In this document: positions 1-64,000 of the stretch, piece after piece
Numbering within the stretch: the first letter of the stretch is position 1
Layout: the number at the start of each line of letters is the position of its first letter
Assembly (NCBI RefSeq): GCF_052425735.1
Contig: NC_135759.1
Location: 26,412,001 to 26,476,000, forward strand
Length of the DNA: 64,000 nt
Source of the DNA: Oculina patagonica
Taxonomy: Eukaryota
Direction: 5' to 3'
Made by a program: the position numbers and the translations under genes
The notes under the pieces: model-generated
The model's database searches: none
The model's input: only the letters and a program-made list of their open reading frames with translations
What the model was told of the DNA's origin: nothing

Positions 1-3000
1 TCTCTTGGTTCTCCAAAAGCCCCTGGAAAGAACTTGAAACAGTGGGAACATCCTCTGTTGGCAGAATGGCCAAGAAATCCACAAAGTTTTCTTGCAGCAG
101 GGATGTCTGCAGCACAGCATAAAAGAGCAGCACGAGCCTCCACTGGGGTAGACGGACTATTGAAAGTGTTTACCTGAACACCTTCCCAAAGGGCTTTCAG
201 TTCATCAACTGCAGGCTCAAGAAAGTGGTTGAGACTCTTTGGTTCATGTGCAAGAGCAGGAACGATACCAACCAAAATAACATTTTCTTTCTTAAATCTA
301 ATGTTTCTTGGCAGATTCATCAAAACCATGTAAATTACACCAATGGAATAATCGCTACGATGTTTAAAAGGTTGAAACCAATCAACGTTCATCATCAGTC
401 CAAACGAACGTGGCAAGTTAAGAAATTCCTTTGTACCCTTCCAGTTGCCGAATTGTTTCCAAACCTTGCCATCGTAAACGTCTGCATACAAGTCATCATG
501 TATAGTTCTGGTTCTCCATTTCTCACACTGTTCCTCAAGTCCAGGACGTTTTAGTAAAGCCTCCAGTGAGTCAATAATGCTCTTAAAACAGTAAGTCTTC
601 AGGGCATAAAACTTTGTACTTCCATTCTTCAGAGTAACCTTCTGAGCAAGCTGTGATCCACAAACCCTAGGTCGTCTTGAGCGTGGGAATGCAACATGGT
701 TGCAAGTTCTTGCAACACTTTGACGACCGTTGTTGATCACTATGTCATCCATATGGTATAGCTTTGTGCACTTTGGACACACAACATATTTCTGAAAATT
801 ATCACAATCAATTTTGAGCAGCTTCCTAGCTGAATAAACAGTTTTTGGAACATTTGTGGCAAGAACCAAACACAAGTCTGAATGTTCCTGAATCAGCTGC
901 CCAACACACAAAAGGAACTGTTTCAAATATTTCAATAATTGCTCAACAGCATTGTCACTTATGTAGTTCTTGTATTGCCAAATCAATATAAAATACACAA
1001 GCCAAGTTAAAATGATCATGCTGCGCTGATAGTTAGTTTGATATGGAGAGGGTTCAGGTAGTTCCGAAGCCTCAGACTGTAGAACATCCTCTATGTCGCT
1101 CAGATCAGATTCCATGTAATCTGTACCCTCATCTTCATTATACTCGTTATCTTCTTCTGAACTGTGGTCAGTGTTATCATCCTCTGTAGTGAATAACACA
1201 TTTGGCTCCTAAAATAAACAATGGAGTCCAAGGTCAAAATGAATCAATATCAATAATAAATCAATAAATAAAAGCCAATTTGCAACAAGGCTACAGTGGC
1301 ACTCACACAGAGTTGCTGCTCAATTTACACAATAGTGAATAAAATAGTGCAGTGTGCTGCATTTTAAAAGGCCCAACTTAGTTAAATATTTCTAGGTCTA
1401 TTTATATTACAGAAACCTTTAGTGAAGCATTACTATAAATCCTTACAAATTGGATGGTGTACAGTAGTTCGCCATTTTTTTTAACTTGACTTAAAAAATC
1501 CTAGTCACAACCAGGTTATTTAAAATAAAACTAGTGATAAAGATACGTTAAGTAGTGCGACCATGTGTATTTTGTATAGAATTATCTTTTAAAAATGTTG
1601 TGAAATAAAAGAAACTACAGGAATGTGAATTTTAGAAATGAGTTATGTTTGATGTGAATTATTGTTTTTCAATCCGGTCAGTGTAAAATGCAGACTGCAG
1701 ACCAGGGGTAAAATACAGACCGAGGGTAAAGTAACAAAATGTGAGTCACAAAGCCATTTTTCCCTGCCAGCTAGCTGCTCCAAATTTCGAAGAAATGTAC
1801 GCCAGACAACGCTTCGTATGAGCTATCATGAAAATGAAGTGGTGATAAATGTCATACAAAATAGATAATTTGATCGAAAGCTATCAAATTAACTTTTTGA
1901 TACGTTTAAAAACCCGATTTAACTCATTTAACTGGACGGTTTAAGGATAATTTAGAAAAATAATTCTCTTTTATACCATGCCGACACAGCAAGGTCGCGT
2001 TCAGCGATCAAATTACTCCACCGCAAGAAGGAAAAATTTGGGGCAAAATTTGAGAGTTACCTGCCCTATGGGCAAGCTGGAATTCAAGTTTTTTCGAGCC
2101 CTCCAGGGGAAAAAAAATATTTGCAGCCCTGCATGTCATCATGTTTAACTGTACCTGTTGACCACCATTGTTGGATTCAGAGCCACTGCAATCATCTGTG
2201 AGATTTAAGAACAGAAAAAAGTAAGTTTTAATCACTATAGGACGCTGGCTTTATTACTTTAAAAATGGCTTAAAAGGTGTTAAAAAAAGAAAGTGTCTGG
2301 GCAAAGATCACCTTTATTCTAACAAGATACAATGTACAGTACCGCTCAAATGTAAGTTGACAGTCTCGACTTGATCCTCAAGACTCGATCCTTGCGTCCC
2401 GAAGCTCGAATCATTTGACTTTTGAGTCTCAAGAATCGAGTCTTAAGGATCGAGAAACAAGGCAACCTCAAATATTTATAACTAGAAAGGGCTTTCAAAG
2501 AAACGATTTATTACTTGAGGAGAGAATAAAAGCTGCTCAGGTATCATTTACAAGTATGTGTATCCCCCCACCACAAGTGCATGAAATATTAACCTCAACA
2601 TTTAACAGTACAATAAATTGAATCGTGCAAACCTTATTCAGTTTACTTGCCTTCAAATATTGACAAAAGGCGTCTGAGAAAGACGACGGATGACAAGTTT
2701 TAAGAATGAAATGGGTAGAAACCTTCTGCTGAGTCACCCAAATTAAAGTATGACGCACCGCTTGTGTATGTTTTCAATGATTATTTCAGACGCAAGTAAA
2801 TCTTGAGTTTCGGTAACATGAACTTCCGTAATGTAGAAGTCTCTACATGTATCTAAGTGGTCTTTGGTTTTGCTATGTGATTATTCAGCCCTCTCTTCTT
2901 GTAAAACACTTGAATGAAACAAAATAAGACATTTCATTCTAAACAGAGAGCAGAGTGTTCAAGTTAAAGTGAAGTTGTGTGACCGTGACAAAAGAGCCGG

Positions 3001-3508
3001 CTGGCCCGCATGGGTCAGGAACAATTCACCGACAAAAAAATGCCAGTCAGATTATGAACCGGCTGAACACAGTTAAAAATTGACCAATACTGCAAACCCA
3101 AACGTCCCCCTCTTACAGATATAAATAATGTTTAATGAACAATGTACCTGAATCACTCCCAGGGAGATCTGGTATACATGTAGCTGGCCCAAATGCAGTT
3201 TCACCTACAAAAAATTAATAAATACCAAAATCAATTTGCTATTATAAAAAAAAACACATGAAAAAGGGTTATTGTGCTTTCAGAATGTTTCAAGATTAAT
3301 TTTGGTGGATATAAATGTAATTCCACTAGAGTTGACTCTGCTGAACATGAATACTGTATTTACAAGTGTTGAAAACATCAAGATTAAGTATGCCTACAGT
3401 GAGAGTGATAAATGATCGTCGCAGTGAATTTCCAATTTCCATTTCAATTGACCTCGCTCCCAATGTGTGGCTTCAATAGCTCAGTTGGTAGAGCATCGCA
3501 CCGGTAAC

Positions 3509-3542
<34 letters not shown>

Positions 3543-3761
3543 TGAATTTTTTTTTCAGGCTTCTTTATTCCAATTGCTTAAATTGGAAATTCACTGCGAC
3601 GATCATTTATCACTCTCATATACATCCGCAGTTCATATATGAATCATTTCATATACATTACATCATTTCACTCCTCTCACGGGAAAATATGAACTCACAA
3701 TTGACCTCGCTCCCAATGTGTGGCTTCAATAGCTCAGTTGGTAGAGCATCGCACCGGTAAC

Positions 3762-3795
<34 letters not shown>

Positions 3796-5270
3796 TGAAT
3801 TTTTTTCAGGCTTCTTTATTCCAATTGCTTAAATTGGAAATTCACTGCGACGATCATTTATCACTCTCATATACATCCACAGTTCATATATGAATCATTT
3901 CATATACATTACATCATTATGCCTACAGTGTTGAAAATAGCAGCTGGCTGCCGGCTTTACATGTAGCTAGCACTCTGACCACACTTGCCGGCGACTTTTC
4001 ATAAAGAAATAGAAAATATCATGTTTTGACTGGCCTACTAAAATCAAAGTTGCTTTAATGTTGCAGCAAACATTTATGCTACCGACAAATAATGCAGTCA
4101 AGAAAAACTTTGAAAGCTCTGTGGATAGAAAAATAAATTGCTTATCTGTCAGACCACTGTGTTACTGTCTTGATGTTTCTGCAGGCAAGCAAGATTAATT
4201 TTTTGCCCAAAAATTATCTTGCTTATAGTTCTGGTTTAGATAAAAGCACCTTTTGCATTCATACAGTATTCTTGGACAGAACAGATTTTCCATGCTTGTA
4301 AGTGAAGAAGCATGACATGTCTGTTTAGACAAAAATGTACAGATTTCATGATTGAAATTGAAAAAAAAAAACACCTGAAAAACATGTAATTAAGATGACA
4401 AGTCTGATGCTTACACTATCTTAGCAAGTCACCGCATGCTGTATGGTGCGTTTTTTAACGGTTTTACAAGGAAGAAAGTGCTGCAAAGATTAATTTCAAG
4501 TCAAATATTTTGTTCCAAATCCCAAAATAAACGATAACTTTCGAAAACTTGTCAGATTCTTATCGAAAGCCATAGAGAAAGAGAAAGTAGTAAGTTACCG
4601 TGGTGTAGAAATTGCATAAAAACAAATTCGTATTAGAAACAATTTTTGTTGCTTCCTAAACCCTACTCTACCCCCCCCCCCACCCCCCCACCCCCCTCCA
4701 CAACAACCTACAACAGAAAACTCTTGTTCCCCGGCTACATTTTTCATTTCCCCAGCTACTTAAAAAATTAGTGACAGCCCTGGGCTGCCGGGAATCTAGG
4801 GTTTTTTTTTTTTAATAAAAACACTTCGCAAGTTCCCGGATGCTGGGTAACTAGACACAACACTAATGTTAAGTTTCTAGAAGCAAGCATAAGTAAATTC
4901 AGCTTTAGTCTTAAAAGCAAAATGACCTCAAAATTCTGCCTGCATGCTGGAGAGGACGCTTTGTGACACTTACATAACGACAAGGTGGAGGTTATCCAAG
5001 GTGTACTGTATAAATAAACATGCGAGCGATACCTGACGTACCTTCGAATTCACTTTCACTTTCACTTGAACTTGATCCAGGAACGTCAACTGGAACAGAC
5101 GATCTTTTTAAATCTTCGACTGTCTTCCAGTTATCGAGGCTTGAGTTGTAATAAAGCCTGCGATGAAGATGATACTGCGAGTGGCTGAGCAGTTGTTGGC
5201 AGTGACCACACCGCTGCCTACTCCTTTCACGCGTCTTCTTGCGATCCGACTGCATACTTTTCCTTTTCAT
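1..5270 (-). CDS. CACTA/EnSpm DDE transposase (Tnp2/Transposase_21-like), 3'-partial at window edge
   Basis: Exons 5270-5042, 3204-3148, 2195-2155 and 1208-<1, all GT-AG and phase-compatible, with no stop. N-terminal CGHC..H zinc-binding motif and acidic linker, then YVVCPKC, DVYDGKVWK, MNVDWFQPF (1st catalytic D), NLPRNIRFKKENVILVGIVP, AADIPAARKLCGFLGHSANRGCSHC (2nd D plus CxxC). The ORF track misses it because it has no stop inside the window. Confidence 0.9.
3469..3542 (+). tRNA. tRNA-Thr(GGT)-like sequence, copy 1 (probably repeat-derived pseudo-tRNA)
   Basis: Acceptor stem GGCTTCA/TGAAGCC, A-box TAGCTCAGTTGGTAGAGC, B-box GGTTCGAATCC, loop CCGGTAA, oligo-T terminator downstream. The anticodon stem is imperfect and position 33 is C rather than U. 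Confidence 0.5.
3722..3795 (+). tRNA. tRNA-Thr(GGT)-like sequence, copy 2 (identical to copy 1)
   Basis: Same cloverleaf sequence 253 bp downstream, followed by an oligo-T run. Confidence 0.5.
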
Positions 5271-5603
5271 TTTAAGGTTCTTTTCTGCTCGACAAGTAGA
5301 CTGTAGACAGTTCTTTGAGTACACCAATAAAGAAATAAATATATCCGGAAACGAAGCAAATACTGAGACGTGTGACTTTTGACTTTTGAGATGTGAAATA
5401 ACTGCGCAGTTGTTGTTGCGCATGTCGTTGAGCATGAGTCTGACCGGTCACTGACCGGTTGCCACTGACAACAAATTAGTCAGCGTCATTCGCCAGAAGG
5501 CGGGAAATTTGCAAAGAAAGTTGTCGAGGACGCACGGTACACGGTACGGAACGAAGAGCTATCAGTTGCCGACAGTTTGTTCTTTTGCGACTATTATTTT
5601 GTC

Positions 5604-8600
5604 ATGGATTCATCGAACGCGGAAAATGAAGAGATCAGAGTTTTAGATGCCGAAACTCCAAGAGCTGCACCAAGAGATATCGTCCCGGCTTCAGAGAGTG
5701 ATAGTGATCTTGTGAGAAAACTACTGGCTGAGGTTTCGAAGATTCGCGAGGAAAATCAGCAGATGAAAAAGGAGTTAGAAAATATAAAGACAAAAGAAAA
5801 AGGAAAGTCCAAGAGATCGAGAGACAACGATCCTGAGTGCTCGGTAAGCAGTTATTTTCATTCGTATTTGATTTGACTCATATTTGAATTTACCGCTTGA
5901 CGAACGAACAAAGAGTGGGAAGATTAATGGCGGTTTATCACACGTGTGACAATTGTGATTCAAGATTGATGTTCAGATAGTTTAGACCATCATCCGAGAG
6001 AAGCCACTAATACGTGCCAAAAAAATGTCGAAGCACCTGAAGAAGTACGATGTTTGTGCACTAAATGGTATTTTATTGGTGCGACCAAAACGATAAACGT
6101 CAGAGCGCGCGAGTTTATTTGTTGTCTTTGTTCAAATCAGGCGTGCGTTAAATTGGAGTGGACAGGGACTCGAAGCCACTTCGGTCCCTGTCCACTTCTG
6201 TATTTTGATTCTTCAATTTCTATCAAATAGATGAAATAGCGTGTTGTTTAACTCCCAAAATCAGCCCTTTAGGTAATATCATTTTGAAGTTTCATTGGTA
6301 AGCATTCTGCAAACAAATAGCTTGTCGGGCCCCATAGTGACTGTGCCGCCGGGCCCAAACTGGATTGGAAGGCAGGGTTTGAGAAAAGTGCGCCAGGCTA
6401 GGACTAGAAGAATGGAAAATACAGGGCAATTTAAGCTCTTAATTTAGTGTTTAAATCGTTCTCGCAATTGTGTATCCGCGGTAGTTTGAATTACTTTCCA
6501 TTATAACGGAACGAGTTCTGTTCCAGAATGAAGTTTGTTTTGCATTTATATGGCGACCGACCCAGCATTTGCTATCCCGTGCCTTTTTTCGCGCCCGATT
6601 CAAAACAAGGATGGCGCCATTCTCGTACCTCGACTCCGGTTCATTCCTTACTGCGCAAGCTTTACGAAATGTTCGAGCAACTCGAGCTCTCAAATGTTTT
6701 ATTGCAAGATCGAATTTGATCGGTTTTGAAAACGATAAAAATGGCCGGCAGAAAAACACCAGTGAGCTCGTTGAGCCATTCGTTTGAAAGCTTGGCATGC
6801 GCAAATCAACCGGTCATAAAAGGTATTTTCGGACTTCAAATTGGAACTTTCCATTAACATTTTCGACTCCAGAGCACTTCTCTTTTATGCATGACTGTCG
6901 TCGTCAGTCACGCGCATAAGTAAAGAGCTCTAGGGTCTAGCTTTTGCGCAGTAAGGAACAAAGACTCTAGATACGAAAATGAAGTGGCGCGAGTTTCGCG
7001 TTAATTACGAATGCCCTAGCCTGAATTTCAGACAGGCTACCAATGCGCCATGTCCTAAAAACACGGTTTGCGGTTTAAAAATCTCGGAAAAGAGTTCGTT
7101 TTTATTTTACATAATGAGAGAGTGAGAAGTCATACCGCCATACAAAAATGTCATCAGTTTGAAGTGAAAACCGGAATGACTGAAATTAGCTTTGTATATC
7201 TTCTATTATTCAAGTTTGTTTTTATACTGTATCCTTTTCCTTTTTTTTGTTTAAAACCATAAAATAAAGAATGCCGTCAGGAACGTCTACAAAGAACTAA
7301 AAAAGCAACAGGAACAAGAGGAGGACGGGGAAAATAGGCCAGCGTTTGATTTCAGTGTCAGGTAAACCACAAATATATTATTTGATACAGTACTGCAGTT
7401 AATTTTATACTCAAAATAAATGTGAATTAAACTCTGCGCTGTTGCGATGCACATGTACATGTATGGAAAATAACATTGTATTTTTCAAAACGTAGTCAGT
7501 TGTCGGGACTTTTAAGAAATTGTCCCAGGGCCCTAGCATGTTTTGGGACAATAAGGTAACTGTTTCTTTTCTCGCGTCGAAGTTGAATTCTTTTTTAACC
7601 AATTCTAGGCATGTGAATGTATACTTAAGTTATTCTGGACTCTTTCACGTTCCCTAGTTCAGCCCATTTGTGAGGCAGGAAGGGAGAGTTGAGGGATGTT
7701 TCATTCGATTCAACAAAACTCAACAACGGTTCTATTGACAGTCATTTCAAAGTTTCTCTCCTTTTTTCTCTATTTTTAATGTTGCCCTTTATCTCTGTTG
7801 TTCTTGTAGCTTCCACAGTTCATCAAATCAAGCCATGGCCAAGAAAATCTTAACTGAAGTGCGCGCGGTGCACGGCAAGAAAAAATGGAAGAAGTCCACC
7901 ATTAAAGGTAAGCCTTGCTCGTAAACTTTTTACAAGAGCAGCGAAACCTCCTTTGTAAGTGGTAGGAGAAATCGACCCTCTCGAGAAGGTCAAAATAAAG
8001 TCATTATTTAAGAGAAAAGGGGACTCTGTGTATGCTTACAGCCTTTTGGAAAAACTTAATCCCGAATTGTCAATCAACAGTTAGTAATTCCCGAGAAAGC
8101 TTCTGTAATAAAACCTAAATGTGTGCGTACCAAAAGTTTATTCTGTTGACATTTATTCAAGAAGGGTTTTGAGTGGCTAAAGGTTGTGTTTAAAGGATAA
8201 AAAGAGAAACATCATACATGTAACAGTTTGCTTAAAAAGTCGTTTCAATAAACCTTATCACGGTTTTCGACGCCAGCAAAGCGGAAAGAAAGTACAGTGT
8301 TTGTATGGGAATCCGACGGCAAATATCTTGTACAAAAATTGAAATCCGGACAACTCATCATGAGTTGTAAAGTTAAGATACTGGGTAAAAGATTTTATTT
8401 GCCGAGTTTGAAGGATGCAGCTGGGCTAGAAAGCATTTAGTTACGTTTTTAATTTCCCATACCCCAATTTGTCTATATTTTTCCCGGCCCGCGAACCGCG
8501 TAAATTGCGGGAAAAAAATACAGACAAATGCATGGAAACATTAAAAACGTAACTGAACTCTTTCTAGCCCAGCTACATCCTTAATTCGAACTCGGCAAAT

Positions 8601-9665
8601 AATAACTTTTGCCTAGTATCTTAACTTTACAATTCATAAGTTGTCATAAGATACATGCCGCCGGATTCCCATACAAACACTGTAATTTCTACCCGCTTTG
8701 CCTACTCGTCGAACTGAAAACTGCCAACACACTAAGTACATGCATGTGTCGAAAAATGACAAAAAGGATTTGGTCGGTAGGAAGTTTTTATTTGCAGTGA
8801 TTTCTACCAGTTCGTATAAATAAGATAGCATGTTGACTAACATATATTATGTTTTCATTTTCAACTAGCTGCTGTTCATCAACACTGGAGGTCATTAAGG
8901 GACGATGGCACGAGGAAAACCAAAAATAGCTTTGAGAAGCACCGAAAGCAAGTCAAGCGAAGTAATCGTCTAAAGAGGGTAAGTACTACGCATATACCTA
9001 TATTTTTTATCATATTTCCAGTCTGTTTGCTATTTTTTTGGTTTTAATTCGGACAATTAACAGTAAATTCATAACCATCTTCCATGAATAAAAATACGCT
9101 GCATAACACGCTCAAGTACGCTGTTGCTCAATGCTATTATATCAGTGCAGTATTTTATTTTCTTCACTAAATTTACTTCTTAGGCAGATTTTTTTTTATT
9201 TTGTAAAAAATGTTTCTGAAAGTCATGGCATCTTTAGGCACGAAAAAGACATCTTGGTAGTATATAATCTGAAATTTTTTTTGACTTATCTCCTTCGTTT
9301 GTTTCCTTCAGAAACTCTCTCGACGACTTTCTTGTTTGGAAAAGACAACTGTACTTTCAAAAGAGGACAAGAAAAAAGCACGAGAAATTCTGTCCTCTCC
9401 AGACGCCATGAGTTTTATGTCATCTGAAGAAAGCTGCGAGGAAGACGCTGTGGAACGAAGGAGTGGCCCCAAACCACGAAAGATTAGAAGCTTATCATGG
9501 GAGAAAAGTAAATTGAGGAACATTAAAGCGAAACTTGATGAAGCGCATTTTGCTGGTCTAAGTGAAAGGCAACGTCGGACAAGTGCCCGTGTCACTCGTA
9601 GTGAAGAGGAATCAGCTCGTCCTCAGCCAAGTAAAGGACCTAGTTGGGCAGTTCGCAGGGAATGA
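5604..9665 (+). CDS. Transposon accessory protein, 297 aa, C14orf93/DUF4616-like (coiled coil + basic region + MSSEES motif)
   Basis: Exons 5604-5843, 7270-7361, 7810-7907, 8869-8978 and 9312-9665 join in frame (894 nt). Motifs: HWRSLRD, KRSNRLKRKLSRR, FMSSEES, RSLSWEKSKL, SARPQP..PSWAV. Family resemblance is recalled, not searched. The exon-2 acceptor (AATAAAG) is weak. Confidence 0.72.
8395..8602. repeat. Long imperfect inverted repeat (fold-back/MITE) in accessory-gene intron
   Basis: TTATTTGCCGAGTT..GGATGCAGCTGGGCTAGAAAG..AGTTACGTTTTTAAT is mirrored by ATTAAAAACGTAACT..CTTTCTAGCCCAGCTACATCC..AACTCGGCAAATAA. Confidence 0.7.
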
Positions 9666-10039
9666 TACGAACGTTATGCACTGAGCAGTTGAAAAAGCAT
9701 GGTTATCTGACCGGTGTTGAATAATTTTCTGACATGTTACGTTCAAACGAAGAGCTAAAATCGTTTCAAATAATTACAATTATTATTATGTATCAAGGGT
9801 CGATTGTAAAACCAGAATATTGATTAAATTGAGCTGTGATGAAAATCTTACTTGTATTTGTGTGATTTTATAAAGTGGGGAATGGATTTGGCACACCGAC
9901 GGTACAAGTAAAAGTATGGCATGGGTGATAATTTTAACAGAGCAATTAAAACAAATTATTTACCAATCAAGCCCGTTATTGAGAAGGGAAGAATATGGAG
10001 TGCTAAAAAACAGTCAAAAATCAAACGTTTCCAACACGA

Positions 10040-10494
10040 AAACGCTTATTTCCGTCCAGTATTGAGCCTGATTACGTCAACGGAAACAAGAAAAAATAAC
10101 ATGTTTCCGGAACATTACCTGGTATTTCCGTCCTGTTTACGTCGACGGAAACCAGCAAATCATATTTCCGGAACGTTATCCCGTGATTCCGTCAACCTTT
10201 AAGTCTGTATACGTCGACGGAAACATGAAAAAAAGATATTTCCGGAACGTAATCGCGTGTTTCCGCAAAGGTAACCATGAGGTTCCGCTTGCGGAAACCG
10301 TTGTTTCCTTCAGCTGAAACTTGACGGAAACATGTAAAAAAGTGGTACGGTTCCGCTGTGACCGCAGCAACGGAAACACGAGTAAACGCCACGAAACCGC
10401 AGACGGAAACACGAGTTGTCCGTCATGTTTCCGCAACGGTGACACATGATTCCGCAACGTTTCCGTTTACGGAATCTTGGTATTTCGTCCTGTG
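10040..10494. repeat. CACTA subterminal repeat array and terminal inverted repeat
   Basis: More than 15 copies of CGGAAAC or (G/T)TTTCCG variants in both orientations, ending at CCTGTG. Confidence 0.85.
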
Positions 10495-10636
10495 AAAACA
10501 TACAACTATTGTAATTTTTAAAGCCTTTAAGAAGTCAGAAGTAATTGTGTGTTTTTTATAATTTGCTTAAACTGTCTATAAGAATAATCTATCTTCTTTA
10601 TTCTCATCTCTTAATTGATTATTCCACAAAATATAT

Positions 10637-11341
10637 TTACTTTTTATGTCGATATGAAAAATTTGAGCTCGAACCCCACCCTCCCCTGTAATCGTGGTCG
10701 CTTAAATTATCCGACATTGCGGGAATTTTAACAACCAATGTCCTCCTTTTAAGCCTCGAACTCGGCTTCAACTTTTCAGAATTGCAATTTCCATCACAAA
10801 TACTGCAATTTCCATATGGACCCAGTTTGCAGTTCGTTCTGTAAACAGGCGATTTCGCTCGTTTAAGATATTCCGCTTCCAGCTTCGATGCCGTGTGAAC
10901 GATTTCGTCAACTTTCAGTGCTTTTTGCCTCGTGGGTTTAAAGCTCGTAGAGTTTGCATTATCTCTCGCTATTTCTTTCAGACGTTGATCGTAGCCATCC
11001 CTTGAAGGTGGCGGTGTAAAGGAGTATCTATTTTTCAAATGTAAAGCTTCTCCGCAGATCTTATGTTGCAAAACGCAGAAGCAATCCTTCGTTACCAAGT
11101 AATCTTCCATTTCATCAACTTCAGGTGAAAGTTTTGTATCGCCAAGTCGTCGAGTTTGATGTAAGCGAGGGCTTGACTTCGGCAGTTTTCCTCTTAACTT
11201 TTCGTCGATTCCTTTCTTGAAGTTGGGTAAATCGCCAAGACTTTTGCTTAACTGTTTCATTGCGGTTTTCCGCATAACACATTCTTGGTCAGCTTCGCTT
11301 TGCTTCAAAATCTTCTTGCGTGCTGCACGAGTTCTATACAT
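10637..11341 (-). CDS. Intronless orphan ORF A (~234 aa from first ATG), basic
   Basis: Long open frame in AT-rich DNA, K/R-rich. Contains CSICDGNC and near-terminal RRTLVVKIP. No recognised domain. The frame stays open ~50 codons upstream of the ATG, so the start is uncertain. Confidence 0.6.
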   Translation of the reverse strand: MYRTRAARKKILKQSEADQECVMRKTAMKQLSKSLGDLPNFKKGIDEKLRGKLPKSSPRLHQTRRLGDTKLSPEVDEMEDYLVTKDCFCVLQHKICGEALHLKNRYSFTPPPSRDGYDQRLKEIARDNANSTSFKPTRQKALKVDEIVHTASKLEAEYLKRAKSPVYRTNCKLGPYGNCSICDGNCNSEKLKPSSRLKRRTLVVKIPAMSDNLSDHDYRGGWGSSSNFSYRHKK

Positions 11342-12417
11342 AACAGTCGTCCCGACAACGCAGCTCAAAGATTTCTTCCTTGTATAGTGAGGTGTCTGAA
11401 CGAATATTGCATCAATAACTTGGATTAATTGCAGCTGCCACGATCTTAAATGTAGATAGAATATTATACTGAATATTAAACTAGTGCTTTCCTTTTTTCA
11501 GCCAAGACCTGGTGGCGACGATATAATGTTTTCTATCCAAACGCATTGTTTTTCATCAGTGGTGTTTTGATAAATCTTTCTGTTATCGTGCTGTTTCGAT
11601 CTCACTCGAAGCCGAATTTGTATAATAATTATCTGCAGCAAATTACAAAATCTAAACTTCAAGGAAATTTGCATTGGGTAAACATGACGGCTCAAAATGA
11701 GACATGTTCTTCAAAGGCGGCAATAATTTGAATCTAAAAAAAAGAAATTAGATCGAATATGTAAACAAATCGACTCTAGAGGCTCCATGTCAATTAAGTG
11801 GGAGTCTTTTAACAGTGGCATATTGCAATACGAACAAAAGGCAAGTACATGTGTCTATCTGCATAACAAAGCAGATTTCCTGGCTTAATTCTCTAAAAGA
11901 CGCGAGACGAATCTGTACTAAAAATAATAGAAACCACGTCGCGTTAATTACGTACATTAATTGCGGTTAATTTTCTCTTCAGTAAACATTGCGGCTTCGC
12001 TAATCAGATAAGGAGATTAAGGTCGACAAAAATCTTCGTTTAAATTGCAATCAAGGCAAACTTGTACAAATGGTCGAGTGTCTGAGATCAAAATCCAGGC
12101 GGTTGAAGATTTGTGTGGATTAATGTCAGCGATGTGTTTACAATCAATGTACACAACTAAACACAATAGGAGGCATTTGAACTGCTGACTATTTTTAAAT
12201 TGGCCTGTGAAAAACACGCCGTCTTGCTTCGAGCTCCTTTATATACAGACGCGCGAGTGAAACGCTGTTTTCCTCCCACTGAACGAAAAACTTTGTATTC
12301 ACAGACATATATATAAATACATAGCTCCTATGTAATGCAAAATAAAAATAAACCCCGCATAACAACGTACAGCAATCAGTTCCTGTCAGATATATCATAG
12401 TGGATCTCTGAAATTCA

Positions 12418-12432
12418 GTTGCCCATAGCAAC
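12418..12432. promoter_or_regulatory. RFX X-box-like palindrome
   Basis: GTTGCCCATAGCAAC, ~1.1 kb upstream of ORF A. Confidence 0.35.
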
Positions 12433-12982
12433 AGGAACTTAGAACGTGTTATGATTACGCATGCGTCAACAAAGTCAAGATAGATCCTCGTCCCCAGGGG
12501 GTCTTCGTCGAGAATGCGGACCAGGTGCCTTGTAGCCGCGCAAAAGCAATTTGGATCATGCGCATTTGTGCTGTGGCATATAATGGATACCCAATCATTT
12601 GCTCTGATTGAATGTTAAACATGTTTATTTTCCAAGATACCTCAAAAAAGGCAAATGTCAGATAAAACAAAGGATCGTATCAGGCGCCTGCCCGCTGGTT
12701 ATTTTAACTATACCTATCCTAACCTGTTGCAGATGTGTTTTGAAGCAAAGCTAATTAATCTGAACTTATCTTATTGGCTCTAACCAAACTCTCCTTTTCT
12801 CGTTCATTAGTTGTGCTGCGGGATTATTTTAAAGCTCGAAAGAGTCCACATGTTCCATGAGTTTGACACACGTCCTTAATTGTTTGACTTAATTACACTT
12901 TGCTCACGAACGGTAGAGTGCAATAAGCAAAGGCAGATCCCAACCAAACTGTTTTAACAGTGTCTACACACGTTTTGTGATT

Positions 12983-13903
12983 TCAGGCCTCTTGATTGGT
13001 GTTCAGGCATGGCAGTTTGATGTCAATCTTTTTCGCCTGAATATGATTTGTCGCTACGTCTTGGCTTTCTGAGACACATAAAGAACACTTAGCAGCTGGT
13101 AAATTGTCTTCCAGGTTCGCCACTATGTCTTTCTGGGGTTTGACTCTCTTGCTTTCGCTTTTGCATGTTTGACGCAGTGAGTCGCAATGTACACTTTGTT
13201 TCCTTTCCCTTCCACTATACCAGGTTTGTATGGAGTTTAAATCAGGCATGGAAACATGCCTTTCCAAAGCCTTTTGTGGCACTGCTTCTAAACAGACAGG
13301 CGTATTGTTGTGCTTCCTACTCTCCTTATGATTATTCGCAAGAAACTTGGTGCTGAAAGTTCTTCGAAACAGAATCGCCTGTTGAACAGTCATGCCTGGA
13401 ACATCACATTTATCAGCTGAGCTTTGTTCAATCTTCAGCGCGTTTTTGTACTTGTAAAGTTGAGCTGGCGGAGACCTACCACGAAATGCGGGAGACGAGT
13501 AGCCCCACCTTTGACTGTGCTCATGAATGCCCCAGCTCGACTCGTCCTTACGTTTTATCTTGGTCACATTGGAGCGCGTTCTTTTAGATGAACTCTCTTT
13601 GCTAACAGGAAATCCAACAGGCTTGAATCCCCAGCTACTCACACGCGGCGGAGAACTGCCATCGACTCCAAACACAGCTGGAATGAGAGCGAAGCGTACC
13701 CTCCGGTTTTCGGTTTTTCCAAATTCGCTTTTGCGCTTGGATAGCTGTGTACAAATTGACATGACTTCAATGGCAGGTAGAAAGTCCTCAAACGAGTCGT
13801 CACTTGCCTGTGATCTGCTTCGAAACTCTTGTATGTCAAAGCATGGTGATGCTGGTGACTTCCGCGGACTTTGGGGAAATTCAACAGAGGTCGCCATCGG
13901 CAT
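12983..13903 (-). CDS. Intronless orphan ORF B (~306 aa from first ATG), S/K/R-rich
   Basis: Open frame of more than 900 nt. Contains RRVRF (RVxF), CSLC and C-terminal KKIDIKLP. Confidence 0.65.
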   Translation of the reverse strand: MPMATSVEFPQSPRKSPASPCFDIQEFRSRSQASDDSFEDFLPAIEVMSICTQLSKRKSEFGKTENRRVRFALIPAVFGVDGSSPPRVSSWGFKPVGFPVSKESSSKRTRSNVTKIKRKDESSWGIHEHSQRWGYSSPAFRGRSPPAQLYKYKNALKIEQSSADKCDVPGMTVQQAILFRRTFSTKFLANNHKESRKHNNTPVCLEAVPQKALERHVSMPDLNSIQTWYSGRERKQSVHCDSLRQTCKSESKRVKPQKDIVANLEDNLPAAKCSLCVSESQDVATNHIQAKKIDIKLPCLNTNQEA

Positions 13904-14925
13904 TAACCTGTGATTATCCACAGAGTCAGTAAAATGCAGTTACATGAATTTTTAGGTATATGATTGAAGTGGTTTATTAAAGTTGTATTACTGAAAAGGA
14001 CATTTTCGTATCTGACTTTTTGAAATTTACACCATATTTACAAACCAAATCAACTTTGTTCGCAATAGGTTCGCCCAAACCGCTTTATAGTCGATCGAAG
14101 CTAAGTCCGCTAGAGAGAGCTGTAATTTTAAACCTTCAATATTAAAACTATCTATCTATCTGGCTGGTCAAGCCAAGAATTGGTGCCTTGTTGTTGGCAC
14201 GGCGAAACCAGCCTTGTTACATCACTGGTTGTAGTGCTTTGCCCCTTCTCCCTCAAATATCTTCCTTGTAATTGTTATTACTTACTTATTATCGCCGTCC
14301 TATAGGTTTTGTGCGAATAAAAACTGAAAAAAACTAAATACATGTATAAAGGGTTTCAGCCTGTCGCTGATGCAAAAACTACCTTTCTGCACTGATGTCG
14401 ACGGTATTGTTATGCCCGACCAGCAAAAGTTCTGATTTAAACAAGACGTTGCAGCAATTGCTTTATAACTAGCCAAGTCATGCACATCGCACAAACAGAG
14501 AAATTTACCTTGCAGTGAAAAATGTCGTTTACGTATTTCCACTTGCCTAGGATTTAACCAACTTTTAAATCTTCTTGTTTACTTCGTCTTCTTAGCTGTC
14601 TCTAAGATTGAACTCTGTTTAATCAGACCCTCAGTAATCCTTCTGTGTGGGGGTATTATTAAGGTATTTGCATCGTTTTCATTTGTGATCTGATTGTTTT
14701 AATGAAAATGCAGACACCGGATTTATAGAGCTAACAAGTGAATGGAAAGTTGATTGATCAAAAGGCGTCGCGACCGATAGACAATGGAAAATGGGATTAA
14801 ACTAAGGATTACAGGTGCTGTCTATGTTGATTAAAATGAGTTCTTTATTTTTTTGTTTATTTATCGGCACGCATGATCCAATCTTGTACATTTGTTGCAC
14901 CCAAATTTCATTTCAAAATGATTAT

Positions 14926-15382
14926 CGGTGCTGGGCCGCGTCTTGCGATATAGTTTAAAGCAATGGATCTCAAAGTGGCACAGGCAAGGTCTTTCTTGGA
15001 ATAGTATATTCGTAGTACTACGAATATTGTTATCACTACAGAAGAGTCAGTTTCAATCCCTTATGAAGACTCATGCTTCAAAATTGGCCCGCTTAGTCTA
15101 CAAAAAAGTAGGCGTTGACAAACACATCAACAACTTATCGTCCTACCATCTATCGTTCTTCGAAAAACTTGTCCTATGCAGAGGACTACAACTTGCAATA
15201 CCTCAACAAGCATCTCCTCGAGATATTCAAGCAAGTTTTTAAAAAGCGTTTTGGAAGTTCGAACCACTGCTTCTATCAGATTCCAAGAAAGACCTTGCCA
15301 GTGCCACTTTGAGATCCATTGCTTTAAACTATATCGCAAGACGCGGTTCAACACCACCTAAAGCTCTGTTACAGGCCATTAA
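14926..15382 (+). mobile_element. Penelope-like retroelement fragment with 5' inverted segment
   Basis: Degenerate peptide NLSSYHLSFFEKLVLCRGLQLAIP..DIQASF*KAFWK resembles the region N-terminal to the RT in PLEs. 14926-15003 is the reverse complement of ~15280-15358. 12-bp direct repeat CAAAATGATTAT at 14914-14925 and 15383-15394. Confidence 0.7.
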
Positions 15383-16130
15383 CAAAATGATTATTCCTTT
15401 ATTAAATACCTAAGGTATTTTCCGGACGATGTTTTTTTTCGTGTTTTGGATTGCAATACAGCTTTTTCTAATTAAACAGAAAAGAAAACCACGAACCAAT
15501 ATCACAACTAAAAAATCATGCAACTGGTGACAGTTAGTTTTTAGTCACTGGCTGGTTGAAAAAAAAATCAATTCTGATTGATTAGAGCATGTGGCGCGAG
15601 TTCTTTGGACCCCAGTTACAGACTTCAGCAGACACAAAACAAACTGAGCGAAGTGCTTTCTAATTTTAAGCTCATCTGGAATGCAAAACGCAAAACGTTG
15701 GTTGGCCAGTCTGAAGCCTTTACTCACCTTTCCAGTGTTTGAATAGCCTTCGTTTCTCCATGCATGCGACCAAACTGATTTACTATAATGTTTGGAAAGA
15801 TGACTTACGAACATGCAGGCTTGTTTTTTATTAGTTCAGTAATTCTGTTTTACTGTGCCCAAGTATACAGTTGAAATTAAAGAGGCAAAGTCAATGGCTG
15901 ATGATCTCCAGATCAAAGAAAAAAAAACTCAAAATAATAGTCTGCTTAGACTAGGTTAGCCTCACACGCAGTCGGGGGCTGAGACTGGGTTGATAAGCAC
16001 CAATCAGGTAGTAATAAACGACGATGAAACCAGTAATGTGAAAGAAAAAACTGACGGATTGATTACGAACAAAAAATTCGAGCGGAATTTTTTTTAAAAC
16101 ATATTTTTTTAAAAACGTGACGCTGCTGTA

Positions 16131-16608
16131 CACTTAGTTGATATGTAGCTATTTTGTCCATTCACCGCTACAAAGGTCACTCAATATTACTTCTCAGATA
16201 CTTCAAAACACGCATTCTTGGTTGACAAACACTTCACAAAGTTGGATTTCGATTGGATTGAATTTACTTTCATTGTTTTTAAACGTGATCTCAAACACGA
16301 GCTACTAAGTTAGTTCTCATTTACTCGCAAACAAAAAAACCAATAAACCCGACAAAACCATATTTATAATTTTCGTTTGAAAGTGAAAACGCATACATAT
16401 AAACTGTAAATACAACAATAAGTTTTTCAATTTATTTGGCAACTAATTGTGTTGCGGTAACTCTTAAGCTTATATATAAACATTCCGCAATTATTAATTT
16501 GAACGAGTCTTATTGGTGCTCAAGACTAACTATATCGTAAACAGAACAACGATCGCTAGCGGGGTTTACTGATACCTTAGTCAAATTTGTATTGTTTATT
16601 TGGTGACT
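16131..16608 (+). repeat. Diverged duplicate of the upstream region of orphan ORF C (partner ~19487-19967)
   Basis: Colinear shared blocks: TAGTTGATATGTAGCTATTT, CTACAAAGGTCA.TCAATATTACTT, GTTGACAAACACTTCACA, CATTGTTTTTAAACGTGATC, TTGAAAGTGAAAACGCA, AATTGTGTTGCGGTAA, ATATTGTTTATTTGGT. Confidence 0.85.
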
Positions 16609-17086
16609 TATTACTGAACAGGATGTGATTGTGACCATATACCGTACTTGGGTTGTTTCTTATTAAACACGGGGCACGGGGTATTCACAACGTCAGTTCT
16701 ATTTGACCACAACCAATATCAGTTGTGTTGATATTGAACAACTCTTCCACATTCTGTATAATTCATGTATAAAGAGCTCAGGAAAACATTCATATTTGTT
16801 TTTCACTCATTGTTTTTATTTCGAATTCTCCTTTCAATTTAAGATGTGTTTACAAGTCATTGTGTGTTATCTTGCAGCGAGTTCCACGCTATTCAGCTAT
16901 GATTATGTGATTCACCGTACAAGTGCCAGTGTTCTCCTCACAATCAGTTTATATGCTACAAATTACAAGACAAAATACATGCATAGAGTTCAATCAGGTT
17001 TTGATCAGAATGCGTTAAAAAGTCTGACTCAGTTCATTGAGTTAAGCGAGGTCTGTCCAGTCCTTCATACTTGGATTGACAGTTTA

Positions 17087-17428
17087 TTAACGTCTCAGCC
17101 CGTTGTCTTCAATTAGCTTCTCTTCAGCATTCTCCTGATGCTCCGCACAGCATTCCATGCCGACGGTATCGGTATTCTGCCCTTCACGATCGGTATAATA
17201 CACCACAACTACTCTAACCATCCGCACCTTCTTTTTATCTCCTTGTTTTCTCCATCTACACTCATTGTCCATTAAATTGTGAGACATCGCTTTTACTTCC
17301 ACACGTTTGACTTCGTTCTTCCTATCCATCTTCACTAATGACAAAGCAAGCGTATTATGCGTGAGGAGATCAACAGGAGGAGACAGATATGTATTTTCTT
17401 TCAATCGCGTGACCTCAAATTTGATCAT
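17087..17428 (-). CDS. Possible small orphan ORF (80-113 aa)
   Basis: K/E/R-rich open frame with internal ATG at 17329 (MDRKNE...). CRE palindrome TGACGTCA at 17433 and X-box-like GTTCCCTAACAAC at 17516 lie just upstream. Confidence 0.3.
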   Translation of the reverse strand: MIKFEVTRLKENTYLSPPVDLLTHNTLALSLVKMDRKNEVKRVEVKAMSHNLMDNECRWRKQGDKKKVRMVRVVVVYYTDREGQNTDTVGMECCAEHQENAEEKLIEDNGLRR

Positions 17429-17579
17429 TCCATGACGTCATAGACTTCCTGCTTTTCTGAGAAACACATCCATACATCTGCTGGTCACATGGATAACAAT
17501 AGAATGCATACCAGAGTTCCCTAACAACCGACGGGTTTGAATGTAGATTTTATGTTTGCCTCAAGTGCTCGTAATTTAA

Positions 17580-18205
17580 TATCTTCGAATGATATTCATT
17601 GGAATAACTACTTTAAGGAAATCAAATTTATGTGCATAGAGAACAAACTTAAATAATTTTACTTCAAACTCGCTCATAGGATACTTGTTTCCAAAAAAGA
17701 ACTTTACCTCTTTGGAGTATCGAACAACTCGGACTGTACCTACTGCGGCTAGCCAGACTCGATAAGCCATACTTTCATCGAGTGCCACCTTTCTAAACTG
17801 AATTCTTACATAAAGTTTTACAACACTTCAATGAAGAAAACGGCACCTCCTTTACGCAAAGTGATGAAGAACTTCTCTTTGGTAAATTCCTAAATTCTGG
17901 TAATCTGCAACGACACCGTCTACAAAAGAAATTAAACTACTGCATGCTATTGAAAAGTATTACCTTTACAATCAGAAACTTAATAAAACAGTCTGAGGTA
18001 AATGAATTCGCTAGAAAGCTTAATTTCAAATACCGCGTACGTAGAGAAATTGATATAAAAATTAAGACTAGTTAAAAGTTATTGTTAGTTGCTAGGCTTT
18101 ATCAGTTAAATTATGTAACTTGATGTATTCTGTCTTCCTTTTTTTGTATGTGCCTTTTTTCACTTTCTGTAACATGTGTGATATTAAATAAATGTATAAA
18201 AAAAA
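17580..18205 (+). mobile_element. L1/Tx1-type LINE 3' remnant
   Basis: Stop-interrupted peptide ENKLK*FYFKLAHRILVSKKELYLFG..SDCTYCG*PDSISHTFIEC matches the C-terminal zf-RVT CCHC of L1/Tx1 ORF2. Ends in AATAAA plus an A-run near 18187-18205. Confidence 0.75.
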
Positions 18206-18554
18206 TATGCGTTGACGTCATGGGGTTATAAAAGCCAACCCCTTTCAAAATAGCCCCAAAAGCGATAATGAACACATTGGACTACTCGGAACGAACCGAG
18301 GATATGCAATTTGACGATACTTATTTAAACTCAGGGTATCGAATAAAAAAATGTTTTGTGAAACATTTGAGAAGAAAAATAAGCGATAGGAAAATAGAAC
18401 GACGTTTCGATGACGCCATGTCATCATTATCAAGTTAAAATTATAATACGGAGTTCAGGCTTATATAGTGATCTAGGGTGTGATAATATATTAGCATATT
18501 AAGATTTTAATTAAATAAACAGTTTAGCACGCACAGAATCTGATTGCGTGTTAA

Positions 18555-18812
18555 AGGGACATGGTCAGCCTTCTTACCACGCTGACCTGGACACTAGTTT
18601 TCACGTTTTGAAAAAAGACCACTGTGGACTTTTTTCAAAACGAGCCATCAGAAATCTGCTTTAATCTTCTCAGTGTTTCACTAAATGGGAAAATTTAGAA
18701 GAAAAAAAAAACACTGAGAAGATTGAAGCAGATTTCTTAAGGTTCTCTACGCGTATTTTGATTTTGGGTTAAGGTGGACTTTTTTCAAAACGTGAACGCT
18801 GACCATGTCCCT
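18555..18812. mobile_element. MITE with TTAA TSD (Kolobok-type ends)
   Basis: TTAA-AGGGACATGGTCAGC ... GCTGACCATGTCCCT-TTAA, followed by a 50-bp-period tandem duplication (18813-18907). Confidence 0.8.
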
Positions 18813-20076
18813 TTAAGTTTCGGCTTTATGTTTCTAATAAAGAGCATTTCGTAAATTGAATGTTAAGTTTCGGCTTTATGTTTCTAATAAAGAGCATTTC
18901 GTAAATTAATTAATTCCGCCACGATCCTCCGCCATTTTGTTTCTCATGCCCGCGCGCCTTCGTTTCTGTATCCAGCTGTCTCCTGCGAATCTAACAAGCG
19001 ACTTGGAGCAAGTCTAGAACAAGTTATGCGGAAGGACGAGTTGACGGATTACGAAAAACGAACTTGAGAAATTTACGTGAAGCATCAGGGAAATGGTCAA
19101 AACTATTGTACTCAGACAAGACCCACCACTCTGCAAAAAGACAGGTGGTCTCTTCATGTACCCCCTTTCCCCACCTTAAAAGATGGTGTCTTGTTTGTAT
19201 AGCCCCCACTCTATCAGGAGTAGAAACTAAGAAAAAAATTTCAAACCTCCTTGTGCCATTTCTCCAGCAAGGCAAGCTTCATGCACACCTAATATGAAAG
19301 TCTCAACTCAAATTTTAAGGCCAATAAATTTTGTCCATTTGGCTAATCAGACAGGTGGTATCTTGCATAGCCCGCCCCCTACACAAGGTGGTTCCTCATC
19401 GAGTACACTTGTTATGACCACTTCCCTAAGCGTGCTTCCGCGCGTGACGGAGCTTCGTTTATAACTTTATGCTTATGTGGTTTACTCACGTAGTTGATAT
19501 GTAGCTATTTATGTCCATTTACCACTACAAAGGTCAGTCAATATTACTTAAAACACTTAAAGACGGCAGTGATTGATGGCAAATAGTTGACAAACACTTC
19601 ACACAGTTTGATCTCGATTGGATTGAACTGATATTGTCATTGTTTTTAAACGTGATCGCAAACAAGAGCCGTTAAGTTCGTTCTCAGTTATTTGGAATGT
19701 TAAGTCATTAAAAATAAATTTCAACAATCAGCCAATAAATCTGACAAAACCTAATTACTTTTCACTCACACAATTGAAAGTGAAAACGCACACATAACTG
19801 TAAACACAACAATGAGTTATTAGAATTTATACATGACAAACAATTGTGTTGCGGTAATTCTTAAGCTAATAAATATTCCGCAATTATCAATTTGAACGAA
19901 TCGTATTGGCGTTCAAGAAGAAAAGAATTTCCTTTGTTAAACAAATTTATATTGTTTATTTGGTAACACGCAAAGAGACCTCAACATAAGCTAACGGCGT
20001 GGGACATCAACACAAGAGAAATAACTGCAGCTATGTATTTTAAATGCTTGAATAAAAGTATTCTTTTTATGGTGTA

Positions 20077-20997
20077 ATGGATAGAAAGTCTACAGGCACA
20101 AAAACATCAAAAGACCAATCAATTGAGCAGGCATTAAGGAGGCTTAAATATTTACACACTTCGCTTATGCCACACGAAGCAAGCACAAGTCAAAATGAAC
20201 ATAAAATTGACGACAAAATTTTATTGACCAAAGGTTTGCAGCCGGGAATCGAGAAACCATTTACCAGGGCTAGAAGAACTCCAGAGAAACAATGTTTTCT
20301 ATCTTTACAGCCCAAGACTTCAAGGACGCCTGGAGAAAAAGCTAAAACCCGGGTCGTTAAGCGTAAACAAGAGAAGAAAACGAAAGCTCTTCGAACAGGC
20401 CGTGCGCCATTACAGGCTTATCGCCCAACAAGTTCTTCAGTGGCAGGAGATGAAACACTTGAAACGAAAAGCGACAATGGAATAATTCTGAAAGATTACA
20501 CTGTCGGTACTGAAGAACGTACTACTCAGTCGGCGTCAGGGACGTTCTGCACCGCTGACCCTTACAAATGCGTTCAGTGTTTCACGAACAACTTTAGTGA
20601 GCACGCTCACAGGAAGAAAGCGACCAGACAGTATTTTACAAACATGAGGATCAATCGTGTTACTTTCTCTGCTCGGCCGAGTGGCCACAAGGTCAAGTCA
20701 GTACGTGAAAACAAAATTGAAGTTCCTAAAAGTTGTTTCTTTAATGGCTGGGGCGTGCGGTCTAAGAAGGAATCTTTACCAAACGGGAACACAAACAACG
20801 ATTTAAAACGACAAGCCGCGAAGGAAACCATGGATGTGACTGTCGGTTTAAAGACTCTTAGACTAGAACCCAAGAGAGTACAACATGAATACACTGAGCA
20901 AACAATCCCCCAGCCCCCTCCCACACCTGTTCGACAAATTGACATCAAGCTACCTCAAGGGGTAATGGTAAGGTATCAATTGCCAGAAGACGATTAA
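20077..20997 (+). CDS. Intronless orphan ORF C (306 aa), basic
   Basis: ATG in good context (GTAATGG), 921-nt frame, AATAAA at ~21060. Contains CVQC, NRVTF (RVxF), PQPPPTP and C-terminal RQIDIKLP. Confidence 0.7.
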   Translation: MDRKSTGTKTSKDQSIEQALRRLKYLHTSLMPHEASTSQNEHKIDDKILLTKGLQPGIEKPFTRARRTPEKQCFLSLQPKTSRTPGEKAKTRVVKRKQEKKTKALRTGRAPLQAYRPTSSSVAGDETLETKSDNGIILKDYTVGTEERTTQSASGTFCTADPYKCVQCFTNNFSEHAHRKKATRQYFTNMRINRVTFSARPSGHKVKSVRENKIEVPKSCFFNGWGVRSKKESLPNGNTNNDLKRQAAKETMDVTVGLKTLRLEPKRVQHEYTEQTIPQPPPTPVRQIDIKLPQGVMVRYQLPEDD

Positions 20998-22109
20998 CTG
21001 ACTGTAGACATCTGAAATTATGGCAAGAAGAGGAGAAGTAAAAATGATCATCTTATTCCAATAAATCAGTACTGATCAGGTAACTAAATTCTCCTCACTA
21101 TATCTAATACAGTCCGAAATATATTCAGACTCTACGAGTTTTCGTAGTGCAAGCTAGATAGTTAATATAAACAAACTATATTGAGACCAGAAAGGCTACT
21201 TTCTAAATATTGAGGACTCTTGAAAGGGTTTAGCTCCCTGTATTGTGAGAAGCGTGTCATGGGTTCTGGCACTGGTTGTTCATTCAGTTACAAATCAGTA
21301 TCAAATATTATGAAAACTGTAAACTGTGATCGTTTTGTTGGTGACACTGGCCATTAATTTATCGATGTTAAACAAATTTGTATTCCACTGTTTCAATAAA
21401 GATTATATTTACTTAAAAAATCTGTCAGTGAAAATCTTTGTTTTAATATATGGACAGTTATGCAGCTGGCAAACATCAAGGTTCCCAATGGGCTATAAAT
21501 TCTTCCAGCCCAAGCTTTAGACTCTGTAGTGGAGAATTTTCTGTGGCAATCAGAGAAATTCATCTGCTTGAAAATGAAACAAAACTGCTGCAAACAAGGG
21601 AAAGGACGACAAACACGATTACAAAGGATTTAAGGGAGCTAAAAATGAGTTTTCAAAGTTGAAAGTTTGTCTTTTAGAGTTTTTCATTATGTTTACAAAT
21701 TAGTCACGTGATAAAATTTAGTTTTATCATATTAATTATCTAGATTTACAAAGGCAGTTAATTGTATAGAAAGTAACATTCTTTTAAACGGGCATTGTCC
21801 TTACAATATTGGCATTTAAACGCTTTACAGTATTATAGAACAATATGGGAGAATTCGCGCTTTTGTTTTGAATTAACAAAGACTGTCGATTTAAGAAAAT
21901 TCTGCTTCTAAAGATAAATCGAGTGTTAAACACTTTTAAGGACCGATGGAAATAAACCGCCATTTGAGGTCCTAAAATGTGTGCTACCCGCTAAAAAAGT
22001 ACTTCATAAGAAAATTAGAGCGACATATATTAATATTTTCTGCATCAGGTACAGTCAGTAAATAAATGTCATATTTTTGCTTAATTTAAATATTTCACGA
22101 CAACAACTA

Positions 22110-23102
22110 TTAATTATTGATATCGTTTACATCTTCTTTGGACCTGGTGCTCTGTGTTGAAATGGGAGAATATAGATGAATTTCGTGTAGAAATTCACTA
22201 AAATGTACGTTTCGTTTATATTTTGGTTGCGAATCTTCAATTTCAGTAACACCATTTTGTATTTCTTTCGGTCTGACTCCTTCAATCGACAAACTTCCGC
22301 TCTCAAGTTCATTCCACTTTGCTAAGCGATAGGGTGGAATTTCAATATTTACAAAAGGCACTAGCCAAAGATGCCCTTCATCAGTACTTATTGCCTCGGA
22401 AGATAAGTTTATTTCTCTCGGCGGTGTGATACGTGGAATTTTCGGAACGCCTGATATCGAAGAAGAGTTAACGCCATTGCCAAAGTCGTGAAGCATAAAA
22501 TGGTCTCTAGGCAACTGTCGAACAGTTAAACAAGTCTCTGCAGTAAACGTGCTCGGCTCGTTACGAGAATTTTGCGGATTGCGTTTCTTCTTTCGGTGTG
22601 GTTTAATAGTATTAACTTTGCTGTCCTTAATTTTAGGCAACGGCGGCATTTTTGGGAGCGTTGTGTAAAATATTTCTTTATTTTCTGGTGGTATACCCTC
22701 CAATTTCGGCAACACAAGTTGCGCGCGATCTTCGGAGTGAGTCACAATGCGGTCGTCAACAAAATTACCATTAGCATCACTTTTAACAAGAAGCTGCTTC
22801 AAATAATCTTTGTCATTAAAATAAATCGGTTTCGATAAGTCCTCATGCTGATGTTTTGGTGAAGCTTTCTTGCGCCGTGCACGCGATTCTGTTAATCCGT
22901 TGTTAGACACTAGTTCCTCGCAAGCTTGTGGCTTTCTGTTGGCTTGTTTCTCGTCAGCCCTGTTTGTGTCGGATAATCCTTTTCTAAATATGCGCACAGC
23001 CTTTTCTTCATAGCGTCTATGTAACAGTAACAGTTCCTGAACCTCTTTGTAACTCCTTTTATCCTTCACTGCTGTAGGAGAACCGGTCAAAGCGAGTGGC
23101 AT
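22110..23102 (-). CDS. Intronless orphan ORF D (330 aa), candidate PP1-interacting protein
   Basis: 993-nt frame with basic NLS-like clusters, VNIEIPP and C-terminal KRNVHFSEFLHEIHLY (RVxF plus hydrophobic pair). Confidence 0.7.
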   Translation of the reverse strand: MPLALTGSPTAVKDKRSYKEVQELLLLHRRYEEKAVRIFRKGLSDTNRADEKQANRKPQACEELVSNNGLTESRARRKKASPKHQHEDLSKPIYFNDKDYLKQLLVKSDANGNFVDDRIVTHSEDRAQLVLPKLEGIPPENKEIFYTTLPKMPPLPKIKDSKVNTIKPHRKKKRNPQNSRNEPSTFTAETCLTVRQLPRDHFMLHDFGNGVNSSSISGVPKIPRITPPREINLSSEAISTDEGHLWLVPFVNIEIPPYRLAKWNELESGSLSIEGVRPKEIQNGVTEIEDSQPKYKRNVHFSEFLHEIHLYSPISTQSTRSKEDVNDINN

Positions 23103-24622
23103 GGTGAAACCTCCAGTTACCTTCCGTACAGCTTCACACGGCAGCTTTTAACAGGCTAAAACGAACTTAATCATCCAATAACACAAGCAAACTTTGTTTG
23201 ACACTAGCATTAGAAATCTAATAAGTAAACCAGTCCAAATATCGCTTGGTAAACAGTAAGTTATCGAAGACACGAAAAACTCGCTTTGTTCGCTTCGGAT
23301 AAAGTGTCAATAAGAAATGACAGGCTCGCGTCGAATGAATATTTTATGAAATATTCAAGCTATCGGCTGGCTATGACCAATGACCCAAGAAGTATCACAT
23401 TGCGAGTATTAAGATCCTTTAAAATAATCTAAAATAATCACTTTTATAACCTAACATTTTTCTTTGCATCAGGATACGTTGCCAAAACTAAAAAGCCCTA
23501 TCAGGCTGATGCATTTTGTGGATTATGTCTTTTCTGATAAAAAATAACATGATCGAGAAAAGTGGTACTAAAAATACGATTTGATCTATTTTAGCGTGAC
23601 ATCAATACTAAGATTATTTGCATTATTTGCATCTTTTGTCTTTTTATAAGCAGAGCTGGGACAATATTGTCATTTCTCCGAGTGGTCGGCCGCCTAATGT
23701 ATTTTTTGTGACGATTTTCCTGTTTAAGCATATGTATTGTACCTACACACATAAAACAGGCGCACTATGCAAAAATTATGTCGTGCATGAACAAAAACAT
23801 GATGATTTGTTTTAATACATTAAAGGATATGATCGTGATGTGTTATGCAAAATATGTAGCATGCTGCGTGAACTTTACGCGAAGTTAAATTATCACCGTG
23901 TGTGGCAATTAAATAATTATGATAATTAGTAGGAACACTAAAAAAAGCCTGTCAGTAACAATTAACCGTTTGAAGTTCCGATGTAAATTCTCCTTACAGG
24001 TCTCCACACATTTCTTAAAGTTAAGTAGTTGTTGGGAGAATTTTACGCTATTTGGTTACGTACACATCTCGGGTTAGGGTGCTGCGCGGTCCAGCGTTCA
24101 AAAGATGCTATCGTTGCTGTTTATCTAGCTTGGCTTGCGTGGCAGACGAACAAAACCCCGGTATAGTCTGGGAGTTTAGTTCGTCTGCAACGCAGGCTAC
24201 TGTTTACAGCTAACTAGAGAAAGGTTGTCGGAAAAAAGCACAAAAGTGCACGCGACAAGACCGAAAGGTGGTCTGGGTATTCACCTGAATTTTGCACTCT
24301 CTCCTCCTCAGAGCGGCCTCTTTCGTGTTTCGTACGGGCTGAAAAATGGGGAGAGGTGAAAAGTAAGCGCGCGGAGCCTGGGGAGAATCGAAACGAAAGC
24401 GCGCGGGGGACACCGGGAAGGGAAAAGGGAAGGAGAGAGGACTCGCTCCCGCAGCTTCGCCTTTCCCGTCGTCCCCCGCGCTCCCCATATTTTTCATTTT
24501 TCGTGTTTTTCGCCTTCCCCCGCTGAAGGAGCCTCTGCGAAGGAGAGAGAACTTTGCATATTGGCCAAGAGGAAATGTACAAGTTTGTATTTTTGCACGT
24601 GACGATTTTGTTTTTCCTCTCA

Positions 24623-25172
24623 GGGCCTGTTTATATGGAAGAGAGTTGTCCCTGGTAGGAGGGTTACCCTCCATACCGAGCCACCCCGGGCGAGAGAGCT
24701 TTTCATACGTTTCTTTATAAATAGCTGCGAACTGTTTATATGAGAAATTGCAAAGTTGGCTCGGGGGGCAGGGTGACCCTGGGTGGAGGGTCATTCGCTT
24801 TGATGGTAGGGTGACCCTGGGGAGCGAGCCAACTTTTTTCATATAAACAGTTTGGTTATTTTTGCCTCGCCTACAAGGGACAAGTTGACACACACGGAGC
24901 ATGCGCAAATGCTAGAATCGGCCAAAACAGCATCAAGTTGGCGGAAAATTTGTCTAAAATGGTCTTTGTCGATGTTTCAGCGTTCCTGATTTTAAAAAAG
25001 ACAGCCTTAATAGATATTTCAAAATAACTCTCGCCAGTCTTTTGAACCGAGAGGGCCAAGTTTGGCTCGGTCAATAGGGACAACTTTCTCATATAAACGC
25101 TCGGTAAAAGATAGCTCGGGGGAAAGGGTTACCCTCCTACCAGGGACAACGCTCCTCCATATAAACAGGCCC
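24623..25172. mobile_element. PIF/Harbinger-type MITE
   Basis: TIR GGGCCTGTTTATATGGA / TCCATATAAACAGGCCC with 3-bp TSD TCA on both sides. Confidence 0.8.
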
Positions 25173-25802
25173 TCAGAAAGCCTTTTTCTGTAGCGTCACT
25201 TTTACTGTCGCTTGTATTTGAGTTTTGAAATTTCTTCTCAAATTCAGCGTGGCAAAAGTACCTTGTTTTCCCATGTCTGAAGAAAAAGAAAACGTGCAAA
25301 TTCGCGTTTGTCATGTCACCATCTTAACAGTATCTTATTAGTATTCAGCACGTGCAGTAGCTCTCTACTTCCACCCACTCTACACATTCTACCTTTCTCC
25401 GAGGATTGAAAGGGCTAAAAGTTCCCAGACAATAAAAACCGTATCTGATTTTCTATGGCTCTCTCAATGACTCTGCTTCTGACTTTGGTTTTATCTGACC
25501 AAGACACTACGCAAACACGGGGGGCGCGACTTGCGCTAGAAAAGTATCATTCTCGTACCTCGAGTCTTCGTCCCTTCTGCGCTGACCGCTGGTCAAAGGG
25601 AACGAGGATGGAAAAGTATGAGCCAAGCCACGCAGGATAATGGCGGACGGGAAGTGTGGACGATGCTTCTGCATTTGTTGATATTATTGCATTTCCTTTT
25701 ATTATTATCAATCAGTATAACTTTATATTTTATTTGTTCTCGTTTCCTTCTACTCTTTTGAAAGTTTACATCTATCTTTTAACAGCTCACCGGTTTCAAT
25801 AC

Positions 25803-25954
25803 TCATTTGATGAGTGCTTTATACAACGCTTTGCTTGAAAAGAAAGTTCCAAATATCGACACTACTACACCAAACACAATCATGATGTAATCTAAAGCAA
25901 CTGCCGCCAGTTTAAATCTCCTTTCCTCAGAAACAAATGCGCTACACAAGGCAG
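25803..25954 (-). pseudogene. 3'-terminal fragment of a third SLC32-like transporter copy
   Basis: Matches the last ~50 codons of the two full copies (ALDYIMIVFGVVVSIFGTFFSSKALYKAL) with a small deletion. Shares downstream flank motif GATGCTTCTGCATTTGT. Confidence 0.8.
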
Positions 25955-26317
25955 TTCCAAACATTTAAATTTTTTATTGTTTTAGTATAAAATAATATGG
26001 TATTAATTTTCGCGTGCTTAAATCAGTTTCGCGAAATGTTCTTTTTTTCGTGCGTACTAAATTTCGCAATTATCTTTAAATCCCGAAAATCGCGAAAATG
26101 AGTAAGAATTAGGTATGCAGTGAGAATAGTGTGAGCGATGCTTCTGCATTTGTAGAGATTATATATTGCGTCAGACGGTCTTCTTCTATTATTATCACTC
26201 AGTCTCTCCTTTTACTACACAGCTTAAGACAATAGTCTGTTTAAAATGTTGTTTATATTTTATTCGTTGCTATTAAAAGTTTACATCTCTCTTCTAACAG
26301 CTCGCCGGTTTCAATAC

Positions 26318-27646
26318 TCAATTGTTTAGTGCTTTATACAATGCTTTGCTTGAAAAGAAAATTCCAAATATCGACACTACTACACCAAACACAATCATGA
26401 TGTAATCTAGAGCAATTTGCTGCCAGTTTAAATCTTTTTTCCTCAGGTACAGATGCGCTACACAAGGCAGAATACAGTTAAATAAAGGAAGCGATAAATT
26501 GCCAAAAAAGGATGTTAAAAGACCAAAATGCGGAATAAAAGCTGCAGCTAGAAGCGTAACAGTAACAAGCAAAACTCGGAGCCCTACAAAATAAACTAAT
26601 CTCGGCAATTTAACTTTCGTCCGCAGATGAAAATAAAGAAATGATTCTTCGATGTACTGAAAAACTGCAAGTAGAGGCAGAGCGTAAGAAAATAAACAGC
26701 TTATGACAAATACAGTGCTGACGATAACATGAGGCGCACTGTTTGGAAGATTGTTAATTACAATCTCATCTGTGGCAAAAGAGAACGAAAGAAAACCAAA
26801 AATGGAGAAGGTTAACTTGAATACGACTGCAGCGATATAGGCAAGTGCTAAAGCTCGTCCAAATTTGGATTTGTCAGCCATGCTTCCCTCAACAGAAGGA
26901 ACAATAGGGGCTGAGCCGTAGCTGAACATAATGATCCCTAGGGAAACAAGAAAGCCTTCCGTGTCCCAGAACAAGAGATCTTTGGCGTTCCACTGTGATT
27001 TGTGGGTAGCTCCGTACCACAAGATTACCGCTGCAGTTCCCAGTAAAGCTGCAATGCCAATGACGCTCAGCCAGGCGATCTGTGACAACGACTTCAAAAA
27101 TGTCGACGGAAGAACAACAGCAGCCGCAATGCACGTCCAGATTGCTGGTGTGAGGGGTACTGACGGGAATGCTGATGTCATCAGCGAGCCACACAAGATA
27201 AGATATGAAGTCGCGATGACAGTCAAATCAAAACACTGCACAGCGGCTACCATAGTTCCACCAAAACGAGGCCACATAGCTTTTCCGATCTCATTCCACG
27301 AGGAACGCACGCGTACGTCGCCATGGATATCGTCTTTCTTGTACAGACACTCAATCAGCACTTTGGCTGTGAACCAGTAGACAAAAGGCATGACAATAAA
27401 GGCTGCGACCGCTGCTATCCCACCTTTAGCTACAGCGAACGGTAGCGCTAAGAAACCAACTCCTTCAATAAAGTTGATAATGTTTAGTGTTGCTTTCCAC
27501 ACAGAAGCACGACCGTTGTCAAGGGCAATTAGTGGCGTTTTCTCGCTCATGGACAGGGTCTCACCGGATTCGTCAACAAAAGGGGAGGGGTGCTCTTGAT
27601 TTGTGAACACACTAACACTAGTCTCATTATTGAAGCAGTTCTCCAT
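26318..27646 (-). CDS. Vesicular inhibitory amino acid transporter-like (SLC32/Aa_trans family), copy 1
   Basis: 442 aa, ~11 hydrophobic segments, motifs WKATLNIINFIEGVGFLALPFA, GIIMFSYG, PSVEGSM, FSYALP, IPHFGLL, ILPCVAHL. Single coding exon with an acceptor-like TTTCAG just upstream of the ATG. Confidence 0.92.
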   Translation of the reverse strand: MENCFNNETSVSVFTNQEHPSPFVDESGETLSMSEKTPLIALDNGRASVWKATLNIINFIEGVGFLALPFAVAKGGIAAVAAFIVMPFVYWFTAKVLIECLYKKDDIHGDVRVRSSWNEIGKAMWPRFGGTMVAAVQCFDLTVIATSYLILCGSLMTSAFPSVPLTPAIWTCIAAAVVLPSTFLKSLSQIAWLSVIGIAALLGTAAVILWYGATHKSQWNAKDLLFWDTEGFLVSLGIIMFSYGSAPIVPSVEGSMADKSKFGRALALAYIAAVVFKLTFSIFGFLSFSFATDEIVINNLPNSAPHVIVSTVFVISCLFSYALPLLAVFQYIEESFLYFHLRTKVKLPRLVYFVGLRVLLVTVTLLAAAFIPHFGLLTSFFGNLSLPLFNCILPCVAHLYLRKKDLNWQQIALDYIMIVFGVVVSIFGIFFSSKALYKALNN

Positions 27647-28231
27647 GATCGATGCTGAAACATGAAAAAAAGATAGAATAATCTACCAATCTTAAAACAA
27701 AGTGACACCGCGTAGAGGCGTAGCTACCCTAAGGCTTAGGCCCTGGTCACAAATTTTTACGAAAATTCGTTAACTGGTGGAACGTATTACATTAAATTTG
27801 CCCCAAAGCAACGATGTTGTTTCCCTGGGGCCGCGGCCGGGAGCCAGCAGAGGCCTTTCGTACTTCCGGCCAATCACGAAGAATCCTCTGAGTCGGAAAT
27901 GTCAGTCTCATCTCCTGTTATCCTCCCGCTGGGTACGATGTCGCTCATTCCCAGACTCGTCCCCAGTCCTCTTGTGAGTCCGTTTCGAGTCTAGAAGACT
28001 GGATGAAACTGAAACTTCGCGTCAAGTTTGAGTGACTGTTTGCGCGTACATTCCTATTTATCTAGCGGTTTACGGTCAAGAAATTAAGAAATTGCGGTCT
28101 TAAGGGGAAAACGAAAGCTTTTTGCGTTCTAGGAAAAACAAAATAAATATATATTAATAATAAATAATATATTAATATGGCCGAGTTTACGGAATACTTC
28201 CAATAATTTCCCTGCGAGCAGGCTCAACGTC

Positions 28232-28752
28232 TAGGCTTTTATAGATTGTGCAAGCATAATTTTTGGCATAATTGGAGCTAAAAAGCATAATTTGTGAAAC
28301 GAGCACTGCCACGGCATAATTAGCAATTTTTAGCACTTTTTGGAGCATAAATTCATAAAATGTAGTAAATATGGTGTACTTTCTACAGAAATAAATGAAA
28401 TTTAGGTAGTTTGTTCTTGCAATGCGTGTTTTAGCTATACAATTGTGATTGTTAAGTCGTTGGAGGCATTTTACAAACGGTTTAGAGATGCGAGCAGCTA
28501 ATTTGGACAGCTGACGGCCGTGATAAACTGCCATAAACACAAATAAATTTACAACAACAGTTTATTTAAAAAACATCATAATTTGGTGTCGTTATTGCGC
28601 ACCTCTATGTATAGAATCTACGTGAGCATAATTTCGGAAATCAGAAGCATAATTTGGGAATTCTGGCATAATTTTTGCATAATTTGGCAAAATTTTGAGC
28701 ACTGCTAGTAGCATAATATGCCACTTTTAGGAGCACAATCTATAAAAGCCTA
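28232..28752. mobile_element. hAT-type MITE nested in a smaller MITE (28211-28886)
   Basis: TIR TAGGCTTTTATAGATTGTGC / GCACAATCTATAAAAGCCTA, exact 8-bp TSD TCAACGTC, internal GCATAATT repeats. Confidence 0.85.
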
Positions 28753-28854
28753 TCAACGTCGGTTCGGCGGGCAGCTTCGCCGCTCACGTACTCGCTCACG
28801 TGTCGCGGGCTCGCGGCTTCGCCGATCACGTGTCACGGCTTTGCCGTGCATACA

Positions 28855-30123
28855 TTTCACAAACGTGCAAAGCCTGCTCGCAGGCTGCCCTATAATCATC
28901 CCTCTTTTTCTGCTGCTGTTTGAACTACGGTTAACACAGGAAAATATAATGTTGAACGGGAAAAGTACTTAAATAGCATTTAGTAATTTTGGAACCGATA
29001 GCTGTAGATAACTTGCGGTGTGTTATTTAAAATTATGATTGTTTTGAAAGTCAATGTGTATCCATCTGACGGACTCGAAGATCAAAATGCTCCAGGCGTT
29101 GTCAATCGATAGAAATCGATATTGGGAATCAATTGATACAATCGATGTTTAATCAGCTAAATCGGAGCCACCATACTAAGCTAAAGCGAACTTATCAACT
29201 CACTGTCTTAAAAAATGCGACTCAGTTATTAGAAAATCAGATATAAAAACTAATTTGTTAAAACATTACAATAAAAAGTTATTTAAAAATGTAGCTTACT
29301 CTTAAAAGATGACACTGAAGTTAACGTTATTTCACGAACTTCTAGAGGCAAGCGAGTTCCAGTCTGCAATGGCATGATACTTAAAACACTGCTTTCCCCA
29401 GTTTTTTTGTTTTTTTTGTTTTTCGTGCGAGTATTGTACGTCTTGTACCTGTGCACGTCCTTATTTGTAATAAAATTAAAATCATAGTCAATCAGGCCAG
29501 TAAAAAGCTTGTAAGCTGTTGCACATCTGTGAAATTTTTACCGAAGTTCCAGCTTCTTCCAGCCCAAATTACGTAATGCCTCTGTTGAGGATGACAGCAT
29601 TGGTAGGTGTAGCACAACTTTGGCCGCTTTGTTTTGAGGAATCTGAAGGGATTCCATCGGGACAAGATTATTTTTGTCACCCATACTAAATCAGCGAAAT
29701 CCAAGATTTGGTAAAATTAGGGTATTATTTCACAAACGTCAGCCTGCTCGCAGGTTACGTAATAATAGACCCTATATTTCGGCTGCTGTTTGAGAACTGT
29801 TTGAACTATTTGACTCTGTTATTACATACGGTTAACACAGAAAAATATAAAGTTGAACGGGAAAAGGTACTTAAAAGGCATTTAGCAATTGTCAAAACGA
29901 TAGCTGTAGATAACTTGCAGTGTGTTATTTAGAATTATTGTTTTGAAAGTCCATGCGTATCCATCTGACGGATTCGAAATCCAATTGCTCCAGGCGTTGT
30001 CAATCGATAGAAATCGATATCTGGAATCAATTGATACAAACGATATTCGAGTCAGCTAATAGGATGGACTTACCTTTAAGGAAATCGGAGCACTAAACAA
30101 GATGGAGCGAACTTATCAACTCA
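28855..30123. repeat. Diverged direct duplication (~28855-29202 vs ~29728-30123)
   Basis: Shared blocks TTTCACAAACGT..GCCTGCTCGCAGG, GATAGCTGTAGATAACTTGC, GCTCCAGGCGTTGTCAATCGATAGAAATCGATAT, AGCGAACTTATCAACTCAC. Confidence 0.8.
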
Positions 30124-32195
30124 CGCGACTGTATACACTGTATGCTAATCAGAAAAAATATATATTTACGTATTATTGTTGCACATGTAGTAATATGCAC
30201 ATGTAATTATATGTAAATCACTTGACCGTTTGCACAGCAACGTGTAACATTATGTTTGGAAAATACCAAACAATGATGTACCATAGTTTTAAAAGCTCCT
30301 CTTTTCGGCTTCTTTGTCAATGACAATGGCCTGGACAATGGCCGTACGTTGAATGTTTTAATTAAATGTTCCAGGGGGGGGGGGGGGGGGGAAGAAACGA
30401 GGTCTGGGACCGAGTAGCGATGCTCTCACAACTTGCAAAGCGATCAATTCACGATGTAGTCAGCGGGTTTTGGACGATGATGCAACAGGCAATCTTTTCC
30501 CGCGAAATGGAAGTTGCTATGTCGTGGAATCACTTATTTTAAAGGGGTTCAATTCTCTTAACTAAAAATCTAAAAGCAGCGTGTTTAAATCCGAAAATTT
30601 CCTCATCGTCGTGTAGTTTTAAGAACGCAGAATTTTGTGATGCCGTGCTACTTTTCAGTGCTGAAATGCAAATGTTTGACATGTTTGTACCACGATTTTC
30701 AACTGGCCCACACGGGGATTGTAAATGAAGTAAAACAAAGAAAGACCAAGTCAACAAACAACCTCAAACAATAGAGCAAGAACAATAGCTCCGACCAGCG
30801 CGGGAATATTCGATCGCCACGTTTTCATTACCATTCCCGTGATGGTTTTATTTCATAACAAACACCACATATTGACACCAAGAACCTTTCCGGAGAAATT
30901 TTCGCTGCTTTAAAGTCAAAACTTAGAAAGTCTTTTTTATTACTACATATATAAAAAAAATCGAACTCTCTCACTGGTCCCATGTTTTTGTTTTGGCAAG
31001 TTCACAAAGAAAGGAGCTGCTCATGCGCCTTAGAGACATCCGCTGACTACCGCCCCGATGATTGCTTTGCAAGTTGTGAGAGCATCGCTCAGATTTCATA
31101 TAAGAGAATGTATGGGAAGTTGCTTCCCCCCCCCCCTGAAATGTTCCTTTCAGATGTACGAATAACTGATAACTTATTGTTACAGTAGAACCCCGGTAAC
31201 CGGAACTCTAAAAAGGTAAGGTAATCTTTATTTCCACACGGTTAAAACATCAGCTTTTTTAAAACACTGCATACAATCCTTATATAAACAATAAATCTCT
31301 AGTGATAAGCTAATTATAAAGAAAAAGCTGTTTTCCACGAATGCTGTGCCTTTTAGTACTTGTTTTACCCTTTGTCTCTGTACGAATCTAGTCTACGTGC
31401 GAAACCATTCAAACGAAAATGAGCTTGATTTGCACGAAAATAGACCTGTAGGTGAAACTCATTTTCATACGAATGGTTTCGCACGTAGACTCGTTTTGAA
31501 ACAGAGGCAAAGGGTAACTCGGAAATGGCCTATTGGGTAAAGCTATTTTTGTAATAGTTAGTGCGCGGTAGTGGAACATTGAGTTTATTCTCAGAGTCCC
31601 TATAAAGGTTGTACGCGGTTTCTCGTTTTTCAAATTTAGAGAAAAGAGAGTCAGTGGAGCGGAGCAGGGGGGACAGGGAGGGGGGGGCTGTAGCCCCCCA
31701 AACGAAAATTTGGGGGGTTCATTAATCTTCGGGAAAGTTCGAAAAATGATTGGAAACGTTCGTTTGGCGTTCGAACAACAATCGGAGAATCTTCGGAAAT
31801 CTTCGGTCTAGAAAATGCTCAGAAAACGAAAAGTTGCTAAAACGGAGTACTTTTAAACCAGTCTTCCTCCCCACGTTCCAAAACGCTCCGCCGCCTCTAC
31901 AGCTGGGTCATGACTTACGCGAAAAAATAGCCAGGCCACACAGGATAATGGCGGACGGAAGTGTGGGCGATGCTTCTGCGTATGTAGAGTTTAAAAATTG
32001 CGTCAGACGGTCTTCATCTATTATTATCACTCAGTCTCTCCTTTTTCTACACAGCTGAAGACAATAGTTCGTTTAAAATGTTGTTTATATTTTATTCGTT
32101 GCCATTTCCTACAATTATACACCATTAAAAGTTTACATCTCTCTTCTATCATTGATTCTTACTCAAAGAAAACTAAAGCTCACCGGTATCAATTC

Positions 32196-33524
32196 TTATT
32201 TGTTGAGTGCTTTATACAATGCTTTGCTTGAAAAGAAAGTTCCAAATATCGACACTAACACACCAAATACAATCATGATGTAATCTAGAGCAATTTGCTG
32301 CCAGTTTAAATCTTTTTTCCTCAGGTACAGATGTGCTACACAAGGTAGAATACAGTTAAATAACGGAAGCGATAAATTGCCAAAAAAGGATGTTAAAAGA
32401 CCAAAATGCGGAATAAAAGCTGCAGCTAGAAGAGTAACAGTAACAAGCAAAACTCGGAGCCCTACAACATAAACTAATCTCGGCAATCTGACTTTCGTCC
32501 GCAGATGAAAATAAAAGTATGATTCTTCGATGTACTGAAAAACTGCAAGGAGAGGCAGAGCGTAAGAAAATAAACAACTTATGACAAACACTGTGCTTAC
32601 AATAACATGAGGCGCACTGTTAGGAAGATTGTTTATTACAATCTCATCTGTGGCAAAAGAGAACGAAAGAAAACCGAAAATGGAGAAGGTTAACTTGAAT
32701 ACGACTGCAGCGATATAGGCAAGTGCTAAAGCTCGTCCAAATTTGGATTTGTCAGCCATGCTTCCCTCAACAGAAGGAACAATAGGGGCTGAGCCGTAGC
32801 TGAACATGATGATTCCAAGGGAAACAAGAAAGCCTTCCGTGTCCCAGAACAAGAGATCTTTGGCGTTCCACTGTGATTTGTGGGTAGCTCCGTACCACAA
32901 GATTACCGCTGCAGTTCCCAGTAAAGCTGCAATGCCAATGACGCTCAGCCAGGCGATCTGTGACAACGACTTCAAAAATGTCGACGGAAGAACAACAGCG
33001 GCCGCAATACACGTCCAGATTGCTGGTGTGAGGGGTAGTGACGGGAAGGCGGATGTCATCAGCGAGCCACACACGATAAGATATGAAGTCGCGATGACAG
33101 TCAAATCAAAACACTGCACAGCGGCTACCATAGTTCCACCAAAACGAGGCCACATAGCTTTTCCGATCTCATTCCACGAGGAACGCACGCGTACGTCGCC
33201 ATGGATATCGTCTTTCTTGTACAGACACTCAATCAGCACTTTGGCTGTGAACCAGTAGATAAAAGGCATGACAATAAAGGCAGCGACCGCTGCTATCCCA
33301 CCTTTAGCTACAGCGAACGGTAGCGCTAAGAAACCAACTCCTTCAATAAAGTTGATAATGTTAAGTGTTGCTTTCCACACAGAAGCACGACCGCTGTAAA
33401 CGGGAATTAGTGGCGTTCCCTCGCCCATGGACACGATCTCACAAGCTTCGTCATCAAAACCCGCAATAGGGTGCTTTTGATTTATGGACACACTGACACT
33501 GGTCTCATTGTTGAAGTTCTCCAT
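32196..33524 (-). CDS. Vesicular inhibitory amino acid transporter-like (SLC32/Aa_trans family), copy 2
   Basis: Near-identical paralog of copy 1. Start placed at ATG 33524 (MENFNNETSVSV) by alignment to copy 1. Confidence 0.92.
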   Translation of the reverse strand: MENFNNETSVSVSINQKHPIAGFDDEACEIVSMGEGTPLIPVYSGRASVWKATLNIINFIEGVGFLALPFAVAKGGIAAVAAFIVMPFIYWFTAKVLIECLYKKDDIHGDVRVRSSWNEIGKAMWPRFGGTMVAAVQCFDLTVIATSYLIVCGSLMTSAFPSLPLTPAIWTCIAAAVVLPSTFLKSLSQIAWLSVIGIAALLGTAAVILWYGATHKSQWNAKDLLFWDTEGFLVSLGIIMFSYGSAPIVPSVEGSMADKSKFGRALALAYIAAVVFKLTFSIFGFLSFSFATDEIVINNLPNSAPHVIVSTVFVISCLFSYALPLLAVFQYIEESYFYFHLRTKVRLPRLVYVVGLRVLLVTVTLLAAAFIPHFGLLTSFFGNLSLPLFNCILPCVAHLYLRKKDLNWQQIALDYIMIVFGVLVSIFGTFFSSKALYKALNK

Positions 33525-34105
33525 GATCGATACTGAAACATAAAAAACATATAAATTAAAACCTACCAATCCTAAAACAAGGGTTTCCATCTAAAGGCGT
33601 AGCTACCCGATAAATTCGTAGACCCTGGCCACAAATTTTGTAGGAAAATTCGTTAATATGTTGTTTCCCTGGGTGCCATAAGAGACTTTTCTTACTTCCG
33701 GCCGTTCCCGAAGAATTTTAGCCGGAAATGTCAGTCTTATCTCCCGCTCTCTGGGCGAGGCATTTCTCCCCTTTGGTACCCCCCTTCCCCCCCCCCCCCG
33801 CCCATCCCCGCGTGCCCGCCACTTTCCCGCGTGCTGGGAATGGTGTCGCGCGTTTCAGCCTTCGGTTGGGAAGCAGCGCGAAGAACGGCGACTGAACAAT
33901 AACGCTTTTTTCGCGCTGCTTACCGGCACGGGGTGGCGGGATGCCGGTTTTCAAGCGAAATTAGGTGGTTTTTACTGACACGCCGCCAAAAATAAATCCA
34001 AAGCTATCGAGTCAAAAAAATCAAGAATATTACAGGTTGTAGAAAACTGCTATATAAACTACTTGTCCAAGTCTCAGGTCTGTACGTTATTCCGTACTCG
34101 AGTAA

Positions 34106-35386
34106 TAGTCCGGCGGCTTAGCTCGAAATTTTACTTGAATTGTGCACTTTTTGATACAAGCATGAAACTTGGCACAATGAAAGTGGTCACCAACAGAAAC
34201 TTTTTCAGATATAGTGCCAAGCCCGAAAAACACCGGTTTCCATGGAAACCTTAATTTATTAACCCTATTCAGACCGAGCTTTTTTGGATCTTTTCAGACC
34301 TCCGTAACTTCCAGAATATTTCAGCAATCACAATGAAACTTAGGGAATATATAGTATGTTCAAACTCCTATCTTTTGGTATACGTCACATTTAAAGATGA
34401 CGTCACATGACGTGACAATTACATCATAATGTTAAAACAGCCGCCATCTTGGATCCGCCATCTTGGATTTCAATTTTTTTCCAAAACGTCATAAAACCGC
34501 CCAAAACTACTGCAACGTACTCAAAATAAAAAAAATTGTGCTTAAAAACCGTAAAATGATGAAAATAATTGCATTAAAATTATTTTTCATTAATAGAAAC
34601 ACGAAAATTACAAAATTGGGAAAACATGTCTGTCAAAATGCCGTTGCTATGGTGACGTCAAGTTCTTGATACAACAACTCACCCTACCAAATTATTTCCA
34701 GATAAACTTTAGATAAACTCGCAAAGTTTGGTAGCGTTTGGTTGAATCTTGAAAAAGTTATAAGCGTTCAAAGTCAGCGAGGGCACGTTCCGTCCCTCCC
34801 AGTCTGGATAGGGTTAAAATCAATGAAATTTCGTGAAATATTTGTTTGTCCTGGTTTATAGACAAATACTATTATGCCAATTAGTGATACCAAGTCGCAC
34901 GTATAAAATTTAGAATGAAATGCTGTAATTTAGACTGTTCTTAGCCCTATATTTTCCTTTTTTTCTTCTGTTAGCGAACGGTTCATCGATCGAGAGACCT
35001 GGACGCTAGCGCAAAACGAAAGACGCGAGGGAGCAGAGGGCGGGGAACGAAAAATCTTTTTCCATGCAATAATTTCCTATTAAATTGTTGGTATCAAAAA
35101 GATGGTAAAAAATAACAATTGTAAGCCTAATTAAAAGCATTGATATCTGTATTTATGAATAAAAATCAACAGTAAAAGGTTTATAAAAGTACAAGAAGAA
35201 ATACTTTGTGGGGAAGGGGCAGGGGGGCCTCTCGGCTGAAAATTTCATTGCTGTTTACTAGCTGAAAATAGGAAATTGGCGTTGGCACTATATCAAGAAT
35301 TGATTAGTATGCGAATGCTTGTAATCCTGCAAAGTTTGGTGCTTGTATCAAAAATCGCACAATTCAGGAGCTAAACCGCCGGACTA
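34106..35386. mobile_element. Non-autonomous DNA transposon with TAG..CTA ends (Academ-like)
   Basis: TAGTCCGGCGGCTTAGCTC..TGAATTGTGC..TTTTTGATACAAGCA is mirrored at ~35332-35386. TAA on both flanks. Confidence 0.7.
34263..34813. mobile_element. piggyBac-type MITE nested in the element above
   Basis: TTAA-CCCTATTCAGAC ... GTCTGGATAGGG-TTAA. Confidence 0.75.
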
Positions 35387-37135
35387 TAACAAAATTTACT
35401 TGAAGCGCATGGCTTAACCATCAAGCGTGGCTTCTAGAGGAGGGAGCGAGAAGGAACAGAACCATGGCTTTCATTGCAAAAGACAACATAAACTAAAGAT
35501 AGAAATTAATCATAACACCTATCCAATCAAATAAAATCGAACTAAAAATAAATCGAACCCAATCGAACACCAATCATTCGATTAGGTACGGTAATCGAAC
35601 AAATCGAACATCTATTTTGCTGTGAGTTCGATTTTCGAACCAATCGAACTAAATGGAACACAATCGAATTAAATCGACTCTATTTTGTTTGGAATCCGTC
35701 TCTTGATAAGTAATCACGCAGGACTAATGAGGGGGACGGTGCACCGTCCAAATGTCCGCAATATAAACAAACAGGAGTTCGGTTATCGAACGTTACGTTC
35801 AATTAAGTACGATTGTCGACTGTTCGGTAATCGAACGTTTGATTTTGTTCGATTGTCAACTGTTGATTGTCAATTTGTTCGATTATGTACGATTACCGAA
35901 CCCAATCGAATACCGAACGTTCGATTGGATACGCCGGGCACTTTTGATGCCAGTGAAGAGCACTTTGACAAATAAATTTCACGTGACCACCAGGTGCAAA
36001 CAGAAACCATTATGTAATCATACAGTGTAATCTAATAACTTTGATCTTGCAACATATATAGGTCGATCGGACAAGTCAAAGAAATCACAACGACCAGCAA
36101 AACTAGATATAATCATTTATCTCTTTGCGCCACAGTCATTCGAGTGACTGTGTTTTGGCCAGCGTCACGCGACGCTTTTTAAAGCATCGTTACGTAATAC
36201 TCGTGGTATCGGGCGCGACGGACTCTGAAAATCTCACGAGAAACCACGCTATAAAATGTAATAATACAATAAACCACTCCAGTAGCAAACTTCAAGATTC
36301 GACGGCCTACGATTAGTTGCCGTTTTTAATAGCAAGAGCTGTATTAAACGCTTCTTTATATTTTTGGCTTGTCACCTCTTACTCCTTTGCCGTGACACTT
36401 CTTTAGCTAAAATGACGAATAGTCATTTTACAGTTTTTAATGGACTGCGAAGTTCTAAATCTAAGTTATAGGACACTTACCTGAAAGCGGTGACTTCGGA
36501 AAATGTTTAGATCGGTTTGATTCTCGGGATTGCAGCTACATCGCTAAATAACTCGGCCATGGAATATTGCAAATACCAGTATTTACTCGAGTCACGTTCA
36601 GTGCAGAGTCCACGAGTGAAGTCGAGGCTTCCAAATATGGCGTGAAGTTTGTTGACAATTTGCCAACCTGCTGAGTCATGCAGATCAACCACACTTCAAC
36701 CACAACCACACAAAGAACTTTTAATATTTTGGTAAGAGGTGCTCTTGAGGGATTTTTTTTGGCCACGATCGTTAATACCCTTTGTCATTTCAGACTGTGC
36801 GCTGTAGCGCTACGCAGACGTCTTTTGGCTCGTCACGCAATCTTTCCTCCAAAAGATTGCGTGACGAGCCAAAAGAACGCCTGTGTTAAGGAAGCTACCT
36901 GCTCTGCGGAAATTATCATTTTCTTATTCTAAAAAAAGTGATTTGCTGCAGAGTGTCAGACCCATATAGGGGCGAGGGGAATGATGGCCAGAACCCAGAA
37001 CCCCTACACCGCTTTGCCGTGAAGCACTGAAACGAGCTCAAGGCCCTAGTTTTTGGCGTCTAAAGCCCAAAGTCCTGGAGCCCCAAACTCCTTTGCGACC
37101 GTGATTTGCAATAACTTAGCATCTCTTATGTAATA

Positions 37136-37472
37136 CCGTAAAATTCCGGTTATAAGCCCTCCCACTTATAAGCCCCCCGGTTATAGGCCCATTTATCTGG
37201 CAACAAAAAAATACATCCGATTATAAGCCCTCCCGGATATAAGCCCCTCTCTGCCGGATGACAGTCTGAACAGGGCTAAATGTTGCTTTATTATGCGTTT
37301 TTAACTTAAAAACGTATTTCGATCAACACTCCCAACTCTCCCTGGCTTGGTTCGAAATGTTTTTTTATTCCGCTTATAAGCCCTCCCGGATATAAGCCCC
37401 TCCGTTCATAAGCCCACCCAAAACCCCTTACAAAGTTGTATAAGCCCAGGGCTTATCACCGGAATTTTACAG
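37136..37472. mobile_element. Tc1/mariner-type MITE
   Basis: TA-CCGTAAAATTCCGGTTATAAGCCC ... GGGCTTATCACCGGAATTTTACAG-TA, with many internal TATAAGCCC repeats. Confidence 0.8.
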
Positions 37473-37559
37473 TATATTCAGTGCAATGTTGAGGAAATCA
37501 ATATTACAAACTTGAGCTAACAAACCTGGGAAGCCATGTATGAAATGGAGGTTTCTTGA

Positions 37560-37943
37560 CCCAGGAGGGGTACTCCAGCTTGTAAATGATGGGGATGATC
37601 GAATGGAGGCAAAACTCAGGACCCAAAAAAATCCCTAGTAAGTCTTCCGACATTACCCAAAAAAATCCCCGGACCAAAAATAACCCCCCAAAAAATCCCT
37701 TGTCAAATTACCCCTAAATTGCCAGGAGGAGCAATAACATAACACAAAGAAAATCATAAAAAATTGAATGCTTTTGTTTTTAATTTGTTTTTAATACCCA
37801 AAAAATTCCCTATTTAAATCAAGTCACCCAAAAAAATACTTGCCAAATTTTCCAACCCCAAAAAATCCTGGAATCGAAAATTTCAAACCCAAAAAAATCC
37901 TTCGATCATCCCCGTCATTTACAAGCCGGAGTACCCCCCTGGG
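37560..37943. mobile_element. MITE (hAT-like, ~8-bp TSD)
   Basis: CCCAGGAGGGGTACTCC.GCTTGTAAATGA.GGGGATGATCGAA is mirrored at the right end. Flanks TTTCTTGA / CTTCTTGA. Confidence 0.75.
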
Positions 37944-38484
37944 CTTCTTGATCTGGAGTCTTACACAGTTACTTGTATCCATTAGGCCTGGGATAACTCC
38001 CATATGAAAGGGACTGGGATGCCCACCAGAAAATTTGAATTAAACCTTGTTTTTTAAAGCTTGTTTGGACCACTTAATCATGCAATAAAGACAACAATCG
38101 TACGTACGTGGGCCGTCGATGGGCAGCTACATATATTTTCCATTTGGGACAAATACAACTGCCAAGGGAGGGAAGGGATGGGGAAATACAACAACTCAGG
38201 GAGCGAACGAACCGATTAAAGCGACACGAGGTTACAAAAATGAAATGCGATTCTTAGCTTAGTAGCTCACAATTAACTTGTATTAACTATTAATACCACT
38301 AAAAGATACTCTTTTTCATGCCTGATCAGTCTAGACTGCCAACACAGTTTGATGGCTTTAATTTTTATTTCTTCATGTGTGCAACCGTAAGCAAGACCTT
38401 GCCCCCAGGCTATTAGGCCACAAACAGCAAACTTGTGATAGGGTTAAAAGTAGAAATTTATTACAGGCAACAACATTTATTTTT

Positions 38485-40275
38485 TCAGGTGCCAACACTT
38501 TCAACATTTTCTGGACTCGTCATTTCTTCATCTTGGTTGACAGGCAACAGAGGTTTAGTTGATGTGAGTGTATACGACCCCATTCCTGCAGCTTTCTCGG
38601 CTTCTTCTGGTGTGTAAGGGACTTCCCTTAACATTTTCACTCTGACAAAAAGAACAAATGTCGTGTCATTGAAACCGAATGGCAGTATTAATATTATTAA
38701 AAGACAGATCATGAATTGAAAATTAATGAAATAAATGAAATGAGAGAACAAAAACATACTTCTTCCTATGAACTCTTGATTTTATGTGATCTTTTAAAGA
38801 CTTTTCATCAACAAAGTACCTCCTATAAAAAAAGAGAATAATATTATGTTCAGTTATTTATTACGGCTAAGTTTTGAAAGTCACGAACCTCATTACTTTT
38901 AGATTTAGCACCGTTTCCTATCGCTACCTTCGAAGGGTCACAACTTTCAAGGCCCAGCTTCTTGCGGCTAGCTAAAATGTGCATTATGTGGGCCAAATTA
39001 TTCATAGGTAAAATGAAAATGTTTTCAATAAATAGAGGATGAAAATGATAAATCTTGTTGGAAGCATTCATATTACATCAAAACAGAGTAATATATTTAA
39101 TAAAATTGCTCTTGGAATAAGGATCATCTAAAACAAGTAGTTTTCATACAGCTAATTGTTAAATCTGTTTATATTTCCATGGATTGACCAGATAGAGAAG
39201 AAGACGGGTACAAGTACTCCTTCAGTTTTCTTAGGGTCCATCAAGCGGCCAAACATGCAAGCACATGAGAAAATCTCATCCTTTGCATGTCTTGAGAAGA
39301 TGCACACGCATGGGTAAATTTTTTTTCACATACTTGCATGCTTGCCCACTTGAGTGGCCCTGGTTTTCATATTATCGCAGACGAACACAATGGATTACAG
39401 AAGATCACAGAATTGTAGGTCCTGCAATCTGTGATCGTATGGAAACACACAGTTGCGTTTGACTGCGATTGATCACAGACGATTGTAAACATCTGCATAA
39501 AATTGAACCAAGTTCTATTCCCTGCAATCGACTGCGATCGCTGGTGATCGTGTGCCATCGTTGCGATCATATGGAAACAAAATTGCTATCCATTGCGATC
39601 GAAACTTATCCCATAATATTGTTAATTGATCCCATCATTCAAAACCATTAAACACGTCTGCGATCATGGAAACAGTTCGCTCTGCGAACCTTGCAATCAC
39701 ACAGTTAAGAAAATTTCTGCAATTTTGTGATCGTTGGTGATCCATTGCCATCGTCTATGTTCATATGGAAACCAGGCTTCAATATATATGCCAAGGCCCT
39801 AAATACACGCTGAAGATCTTCGGCGTAACCTACATAAAACTGAGCCTGGGTGCCACGGAAATATTGCAACAGATAATGGGGCTATATTGCTAGCTAATAT
39901 CATAGCTAAAGTTCCATATTATAACCCCATAACTCTTTTGCATATACCGGTAGTTTATGAAGTTTGTTAGTCTGGTACTAAGTATATGTAAGAAACAGTA
40001 TGAAAGAAACTGGGGCTATATGACAATCTTTGCCTTATGATCGTACTACATTTAACCATAATATTGTCAAACCAAACTTACGCGCATTGTATACAGTAAT
40101 ATTGCCCTGAGCCTGGTAGATCCATGTCGCACTCTTGTGATTTCAGTTTAGCGGCGTTTTTTGGTTGCATGTCCTCGTGAATTTGATCGAGATCCTTTGT
40201 TCGTCTCCTAGTGCGATATTTTTTCTTAAGATGTTTGTCGTTCTTGTGCATTCGTTTTCTCCTCAACCGGCCCAT
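38485..40275 (-). CDS. ZNF593: Zinc finger protein 593 homolog (Bud20-like, 60S biogenesis)
   Basis: Exons 40275-40082, 38822-38760 and 38641-38485 in frame: [72 protein letters not shown]. Confidence 0.95.
39357..39778. mobile_element. MITE in ZNF593 intron 1
   Basis: Ends CCTGGTTTTCATAT / ATATGGAAACCAGG, internal GCGATC/GATCG repeats. Confidence 0.65.
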
Positions 40276-40802
40276 TTCTCAAGCTAATTTTCTTGTTATT
40301 TCTTCTGAGAATTGCGTTCTGAGATCCAAGATGGCCGGCGAAAGCAGAATCTTCCAGGCGCCGTGCTAAAATGAGGTGAACTGGGTGCAAGGAGATTTCA
40401 TTTTGTACCTGGGGAGTACCCAAGGGATAATAACGGCATATCAAATGTTAAATCTGCAAAAAATGGTGTGTAAAATCGAACATTTGTAGAAGAAACTCTC
40501 ATAAAAATGTTTAATAGCATTTCGCTAAATACTATAAATCTCGAATGAACTACCTTTTGGTAAAAAATCTCCAATAGTCTCTCCCCCTCTCCCCTCTCCC
40601 TGAAGGGCTATTTTGTACATCATTCTTGAGTTGCCTGCGTGCAGCACATCAGAAATCAGAAATGTTGTTTTCTTGTCTCGGATTTTAGGAGGGAGGCAAT
40701 GTCAACGTTGTCACGACTTAAATGAAAGGGAAAATCATCATGAGTTGATTAAGAAGGTTTTCACTTGTATTTTTCCTTCTTCAAGTGTGAATTTGGACAG
40801 AT
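40276..40802. promoter_or_regulatory. Bidirectional promoter region between ZNF593 and ARHGAP1-like
   Basis: Divergent ATGs 527 bp apart. YY1-like CAAGATGGCC at ~40327. Confidence 0.6.
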
Positions 40803-43800
40803 ATGAACGAGCCGTTTCCCGTTATCGGAAGCCATTTCGAAGAGCAGCAGGAAATATCGAACTCTTCGCAAAGGAAAAACGACTTTCTCTTGGACGTGAG
40901 TTTAAGTTCTCACCGTCACGTCGAACCAGTAATTGAAAGAAGGTCAGGGCATTTGTCACCTGAGAGAACCAAAAGATACGGAATGACAGATTTTAGTGAT
41001 TTAACTGTCGAAAAGAACTTGTTACAAGAATTCGACCCGCTGTCATCTCAAAATGCAACTGACGAAGAAGGCCCTGCGCCAGAAAACACGAAACCATCCT
41101 TTGGAAGATTAGACTCGAGAGAAAAGATGGAATTGCATCGAGCTTCGGGACTTATTTTAGGCCGTATTAAAGAAACTAGCTTAGCAAATACAGTCAGTTC
41201 GAGTGAACAAGCAACAGCTAGCGGTCTTGACACAGAACCTGTTGATGGTACACACAGTCTTAGTCTTTACGAAAACGACGAAGCATTAGAAAGTTTTGAA
41301 GACAAAGATGTTCTTGATAATGCTGCTGCCCAGCAAGGTAAGGTTTCCCATGCACCCTTACAAGAATAAAGCAATTAACTAATTAGTTTTAATTTGTTTA
41401 TATCAGGTGACACTGGTTTTCTTTTGTCTGTCAAGTGATGTATTAGTTCGGGGGTATTTAGCAAATCGACCACATTTTTCATGGTAGACCATAGAAATGA
41501 TGTCATGCATAATATGTTCAAAACTCAGCAGGAATCACAAGCCATGAGGCAAGTGGTTTCACTGCAAAGTTTTGGATATTTTGTGGTGCCATTTCTACGG
41601 TTTATAAGGGCCAATTTATATTGTCTTAGTACTTGAGACAACCCTCCCCGTGAGTAACCCTGGCTGAGCTAACTCACTTTTTCCTTTGGAGAATTGAACC
41701 AGCAACGGTTTACATTCAACCAACCGTTTACACGTATTCATCTCAAGGGGTGAGACAACTGGGGTGAGCGAGTTGTCTGGCCTTGACAAGTAGGGTAACC
41801 CTGGTAATTGGGACTACTTTTTCTCTTATAAACACTTTGGCTTGCCTATCCAGGGCAACTCGTGGAGTGCCAAGTGTCACATAATACCTAGATTTTAGGT
41901 TTCAAAGCACAGATTGTTATTAAAAGAACAAAACATCACTTACAATAAAATTATCGAATAAATGAAAGAAATTCAATGGAGGGAGGACAACTGAGTATTT
42001 GAAGATAATAGGGGTTCGACTGTAATTACCCAGGGTCAACTTTGTCTCAGCTTGCAATTTTCTTTTCAGCTTGAAATTCTTTCAGCTATGAATTTCCAAG
42101 TTAATGTAATGAGGATTAACTGCTACATTTTGGATATTGAATTGGCTCTGCAATGTGTAAATTCTTGACATCCAAGGGTGGCGGGGTGGTGGGGAGATTT
42201 GAAAATGGCACTGACAGTGGTATCATGGGGTATCATTAATTTTTGCTATAAGTGTATTTTTGGACTATTGATTCATAGCTTATTACATGAAATTTTCGCG
42301 ACACTTTAATTTCGCGAATTTTGCGATTCCAAAAAAAAGCGAAATTAAAGTGACGCGAACAATAAGTGTCGCGAACATAACATGACGCGAAAATTAAGTG
42401 ACTCACATTATGCCAACAATCAAGAAAAAATAAGTTGAGTACCACTGAAGGAAGGAATTTTCAATGTAAATGGATGTTGTCGTCAATTGACTCAAGAACA
42501 GTAACTCATACACGTACAAGCATGACCTACAGTACTTGTAGACATTGTGGAAACTGCTCTGTTGTTGCTATTGCCGAGAATTAGTCCCGCCCTTGCGTTT
42601 TTGTTAATTTTGACGTTATTGTTCCTTTGATGAAGTCTTTTTATTTAATTTAAGGGCATGTTAAATGGTATTGCCAAGGAAATGTAAATTGTGTCGTACT
42701 CAAAAACGCGAAATTAAAGTGATTCAAAATACAAAATTTTCGCAAAATCGCGAAATTTAAGTGTCGCGAAATATGCGCACCTCAAAATCGCAAAATTAAC
42801 ATGTCGCGAAAATTTCATGTAATAAGGTAGCTTCATTTTACACCTATCCCTTGCTAAATCGTCTTGTAAATCTCCCTGGCAGTAGACTGGAGCATACCCC
42901 CTGGGAGAAGAATACCCAGTAGGAGTTAACAGTATCCCCTAGGAAAGAGGCCTTCCAAGGGGTTAAAAGCGACAAGCGACATGACCCTGAATACTTGCAA
43001 CACAGGAACATTTTAACAGCGACAAGCAACATCATTATGGCACTGAAATGTGACAGCGACACAATGTGACATTAACACAATTAGCAAGAAAAACGAGAGG
43101 AACATTTACAGCTATTGGCTAGGCGACATTAATTCTTAGAAACATGCCACATTGCGACACAGCTAGCCCCCTTGGAAGGCTTCAGGAAAGCATAGTAACC
43201 CCTGAGTGAAGAGTAAAGACAAATTTAACCGAGCACAGCTGCTAATTTAGCAACAACAAATGTTGTTTGTTGCAATATTGTTACACCATTTTACCGTTTG
43301 TCTTAACAGGTGTAGCAGAAGTAAATTCATCAGAAACAAAATCTACTTTCATTCAGCAAGGCTTGAGTGCAATAAATGATAACTTTCGTGATATCGCCCG
43401 ACATCGCATACTATCAGTGGCTGGTAAGCGGTTATTTATCACTGTTATTTTCGATACCATACATTATTATAATATGACAAAGGTAGTCAGAAAACCAATT
43501 ATTACTTAAATCCAGTCCAATATTTCTAAGTAGGTATTGCTCCAAGTGATCCTTCATGAATTTGTGCATTGTAATGGCTTACTGCTACAAACGTAAAAAA
43601 AATAAACTTGAATTGTATAAACAACCCTCTTGTAGCTTTTATTTGTTTGTAAAACAATGTTATTTTGGAAATTCTTTTCCAACCGAATGACTCAGTGGGT
43701 CCTTGGCCAGAATCCTGTACATACTTTTTACCCTTTCCACTTTAATTTGCTCATATCTATAAAAATCTTTTTCAGTCATGTAATAAATCTCTTGTTAACT

Positions 43801-46800
43801 AAGCTTGCTCTCGCAGGCCTGGGATCATACTGTGCGAATATCAGCTGAAGGTCTTTACTGTTCAGACCTTCCTGCTCTTGGCCCGTACTGTCGAGACCTT
43901 GGACCGATATTCTCCTGGTATGGCCCTCACCCTTGGTTAATAAGATGTACAGTACTTATGGGATTGGACTAACTTAGAGAGGGTTTTACTGGGCAGGGGT
44001 TATTTCCAAAACAAGAACTTAGTAGATTAGAAAACTGGAAATGATACATAAAATTTTGGACTAGTCAACTTTCCAAGGAGGAATACAGAAAATTGTCAGT
44101 TTCTAAGTTTGTAATGGCAACTGTTTAAATTTAAAGTGAAAATGAAGGTAATGTTAACAATTACTGACACTACATTTTAGATTTTCGCCACTTCCCTGAC
44201 CAGTGACTATAACTGATAAACGTAAGGACATTTAGAGCAGTTTTCAATTGAGTGTCGTAAAACCAAAACCAAAGTAATCACTCTGGCCAATCACAAAGGA
44301 CGGAGAGCAACCCATTGTCCAATCAAAACTCGAAGCAATTACACGAAGCGTGGGAAAACATGAGCGAGCAAGTCACAATTGGTTTTGGTTTTACTTCTGA
44401 TTGGTTGAGAAAGTGGCGCGAGATTTTTAAGCCAATCACTAAGCGGGCAATTCCATGTGAGAATGTGAAAAATTTAGATTTTTAAAAAGTGATTGGACAT
44501 AAAATCATACCCTGTATTATATTGTTGACAAGTTTTAGTACATAGAAAAATAAGTTTCAGTTCGCTTGTGATAGCAATGCATTCAGGGGGGGTCTCCAAA
44601 GTAAGTGTTTATTTTTTTAATAAACAATAGGTGAGAGACAAATTTTTTAACTTGCTTTATAAAATGTGGAAATGATTTGTGTCTACAAACAGTTATATCA
44701 GAAGAAATACCTCAAAGGAGTTAATACATAAAAAATATAAATTTCACCCTGAACGTTTTGAAAAAATAGTTATTAACAAAGTAAATTTTGTTACGGACGT
44801 TACGTAACGTCCGTAACGTTTACACAATCTTTTTCCATTTTTAAAACAAACATGTAAAAGATTTCAAAGATATTTCTGCCACAAAGCTAAATATTCGTTA
44901 GAAACACTTTGGTAAAAAGCAGTCCCTGAAAAACTGCAACATTTTCCAAATCAAAGGCTCTTCGAGCAACCTCATGGTAATTCGATGAAGTGGCGTCCTT
45001 CGCTTTGTTTTTCAAATAAACGTTCAAGAATGTAACGGTCTCACTTCATTTGCCTTTAAATGCTTTTTTTTTTTCATGTGAGTTGCGTCAATGGGTCACT
45101 GATGCTTTGTGCTCTCCGGCTTCGAAGCGCAAATTCTATTTTTCACCACCAAAATAAATTGTAACCTTTGAATATGGTTTTTACTGTCTTAGATGCGATA
45201 AATTGTGTGTTCAATTACTTTTCTGTCAGCACATATATAATATACATACCGGGCAGCGACTAGCCTCCCACGCAGTCGTTCTTAGGGGTGATCGCGTTAC
45301 ACTCCTCCCCGCGATTGCGTTACACGGTGTGGAACACAATCGCCCCTAAGAACGACTGCGTGGGAGGTTAGGCAGCGACAAGCGTTGTTATTTTTTGAAC
45401 AGCCGATGAAATTTGAGATCTGCTCGCCTCAAAAAGATGAAAAACGGATGACGTGACACGAGGTGACGTAGCGCGAAACAGAAACGTGCTACGCATTTGT
45501 GTTTTTCCAGTGAGCTGAAACATTTATTAAATCACGTCACATGCAATAATAATTTTCTATAACAGTTTAAGCGTAACTATATGTAGTCCATAGGTGCTAT
45601 CAGTAATGTCACAATCTCACTTAATTTGCCTTCGAGTGTTTTCTTGCGTGAATGGGTCATTGATAGCTTTTTTTCTTCAAATAAGCGTTCAATAATGTAA
45701 CACAATATCACTTTATTTCCCTGTGAATGTTTTATTTTTCCATGGGAATTGCATCATTGATGGTTCGTGCTCTCAGGCTTCGTAGCGCGAATTCTATTTC
45801 ATCACAAAAATATTTAAGTGTAACCTTTGATCCTTTTAAGCATTAAGTAAATTTGTTTTTTAAATATGTTTACTTTTCTGCCAGCACGTATAGCGTTATT
45901 TTAAGCAGCGAATAAAATTTGAGAGAAAGATGCGCGTTTTTGCACGACTCAAAAAGATGAAGAACGGATGACGTGACACAAAGATGATGTGACGCGAAAC
46001 AAAAACGTGCATGAATGTTGTGTTTACTAAAACGCGTCTTTGAATGTTTTCTTACGTGAATGGGTCATTGATAGCCTATGCTCTGAGGCTTCGTTGAGCG
46101 AATTCTATTCTCTTTTATCACCAGAGGATAAGTGTAAGTGATCCTCTTTCGATTTGTTTTGTGAAATTCAGTTTACTGCCCTGAAAGAGAGAGACCCTGG
46201 AACGAGGTTGAAGAATAATTTGTTTCTGATTGACATGTGCTGAATGCGTTTATAATAAAAGACCATTCCATCAGCACGTTTCTCGTTTAATGATAAATTA
46301 ATTGCGGTTTGATATCAGAATCGAGTGAGTGAGTGAGTGAGTGTTCGAGTGAGAAAATGCGGCCCATAACATAACCTCATTACCATTCGGTAAAAATGGT
46401 AACAAAACTTTGTTACGGACGTTACGTTACGGATGTTACAATTCTTGAAGCTTGTGATTTTGGACTGTTTCTGCCACAGTTAATTAAAGGCAATTTTGGA
46501 TATGTGAATTGTCAAAGAAAGCAGTGTTTTAGAGAAGGAATGGATTATACCCACTGGAGTCCAGTATATGTCTGTGGGCTCAGATAGTTTGAGCATGCTC
46601 ATGCTCAAGGCTGAGTACTTTATGTAAAATGCATGTAGTGTCCTTCATACTGTGTTGGGACATTGCACAGCTTTAACATAAAGTACCAACCAGTTTGATT
46701 TATAAAATGTTAAATACAAGCCATTTTGAACTTTTATGTCCAAAAAAATGTGGCCTACAATACAAAATAATATAATATTTCACACAGTGTAACGTCCGTA

Positions 46801-49800
46801 ACATTGGCTGTAACGTCCTTAACGCTAAAGTTCACATAGCATTGTATAATTGCGAAAGTGAGTTTAAATGAAATGAAGCTTTTTGGTTCACACAACTACT
46901 ATACTTCAAATATTTGGAGCAGTTCATGCAATAAGCCCTGACACTTCACAGGAATTTTCCATTAATACCAGTGCTCTTGCTCATGTGGTTGTTTTTTATG
47001 TAACGTCCGTAACGGTGTGTTTTTTGCTCTATTTTAACATATGGGCCAGTCAGGTGGAAAACTTTTATAACTCAATTAATGAATCAGTAGGCACAAACAT
47101 GATAATCAATGTAACATTGGACAACCTCCTCCTATTCTTTGCCTGTGCTAGATTAAAGTTTCAAAAATGACTCTGAATGTAACGTCCGTAACTGCGGAAA
47201 TGCCCAAGCGTAGTAATGCAAAACCCAAGCAAACGCAATTTACTTTTGACACTCAAGTGAAAACCGCTCTATAGGCTAATTTAGAAATTCACATCTTACT
47301 AACAGTATTTTTTGCTGAAAGAAACAGCCAGATACAGAAATCATTGTATATGTATTACTATTTTTCTGTTTCTTTCACAAGGTGATGATAAAAGTGGCAG
47401 GCCTGTTATTGTTTTCTCTGCATGCAGAATTCCACCAATCAACTCCATTGATCACACACGGCTGTTCAGGTTATAATTAATAATATTATTCCATGAGGTG
47501 CACGTTGGATATGAGATGGTAGATAGCCATCAAGGCCACTACTACTGTATATCTGACATTTTGTATTTATAAATGGTCAGGGAATTTTATTTTTATCAGG
47601 AAAAAGTCAGGGAATTTTGTAAACTGATATCTGTGGTAATCACGAGTATGCATCGCACACCAAAAGCTATTTTAGGTTGTCCTGTAAAGATAAAGTTCCC
47701 CTGATAATAACAGTCATGACAAATGCCGCAAAGCAAACTGGTCAAGAGGGACTCTTTAAGTTGGTAATTATAATTACCGTAAAATGTCAGTAAGCCCCCA
47801 GGGCAGGGGGCCAAAGAACTTCTTTAAGGTTCTTCAATATTGAGAGTATTGGATAAAAATCTTGTCTTGCATACAATTTCCCATTGGCAGATATTCAATA
47901 GCATATTTTGTTGGTGAATCTTCTATCTGCCCTGAATTCGTCTATATTTGTCATTGTGTGCTAATTGTATTAAAAAATCAAAAGTTAACCTAGTCACACT
48001 GTCCAGCTAATACAATTTGTGGACGTTTGTTTGTTTTTAGGTATTTGTTATGCACACTAGATCAGTATGTGGAGAATGACTACACTATTGTCTACTTCCA
48101 TTTTGGATTAACAAGCAAGAACAAGCCAGCAATGTCAAGAGTCATCCAGCTTTACCGCGACCTGGACAGGAAGTAAGTAAACGAAAAAGTCAATGTGATT
48201 CTGAATCATTATTTTACTTGATTCTGTGTATACGACTGACCTTGGCTGCAGCTGTTAAAAGCCCAATGAGGGAGGGGATAAAAAGAACTCAATTCTGACT
48301 TAGGACTGGTTGTTTTGGTTGGAAATAATTCCCTGTAATTTGTTTTACAAAACTGCCCAATAAAAAGATTGCTCGTTACTAAATTGCAGGTATCGGAAGA
48401 ACATCAAAGCTCTCTTTGTAGTTCACCCGTCTAGCACTATCAAGCTGATATGGGCAACCATAGCTAAAATTGTGAGGTATGTTTGTTATAATGAACTTTT
48501 TCAATCCCACTTATAATTAATAAATATGTTAATGATTTAATCTTTAAAAATTGTTTTATATTATGTTTAAGTACACTGTTGATGGAAAGTTAAGGTTTGA
48601 GACAACTTGAAGCCAAGATCAAATCTTATACACTCTTAACTATCATTTTTACTTAAAAGATAAAACTAATTTATTGTGCTTTCAAAATTGCAAATGATAC
48701 TTGATTATCTTGCTATAAGACTTTGGCATTGCTTTATGCCAAGGCGGTCGATTGGTTTGTTGCTTGCAATCAACCAATCAATAGACCCGAATAGGACTGG
48801 GAACTAACTACAGGTCAGAATGGTTTTCCTCCCTCCACAAAAACCAACACTCCAAATTCCAATTCGATCTTGGATGCACGTATATGTCTTTACGAGCTCC
48901 TGAGCTCTTCCGTGTCACGTGGGTAAACAAATTACATTTACATTTAATTACATTTACATTTACATTTAAGTTTAACTCAACAGTCAAGAAATCACTGTGA
49001 AGAACCATCAAAGCAAAATACTCCTGGGAAGTTAGAGAGGACTTAGGACTAAGTACCGGTATAAATGAAGCTGAGACAAATTATATTTGACAAGTTCTAT
49101 TAGGTTCAGTAAACAGACATCTCTACATTCTTTTAACACAATGGACCTGTTTAAACAATTATAATGAGACGGTGTTTAACCTTGTCGCTCCCGAGAAGTA
49201 TCCTTTATTGTATTTCAGATGACTGTCACACTACAAAATAATGCAACTTTTGTTGAACAATCATTCAACACCAAAGTTTTCACTACAGCTCCTTTTAAAT
49301 GTCTGTTAATTTTTGACAAATTTCCTGAAAAACCCTCTTGAGAAACCGTCGTCGTCACTGCTGCATGCATTGTTTGTCATTTATTTAATACGCAATCTGT
49401 GTTTCAGTCCCAAGTTTTCAAGAAAGCTGTTTTATGTACCTCGACTTCATGATCTAGCAGAATTTGTTCATCTTGATCAGATAGACATACCTGTGCAAGT
49501 CAAAGAGTAAGTACACCAGCCTTTACACGTTTTGTTATTGTGTGTCAGAATATCGATCAAGAAAAGCAATGTGACAAAATGAGCATGCTTGCCAGCTGTT
49601 TACTGATTACTAGATACTGTACTATCACTTTTCAGGCATGATGATGAGATTCAAGTGAAACATGTCGCACCTAAAGAGCCATCAGGAGTGTTTTATGCAA
49701 CTCCAGCAGAAATCCCTAAAACACAACAATTTGGTGTGTCACTGACATGGTGTGTATAATTATTTAAGCTGGATTTCCACTGATAGTAGCACTTCACGTT

Positions 49801-52800
49801 ATGTGCATACGTTCATGCAACAGTTTTATTGGCTTTATGTCACTGTGTAAAATGAAATTTATGGATGGCTTATGTGTGTGGAAAAAATGAACCATGTTCA
49901 ACATAAAGGTAAAGTCTGCATCTAATCTCGTTCCCAGATCTCGTGGGCGAAGCCGAAGGCGAGATCTGGTCAAATCTGATTTGTACCACGTGATTGCCTG
50001 TCAGGAATGCAATCTAAGAAAATGGCAATCAAATAAATAACCAAATATCTAAGAAAATGGCAATCAAATAAATAACCAATCCTCAACCAAATGAATAACG
50101 AATGCTTTACCATTCTCGTCTTTCCTGGAATAATATCTAGCAGAGTATTTTACTAAGCAAAAGGCAATTATGAAGGCTTTAGGGTGGGTAAAAATATTTA
50201 TTTGATTTAAAAAACTGTTCATTCGGCAGTTACATGCAATGTCTGAGACATGTCTAGGTTTTATGCAAATTTGATCCGGTCACATAATCAAACGTAAATA
50301 TTCTTACGGCAGATTCTCTGTTTTTAAACATCGTTATTCGTTTGAAATAGCTTTATAATGCTACAAAGAACTAAAACAAAATCTTCTTGTCTTTTGAGGC
50401 CGACTGTAAACAACGAAACGTTCCAAAAATGATATATATTATGATTGCGTGCATCATCTATAATTTGCATAAAATACAGACATTGAATTCCCTTGGGGCC
50501 GCATCACACGTTCAAATTTTAGCGCTGTGACAGCCATGCTTTGAAAGAGCCAATCAAAAAAATTGAATTTTCTTACTTGGCCAGATCTCGCCTTCCGGCT
50601 TCGTCTACCCGCGAGATGTGGGAACAAGATTACCGGTAGTCTGCATCGAGCCTTAAGTGGCCCGTACAGGCTGGAGCTTCTCCCGGATTCTGTAGCCTGA
50701 AGTGACTAGGAGTATTTCTACTCCCCCCTCGAACCCGGACGGCTCAATCTGGAGTCCAGCATGCTAACCATTAGGCCACTGCGCCTCCCATAGAGCCAGT
50801 TAAATTTGAACTTGTTAACTTTGCTTAGTGTTCAGTGTTAAATTCCTTATTTAATTGTTTAACTTTCAGTAACTTACTGGGTACGCGACTTACTAGTAAA
50901 GACAAAATATATTAATTTTTTTCCTCTGCGCCCTGCATGGGGTCCAAACTTTTCATAATTTAAGTCACTTTCTTCCTCTTTTTATTTTAAGGATGAGGGA
51001 AAACAATAATGGGGAGTGCATCCCACCTGTGATGTCAACATCAGTGAAGTTCTTAAGAGAAACTGGTAAGGGAACAATGAAACTGCATATTATTAAATTA
51101 TATAATTATCAGTAATTTTCTTGTCAGTATTAGGACAGCTGCTTATTGAATACCAAGGCTAAAACAATGTGTCTGTATAAATTACTGCATTTCTTTAAAT
51201 AAAGGCCATCCCTCAATTTATCCCCCGACCCCCTCAAATGTTCTGGCCCCTCCTTTGGTAAAAATATTTAAAATAATCACAACTCAAAATAATCGGCCCT
51301 CCCCCACCCCTTCCCAATCTGCCTTGAATAATCAACCCCCTTTATCTACCTCAACTAAATATTTCATTCTTTTCCCGTCATGTTAAACATTTACACCTGA
51401 ATATGAATGTTTTGAACTCTGATGTCAAGGATATTGATGACTTCCCCCCCCCCCATTTCCTCCAATTATTGACTACCCTCAAATAATCACCCCTATTTGG
51501 TGTAAAAACTAAAATATTTTTTATTTGCCCCCAGTTATTATTCAGAAAGAAATGGTTTGTACATGTTAAATAAATTCATTATTAATTAGTATATCCAGTC
51601 ATTGATTTAAATAGCATTCACAAAAAGTTTTATATATTTTAATAACAGCATTAGAAGTTGAGGGAATTTTCCGAAGATCTGGCAATATGAAAACCGTTAA
51701 AGATATTACCCAGATGTTCAACAAAGGTTAGTTTGTTGCAGTTTCCTTTTACAAGTAAAGTTTTCTTAGTTTAGGCATATAACAGCTTTGGTTATATTCA
51801 AATGTGTGCACTGGTTTGCAGGCTTACAAATGAAAAAACTTATTTTTGCGATGCAAGGCAGTCAATGTGGTCGAGGATGGAAAAACTCCACCAGAATTTT
51901 CTATCCCATTTTGCGCCAGGTATTTAAATCCAGAAATTCCTGCCAGATGTATATAAGATTCAGCAAGAAACATACCCTACTTATGTGCTAATAAATTATT
52001 CCCTGCTAGGTGTAGCCTCCTTCGCAGATGTTCTTTGGACTTGTCACCCATTCCTCAAAGAAGGTCTGCAAAGGAGGCTCTGCTAGACACAGGTTCCATT
52101 CTCTTTCTACTCTGAATAAGAGAAGGCAAACTGTTCTACTATCAGTGGTGAACAAGGCCTCTACCAGACTATATCCATAGGCAAAGTGTTTGCCATAAAT
52201 TTAATATATATTGTTTACTTTTAGGTTTTGAAGTACGCTATAATGACCCAGAAGACATCCACTGTGCAGCAGTCATTATAAAGAGGTTCTTAAGAGAACT
52301 TCCAGAGCCAATCCTGACATTCAAACTCTATGATACAATTGTTACTAGCACATGTAAGTATACAACATGCACTTAAAGATTTACTGCGAGTCTTCACTCA
52401 GATATTCTATTCTGTGAGCACCCTGTTGCCAAGAAATCTTGCCTTAGGACTAAGTCATCGATCAGGAAGTTAACTGACAGAGAAAGCAGCATATGTACAG
52501 ATTTTACTATTATACAGACATGCCCTTATAGTTGCAAAGATTGTAACAATTACAGCAACTGTAACAATAATTATTATTGTCAGATGGTGAGTGTTAGTTT
52601 CACACTGAGGTCCTTTTCTCTTTTTCTTCGCCTTAGTAATTCCTGATGAAACAGAGAAGCTGAAAGAAATGTGGCATATCCTACACAATGAACTACCAGA
52701 AGAAAACTTTCTTCTGATAAAATTTCTTATGGAGTTCTTAAATGAGGTAACTGAGTATCTGTTCATTTAATAGCAGACTGGTCTTTTCAGTTGAATACCC

Positions 52801-53246
52801 TGAAAAAAAATCAATTCTTCTTTTATACACATTTTTTTAATAATATTATGTTAGTTGTGATAATTTGCTGAACAGTGCATAATTGACAGTTTTCCACTAC
52901 AGTATTACCAATAAGCTGATGGGATTCTGAGGAGAAATACTGTTGCCGGTAGTTACTTAGTACTCGTGATCAAGATCTTTGGTGTTTAGGAAAGGAAGGA
53001 GAGATCACCTAATTTCTAATAAAGTCACATAACCCTATGTACCACTTGAATGATTTGTTTCTTTCTTGGCAGGTACTGGAGCATTCTGCTGTGAATAAAA
53101 TGACGTCAAAGAATCTGGCCATTGTGTTTGGGCCAAACCTGGTGTGGTCCAAGTCACAGGCTGCTTCTCTTGATGCCATGTCACAGATCAATTCTTTCAC
53201 TCTACTTATGCTGGAAAATGTCAGTTATTTGTTTGAAACCAGGTGA
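40803..53246 (+). CDS. ARHGAP1: Rho GTPase-activating protein 1/8-like (BCH/CRAL-TRIO + RhoGAP)
   Basis: Exons 40803-41337, 43310-43423, 47382-47469, 48041-48172, 48390-48476, 49408-49506, 49636-49749, 50992-51065, 51649-51726, 52225-52353, 52637-52746, 53073-53246. BCH motifs [58 protein letters not shown]. RhoGAP motifs [15 protein letters not shown] (Arg finger), [26 protein letters not shown]. Confidence 0.93.
42278..42827. mobile_element. Tc1/mariner-type MITE
   Basis: CTTATTACATGAAATTTTCGCGACA / TGTCGCGAAAATTTCATGTAATAAG with TA flanks. Confidence 0.75.
44234..47270. mobile_element. Small MITE split by a nested insertion
   Basis: Ends AGAGCAGTTTTCAATTGAGTGTC / GACACTCAAGTGAAAACCGCTCT. 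The two halves are 44234-44444 and 47206-47270. Confidence 0.7.
44445..47205. mobile_element. 2.76-kb non-autonomous DNA transposon (Sola2-like ends)
   Basis: GGGCAATTCC ... GGAAATGCCC ends with 4-bp TSD AAGC. Recurrent GTTACGGACGTTAC motif in both orientations, internal degenerate duplications, no ORF. Confidence 0.7.
48820..48968 (+). mobile_element. SINE 3' remnant with (TTACAT)n tail
   Basis: GGTTTTCCTCCCTCCACAAAAACCAAC..CCAAATTCCAATTCGATC core followed by GGGTAAACAAATTACATTTACAT... tandem tail. Confidence 0.6.
50638..50789 (-). mobile_element. tRNA-derived SINE, internally deleted, next to a MITE (49924-50631)
   Basis: Minus strand reads GGGAGGCGCAGTGGCCTAATGGTTAGCATGCTGGACTCC..CCGGGTTCGAG (A and B boxes). 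Adjacent MITE ends are AATCTCGTTCCCAGATCTCG / CGAGATGTGGGAACAAGATT. Confidence 0.65.
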
Positions 53247-55735
53247 CTGCAGTTGTAGCACTCTGTATAACAGCACTTAAAGGGAAGTGTTATGTACATT
53301 TAGTTGTATAAAGCTAAGCATGCACATAGTGTGGAAGCATACCGTATTTTCTCAATGAAACACCCCCAGCGTTTATTTCAAACTTGGCTCCGTGGATCCG
53401 GCATTTATTTGAATGGTGCAGTTTATTTTGAGCGAAATGTATTATTAAACAAGGGTTTTTAATCATTATTTGTGACATGAATGTATCTTGCTATCATACC
53501 TAAATCATATTACACCTCAAATAAACGCCTAAAAGGCTTACTTACCACTCTACCTTGGAGACCCGGCGTTTAATCGAGAAAATACGGTAACTTATAATAT
53601 TTAGAGTCAGAGCTGTATATTTGTTTGTCTAATGTTCATTGTTTCAGAAAATATCCATACCCTCCAATGGATGGTTTTTTGGTCTGAATCCCCCACCCCT
53701 TTTGAATTATCCTGTTAAGCGATGTACATTCCTTTAAAAATTTTGGCTTTAAAGAATCCACACCCCCTTAGAGTTTCCAATGACAATCCATGGGGTGGGG
53801 AAATATCCGGAAATTGTAGGAACATCTTCGGAACTCTTCGGAAATCTCCCGAAATAGTCGGAATATCTTCGGAAAATGTGGAGAAGGTTATCTCACACCT
53901 TTGATTAGAAAAAGTTGGCAGGTATAAATTATGCAGGTATCCTCAGAGACCCAAGGGCAGGGCAGGAAAAGTCTATAAGGCGAAAAAAAAATTGGCAAAG
54001 AAAAGTCAAGAACAAAAAGAAAAGCTCTTCTTTTCATTCTTGACTTTTCTTCACCAATTCTTTTTTTGCCCATATAGACTTTCCCCCACCTCTCACTAAC
54101 TTCCCCTGGGTCTCTGAGGATGTAATGCAAGGTGAATCTGCAGTTAATCTGAATGTTTAGTCTCTAACTAGATCTGAGTTTGCCCAAAGAAAGGTACGGC
54201 AAGAGAAATATTATTTTTGTTATAATTTGCACTAGTGCTCTCTTGGGCCACTCAATAATCCAGGAGAATATAGTGTTCACATAACTCTCTTGTAAAACCC
54301 ATGGATGTTGTAAATAACAAAAAAATTCATTAAGGCATAGCATGCATAACAGGGGCAAAATAAACCACCTGTTCTGCAGGCTAATATTAAGGTGTTTCAT
54401 ATTCAACTATCTCTTTGCATCGAATGGGTTTCTGCTCATGATTGAAGACAGGTAAACTTTTCAGTCTCGTGAATAACATATACTGGACAAAAGAGATGTA
54501 TTCATTTGAAAAAATGATTGCTTTAGACATTTAACAGTTTTGTAATTTGAGTTTATTTATGGCCGGTGTAAACCAAGACTGAGTTAATACATAGATGAAC
54601 TGAAAATGTATAAAAAGAAAGAACTTATCGAAGAGCTGAGATAATTATTTCAATAAATATAATTATTGTTACCGGAATTTGTTTCTGTAAGTTATTTTAA
54701 ATGTGCTATAAAATTGATAGTACTAACTACCAGTATTCCACGCAGCAGAGTGCAAAATGATCAACCCCATTTCCAGGGTCTCTCCCCCCCCCCCCTAGAG
54801 CGGGGAGACCCGCCAACAATTGCCTCAAAAACCAACTGAAACGCTCCATAGGGTAAAATCATGCAATTTATTTAGCTTCCTTGGTTAGCAATGGCTTGCA
54901 GCAGTTATTGCATTATTGTTCAATCTCGAGTTCAAAGTGCAGGTAGCTTTCTTTTATCTTTTCAATTTCTGTGCTCAGTATGTCAGCAATATGGCGGTTT
55001 GTCATACGTCGGTAACATCCAGGAACGGCAAGACCCACTTCACGTTTTTGTTTTCCACAAACTTTGACCCTGATGATGATGAAAACATCACTATCGAACA
55101 ATAAACGACATCTATAGGCTTTGCATTAGCTCAAATAAGATTAGTCCCCTACCCACAAACTCTGTTTTCTAGTTTACTCCGTGAGCAAACTACACATCTT
55201 ATTTCTTTTGTTGACATTGTTTCTTTTGACATTGTTGCTTTTGTTCTCTAATAATAAACACCTCAAATCCATTTAAACCCCCTCCCCCCTCACCCTCCAG
55301 GACCCCTTAAATTTAATATACACCACAGGAATTTATTAGATTATTTACGGTATAATTATACTGGGGTATTATAAAATCCCAAACTCGTCATTTCTTCCAA
55401 ATCGACTCCTTTTTTCAGCAGAATATATAATTTCTTGAAACATGATTTTTTATAACCATCAGTTGAGCTGTTTTTGTTTGTTTTTTTGTTTCTTTGTCTT
55501 TCAAATGACATATGTACCAGCAGTGAAACAGATTTAAATTCTTTATTGGCACCACTTTCAACTCATTCATATTAATTTTACATGAAGATTTAAGTTATTA
55601 CTACTTACAATGTTACCAAATTTTTTATTCCCTTTTACAATATGAGAATTTTTATGAACACCAGTTGGCCATGGTAGGAACTGACTGTGGATTTATTTTC
55701 TCACACTTTTGGTGAACTCTTTTTGTGTGATGTAA

Positions 55736-55979
55736 GGCTGTGTTCACACTTAGTACTGGGGCACAGTCCCTGAGTACAATTCTCGCTGGGCACTTGTGTA
55801 AACATTCTATTTTTTTCAAGTGCCCACTCCATAATTCGGGCGCGGTGCCTGTGCTCGAGTACAAGGTCTTGTAGGGGACTTAATGGTACTTGGTACTTCG
55901 GTTTTCTGTGTGTAAACATGGCGCTATTTTTGGCCAGTGCCCAGGTACCAGTGCTGCCACACTAAGTGTGAACACGGCC
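55736..55979. mobile_element. PIF/Harbinger-type MITE
   Basis: TAA-GGCTGTGTTCACACTTAGT ... ACTAAGTGTGAACACGGCC-TAA. Confidence 0.8.
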
Positions 55980-56790
55980 TAAGATGATGTAAAGTATGAC
56001 CTCTGTACTAGCAAACGTGTGAAATTGACCTGTGGTCCTCAAAAAGAAAAAATCATGCGTTTCCTGGTCTACTAGCAAGACTTTTTGATCTGGACTTTGA
56101 CAACTGCAAGTAGTTGAAAAGGATAAAAAGATACTTTTAAAAAAAACTTCATGCTATTAGTCATATTAGGCTCTTTGATTGTGAAGTTGTGGGAGAAAAG
56201 GGGGAATCAAAATCTGGTCGAGCCAGCTCATAAGTCAAGTTCCACTATCCCTGTATTTAACATTTTATCTACTAAGAAACATTGTCTTTTGTCACCTTTG
56301 GCTGTGTGGACCTTAACTTTTGCATACTTTAAACTAGCTAATTGAGCCTCCTCTATAAACAGACACCTTATGTATGAGTGAGCCATGGTCAAGGGACAAG
56401 GAGGACGCCCACAGAAGGGAGACAAAAGACACTATAGAATTATTATGCATGGTAGCAGAAAGCCCCCACGTTATACCAAATCTATTGTACAGATTACAGA
56501 AGAATACCAGTAAGTAGGAAGTTATGACTCGCACATTGTTAAACATACAGTTTTGAATGAAATTACACTAAAGCACTTTTCAATTGAGTGTCGTTAAAAA
56601 TCCAATATTATTCAAATGGCCAACCACAACAGTCATAAATAACACAAACCAGTTCACAATTAAAAGACCTTAAATCAAATATACCTAAACTGTGACAAAT
56701 TAAAGTCATTAGGATTGGCTGCATAGGTGGCAAGATGTTTTTTAAACCACACATAGAGCACAGTAAAACTATTCTAAATCACTCTTTAAA

Positions 56791-57058
56791 GGCCTGGCAA
56801 AACAAGGAAACATGTTTCCATAATAATTATGGAAACACGTTTCCTTTTGAAAAATTAGTGTTTCCTTGTTTTGCTATGCTTCCATGCCGCATGGAAACAC
56901 AAAATGTTTCTGCAATGTAGCAGAAGCAAATTTTGCTTCTTGGAAACAAAATTGACGCTGGAAACGATGCTTCCCATGTGGCAAAACTGTGAAACATTGG
57001 AGAAACATGCGCACACTACAGGTGACTCTGGAAACATGTTTCCTCGTTTTGCCAGGCC
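56791..57058. mobile_element. MITE
   Basis: GGCCTGGCAAAACAAGGAAACATG / CATGTTTCCTCGTTTTGCCAGGCC. Confidence 0.7.
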
Positions 57059-57298
57059 ATTTCTTTAATGATACATTAGAGTGATTTTACTTCAACCGTG
57101 AAATAGTTACTACTCAAATAGATACTATTAGACACTTATTCCATTGTTTTCTTTTGTTTAGTTTTCACTATTTAGCACTAATTGTAAGATGTTGTTTCAC
57201 GGGTTAAAAAAATCACTCTACTGATAGTCACTCTAATACTATTTATTCACAGTTACAACGTTTGAGGTCAACATTGTTAATTGTTCAGAGGAAGATAC

Positions 57299-60200
57299 TC
57301 AACTTCCTCCTTCATCTGTGTTTGAACTCTCAATTTCCGAGTTACTGGGTGAAGTGTCTGTCTGATTTGCACTACTCTCTGGAGAGATGCGCAATTCTAT
57401 GCTACTATCATCACCATTAATGTCTCCATTACCAGGGTCAGTTGTACCCTGCCCTTGAAGATCCTTACGAAGCCCATTGAAGAAAGGGAACCCCACAGGA
57501 GGTGCTTGATATCCATAGGGTGGTACCCCTGGGGGAACATATGGAAAGGGGAAACCAAATGGTAGTTGAGAAGGCATGCCAAACCCTCCTCCACTTGCAG
57601 GTGGCATCATTCCAAACGGCAACTGACCTGCAGTGCCATTAAACATAGGGGAAGGAGGTAGTGGTACACTAGGGTGCAACGCTATTGGAATGTAGTGAGT
57701 GCCTGCTGGGTGGAGTGCATAAGTTGGAATAGCATAAGGAGGTGCTAGGAAGGGTGCACGAAGTGGAATATTCCCTCCTTGCAGAAGCATGGAGGGGATT
57801 GAAGGTGCGGAAGGGCCAGTTTCGTTTCCGTTCCTGGCAGTGGTTGCACCTCTAACTCTGCTGCCGTTTGTTCTGTTACCACTTTCATCTTCCTTTTGTG
57901 AATTGCCTGATATCTCTGCAAGATCATCATCCAGGCATATTGCTGAATCACTTTGGGTATCCCTGGCATTATCAGAACTGTTGTCATTGTCACTACTGGC
58001 TGATGTGCTGTTGCCATTACTGCTGCTGCTGATCTGTACCTTGTTATTGCTGCTGTGATGAGCATGAAGTCGAGCTCTTTTAGCCTTTCCTCCTTTGCTA
58101 CTCCCACTCTTTTGTCCCATACTAGAAGATGTAGATGATGATGATGATGAGTTCCCTTGGAAGCTTCGTTTTGACGCAGTACGTTTTCCATTCTCTGTGC
58201 TGACTTTTCCTTTGGAATTGAAGACTTCTGAGTTGGACTCGGCCAACAACTGGATCTGGTGCCGCAGGTGTGCCATAAGTCTCTGGAAACATGGCTGTTG
58301 CATGTCCATTGCTTCTACATTGACCAGAAAACGGAAAACTTCTTCAGTGCAGTCCTTGTACCCGCCAAAGTGGTCGACTGGCTTGATTTCTGCATCTGAT
58401 TTGTCCTTCACAGCTCCCACAGGTTTCTTTTTCTCACGGGCACCTGTATAGAAAAATTCAATGAGTGCTTTGTGTGTGGGTGGGGACAGGGGGGTCTGAA
58501 CCGCCCACCTCCCGTACCTTGCACTCCAGCTTTCCACACCTTTTACTCCCGCTTCCTGCCCCTTTCTGTGGTGGTTCCCATCTATTTGTCCCAAATCTAC
58601 TGTGAAATATAATGAAATGTTGCAAAATTTTACTCGTTTTATTCCAGCTCCCGTCACCTTAGGAATCCCTCTTCCCCCTCTCTTCCCCGCCTCCCGCCCC
58701 TTTTCTCCCGGCCTCCGGCCTCCCATGTCCCCCCTGTTCCACCACAAACTCCGGAGCACAATCAAACTGGAACCAGGATTTCCTGGTTCCGGTTTTGGAT
58801 TCATCCAGAGCCATTGAGTTTCCTGACCGCTGATTAAGGGGAACGCATGCGCTGGCTCTGCGAACAAGCTTGGACGAGATATGGGCAAGGACTTTTGAAG
58901 ACTAGTTAAAAAATTCCAGGACTTTCAAGGACTTTACCAGATTGAAGGACTTTCCATGGGCAAGATTGTACAAATTAAACCATGGAACTAGTTTCCAACG
59001 AAATTTCTGCTGGCAAGCATAGTAATGGGACATAAATCAATGACCATTTATTGGCCAGGATGTATACTTCTGACTTTTGAGACACAACGATAGTTCTGGG
59101 CTTGTCTAAACTATACTAGTCGCATACCTTCCGTTTTGACGTCTTTGTCTTGTTTTTCAGTGAGTCGACCTCGAAGGGCCTTTAAATACTCCACAGTTAG
59201 CTCCAAGATCTCTGCCTTCTCGAGCTTTCCCGATCCCTGCCACAGACAGAAATGGACAATTTTTTCAGAAATAACAAACAATGACCAGTCATAGGCATGC
59301 AATGCATAAAGAGGGCTGCAAATGCTAGACGATGATATTATAATCCAGTATCACAGGCATGCAATGGGTACAGAGCGCTAAGATGCTGGACTATACATTT
59401 ATATTATAATCTAGTATTACAGGCATACATTCCTAAAGTTTTTGGCCTTTGAGACCCCTCCCACCCCCAGGAATATCCAATCTCTTATCTGGGGGGGGGG
59501 GAGCAATTTATGGTGCATTTTCTGCAACCACAAATTGTATATCAATATACATCTATTGAACTAGTACCTGTTTTCCATTACTTTGTGCTGGCAGAAGCTG
59601 GGAAAGTTCTCCCAAGGATGTGTTGATACGATCACGGCGCCTCTTTTCTATCACTTTGTGGGAACATTCAGACTGTAAAAAATGAATTTTTTTATTACAT
59701 AAATCTACAGCTGTACAAGGCTTAAAAGTGTAACATTATTTACCAAAAAAAATATCGTTATATTTGTGATAATATATATAAGAAACAGTAAACAATGTAC
59801 ATTGTCTCTGCCTGCTCCATGATATTGTTACCTCAGTAAATAAATTTATTGCGAAATATTTTTAGGTCTTACATTTTTTGTGTTTGTTTTACATTGTTTA
59901 GAGACAAATAATGACATTTTGCAGTGTGACTGGACATTTCCAAAAAAATCGGTCTGGACTTCACCACTTTTGTAAAGAAAAAGTCAACTTTACACAGGGC
60001 CATAAGTGCCTATATATGCATGGCCCCACGTAAAGTTGACTGAAAGTGGCCAGGTCCGAGACAAATTTTTGATGGATCTGTACCCAATTTTCTCTGTCAT
60101 GTAAACGCACTTTTAACCACCACTAATAACTTTTGAGTTACCGTAAAAGCTCTATAAAACCTATTTTATTTTAAGACCTTTCGAAGGGGGATAACTAGAG

Positions 60201-60847
60201 ATAATTAGGGCTTATTTTTAAATCATACCTTAATAAGGCAGTATATATGTTGTGGTTCACTTTTACCCTTGGTTCATATTTTATTTTCCCTTGTTTTAAA
60301 CTCATTATCATACATTATCATACCCAAAAACAAAGAAGAATAAAATTTGAACCAAGGATAAAAATTATTGAACCACAACATATACACAGTAAACGGTCAT
60401 AACTAGCATATAGTGTGGGTGACCTTGGACAGTAGAGACTTGGGGAACATTTGAGAAAATATTATGTTGAAAACACTCGCTTGCTGTCGTCTAATATACA
60501 TGCATTATATTGCATAATAACTACAATAACTCAGATTGCATGTGTCAAAAACCAACATGAAAATTTTAAATTAATAAAACTCTAAAATTCTTTTTTTACA
60601 AAAAACTTACCCCTCGATCCTTCTGCTTCTTAGCTGATGCGGACTCGTTGCCTTCACCAGAACACGAATCCCCATTTAAACTCAAGTCGTCTTCCACAAC
60701 GACAGACTCGGGTCGTTTGGAGTTTGAACGCGATTTTTGGACGCTTGCTTCGAAGCTTTTCTTTGGAGTTATCGGTCGAAAACTACTTTCCGACAAATCG
60801 CTCGAGACACTGATATTAGCGTCGTTCAAGCTCGAAACATCTTCCAT
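57299..60847 (-). CDS. bHLH-Orange transcriptional repressor, clockwork orange (cwo)/HELT-like
   Basis: Exons 60847-60611, 59672-59568, 59236-59128 and 58443-57299 in frame. bHLH SHKVIEKRRRDRINTSLGELSQLLP..GSGKLEKAEILELTVEYLKAL. Orange domain GYKDCTEEVFRFLVNVE..CFQRLMAHL. C-terminal IPTYALHPAGTHYIPIAL. No WRPW/YRPW. Confidence 0.88.
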
Positions 60848-61059
60848 GACAACATTTGCAGATCGCTTGCAGTTCGAGTTAGAGTTTGTGTTGCTCGCCG
60901 TGTTTCGTGACTTTCAGAAACGTGGCCTTGTTTTCCCGTAATTTTCGATTGCTACAGGATCGAACCAGTCGGATCTATTTTTCAGTGATATATAAAGGTT
61001 AAATCAGAGGACGATATTTGGACCAAACTATCCTTTGCTAATCCGACAGCGAAATTTTT

Positions 61060-62440
61060 CACGTTTTGGAACATGCTTATCGTAAAAACACGAGACTTGT
61101 AAATTGCACACGAGAGTCAAGGGTCGTGAATGTTATATAACAAAGCACTAGCCGCCCCATTGATACACAGAATTGAGCGGAACACGTTTAAAACTCAGCA
61201 ATAAAAATTTTTAACCAAATCATTCAAAAAAAACTTTAAAATAACATCAAAAATGAGTTGGAAATGAAAAAAATTAACAATATGATCAAAAAAAGAATGT
61301 TTTTTGCACAAGTTGAAACCCCATTTCCGGTATGCGTGATGTGAAATCTCGTGTTTACTTGGAACTTTTGTTCGTTCCCAATCCACTCACTAGAATCGCG
61401 GCCGCTCGTGACTTATAACAGTACGTACGGACTCCGTCCCCGGTCGGGAAGAAATATACCGACGTATGTTTCAATGCAGAAAGAAAGGGTCTGCCGTGGA
61501 ACTAAAACAATGTAATTTGAAGAACGACAAGCCTGTATTTATTTCTGTATGTTTTCAATCTTTTTCAATTTAACGTTCACCTTTTTTTCTGATATCATGC
61601 AAAAAATAATGATGATTAATAATCCACTTAGGGGAGAGAGGAGAGTAGTTCTTCGTTTTATCACGCGACGAGCATTTTCACACGTGTTTCACATAACGCG
61701 TGAGTGAACTTGCGCTTCGTGAATGCCAAAGACACAACAGAGAGAAATATGGAGGGCACAAAATCGACATGTCTCATTTTCGCTTCGATTCAATGTACGA
61801 TCTCAGTCTGCAAAATCAGGGTAGATTTGAGAATCGGCTACCGAAAAAAAAATACACTTTAAATTTAATATTTTTCTCAGTGTTATTCAATGTGACAGCT
61901 GACTAAGTGAGATAACGGCTGGGAAATACATCCTGACGACTATTGCACGCATAAAAATTCTAAACATGTTTTGCACACATATCAGTGATTGTGCTAAAAG
62001 TCAGGCAAAAACGGAAAATATTAATAATAATCCCTAGAGTTGATGTTTGCGGGCGTAACCATGTTTTTGGCGGTTCTCATTCTGAGTCGGGCCAAAAAAA
62101 AGGCATATTTACGCCGGCAAACATCAAATCTATTCTTTCCTGGGGCGTTCGCAGTGATTGTTGAATTAGTGCCTGTGCTCCAAATAATTTTAAGACACAG
62201 TCTCCCTCTCGAAGATAAACCGAAAAGTTTTGAAACAGAAGTTTCCATCCGAAAATAATACCCCCCCACTCCACCCCTGTTTTACAGTCGCTATCAAGCG
62301 TTCACGTGTTACGTCACAAAGAGTAAAACAAGACAAAAAGAAATTTCTTTATTTCTGGGCTCTAAAACGTGCGGGTCCGGCGCTCTTTTTGTAGCGATGA
62401 CGTTTTTTGTTTCTAAAAAAAAAATAGCTATTGTCACGTG
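61060..62440 (-). promoter_or_regulatory. E-box / class-C (N-box-like) site cluster upstream of the bHLH-Orange gene
   Basis: CACGTG at 61681, 62303, 62435. CACGAG/CTCGTG at 61089, 61109, 61348, 61405. CACGCG/CGCGTG at 61662, 61697. CACGTT at 61060, 61183. TATA-like TTATATAA at 61133. TTACGTCA at 62309. Confidence 0.6.
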
Positions 62441-63049
62441 TGATGAATACAAAAGTACACCAGCTGTTCTACTCTTGGACACTCGAAATGTACAAGGGAA
62501 AAGATAAAGTAAGAGGGTCACTTGTTACACCAGTGATGTGGGGTGGTATCGGAAAAAGCCGAGCAGGGTCTGGGAAGGAGGGAAGGACTAAGCGAGCCTG
62601 TCGACAGGCTAGTTAGTGAACACTTTTTTGACTTATCATATTTTTATCGTATTTTTTCTTGTACGAAATGACTTTTACTTTTATTAAATGTTGGGTATAA
62701 AATTTTCGCCTTCATCAGTAAGAAAATAGAAAATAGTCGTATCTGCTTGACAACGCATCTCCGGAGACCCAGGGGCAGTTAGTCGGGGTGAAACGAAGTA
62801 AACCCGAAGCGGCGAAAGTTTTCTAGAACGGCGGAAAGAGCCCCTGAGAAACAAGTCTTTTCAGACCATTTTCAAACGGCTCTGTGAATGCTGGCTCCTG
62901 ATTGAGCAGAAAAAATCCTTTGTATTATTCTGCCCAATTGACAAACAGTAACTTAAGGTTCACTTTCGTGTGTTCTGGTTATGTGATGAGCAGGTGTCAA
63001 GGTTATTGCATTGTGCATCCTTACTGCACAGATTTTTACGTGTGATTAG

Positions 63050-63788
63050 TAGGGCGTTTCCATAAGTTGCTCGGCAACGTTTTGGCAACTTTTCATGTTT
63101 CGAGCAACTTTTTATCCTTCAAACAACTTGTTGCATTTTAAACAATTTCTAGACCGAAATTATCCGATTGTTGTTCAAAGGCCATACGAACGTTTCCGAA
63201 GATTAACAACTTTTTGCCGAAGATTTTCGACGAACATCTGAAGACGTTTCAACTTACGGCTCATTCTGCATTAAAACATTACAAAACTCGTCAGCAAACG
63301 TGACGTTATCGATATGTTCACTATTTTCAGCACGTAGCAAGTTTATTTTGCAACAAAACAACAACAAATAAAACAAACCTTGATTATGTACCAAAGCAGA
63401 ATTTTAACTATTCACTGAAGCTTTCTGTAAAATACTAACAAAACTTGGTCTTCGGGGAAGACTGTTAATACTAAGTCGATTTCAATCTCATTGATACTCC
63501 TCTTGTGGACTTTAGTTTCTTGGGGGAGGGGCCGAGGGGGTGGGCGCTTTTTAACTCAGGCTTTTCCTACCTTCAGGGTGTGGGCTTATTCGAGGTTGGG
63601 CGCTTAATCGAATAAATTTGGAGAAATTTTCTTGATTAGAAGAAGCGTTTTGGTTTTTTGGGCAACTTTCGTGCAACTTCGTTAATCAAAAGCAACTTTT
63701 TTGGATTTTTGAAGCAACTTTCGAGCAACTTTTCATGAAATAACGGGCAACTTTTTGGGAAATCTTAAGCAACTTGAGGAAAGCCCTA
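63050..63788. mobile_element. hAT-type MITE
   Basis: TAGGGC.TTTCC..AAGTTGCT / AGCAACTT..GGAAAGCCCTA ends, exact 8-bp TSD GTGATTAG, internal GCAACTTT repeats. Confidence 0.85.
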
Positions 63789-64000
63789 GTGATTAGCGAG
63801 CACATATACAAAATGGCAGATTTTTCTATACGGCTTGGCTTGCGAGGAAGACACCCTTCGTGCGGGGTGTAATCATTTGCATTTTATTTTTAAACCTCGC
63901 GCGCTTCGCTATTCTTCCTGCGATTGGCGTAATCCATTGGCTGACTACTGCAAAACTCGCAATCTTGAATGGGAGGGGGGGGGGGGGGGGAGGGGCACTA

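What the first reader, a model, noticed from the sequence alone, without database searches (positions are those of the whole stretch)
1..10494. Two-gene CACTA element: intact spliced transposase head-to-head with a C14orf93/DUF4616-like partner
Seen: two multi-exon genes with unbroken reading frames diverge from a 333-bp spacer, and both lie inside the subterminal-repeat/CACAG end. Known: plant CACTAs typically make TnpD and TnpA from one co-oriented, alternatively spliced transcript, and TnpA binds subterminal repeats. Inference: this animal element uses a divergent two-promoter layout. The 297-aa coiled-coil/basic/MSSEES protein would be the TnpA analogue binding the CGGAAAC array. If it is truly homologous to vertebrate C14orf93, that host gene may be a domesticated CACTA accessory protein.
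Basis: partly seen in the sequence, partly recalled or inferred. Interest (0 to 1): 0.8.

Follow-up and report, generated by a model that had tools for sequence, protein, structure and literature searches.

The report
Two-gene coral CACTA transposon, C14orf93-like partner
This is a complete, expressed 15-kb cut-and-paste transposon in a coral genome that carries a second, back-to-back gene, found with the same enzyme from corals to amphioxus, whose folded core looks like the only structured part of the unexplained human protein C14orf93.

Summary
The window contains the right two thirds of a 14,968-bp CACTA (Transposase_21) element in Oculina patagonica. It has 13-bp CACAGGACGAAAT terminal repeats, an AAA target duplication, and arrays of ACGGAAAC motifs at both ends.

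Two genes diverge from a 333-bp spacer. One is a 999-aa, four-exon transposase with an intact DDE triad. All four of its introns and a poly(A) end appear in RNA contigs.

A sister element family has the same exon structure. Both genes show strong purifying selection (dN/dS 0.07 and 0.11) at equal synonymous divergence. The same head-to-head pair occurs in a sea cucumber, an acorn worm and amphioxus. Relatives in a flatworm and a brachiopod have no transposase nearby.

Pfam's DUF4616 model does not hit the window protein. However, its last three exons fold confidently (pLDDT 91-92) into a domain with no PDB relative. In Swiss-Prot models, only mouse C14orf93 (residues 402-494) matches it above TM 0.35 (TM 0.61). 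A profile-profile link (E 7e-6) and language-model features agree.

Binding of the protein to the subterminal repeats is untested. This is a new variant of a known kind.

The parts
1..1208 (-). Transposase exon 4, window part (first 402 of 890 codons). It continues left of the window to G000:C2:26410539. Holds the Transposase_21 domain and the first two DDE residues (D276, D368 in exon-4 numbering); E624 lies left of the window.
   Evidence: Open frame. Pfam PF02992 E 3e-18 and 1.2e-17. Invariant D276/D368/E624 in a 38-sequence alignment.
2155..2195 (-). Transposase exon 3 (41 nt)
   Evidence: This GT..AG combination keeps the frame open into exon 4 and was picked by eye among several that do. 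No RNA evidence was obtained for this junction.
3148..3204 (-). Transposase exon 2 (57 nt)
   Evidence: Splice enumeration. An RNA contig in run X3 joins it to exon 1 (loose end at 5055).
5042..5270 (-). Transposase exon 1 coding part. Contains a basic stretch, a CxxC...HxH motif and an acidic Ser/Glu run.
   Evidence: ORF; donor GTACGT at 5041; covered by an RNA contig spanning 5055-5572 in X3.
5271..5603 (.). 333-bp spacer between the two start codons; presumed bidirectional promoter region
   Evidence: Coordinates. RNA contigs from both sides reach into it. Transcription starts were not mapped.
5604..5843 (+). Accessory gene exon 1 (80 codons; acidic N-terminus plus predicted coiled coil)
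   Evidence: Junction 5843|7270 seen in RNA contigs. Conserved in family 2.
7270..7361 (+). Accessory gene exon 2 (92 nt)
   Evidence: Same length and phase in family 2.
7810..7907 (+). Accessory gene exon 3 (98 nt); start of the folded unit
   Evidence: Structure model of the close homologue P0001.
8869..8978 (+). Accessory gene exon 4 (110 nt; WRSLRDD motif and long basic helix)
9312..9665 (+). Accessory gene exon 5 with stop codon. A 117-aa alpha/beta domain with the motifs MSSEES, WEKS..L...K..LD, S.RP.P...P.WA. This is the C14orf93-like domain.
   Evidence: AF2 pLDDT 92, pTM 0.82. 238 representative homologues at E<=1e-3. Fold matches.
9666..9845 (+). 3' UTR of the accessory gene up to the poly(A) site
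   Evidence: A poly(A) loose end follows position 9845 in an X3 contig.
10020..10481 (.). Right subterminal region: 11 copies of CGGAAAC/GTTTCCG (longer core ACGGAAAC) in both orientations
   Evidence: The same arrays occur at the left end and in two other elements.
10482..10494 (-). Right terminal inverted repeat (reverse complement of CACAGGACGAAAT)
   Evidence: 13/13 match to the left terminus at G000:C2:26407527. The same terminus is found in the C8 and family-2 elements.
10495..10497 (.). Target-site duplication AAA (right copy; the left copy is the 3 bases before the left terminus)
   Evidence: A second copy has TTA/TTA.

Best explanation
The stretch is the right two thirds of a full-length, apparently autonomous CACTA/CMC-superfamily DNA transposon in the coral Oculina patagonica. 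It spans 14,968 bp (G000:C2:26407527-26422494).

Shown:
- 13-bp CACAGG... terminal repeats, a 3-bp target duplication, and about 10 ACGGAAAC motifs inside each end.
- A 999-aa Transposase_21 enzyme with an intact D-D-E triad.
- A separate 297-aa gene transcribed in the opposite direction from a shared 333-bp spacer.
- Both genes are spliced and transcribed.
- Both have been kept by purifying selection since two element families split.
- The pair is conserved as a unit from cnidarians to cephalochordates.
- The partner's exons 3-5 form one confidently predicted helical plus alpha/beta unit of about 175 residues. This unit has no solved relative. It belongs to one fold family with the C-terminal domain of vertebrate C14orf93 (DUF4616 positions ~390-480) and with fungal DUF8263 proteins.

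Inferred:
- The partner is a required cofactor of transposition and plays the role of maize TnpA.
- It would multimerise through its N-terminal coiled coil.
- It would use its very basic helix and C-terminal domain to recognise the ACGGAAAC subterminal repeats, bringing the ends together for the transposase.
- I put about 0.4 on this specific DNA-binding mechanism and about 0.85 on 'element-encoded cofactor of some kind'.
- Copies without a transposase, and C14orf93 itself, would then be domesticated descendants.
For: Element anatomy:
- Ends, TSD and subterminal arrays.
- Two more elements share the same termini and arrays. One has TSD TTA/TTA.

Transposase: Pfam PF02992. Invariant D276, D368 and E624. 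There were 937 homologues at E<=1e-20 among the 8,000 candidates scored, many from marine invertebrates.

Accessory gene is real:
- The 297-aa model has GT..AG introns.
- All four junctions and a poly(A) end appear in run X3, at word depth ~300-1450 against ~5-10 in introns.
- Family 2 keeps the same five exons, with identical 92/98/110-nt inner exons. It is 62% identical in protein, with dN/dS 0.11.
- The transposase has dN/dS 0.07 at the same synonymous divergence (pS 0.70 versus 0.715).

Linkage to the transposase:
- It lies within the termini in 3 full copies. Four copies with internally deleted transposases still have an open exon 5.
- Head-to-head with a Transposase_21 gene in Apostichopus.
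- Starting from the transposase side, the same was found in Branchiostoma and Ptychodera (HMM E 8e-20 and 3e-26).

Fold and C14orf93 link:
- AF2 pLDDT 92 and 91.
- Mouse C14orf93 homologue at TM 0.61 is the only Swiss-Prot hit above 0.35.
- A 'C14orf93-like' cluster matches at probability 1.00, TM 0.63.
- Atlas shape hits to a PF15394-bearing cluster (TM 0.77) and to DUF8263 clusters (TM 0.58-0.67).
- hhalign E 7e-6 to a coral group that hits PF15394.
- Language-model features score 0.94.

Hints for DNA binding:
- pI 9.96 and a long basic helix.
- The amphioxus element has a subterminal array with a similar GTTCCGT/TTTCCGT core.
Against: - No DNA-binding fold or any solved relative was found (best Z 4.0 and 5.3).
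- Pfam DUF4616 does not hit the window protein or 56 relatives, even at E<=10.
- The Foldseek E-value for mouse C14orf93 is 3.9, and the hhalign probability is only 84%.
- A CACTA family in the same genome whose transposase is 46% identical has no such gene within 10 kb upstream. The partner is therefore not universal.
- No near-identical second copy was seen (the next copy is 88-94% identical), so recent movement is unproven.
- The family-2 element lacks a clean TSD.
- The transcripts come from a near-identical copy in a run labelled as another organism code, not demonstrably from this locus.
Confidence: 0.72

Rival explanations
1. The partner is an element-encoded cofactor, but not a binder of the subterminal repeats. 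It could be a regulator or repressor of transposition, a nuclear-import or chromatin adaptor, or a chaperone of the transposase. The transposase's own N-terminal CxxC...HxH region would then read the ACGGAAAC repeats.
For: - No known DNA-binding fold was found.
- C14orf93 is reported as nuclear and was picked up in RNA-binding and phosphopeptide-binding screens, without validation (PMC5322522).
- The partner's mRNA is far more abundant than the transposase's in run X3 (word depth ~1000 versus ~42). That pattern also fits a regulator.
- Copies with deleted transposases keep the partner gene.
Against: - The protein is very basic, with a long basic helix.
- In maize the accessory protein, not the transposase, binds the subterminal repeats (established knowledge; summarised in PMC1636069).
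- A similar repeat core and the same partner domain co-occur in coral and amphioxus.
Confidence: 0.35
2. The partner is captured host cargo with no role in transposition. On this reading the likeness to C14orf93 exists because the element picked up a fragment of the host C14orf93-type gene.
For: - CACTA elements are known to capture host gene fragments (established knowledge).
- Unverified first-reader notes on this genome report CACTA elements with quite different partners, namely SAM-domain and Tudor/BEN genes.
- Relatives without a transposase exist in Lingula and Macrostomum.
Against: - The same head-to-head pair is kept in four phyla whose transposases are only 42-44% identical to this one.
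- Both genes show the same synonymous divergence and strong purifying selection between element families.
- The gene is complete, spliced and polyadenylated, not a fragment.
Confidence: 0.08
3. The C14orf93/DUF4616 likeness is not homology. On this reading a small alpha/beta unit with an acidic strand and an amphipathic helix recurs by chance or convergence, and the partner is an unrelated fast-evolving transposon protein.
For: - The Pfam PF15394 model gives no hit for the window protein or 56 relatives.
- Foldseek E 3.9 and probability 0.38 for mouse C14orf93.
- hhalign reaches only 84% and only to an intermediate group that is itself below Pfam's cut-off in 7 of 7 hits.
- Both structures compared are predictions.
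Against: - C14orf93 is the single Swiss-Prot entry above TM 0.35. It covers residues 2-114 of 117 and matches exactly the region that the Pfam model aligns to the coral group.
- A 'C14orf93-like' cluster representative reaches probability 1.00, E 5e-3.
- Atlas clusters nearest by shape and by language-model features carry PF15394 in 12-17% of members.
- One coral copy passes Pfam's own cut-off at 28.4 bits.
- Three sequence motifs align collinearly.
Confidence: 0.18

Closest known systems
Maize En/Spm (CACTA) with TnpD transposase and TnpA accessory protein
   Same: Transposase_21 DDE enzyme; termini starting CAC; 3-bp target duplication; short motifs repeated in both orientations inside both ends; a second element-encoded protein lacking the transposase domain, whose mRNA is more abundant than the transposase's.
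   Different: - In maize both proteins come from one co-oriented transcription unit by alternative splicing. Here there are two separate genes diverging from a 333-bp spacer.
- There is no sequence or Pfam similarity between this partner and plant TnpA.
- The terminus is CACAG rather than CACTA.
- Binding of the partner to the repeats has not been shown here.
SmTRC1 and other animal or fungal CACTA (TRC) elements (DeMarco et al. 2006, PMC1636069)
   Same: Animal CACTA elements with a Transposase_21 domain, and short non-transposase products that are more highly expressed than the transposase.
   Different: - SmTRC1's extra proteins arise by alternative splicing in the same orientation. The authors found no similarity to any protein of other animal or fungal elements.
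- Those elements show 2-bp duplications.
- Here the partner belongs to a family conserved from coral to amphioxus and lies on the opposite strand.
Vertebrate C14orf93 / RTFC / 4931414P19Rik (Pfam DUF4616, PF15394)
   Same: Its C-terminal region (mouse residues 402-494; model positions ~390-480) has the same predicted fold as the partner's last exon (TM 0.61-0.63). It shares the order acidic strand, W-[ER]-S helix, S.R..P...WA tail, as seen through the coral intermediate group.
   Different: - C14orf93 is a ~540-aa single-copy host gene.
- Its first ~390 residues showed no match to the partner.
- The Pfam model does not reach the window protein.
- Its function is unknown (PMC5322522), and no link to transposons was found in the searchable literature.
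Fungal DUF8263 (PF26792) proteins of Basidiomycota and unnamed Mucoromycota clusters
   Same: Same predicted fold over 85-162 residues (TM 0.58-0.71), and top hits by language-model features.
   Different: No sequence-level match was tested or found. Their genomic context, whether transposon-borne or not, was not examined.

Membership tests
CACTA / CMC (EnSpm) superfamily of DNA transposons | DDE transposase with the Transposase_21 (tnp2) domain | tested here: met
   PF02992 E 1.2e-17, 64 bits against a cut-off of 28.6. D276/D368/E624 are invariant in 38 sequences.
CACTA / CMC (EnSpm) superfamily of DNA transposons | Terminal inverted repeats beginning CAC(T/A)(A/G) | tested here: met
   CACAGGACGAAAT at both ends, 13/13. 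The same termini occur in two further elements.
CACTA / CMC (EnSpm) superfamily of DNA transposons | 2-3 bp target-site duplication | tested here: met
   AAA/AAA in this copy and TTA/TTA in the C8 copy. The family-2 copy has CGT/TCG, which is not a clean duplication.
CACTA / CMC (EnSpm) superfamily of DNA transposons | Subterminal arrays of a short motif in both orientations | tested here: met
   10 and 11 CGGAAAC/GTTTCCG sites within ~300-450 bp of the two ends. 11 of the window's 14 sites lie in the last 495 bp of the element.
DUF4616 (PF15394, C14orf93 family) | Match to the Pfam model at or above the gathering score (27 bits) | tested here: not met
   No hit for any exon of the window protein at E<=1. 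No candidate at the window in a whole-genome scan. No hit in 56 relatives at E<=10.
DUF4616 (PF15394, C14orf93 family) | Remote sequence homology of the C-terminal domain (profile-profile) | tested here: inconclusive
   hhalign of 36 accessory domains against a coral group gives probability 84%, E 7e-6, over 86 collinear columns. That group hits PF15394 positions 394-476 in 7 of 9 members at E 2e-5 to 0.03, all below the cut-off. One related locus reaches 28.4 bits. A direct comparison with C14orf93 orthologues could not be run because no reference to their sequences was available.
DUF4616 (PF15394, C14orf93 family) | Same fold as the C14orf93 C-terminal domain | tested here: met
   Mouse Q8K2W9 residues 402-494: TM 0.61, rmsd 3.6 A over query residues 2-114; the next best Swiss-Prot hit is 0.34. 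'C14orf93-like' A0A6P4ZLY1: probability 1.00, E 5e-3, TM 0.63. Both sides are predicted models.
TnpA-type accessory protein of plant CACTA elements | Sequence homology to plant TnpA | tested here: not met
   No Pfam family of plant CACTA accessory proteins was hit by any exon or by relatives.
TnpA-type accessory protein of plant CACTA elements | Produced from the transposase transcription unit by alternative splicing | tested here: not met
   It is a separate gene on the opposite strand with its own start, introns and poly(A) site.
TnpA-type accessory protein of plant CACTA elements | Binds the subterminal repeats and is needed for excision | not testable with these tools
   Only indirect hints exist: pI 9.96, a basic helix, and a coiled-coil N-terminus.

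The most novel reading that the evidence does not exclude
Vertebrate C14orf93/RTFC is a domesticated accessory gene of an ancient CACTA clade. In this reading its only folded domain is the module that these transposons, from cnidarians to amphioxus and probably fungi, use alongside the transposase, possibly to read their subterminal repeats. The human protein's unknown function would then be a nucleic-acid or chromatin-directed one inherited from a transposon.
Probability: 0.35. Interest if true: 0.85.

Novelty: new variant of a known kind. Interest (0 to 1): 0.68.

Why it matters
Animal CACTA elements are known, but their non-transposase proteins have been described as lineage-specific and unalignable (PMC1636069). 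Three things follow from this finding.

1. One partner gene, on the opposite strand, travels with one transposase clade across at least four animal phyla and is under strong selection. This gives a concrete candidate for the second factor of CACTA transposition in animals, and a tractable system to test it.

2. The partner's folded core has no solved relative. It ties together three sets of 'unknown function' proteins: Pfam DUF4616 (human C14orf93/RTFC, a gene linked to familial thyroid cancer and to cortical development, for which one paper states that no structural domain is identified), fungal DUF8263, and many unnamed invertebrate proteins.

3. If the kinship holds, it gives a testable origin and a first functional hypothesis for C14orf93. 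It also adds a case of repeated domestication of a transposon accessory gene, since transposase-free copies were seen in a flatworm and a brachiopod.

Tried and rejected
- **Pfam on the partner.** Scans of each exon and of 10 and then 56 relatives gave no DUF4616 hit and no other meaningful family.
- **Whole-genome PF15394 scan.** It found only three places, none in the window.
- **Fetching C14orf93 sequences.** A word-indexed profile search was swamped by low-complexity words and returned nothing useful. No direct profile comparison with C14orf93 orthologues was therefore possible.
- **Language-model search with exon 5 alone.** No usable hit. The 178-aa close homologue P0001 did work.
- **PDB fold searches.** Foldseek and the exhaustive aligner, on both models, found no relative: TM <=0.34, Z <=4.0 and <=5.3. 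Weak recurrent FAN1 rows were judged to be noise.
- **Complex prediction.** Transposase residues 1-880 of exon 4 with the exon-5 domain gave 'no answer'. It was folded without alignments and the partner reached only pLDDT 32-34. This is not evidence either way.
- **A more distant CACTA family in the same genome (46% identical transposase).** Neither domain HMM hit within 10 kb upstream.
- **Literature.** Searches for C14orf93 plus transposon, DUF4616, DUF8263, PF15394, and animal CACTA accessory genes found nothing describing this link.
- **Short transcript contigs for P0099 and P0124.** These gave no genomic context.
- **Rejected idea: MSSEES as a disordered CK2-type phospho-motif.** In the model it is a beta strand inside the domain.

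Full report
**Where and what.** The window is G000:C2:26412001-26476000 of a 529-Mb coral assembly. A transposase homologue named 'Oculina patagonica' sits on a contig whose length equals that of contig C8, which identifies the species.

**Element ends.**
- The right end reads ...GGTATTTCGTCCTGTG|AAAACA at 10494.
- The same 13 bases, CACAGGACGAAAT, occur once more in inverted orientation 4.5 kb left of the window (G000:C2:26407527), preceded by ...GACAAA.
- The element is therefore 14,968 bp long with an AAA target duplication.
- Each end carries about ten CGGAAAC/GTTTCCG sites (longer core ACGGAAAC) in both orientations.
- Of 14 such sites in the 64-kb window, 11 lie in the last 495 bp of the element.
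- Two other elements in the genome have the same termini and arrays. One is on contig C8 (20,127 bp, TSD TTA/TTA). The other is a diverged 'family 2' copy on C2 (18,532 bp, flanks CGT/TCG with no clean duplication).
- The left arm also holds a long minisatellite outside the window.

**Transposase.**
- The minus-strand gene has four coding exons: 5270-5042, 3204-3148, 2195-2155, and 1208 down to G000:C2:26410539. All borders are GT..AG, and the product is 999 aa.
- The 890-codon last exon is unbroken and matches Pfam Transposase_21 (E 1.2e-17).
- In an alignment with 37 homologues, the residues expected for the catalytic triad are invariant: D276 in NVDWFQPF, D368 in AADIPA, and E624 in FSFERxNG (exon-4 numbering).
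- Homologues at 40-46% identity are common in marine invertebrates: amphioxus, acorn worm, oyster, abalone, Lingula and an octocoral.

**Second gene.**
- Enumerating splice sites gives one 297-aa product from exons 5604-5843, 7270-7361, 7810-7907, 8869-8978 and 9312-9665.
- The two start codons are 333 bp apart.
- RNA evidence comes from run X3, coded as a second organism label. Its assembled contigs carry all four junctions at exactly these positions (GT..AG).
- In X3 the word depth is ~300-1450 on exons against ~5-10 in introns, and a poly(A) tail follows position 9845.
- An X3 contig also joins transposase exon 1 to exon 2.
- These are contigs, so strand and transcription starts cannot be read. 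They differ by a few percent from the window, so they come from a near-identical copy rather than provably from this locus.
- Two metatranscriptome runs cover exons and introns evenly and are uninformative.

**Selection and copy number.**
- Exon 5 has 22 tblastn matches in the genome, eight of them open over full length. The transposase has 52 matches.
- In every full copy the two genes are head to head inside the termini.
- Four copies with the same internal deletions of the transposase still have an open exon 5.
- In family 2, DNA similarity to the window is confined to the five exons.
- Family 2 keeps the same inner exon sizes (92, 98 and 110 nt) and phases.
- The proteins are 62% identical with dN/dS 0.11 and pS 0.715.
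- The transposases of the same two elements are 78% identical with dN/dS 0.07 and pS 0.70.
- Equal synonymous divergence means the two genes have travelled together since the families split, and both are constrained.

**The pair in other phyla.**
- A profile of the exon-5 domain found 238 representative proteins at E<=1e-3 among 1.84 billion, mostly single-exon fragments.
- A 314-aa sea cucumber protein lies head to head with a 1047-aa Transposase_21 gene. That transposase is 43% identical to this one.
- Starting instead from transposase homologues, both elements I could look up have a divergent upstream gene whose last exon matches the domain HMM. These are Branchiostoma floridae (289 aa, E 8e-20) and Ptychodera flava (362 aa, E 3e-26).
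- The amphioxus element also has a subterminal array with a GTTCCGT/TTTCCGT core, resembling the coral motif.
- Relatives in Lingula and Macrostomum have ordinary host neighbours and no transposase within 10 kb.
- A 46%-identity CACTA family in Oculina has no such gene within 10 kb upstream.
- Unverified first-reader notes report other Oculina CACTA elements with different partners. The partner therefore marks one clade, not all CACTA elements.

**The C14orf93/DUF4616 question: negative results.**
- Pfam's PF15394 does not hit any exon of the window protein.
- It does not hit ten long relatives or 56 relatives at E<=10.
- A whole-genome scan with the model finds three places elsewhere.

**The C14orf93/DUF4616 question: positive results.**
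1. Those other places define a coral gene group ('group D'). Seven of nine members have PF15394 as the top Pfam hit, and in four of those it is the only one. All seven align to model positions 394-476, at E 2e-5 to 0.03. One locus passes the cut-off at 28.4 bits. In two of three loci examined this group lies next to decayed CACTA transposase remnants.
2. hhalign of 36 accessory domains against group D gives 84% probability and E 7e-6 over 86 collinear columns. The alignment runs through the acidic Y-[MV]-S-[SD]-E-E strand, the W-[ER]-S helix and the S.R..P...WA tail.
3. For the close homologue P0001, the nearest named Atlas clusters by language-model features carry PF15394 in 12-17% of members (score 0.94).
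4. AlphaFold2 with 56 sequences folds exon 5 at pLDDT 92 and pTM 0.82 into a helical plus three-stranded unit. The MSSEES motif is a strand within it. P0001, which covers exons 3-5, folds at pLDDT 91 with three more helices, one of them long and basic.
5. Against 550,129 Swiss-Prot models, the only hit above TM 0.35 is the mouse C14orf93 homologue, residues 402-494. It has TM 0.61 and rmsd 3.6 A over query residues 2-114, although Foldseek's E is 3.9 and its probability 0.38.
6. Against AlphaFold cluster representatives there are 30 hits, 29 at probability 1.00 and one at 0.99. They come from cnidarians, molluscs, Macrostomum, Lingula, Glomeromycota-type fungi and Basidiomycota. They include 'Uncharacterized protein C14orf93-like' (E 5e-3, TM 0.63).
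7. Atlas shape searches agree and add fungal DUF8263 clusters. TM then drops sharply to 0.39 or below for unrelated proteins.

No solved structure resembles either model.

My reading is that the C-terminal unit is homologous to the C14orf93 C-terminal domain with probability about 0.8. The window protein is not a DUF4616 member by Pfam's criterion, and nothing links it to the first ~390 residues of C14orf93.

**How it probably works.**
- Shown: an intact two-gene CACTA element. Its partner gene is expressed, constrained, and inherited together with the transposase.
- Inferred: the partner is a required cofactor. By analogy with maize En/Spm, the accessory TnpA binds the subterminal repeats and the transposase TnpD acts at the ends (summarised in PMC1636069).
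- The partner's pI of 9.96, its basic helix and its N-terminal coiled-coil-like exon fit this analogy.
- On that basis the most likely role is recognition and pairing of the ACGGAAAC arrays. I give that about 0.4. Other cofactor or regulator roles take most of the rest, and cargo without function takes under 0.1.
- A complex prediction gave no answer.

**Novelty.**
- CACTA elements in animals, and accessory proteins in CACTA elements, are known.
- New relative to the literature I could search are three things. One is a conserved, oppositely oriented partner gene shared by a transposase clade across phyla. Another is its confidently predicted domain with no solved relative. The third is that domain's kinship with C14orf93/DUF4616 and DUF8263.
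- Repbase entries could not be consulted, so prior description there cannot be excluded.
- The paper on mouse Rtfc states that the protein's function is elusive and that no structural domain was identified (PMC5322522).

Noticed in passing
window 3445-3918 (tRNA genes at 3469-3542 and 3722-3795): Transposase intron 1 holds two units of a ~251-bp tandem repeat, each containing a tRNA-Thr(GGT)-like gene. The same unit forms long arrays elsewhere in the genome at 97-100% identity, for example C12:10.63 Mb, C9:4.93 Mb and C6:32.26 Mb.
   Followed up: partly
window 1526-2026: A ~500-bp dispersed repeat sits in transposase intron 3. There are many copies at 95-98% identity across the genome.
   Followed up: no
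window 8276-8701: A foldback or MITE-like insertion lies in intron 3 of the accessory gene. It has nested inverted arms of 54, 53 and 43 nt at 89-91% complementarity. It shows high word depth and 'opposite strands' joints in sequencing runs.
   Followed up: partly
G000:C2:26407930-26409850 (left arm of the element, outside the window): About 2 kb of minisatellite lies between the transposase stop and the left subterminal repeats. Translated, it reads PTGSND/QMTQ repeats in several frames.
   Followed up: no
G000:C8:21451605-21471731: The second copy is uneven in similarity to the window copy. Identity is 94% near the accessory-gene end and falls to ~78% DNA identity. The transposase is only 76% identical in protein and carries a TAG stop, while accessory exon 5 is 97% identical. 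This may reflect recombination between element families.
   Followed up: partly
G000:C6:1284001-1304000 (L040+L039): A decayed CACTA element has a transposase 39-45% identical to this one. Its divergent partner has the DUF4616-like last exon (24 bits). A retrotransposon-like 1318-aa open frame is inserted between the two genes.
   Followed up: partly
G000:C2:20450008/20458205, C3:28461045/28469320, C4:655665/648184, C12:7787756/7797397: At least four copies of one deletion derivative keep only transposase residues ~4-90 and ~319-411, yet still have an open accessory exon 5. This is a non-autonomous element that may still make the partner protein.
   Followed up: no
L047 and L056 (Macrostomum lignano): Several flatworm genes of 397-564 aa carry the domain at their C-terminus behind long low-complexity N-terminal regions. 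They have host neighbours and no transposase nearby, so they look like domesticated paralogues.
   Followed up: partly
window 10637-11368 (-): A 243-aa intronless open frame lies just outside the element's right end. It has no significant Pfam family (only a sub-threshold Nop53 row, E 0.0027). It belongs to another first-reader note on this window.
   Followed up: no

What the first reader, a model, noticed from the sequence alone, without database searches (positions are those of the whole stretch)
10637..23102. Cluster of intronless orphan genes sharing only short linear motifs (IDIKLP-like, RVxF, CxxC)
Seen: four 234-330 aa single-exon, basic, low-structure ORFs within 12.5 kb, not alignable by eye. 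B and C have the identical hexapeptide IDIKLP within ~20 aa of their C-termini. A has LVVKIP and D has VNIEIP. B, C and D carry RVxF-type sites (RRVRF, NRVTF, KRNVHF). A, B and C each have one CxxC. Known: RVxF docks protein phosphatase 1, and hydrophobic-x-hydrophobic motifs after basic residues are typical phosphatase/MAPK docking sites. Inference: an undescribed, fast-evolving family of disordered phosphatase-targeting adaptors conserved at motif level only.
Basis: partly seen in the sequence, partly recalled or inferred. Interest (0 to 1): 0.75.

Follow-up and report, generated by a model that had tools for sequence, protein, structure and literature searches.

The report
Conserved coral cluster of disordered-protein genes
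Four neighbouring coral genes encode basic, mostly unfolded proteins that have stayed side by side since corals and sea anemones split; one of them ends in a textbook docking site for protein phosphatase 1, and two share a conserved tail motif whose partner is unknown.

Summary
They are real genes, not orphans. Each is single-copy and under purifying selection (dN/dS 0.18-0.37). All four keep the same order and orientation (A-, B-, C+, D-) in four other stony corals. B, C and D do so in Nematostella. Transcript-like contigs cover A, and a spliced contig covers B.

They are not one family. Profile-profile comparison finds nothing between them except a 9-column match on the B/C tail motif. None has a Pfam or PDB relative. 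C and D fold as mostly disordered chains.

The motifs fare differently:
- **D's KRNVHF** is part of an invariant 18-residue C-terminal block, an RVxF plus PhiPhi string. A complex model docks it into the canonical PP1 groove (score 0.90, best control 0.01).
- **C's RVTF** is well conserved but lost in Nematostella.
- **B's RVRF and the CxxC pairs** are no better conserved than their surroundings.
- **IDIKLP** is the best-conserved block of B and among the best of C. Of 14 pattern sites in the genome, only those in B and C lie in long ORFs.

Verdict: four undescribed hexacorallian families. D is a likely PP1-binding subunit. B and C share a tail motif with an unknown partner. Moderately interesting.

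The parts
10637..11341 (-). Gene A coding sequence (234 aa from the ATG, stop at 10637-10639); basic, disordered-type protein
   Evidence: ORF. Single copy. Orthologues next to B in L005, L006, L007, L010 and L012. dN/dS 0.29-0.37. Covered by transcript-like contigs in X1 and X2 and by two poly(A) reads in X21.
10721..10738 (-). A tail motif LVVKIP, preceded by KRRT. Family pattern is [LI]VV[KRH][ILM]P
   Evidence: V203, V204 and P207 are invariant in 6 of 6 sequences. 90th percentile of conservation. Coordinates verified.
10640..10654 (-). A C-terminal YRHKK, the best-conserved block of family A
   Evidence: Y230, R231, H232 and K233 are invariant. 97th percentile.
12983..13897 (-). Gene B coding sequence (304 aa from the conserved ATG; an in-frame ATG two codons upstream at 13903 is specific to this genome)
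   Evidence: ORF. Single copy. 32 homologues (alignment A1). dN/dS 0.21-0.28. Start-codon context compared across species.
13908..14508 (-). Intron in the 5' UTR of B (GT at 14508-14507, AG at 13909-13908 on the minus strand); exon 1 lies just above 14509
   Evidence: An X2 contig joins ...CACTGCAAG to GTTAAT... (tables 5 and 5c). Canonical donor and acceptor in the window. The acceptor is conserved in L005, L006, L007, L032 and L033, and the donor in L032.
13004..13033 (-). B tail motif KKIDIKLPCL, the best-conserved block of family B
   Evidence: K291-L300 are invariant or nearly so, including in members at 27-29% identity. 98th percentile. Nematostella B ends ...KKIAVKLPCLE. Short forms P0040 and P0042 keep it.
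13691..13702 (-). B RVRF: matches the RVxF pattern but is poorly conserved
   Evidence: Variants RVRM, RARY, RANL and RVHF occur. Absent from distant and short forms. 49th percentile.
20077..20997 (+). Gene C coding sequence (306 aa), head to head with B
   Evidence: ORF. Exact match to an annotated NCBI protein of this genome. Single copy. 46 homologues reaching Nematostella A7SMU0/LOC5506383. dN/dS 0.22-0.28. AF2 mean pLDDT 50.
20131..20157 (+). C N-terminal invariant block ALRRLKYLH, inside the predicted helix 11-28
   Evidence: Invariant in 27 of 27 sequences. Helix.
20656..20667 (+). C RVTF, inside the conserved block TNxxINRVTFSARP; a candidate PP1 docking site
   Evidence: 90th percentile. 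96% of members have an RVxF match. Nematostella has QVTV and P0088 has QVMF at this position.
20938..20955 (+). C tail motif IDIKLP, inside PPTPVRQIDIKLPxG; first strand of a predicted C-terminal hairpin
   Evidence: 91st percentile. IDIKMP in Nematostella. Strands E287-291 and E297-301. The only profile-profile match to B.
22110..23102 (-). Gene D coding sequence (330 aa), tail to tail with C
   Evidence: ORF. Exact match to an annotated NCBI protein. Single copy. 44 homologues plus Nematostella LOC116614133. dN/dS 0.18-0.23. AF2 mean pLDDT 51.
22164..22217 (-). D C-terminal block KRNVHFSEFLHEIHLYSP: RVxF (R297-F301) followed by a PhiPhi pair (I308-H309); predicted PP1 docking string
   Evidence: K296, N298-E303, L305, H306, H309-Y311 and P313 are invariant in 24 of 24 sequences, including Nematostella. 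Top window of the family. Docked in the PP1 RVxF groove and along beta14 in the complex model.
22632..22718 (-). D central conserved block L(V/R)LPKLEGIPPENKEIFYTTLPKMPPLPK, function unknown
   Evidence: L129, L131, P132, E140, K142, I144-T147 and L149 are invariant. 96th percentile for ENKEIFYT.
22335..22352 (-). D VNIEIP: conserved in stony corals only and not part of the shared tail motif
   Evidence: Replaced by unrelated residues in P0132, P0133 and Nematostella. 0 of 24 D proteins match the tail pattern.

Best explanation
The stretch holds four separate, single-copy genes. Each has one coding exon and encodes a basic, mostly disordered protein of 234-330 aa.

Each gene founds its own family. 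So far these families are seen only in hexacorallian cnidarians (stony corals and sea anemones). The four have been kept as one block (A-, B-, C+, D-) since before corals and anemones diverged.

Their working parts are short conserved islands in otherwise fast-changing chains.
- **D** ends in an invariant RVxF-PhiPhi string. It most likely works as a PP1-interacting subunit. V299 and F301 plug into the RVxF pockets of the PP1 catalytic subunit, and FLHEIHLY extends the PP1 beta14 sheet. The N-terminal helix and the central ENKEIFYT block would then be free to bind a target or a location. This last step is inferred.
- **C** carries a well-conserved RVTF that may dock PP1 in the same way. This is inferred and was not tested.
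- **B and C**, and perhaps A, share a basic, strand-forming tail motif, [KR][KRQ]-Phi-x-Phi-[KR]-Phi-P. It probably binds one common partner, which is unknown.

Shown here: the genes, their conservation, synteny, selection, disorder, motif conservation and transcription of A and B. Supported only in silico: D docking to PP1. Inferred: everything about cellular role.
For: **Genes are real.** They are single-copy. Full-length orthologues exist. dN/dS is 0.18-0.37. C and D are annotated proteins of this genome. X1 covers only A across 5 kb. X2 has a depth-58 contig on A, against 6 or less elsewhere, and a spliced contig over the B 5' UTR intron.

**Synteny.** Order and orientation are the same in L005, L006 (Stylophora), L007 (Desmophyllum) and L010 (Acropora). 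B, C and D are in the same arrangement in Nematostella L009.

**Separate families.** hhalign gives P>0.18 for five of six pairs. No Pfam hit and no PDB hit.

**Disorder.** AF2 mean pLDDT is 50-51 with pTM 0.15-0.21.

**D and PP1.**
- The KRNVHFSEFLHEIHLYSP block is nearly invariant, with 13 of its 18 positions identical in all 24 sequences.
- It fits the published RVxF pattern [K/R]-X0-1-[V/I/L]-X-[F/W] (PMC10731240, read).
- The complex model scores 0.90 in runs of 0.90, 0.90 and 0.89, against a best control of 0.01.
- On eukaryotes this mark was reached by 71 of 105 solved pairs and 2 of 126 unrelated pairs.
- The runs share at least 73% of contacts, and partner pLDDT is at least 54.
- V299 touches PP1 residues 168-169, 242-243, 289 and 291. 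F301 touches 261 and 290-292. Residues 304-310 run along 292-297.

**Tail motif.**
- It is the top block of B and at the 91st percentile in C.
- It is the only B-C profile match (P=0.003).
- Only B and C carry it in long ORFs genome-wide.
- The generalised pattern is present in the last 45 residues of 6/6 A, 17/19 B, 23/27 C and 0/24 D proteins.
Against: - PP1 binding rests on a model, not a measurement. Many RVxF complexes are solved, so the high score may reflect memory of the motif class rather than this protein's behaviour (caveat stated).
- The PP1 chain used was a vertebrate-type PP1-alpha (P0273, residues 1-300), not the coral protein. The coral exon recovered is 100% identical to it over 79 residues.
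- No partner is known for the tail motif.
- Including A relies on a pattern widened after seeing A.
- Nematostella C has lost the RVxF consensus (QVTV).
- C and D expression was not tested with reads.
- The taxonomic range is a lower bound.
Confidence: 0.6

Rival explanations
1. One reading: A-D are one undescribed, fast-evolving family of disordered phosphatase-targeting adaptors that kept only their docking motifs.
For: - All four are of similar size and are basic, disordered and encoded by one exon.
- They are adjacent and syntenic.
- B and C share the tail motif.
- C and D have conserved RVxF sites.
Against: - There is no profile-level similarity between A, D and the others.
- A has no RVxF.
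- B's RVxF is unconserved and is absent from short B forms that keep the tail motif.
- The CxxC pairs are unremarkable.
- Each family is conserved along its whole length, not only at motifs.
- Nothing ties the tail motif to a phosphatase.
Confidence: 0.12
2. B and C, and possibly A, are ancient local duplicates. B and C would have arisen by an inverted duplication, since they lie head to head. They diverged beyond recognition, so the shared tail motif is a relic of common descent rather than convergence.
For: - The genes are neighbours, head to head, in all species examined including Nematostella.
- Lengths are nearly identical (304 and 306 aa).
- The motif sits at the same position near the C-terminus.
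- The motif is the single best profile-profile match.
- The motif is unique to these two genes in the genome.
Against: No collinear similarity appears outside 9 columns, even with relaxed hhalign settings. The other conserved blocks (ALRRLKYLH, TGRAPL, NGWG against SSPAF, AILFRR, HNNTPV) have no counterparts. This rival concerns origin and is compatible with the main explanation.
Confidence: 0.3
3. The four genes are functionally unrelated neighbours. Synteny persists through shared regulatory DNA or inertia, the RVxF of D is a conserved element with another role, and the B/C motif is convergent.
For: - The families are not homologous.
- RVxF-like strings are common by chance.
- A and B differ greatly in coverage in the same runs. 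X1 covers A only, and X2 gives depth 58 on A against about 5 on B. This argues against tight co-expression.
Against: D's motif is an extended invariant RVxF-PhiPhi string, not a bare four-residue match, and it docks in the canonical groove with clean controls. Two of the 14 genome-wide IDIK[LF]P-coding sites fall in adjacent conserved genes at the same relative position, which is hard to get by chance.
Confidence: 0.2
4. The ORFs are spurious, or are remnants of mobile elements (a CACTA transposon lies next to A).
For: - A transposon ends at 10494, about 140 nt from A's stop (earlier finding s1-281576).
- The spacer between B and C is full of repeats.
- A and B are not found as annotated proteins of this genome.
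Against: - Each ORF is single-copy in 529 Mb.
- Each is syntenic across species that lack the transposon.
- Each is under purifying selection.
- Contigs in X1, X2 and X13 run from gene A's flank into unrelated, non-transposon sequence at 10495, as expected of an allele without the insertion.
Confidence: 0.01

Closest known systems
PP1-interacting proteins that dock through an RVxF-PhiPhi string (PNUTS, spinophilin/neurabin, PPP1R15A/B, Phactr)
   Same: D has a disordered docking region. It has an RVxF match ([K/R]-X0-1-[V/I/L]-X-[F/W], PMC10731240). A hydrophobic pair follows 6 residues later and is modelled as a strand against PP1 beta14. Predicted contacts include PP1 I169, L243, R261, C291 and F293, residues named for the human PNUTS complex in that paper.
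   Different: - D has no sequence homology to any of them (no Pfam or PDB hit).
- The string lies at the very C-terminus.
- No Arg or Trp motif appears in the predicted interface.
- The rest of the protein (N-terminal helix, ENKEIFYT block) is unlike any named PP1 subunit.
- Binding is predicted, not measured.
Mitotically regulated RV[S/T]F PP1 docking sites (KNL1, Repo-Man, NIPP1 type; from general knowledge)
   Same: C's RVTF has a phosphorylatable Thr at the x position and lies in a disordered, basic context. It is conserved in 96% of family members.
   Different: There is no homology to these proteins. The site is lost in Nematostella (QVTV). No docking test was run for C.
Taxon-restricted, fast-evolving gene clusters kept in microsynteny (a general class, not a family)
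   Same: The genes are small, have one coding exon and are lineage-restricted. Their order and orientation have been conserved for a long time.
   Different: Here the neighbours are not detectably paralogous, yet two of them share a unique conserved linear motif.

Membership tests
RVxF-type PP1-interacting proteins (RIPPOs/PIPs) | Sequence match to [K/R]-X0-1-[V/I/L]-X(not P)-[F/W] | tested here: met
   D RNVHF, C RVTF and B RVRF match; A has none. On its own this means little, because 30-56% of shuffled sequences also match.
RVxF-type PP1-interacting proteins (RIPPOs/PIPs) | The motif is conserved above its surroundings across orthologues | tested here: met
   D: invariant in 24 of 24 sequences and the top window. 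C: 90th percentile, but lost in Nematostella. B: not met, at the 49th percentile and absent from distant and short forms.
RVxF-type PP1-interacting proteins (RIPPOs/PIPs) | The motif lies in an intrinsically disordered region | tested here: met
   AF2 pLDDT is 46-56 around D residues 291-320 and 48-54 around C residues 181-210, with no secondary structure there.
RVxF-type PP1-interacting proteins (RIPPOs/PIPs) | Val and Phe insert into the two hydrophobic pockets of PP1c (I169, L243, F257, R261, C291, F293) | tested here: met
   Tested for D only and in silico only. The score is 0.90 against a best control of 0.01. On eukaryotes the mark was reached by 71 of 105 solved pairs and 2 of 126 unrelated pairs. 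V299 touches 168-169, 242-243, 289 and 291. F301 touches 261 and 290-292. The result may reflect memory of solved RVxF complexes.
RVxF-type PP1-interacting proteins (RIPPOs/PIPs) | Physical binding to PP1c that is lost on V/F mutation | not testable with these tools
   Needs pull-down, isothermal titration calorimetry (ITC) or affinity purification-mass spectrometry (AP-MS).
Extended RVxF-PhiPhi-R(-W) string (PNUTS/spinophilin/PPP1R15 class) | A PhiPhi pair 5-8 residues after RVxF, forming a strand on PP1 beta14 | tested here: met
   I308-H309 lie 6 residues after F301. Residues 304-310 contact PP1 292-297, and H309 contacts R74. The published description allows degenerate pairs.
Extended RVxF-PhiPhi-R(-W) string (PNUTS/spinophilin/PPP1R15 class) | An Arg motif 8-9 residues after PhiPhi that binds PP1 D71, L296 and P298 | tested here: inconclusive
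   A conserved K/R lies 10 residues after H309. The confident interface stops at residue 313.
PPP1R15/GADD34-type PP1 subunits | Homology to the PP1-binding and eIF2alpha-recruiting region | tested here: not met
   No Pfam family is hit by any of the 24 D proteins, and the profile finds no PDB relative. D ends 17 residues after the docking string.
One homologous A-B-C-D gene family | Profile-profile similarity over a domain-sized stretch | tested here: not met
   hhalign gives B-C 9 columns (P=0.003, probability 10-12%). All other pairs give P 0.18-0.76.
Calcineurin (PxIxIT, LxVP) or MAPK D-motif docking for the IDIKLP-type tail | Match of the conserved tail to the published docking patterns. 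The patterns were written from memory of the ELM motif database, so treat this as a lead only. | tested here: not met
   No PxIxIT or LxVP match falls on the tail in A, B or C. The loose MAPK pattern fits A and B but not C, which has a single basic residue, and it hits 70-100% of all members somewhere.

The most novel reading that the evidence does not exclude
The block is an ancient, co-inherited module of cnidarian-specific PP1 regulation. D docks PP1 through its RVxF-PhiPhi tail. B and C (and A) are recruited to the same machinery through a previously undescribed C-terminal docking motif, [KR][KRQ]-Phi-x-Phi-[KR]-Phi-P. That motif would be a new class of short linear motif with a dedicated partner, and it would explain why four non-homologous genes have stayed together since before corals and anemones split.
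Probability: 0.15. Interest if true: 0.65.

Novelty: new member of a known kind. Interest (0 to 1): 0.42.

Why it matters
PP1 gains its specificity from hundreds of disordered partner proteins. Almost all known partners come from yeast and vertebrates. D would be a cnidarian-restricted partner with a textbook docking string, and its Nematostella orthologue LOC116614133 makes it testable in a tractable model.

The B/C tail motif is a clean case of a linear motif that outlasted all other similarity between two neighbours. It offers a handle for finding its partner.

All named database entries for these genes read 'uncharacterized' or 'hypothetical'. A and B were not found among this genome's annotated proteins in any of the forms tried, and the Stylophora gene model merges A into a neighbouring gene. 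The result therefore also corrects annotation.

Tried and rejected
- **Known-family searches, all blank.** Pfam on the four proteins and on all members of the C and D alignments gave only sub-threshold noise. PDB profile searches for all four families were blank. ESM Atlas feature searches for A, C and D gave no usable hit.
- **Literature, blank.** Searches for the motif strings and for RefSeq/UniProt identifiers found nothing relevant.
- **Earlier notes.** A word search of earlier scan notes was blank.
- **Mobile-element origin.** Rejected, because every ORF is single-copy.
- **Coral PP1c for the complex test.** No intronless PP1c was found in this genome. The two long metallophosphatase open frames did not look like PP1: by eye one resembles a diadenosine-tetraphosphatase (ApaH)-type phosphatase and the other the lariat-debranching enzyme DBR1. 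I therefore spent the single exhaustive protein search on a coral PP1c exon to obtain a full-length PP1c. The first candidates, P0231 and P0218, are mis-spliced after residue 263 and lack the strands that form the RVxF groove, so I dropped them. P0273 residues 1-300 was used instead.
- **Cost of that choice.** No exhaustive profile search was run for families A-D.
- **Logan contigs.** L031 and L032 are collinear with the genome across intergenic DNA, so they say nothing about transcription.
- **Gene A in Nematostella.** Not found within 10 kb of Nematostella C, using a family HMM.
- **B against C.** Relaxed hhalign gave no further collinear similarity.

Full report
**1. The observation**

The window is G000:C2:26412001-26476000 of a 529-Mb cnidarian genome.
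- A is 10637-11368(-), 234 aa from its ATG.
- B is 12983-13921(-).
- C is 20077-20997(+), 306 aa.
- D is 22110-23102(-), 330 aa.

They are basic (pI 9.2-10.0) and strongly hydrophilic. They have no Pfam domain and no pairwise BLASTP similarity.

**2. Real genes, not orphans**

Each ORF is single-copy in the genome.

C and D are exact matches to annotated NCBI proteins of this genome. A and B are not, under any start codon I tried.

Homology searches gave full-length relatives for three of the genes:
- B has 32 relatives, including Desmophyllum and Stylophora.
- C has 46, including Montipora, Acropora and Nematostella A7SMU0.
- D has 44.

Every named hit is 'uncharacterized' or 'hypothetical'.

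Pairwise dN/dS against four other corals is 0.18-0.37. That indicates purifying selection, but a relaxed one, as expected for disordered proteins.

**3. Synteny**

I fetched the DNA around orthologues. The same order and orientation (A-, B-, C+, D-) is found in:
- an unnamed coral contig (L005),
- Stylophora (L006),
- Desmophyllum (L007),
- Acropora (L010).

In Nematostella (L009) the arrangement holds for three genes. An unannotated B ORF lies at 6266-7252(-), C at 10001-10984(+) and D at 12547-13446(-). A family HMM did not find A there. An A-like gene does sit next to a distant B-like gene on L012.

An amino-acid transporter gene flanks D in Stylophora, Desmophyllum and the window.

**4. 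Transcription and gene structure**

- Run X1 (same species; several contigs are identical to the window) covers 10495-11401, which is gene A. It covers nothing over the next 3.5 kb.
- Run X2 (a related species) has a 950-nt contig of depth 58 on A, against 6 or less elsewhere.
- The poly(A) run X21 has two reads on A's strand.
- One X2 contig joins ...CACTGCAAG directly to GTTAAT.... In the window these are a canonical donor (AAG|GTAAAT at 14509/14508) and acceptor (CAG|G at 13908/13907). B therefore has a 601-nt intron in its 5' UTR and is transcribed and spliced.
- The acceptor is conserved in five other species.

Only the coding sequences are intronless.

**5. One family or four**

I built alignments for B (A1), C (A2), D (A3) and A (A4). 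Profile-profile comparison of all six pairs gives nothing (P 0.18-0.76), with one exception. B against C matches over 9 columns, xxxIDIKLP, with P 0.002-0.003 and probability 10-12%. No further collinear similarity appears with relaxed settings.

The four are therefore separate families by every test available. Profiles of all four find nothing in the PDB. The ESM Atlas gives no usable lead.

**6. Disorder**

AlphaFold2 with the family alignments gives these results:
- D: mean pLDDT 51, pTM 0.21.
- C: mean pLDDT 50, pTM 0.15.
- Each has an N-terminal helix (D 18-41, C 11-28).
- C also has a C-terminal hairpin whose first strand is QIDIK (287-291) and whose second is VRYQL (297-301).

**7. Which motifs matter**

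Conservation percentile among same-length windows of each family:

| Family | Motif | Percentile |
|---|---|---|
| B | IDIKLP | 98th (IKLPCL is the top window) |
| B | RVRF | 49th |
| B | CSLC | 57th |
| C | IDIKLP | 91st |
| C | RVTF | 90th |
| C | CVQC | 68th |
| D | NVHF | top window, invariant |
| D | VNIEIP | 82nd |
| A | LVVKIP | 90th |
| A | CSIC | 39th |

Further points:
- The best block in C is the N-terminal ALRRLKYLH.
- D's VNIEIP is replaced by unrelated residues outside stony corals.
- RVxF-like strings occur in 30-56% of shuffled versions of these proteins. Only conservation gives them meaning.
- B's RVRF varies (RVRM, RARY, RANL) and is missing from distant B proteins.
- The short acroporid-type B forms P0040 and P0042 lack that whole region but keep KIDIKLPCL.

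**8. The tail motif**

The degenerate coding pattern for IDIK[LF]P occurs 14 times in 529 Mb. The reversed control occurs 21 times, so there is no enrichment. Only two of the 14 sites lie in long open frames. These are B and C, 8 kb apart, 8 and 13 residues from their C-termini.

The motif is kept in Nematostella B (KKIAVKLPCLE) and Nematostella C (RQIDIKMPEG). It is therefore as old as the cluster.

Widened to Phi-x-Phi-[KRH]-Phi-P, the pattern is present in the last 45 residues of 6/6 A, 17/19 B, 23/27 C and 0/24 D proteins. Including A rests on a pattern loosened after the fact, so it is weaker.

The tail does not fit calcineurin PxIxIT or LxVP patterns. It fits the loose MAPK D-motif pattern only in A and B. 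These patterns were written from memory of the ELM motif database. Its partner is unknown.

**9. D and PP1**

D ends in KRNVHFSEFLHEIHLYSP. Thirteen of these 18 positions are identical in all 24 sequences, including Nematostella, and the other five are nearly so. RNVHF fits the published RVxF pattern [K/R]-X0-1-[V/I/L]-X-[F/W]. The I308-H309 pair lies six residues later, where PhiPhi motifs sit (PMC10731240).

To test docking I needed a PP1 catalytic subunit.
- The genome's PP1c genes are split by introns. I used the one exhaustive protein search on a coral PP1c exon.
- I discarded two mis-spliced models and took P0273 residues 1-300, a PP1-alpha-type sequence. The coral exon is 100% identical to it over 79 residues.

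The complex model of this chain with D residues 276-330 gave the following:
- Scores of 0.90, 0.90 and 0.89, against a best control of 0.01.
- On eukaryotes this mark was reached by 71 of 105 solved pairs and 2 of 126 unrelated pairs.
- The runs share at least 73% of contacts, and partner pLDDT is at least 54.
- V299 contacts PP1 residues 168-169, 242-243, 289 and 291.
- F301 contacts residues 261 and 290-292.
- Residues 304-310 run along beta14 (292-297).

This is the canonical RVxF-PhiPhi binding mode. The tool warns that such a pass may come from memory of solved complexes. It shows likeness, not binding.

**10. Conclusion**

Four undescribed hexacorallian gene families sit here in an ancient microsyntenic block.
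- D is a likely PP1-interacting subunit (my estimate is about 0.6).
- C is a possible one (about 0.35).
- B's RVxF and the CxxC pairs carry no signal.
- B and C, and perhaps A, share a conserved tail motif of unknown partner. It may be a relic of an old duplication or a shared docking site.

The range 'Hexacorallia only' is a lower bound, because no exhaustive profile search was run for these families.

Noticed in passing
window 10494-10495: The right end of the neighbouring CACTA transposon lies about 140 nt downstream of gene A's stop codon, inside the stretch covered by A's transcript-like contigs. Contigs in X1 (identical to the window over 10495-10663), X2 and X13 continue from 10495 into unrelated, non-transposon sequence. 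The insertion therefore appears to be absent in other individuals or species and may sit in A's 3' UTR.
   Followed up: partly
window 13897-13910: Compared with five related species, the window lacks 14 nt at the start of B's second exon (GTTAAT|GCCG against GTTAATTCAACACTATCCTCGCCG in L032). This creates an extra in-frame ATG two codons upstream of the conserved start.
   Followed up: partly
window 14900-19900: The spacer between B and C is 6.1 kb here but about 1.8 kb in L005. It holds a repeat of about 630 bp (17580-18207; more than 20 copies at 82-88% identity) and a repeat of about 345 bp (19087-19430; 16 or more copies at 92-95%), both scattered over many chromosomes.
   Followed up: partly
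window 26318-27646 and 32196-33590 (both -): Two uninterrupted ORFs for Aa_trans (PF01490) amino-acid transporters, 94% identical to each other, form a recent tandem duplicate. A single such gene flanks D in Stylophora and Desmophyllum.
   Followed up: partly
window 57299-58888 (-): A 529-aa open frame with a Hairy_orange domain (E 1.4e-8). It is probably the large last exon of a Hes/Hey-type bHLH-Orange gene.
   Followed up: no
window 40803-41369 (+): A 188-aa ORF with no Pfam hit. Its conservation was not examined.
   Followed up: no
L006 13287-14012 (Stylophora LSMT01000869.1): The Stylophora orthologue of A has no ATG at the conserved start (Leu instead of Met). The published gene model appears to merge it into the 5' end of a 1378-aa TTL/aldehyde-dehydrogenase gene, which is probably a mis-annotation.
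   Followed up: partly
L010 6843-7502 (Acropora): The Acropora copy of B is open only over its C-terminal two thirds. Its tail reads HTRKLPCL, so the KIDI part of the motif is missing. Related short forms (P0040, P0042) keep KIDIKLPCL. B may be decaying in this lineage.
   Followed up: partly
L009 6266-7252 (-) (Nematostella OW051999.1): The Nematostella orthologue of B is an intact open frame ending KKIAVKLPCLE. It is not among the called genes of that locus.
   Followed up: partly
D residues 129-132 (window 22707-22718): An invariant L-x-L-P (LVLP or LRLP) opens D's central conserved block. It fits the loose calcineurin LxVP pattern (written from memory) in 24 of 24 D proteins. This was not tested further.
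   Followed up: no
G000:C3:13899736-13900593 (L013) and G000:C1 (L014): Two metallophosphatase genes lie in uninterrupted open frames elsewhere in the genome. Judged by eye only, the 285-aa one resembles a diadenosine-tetraphosphatase (ApaH)-type phosphatase and the 533-aa one the lariat-debranching enzyme DBR1.
   Followed up: no
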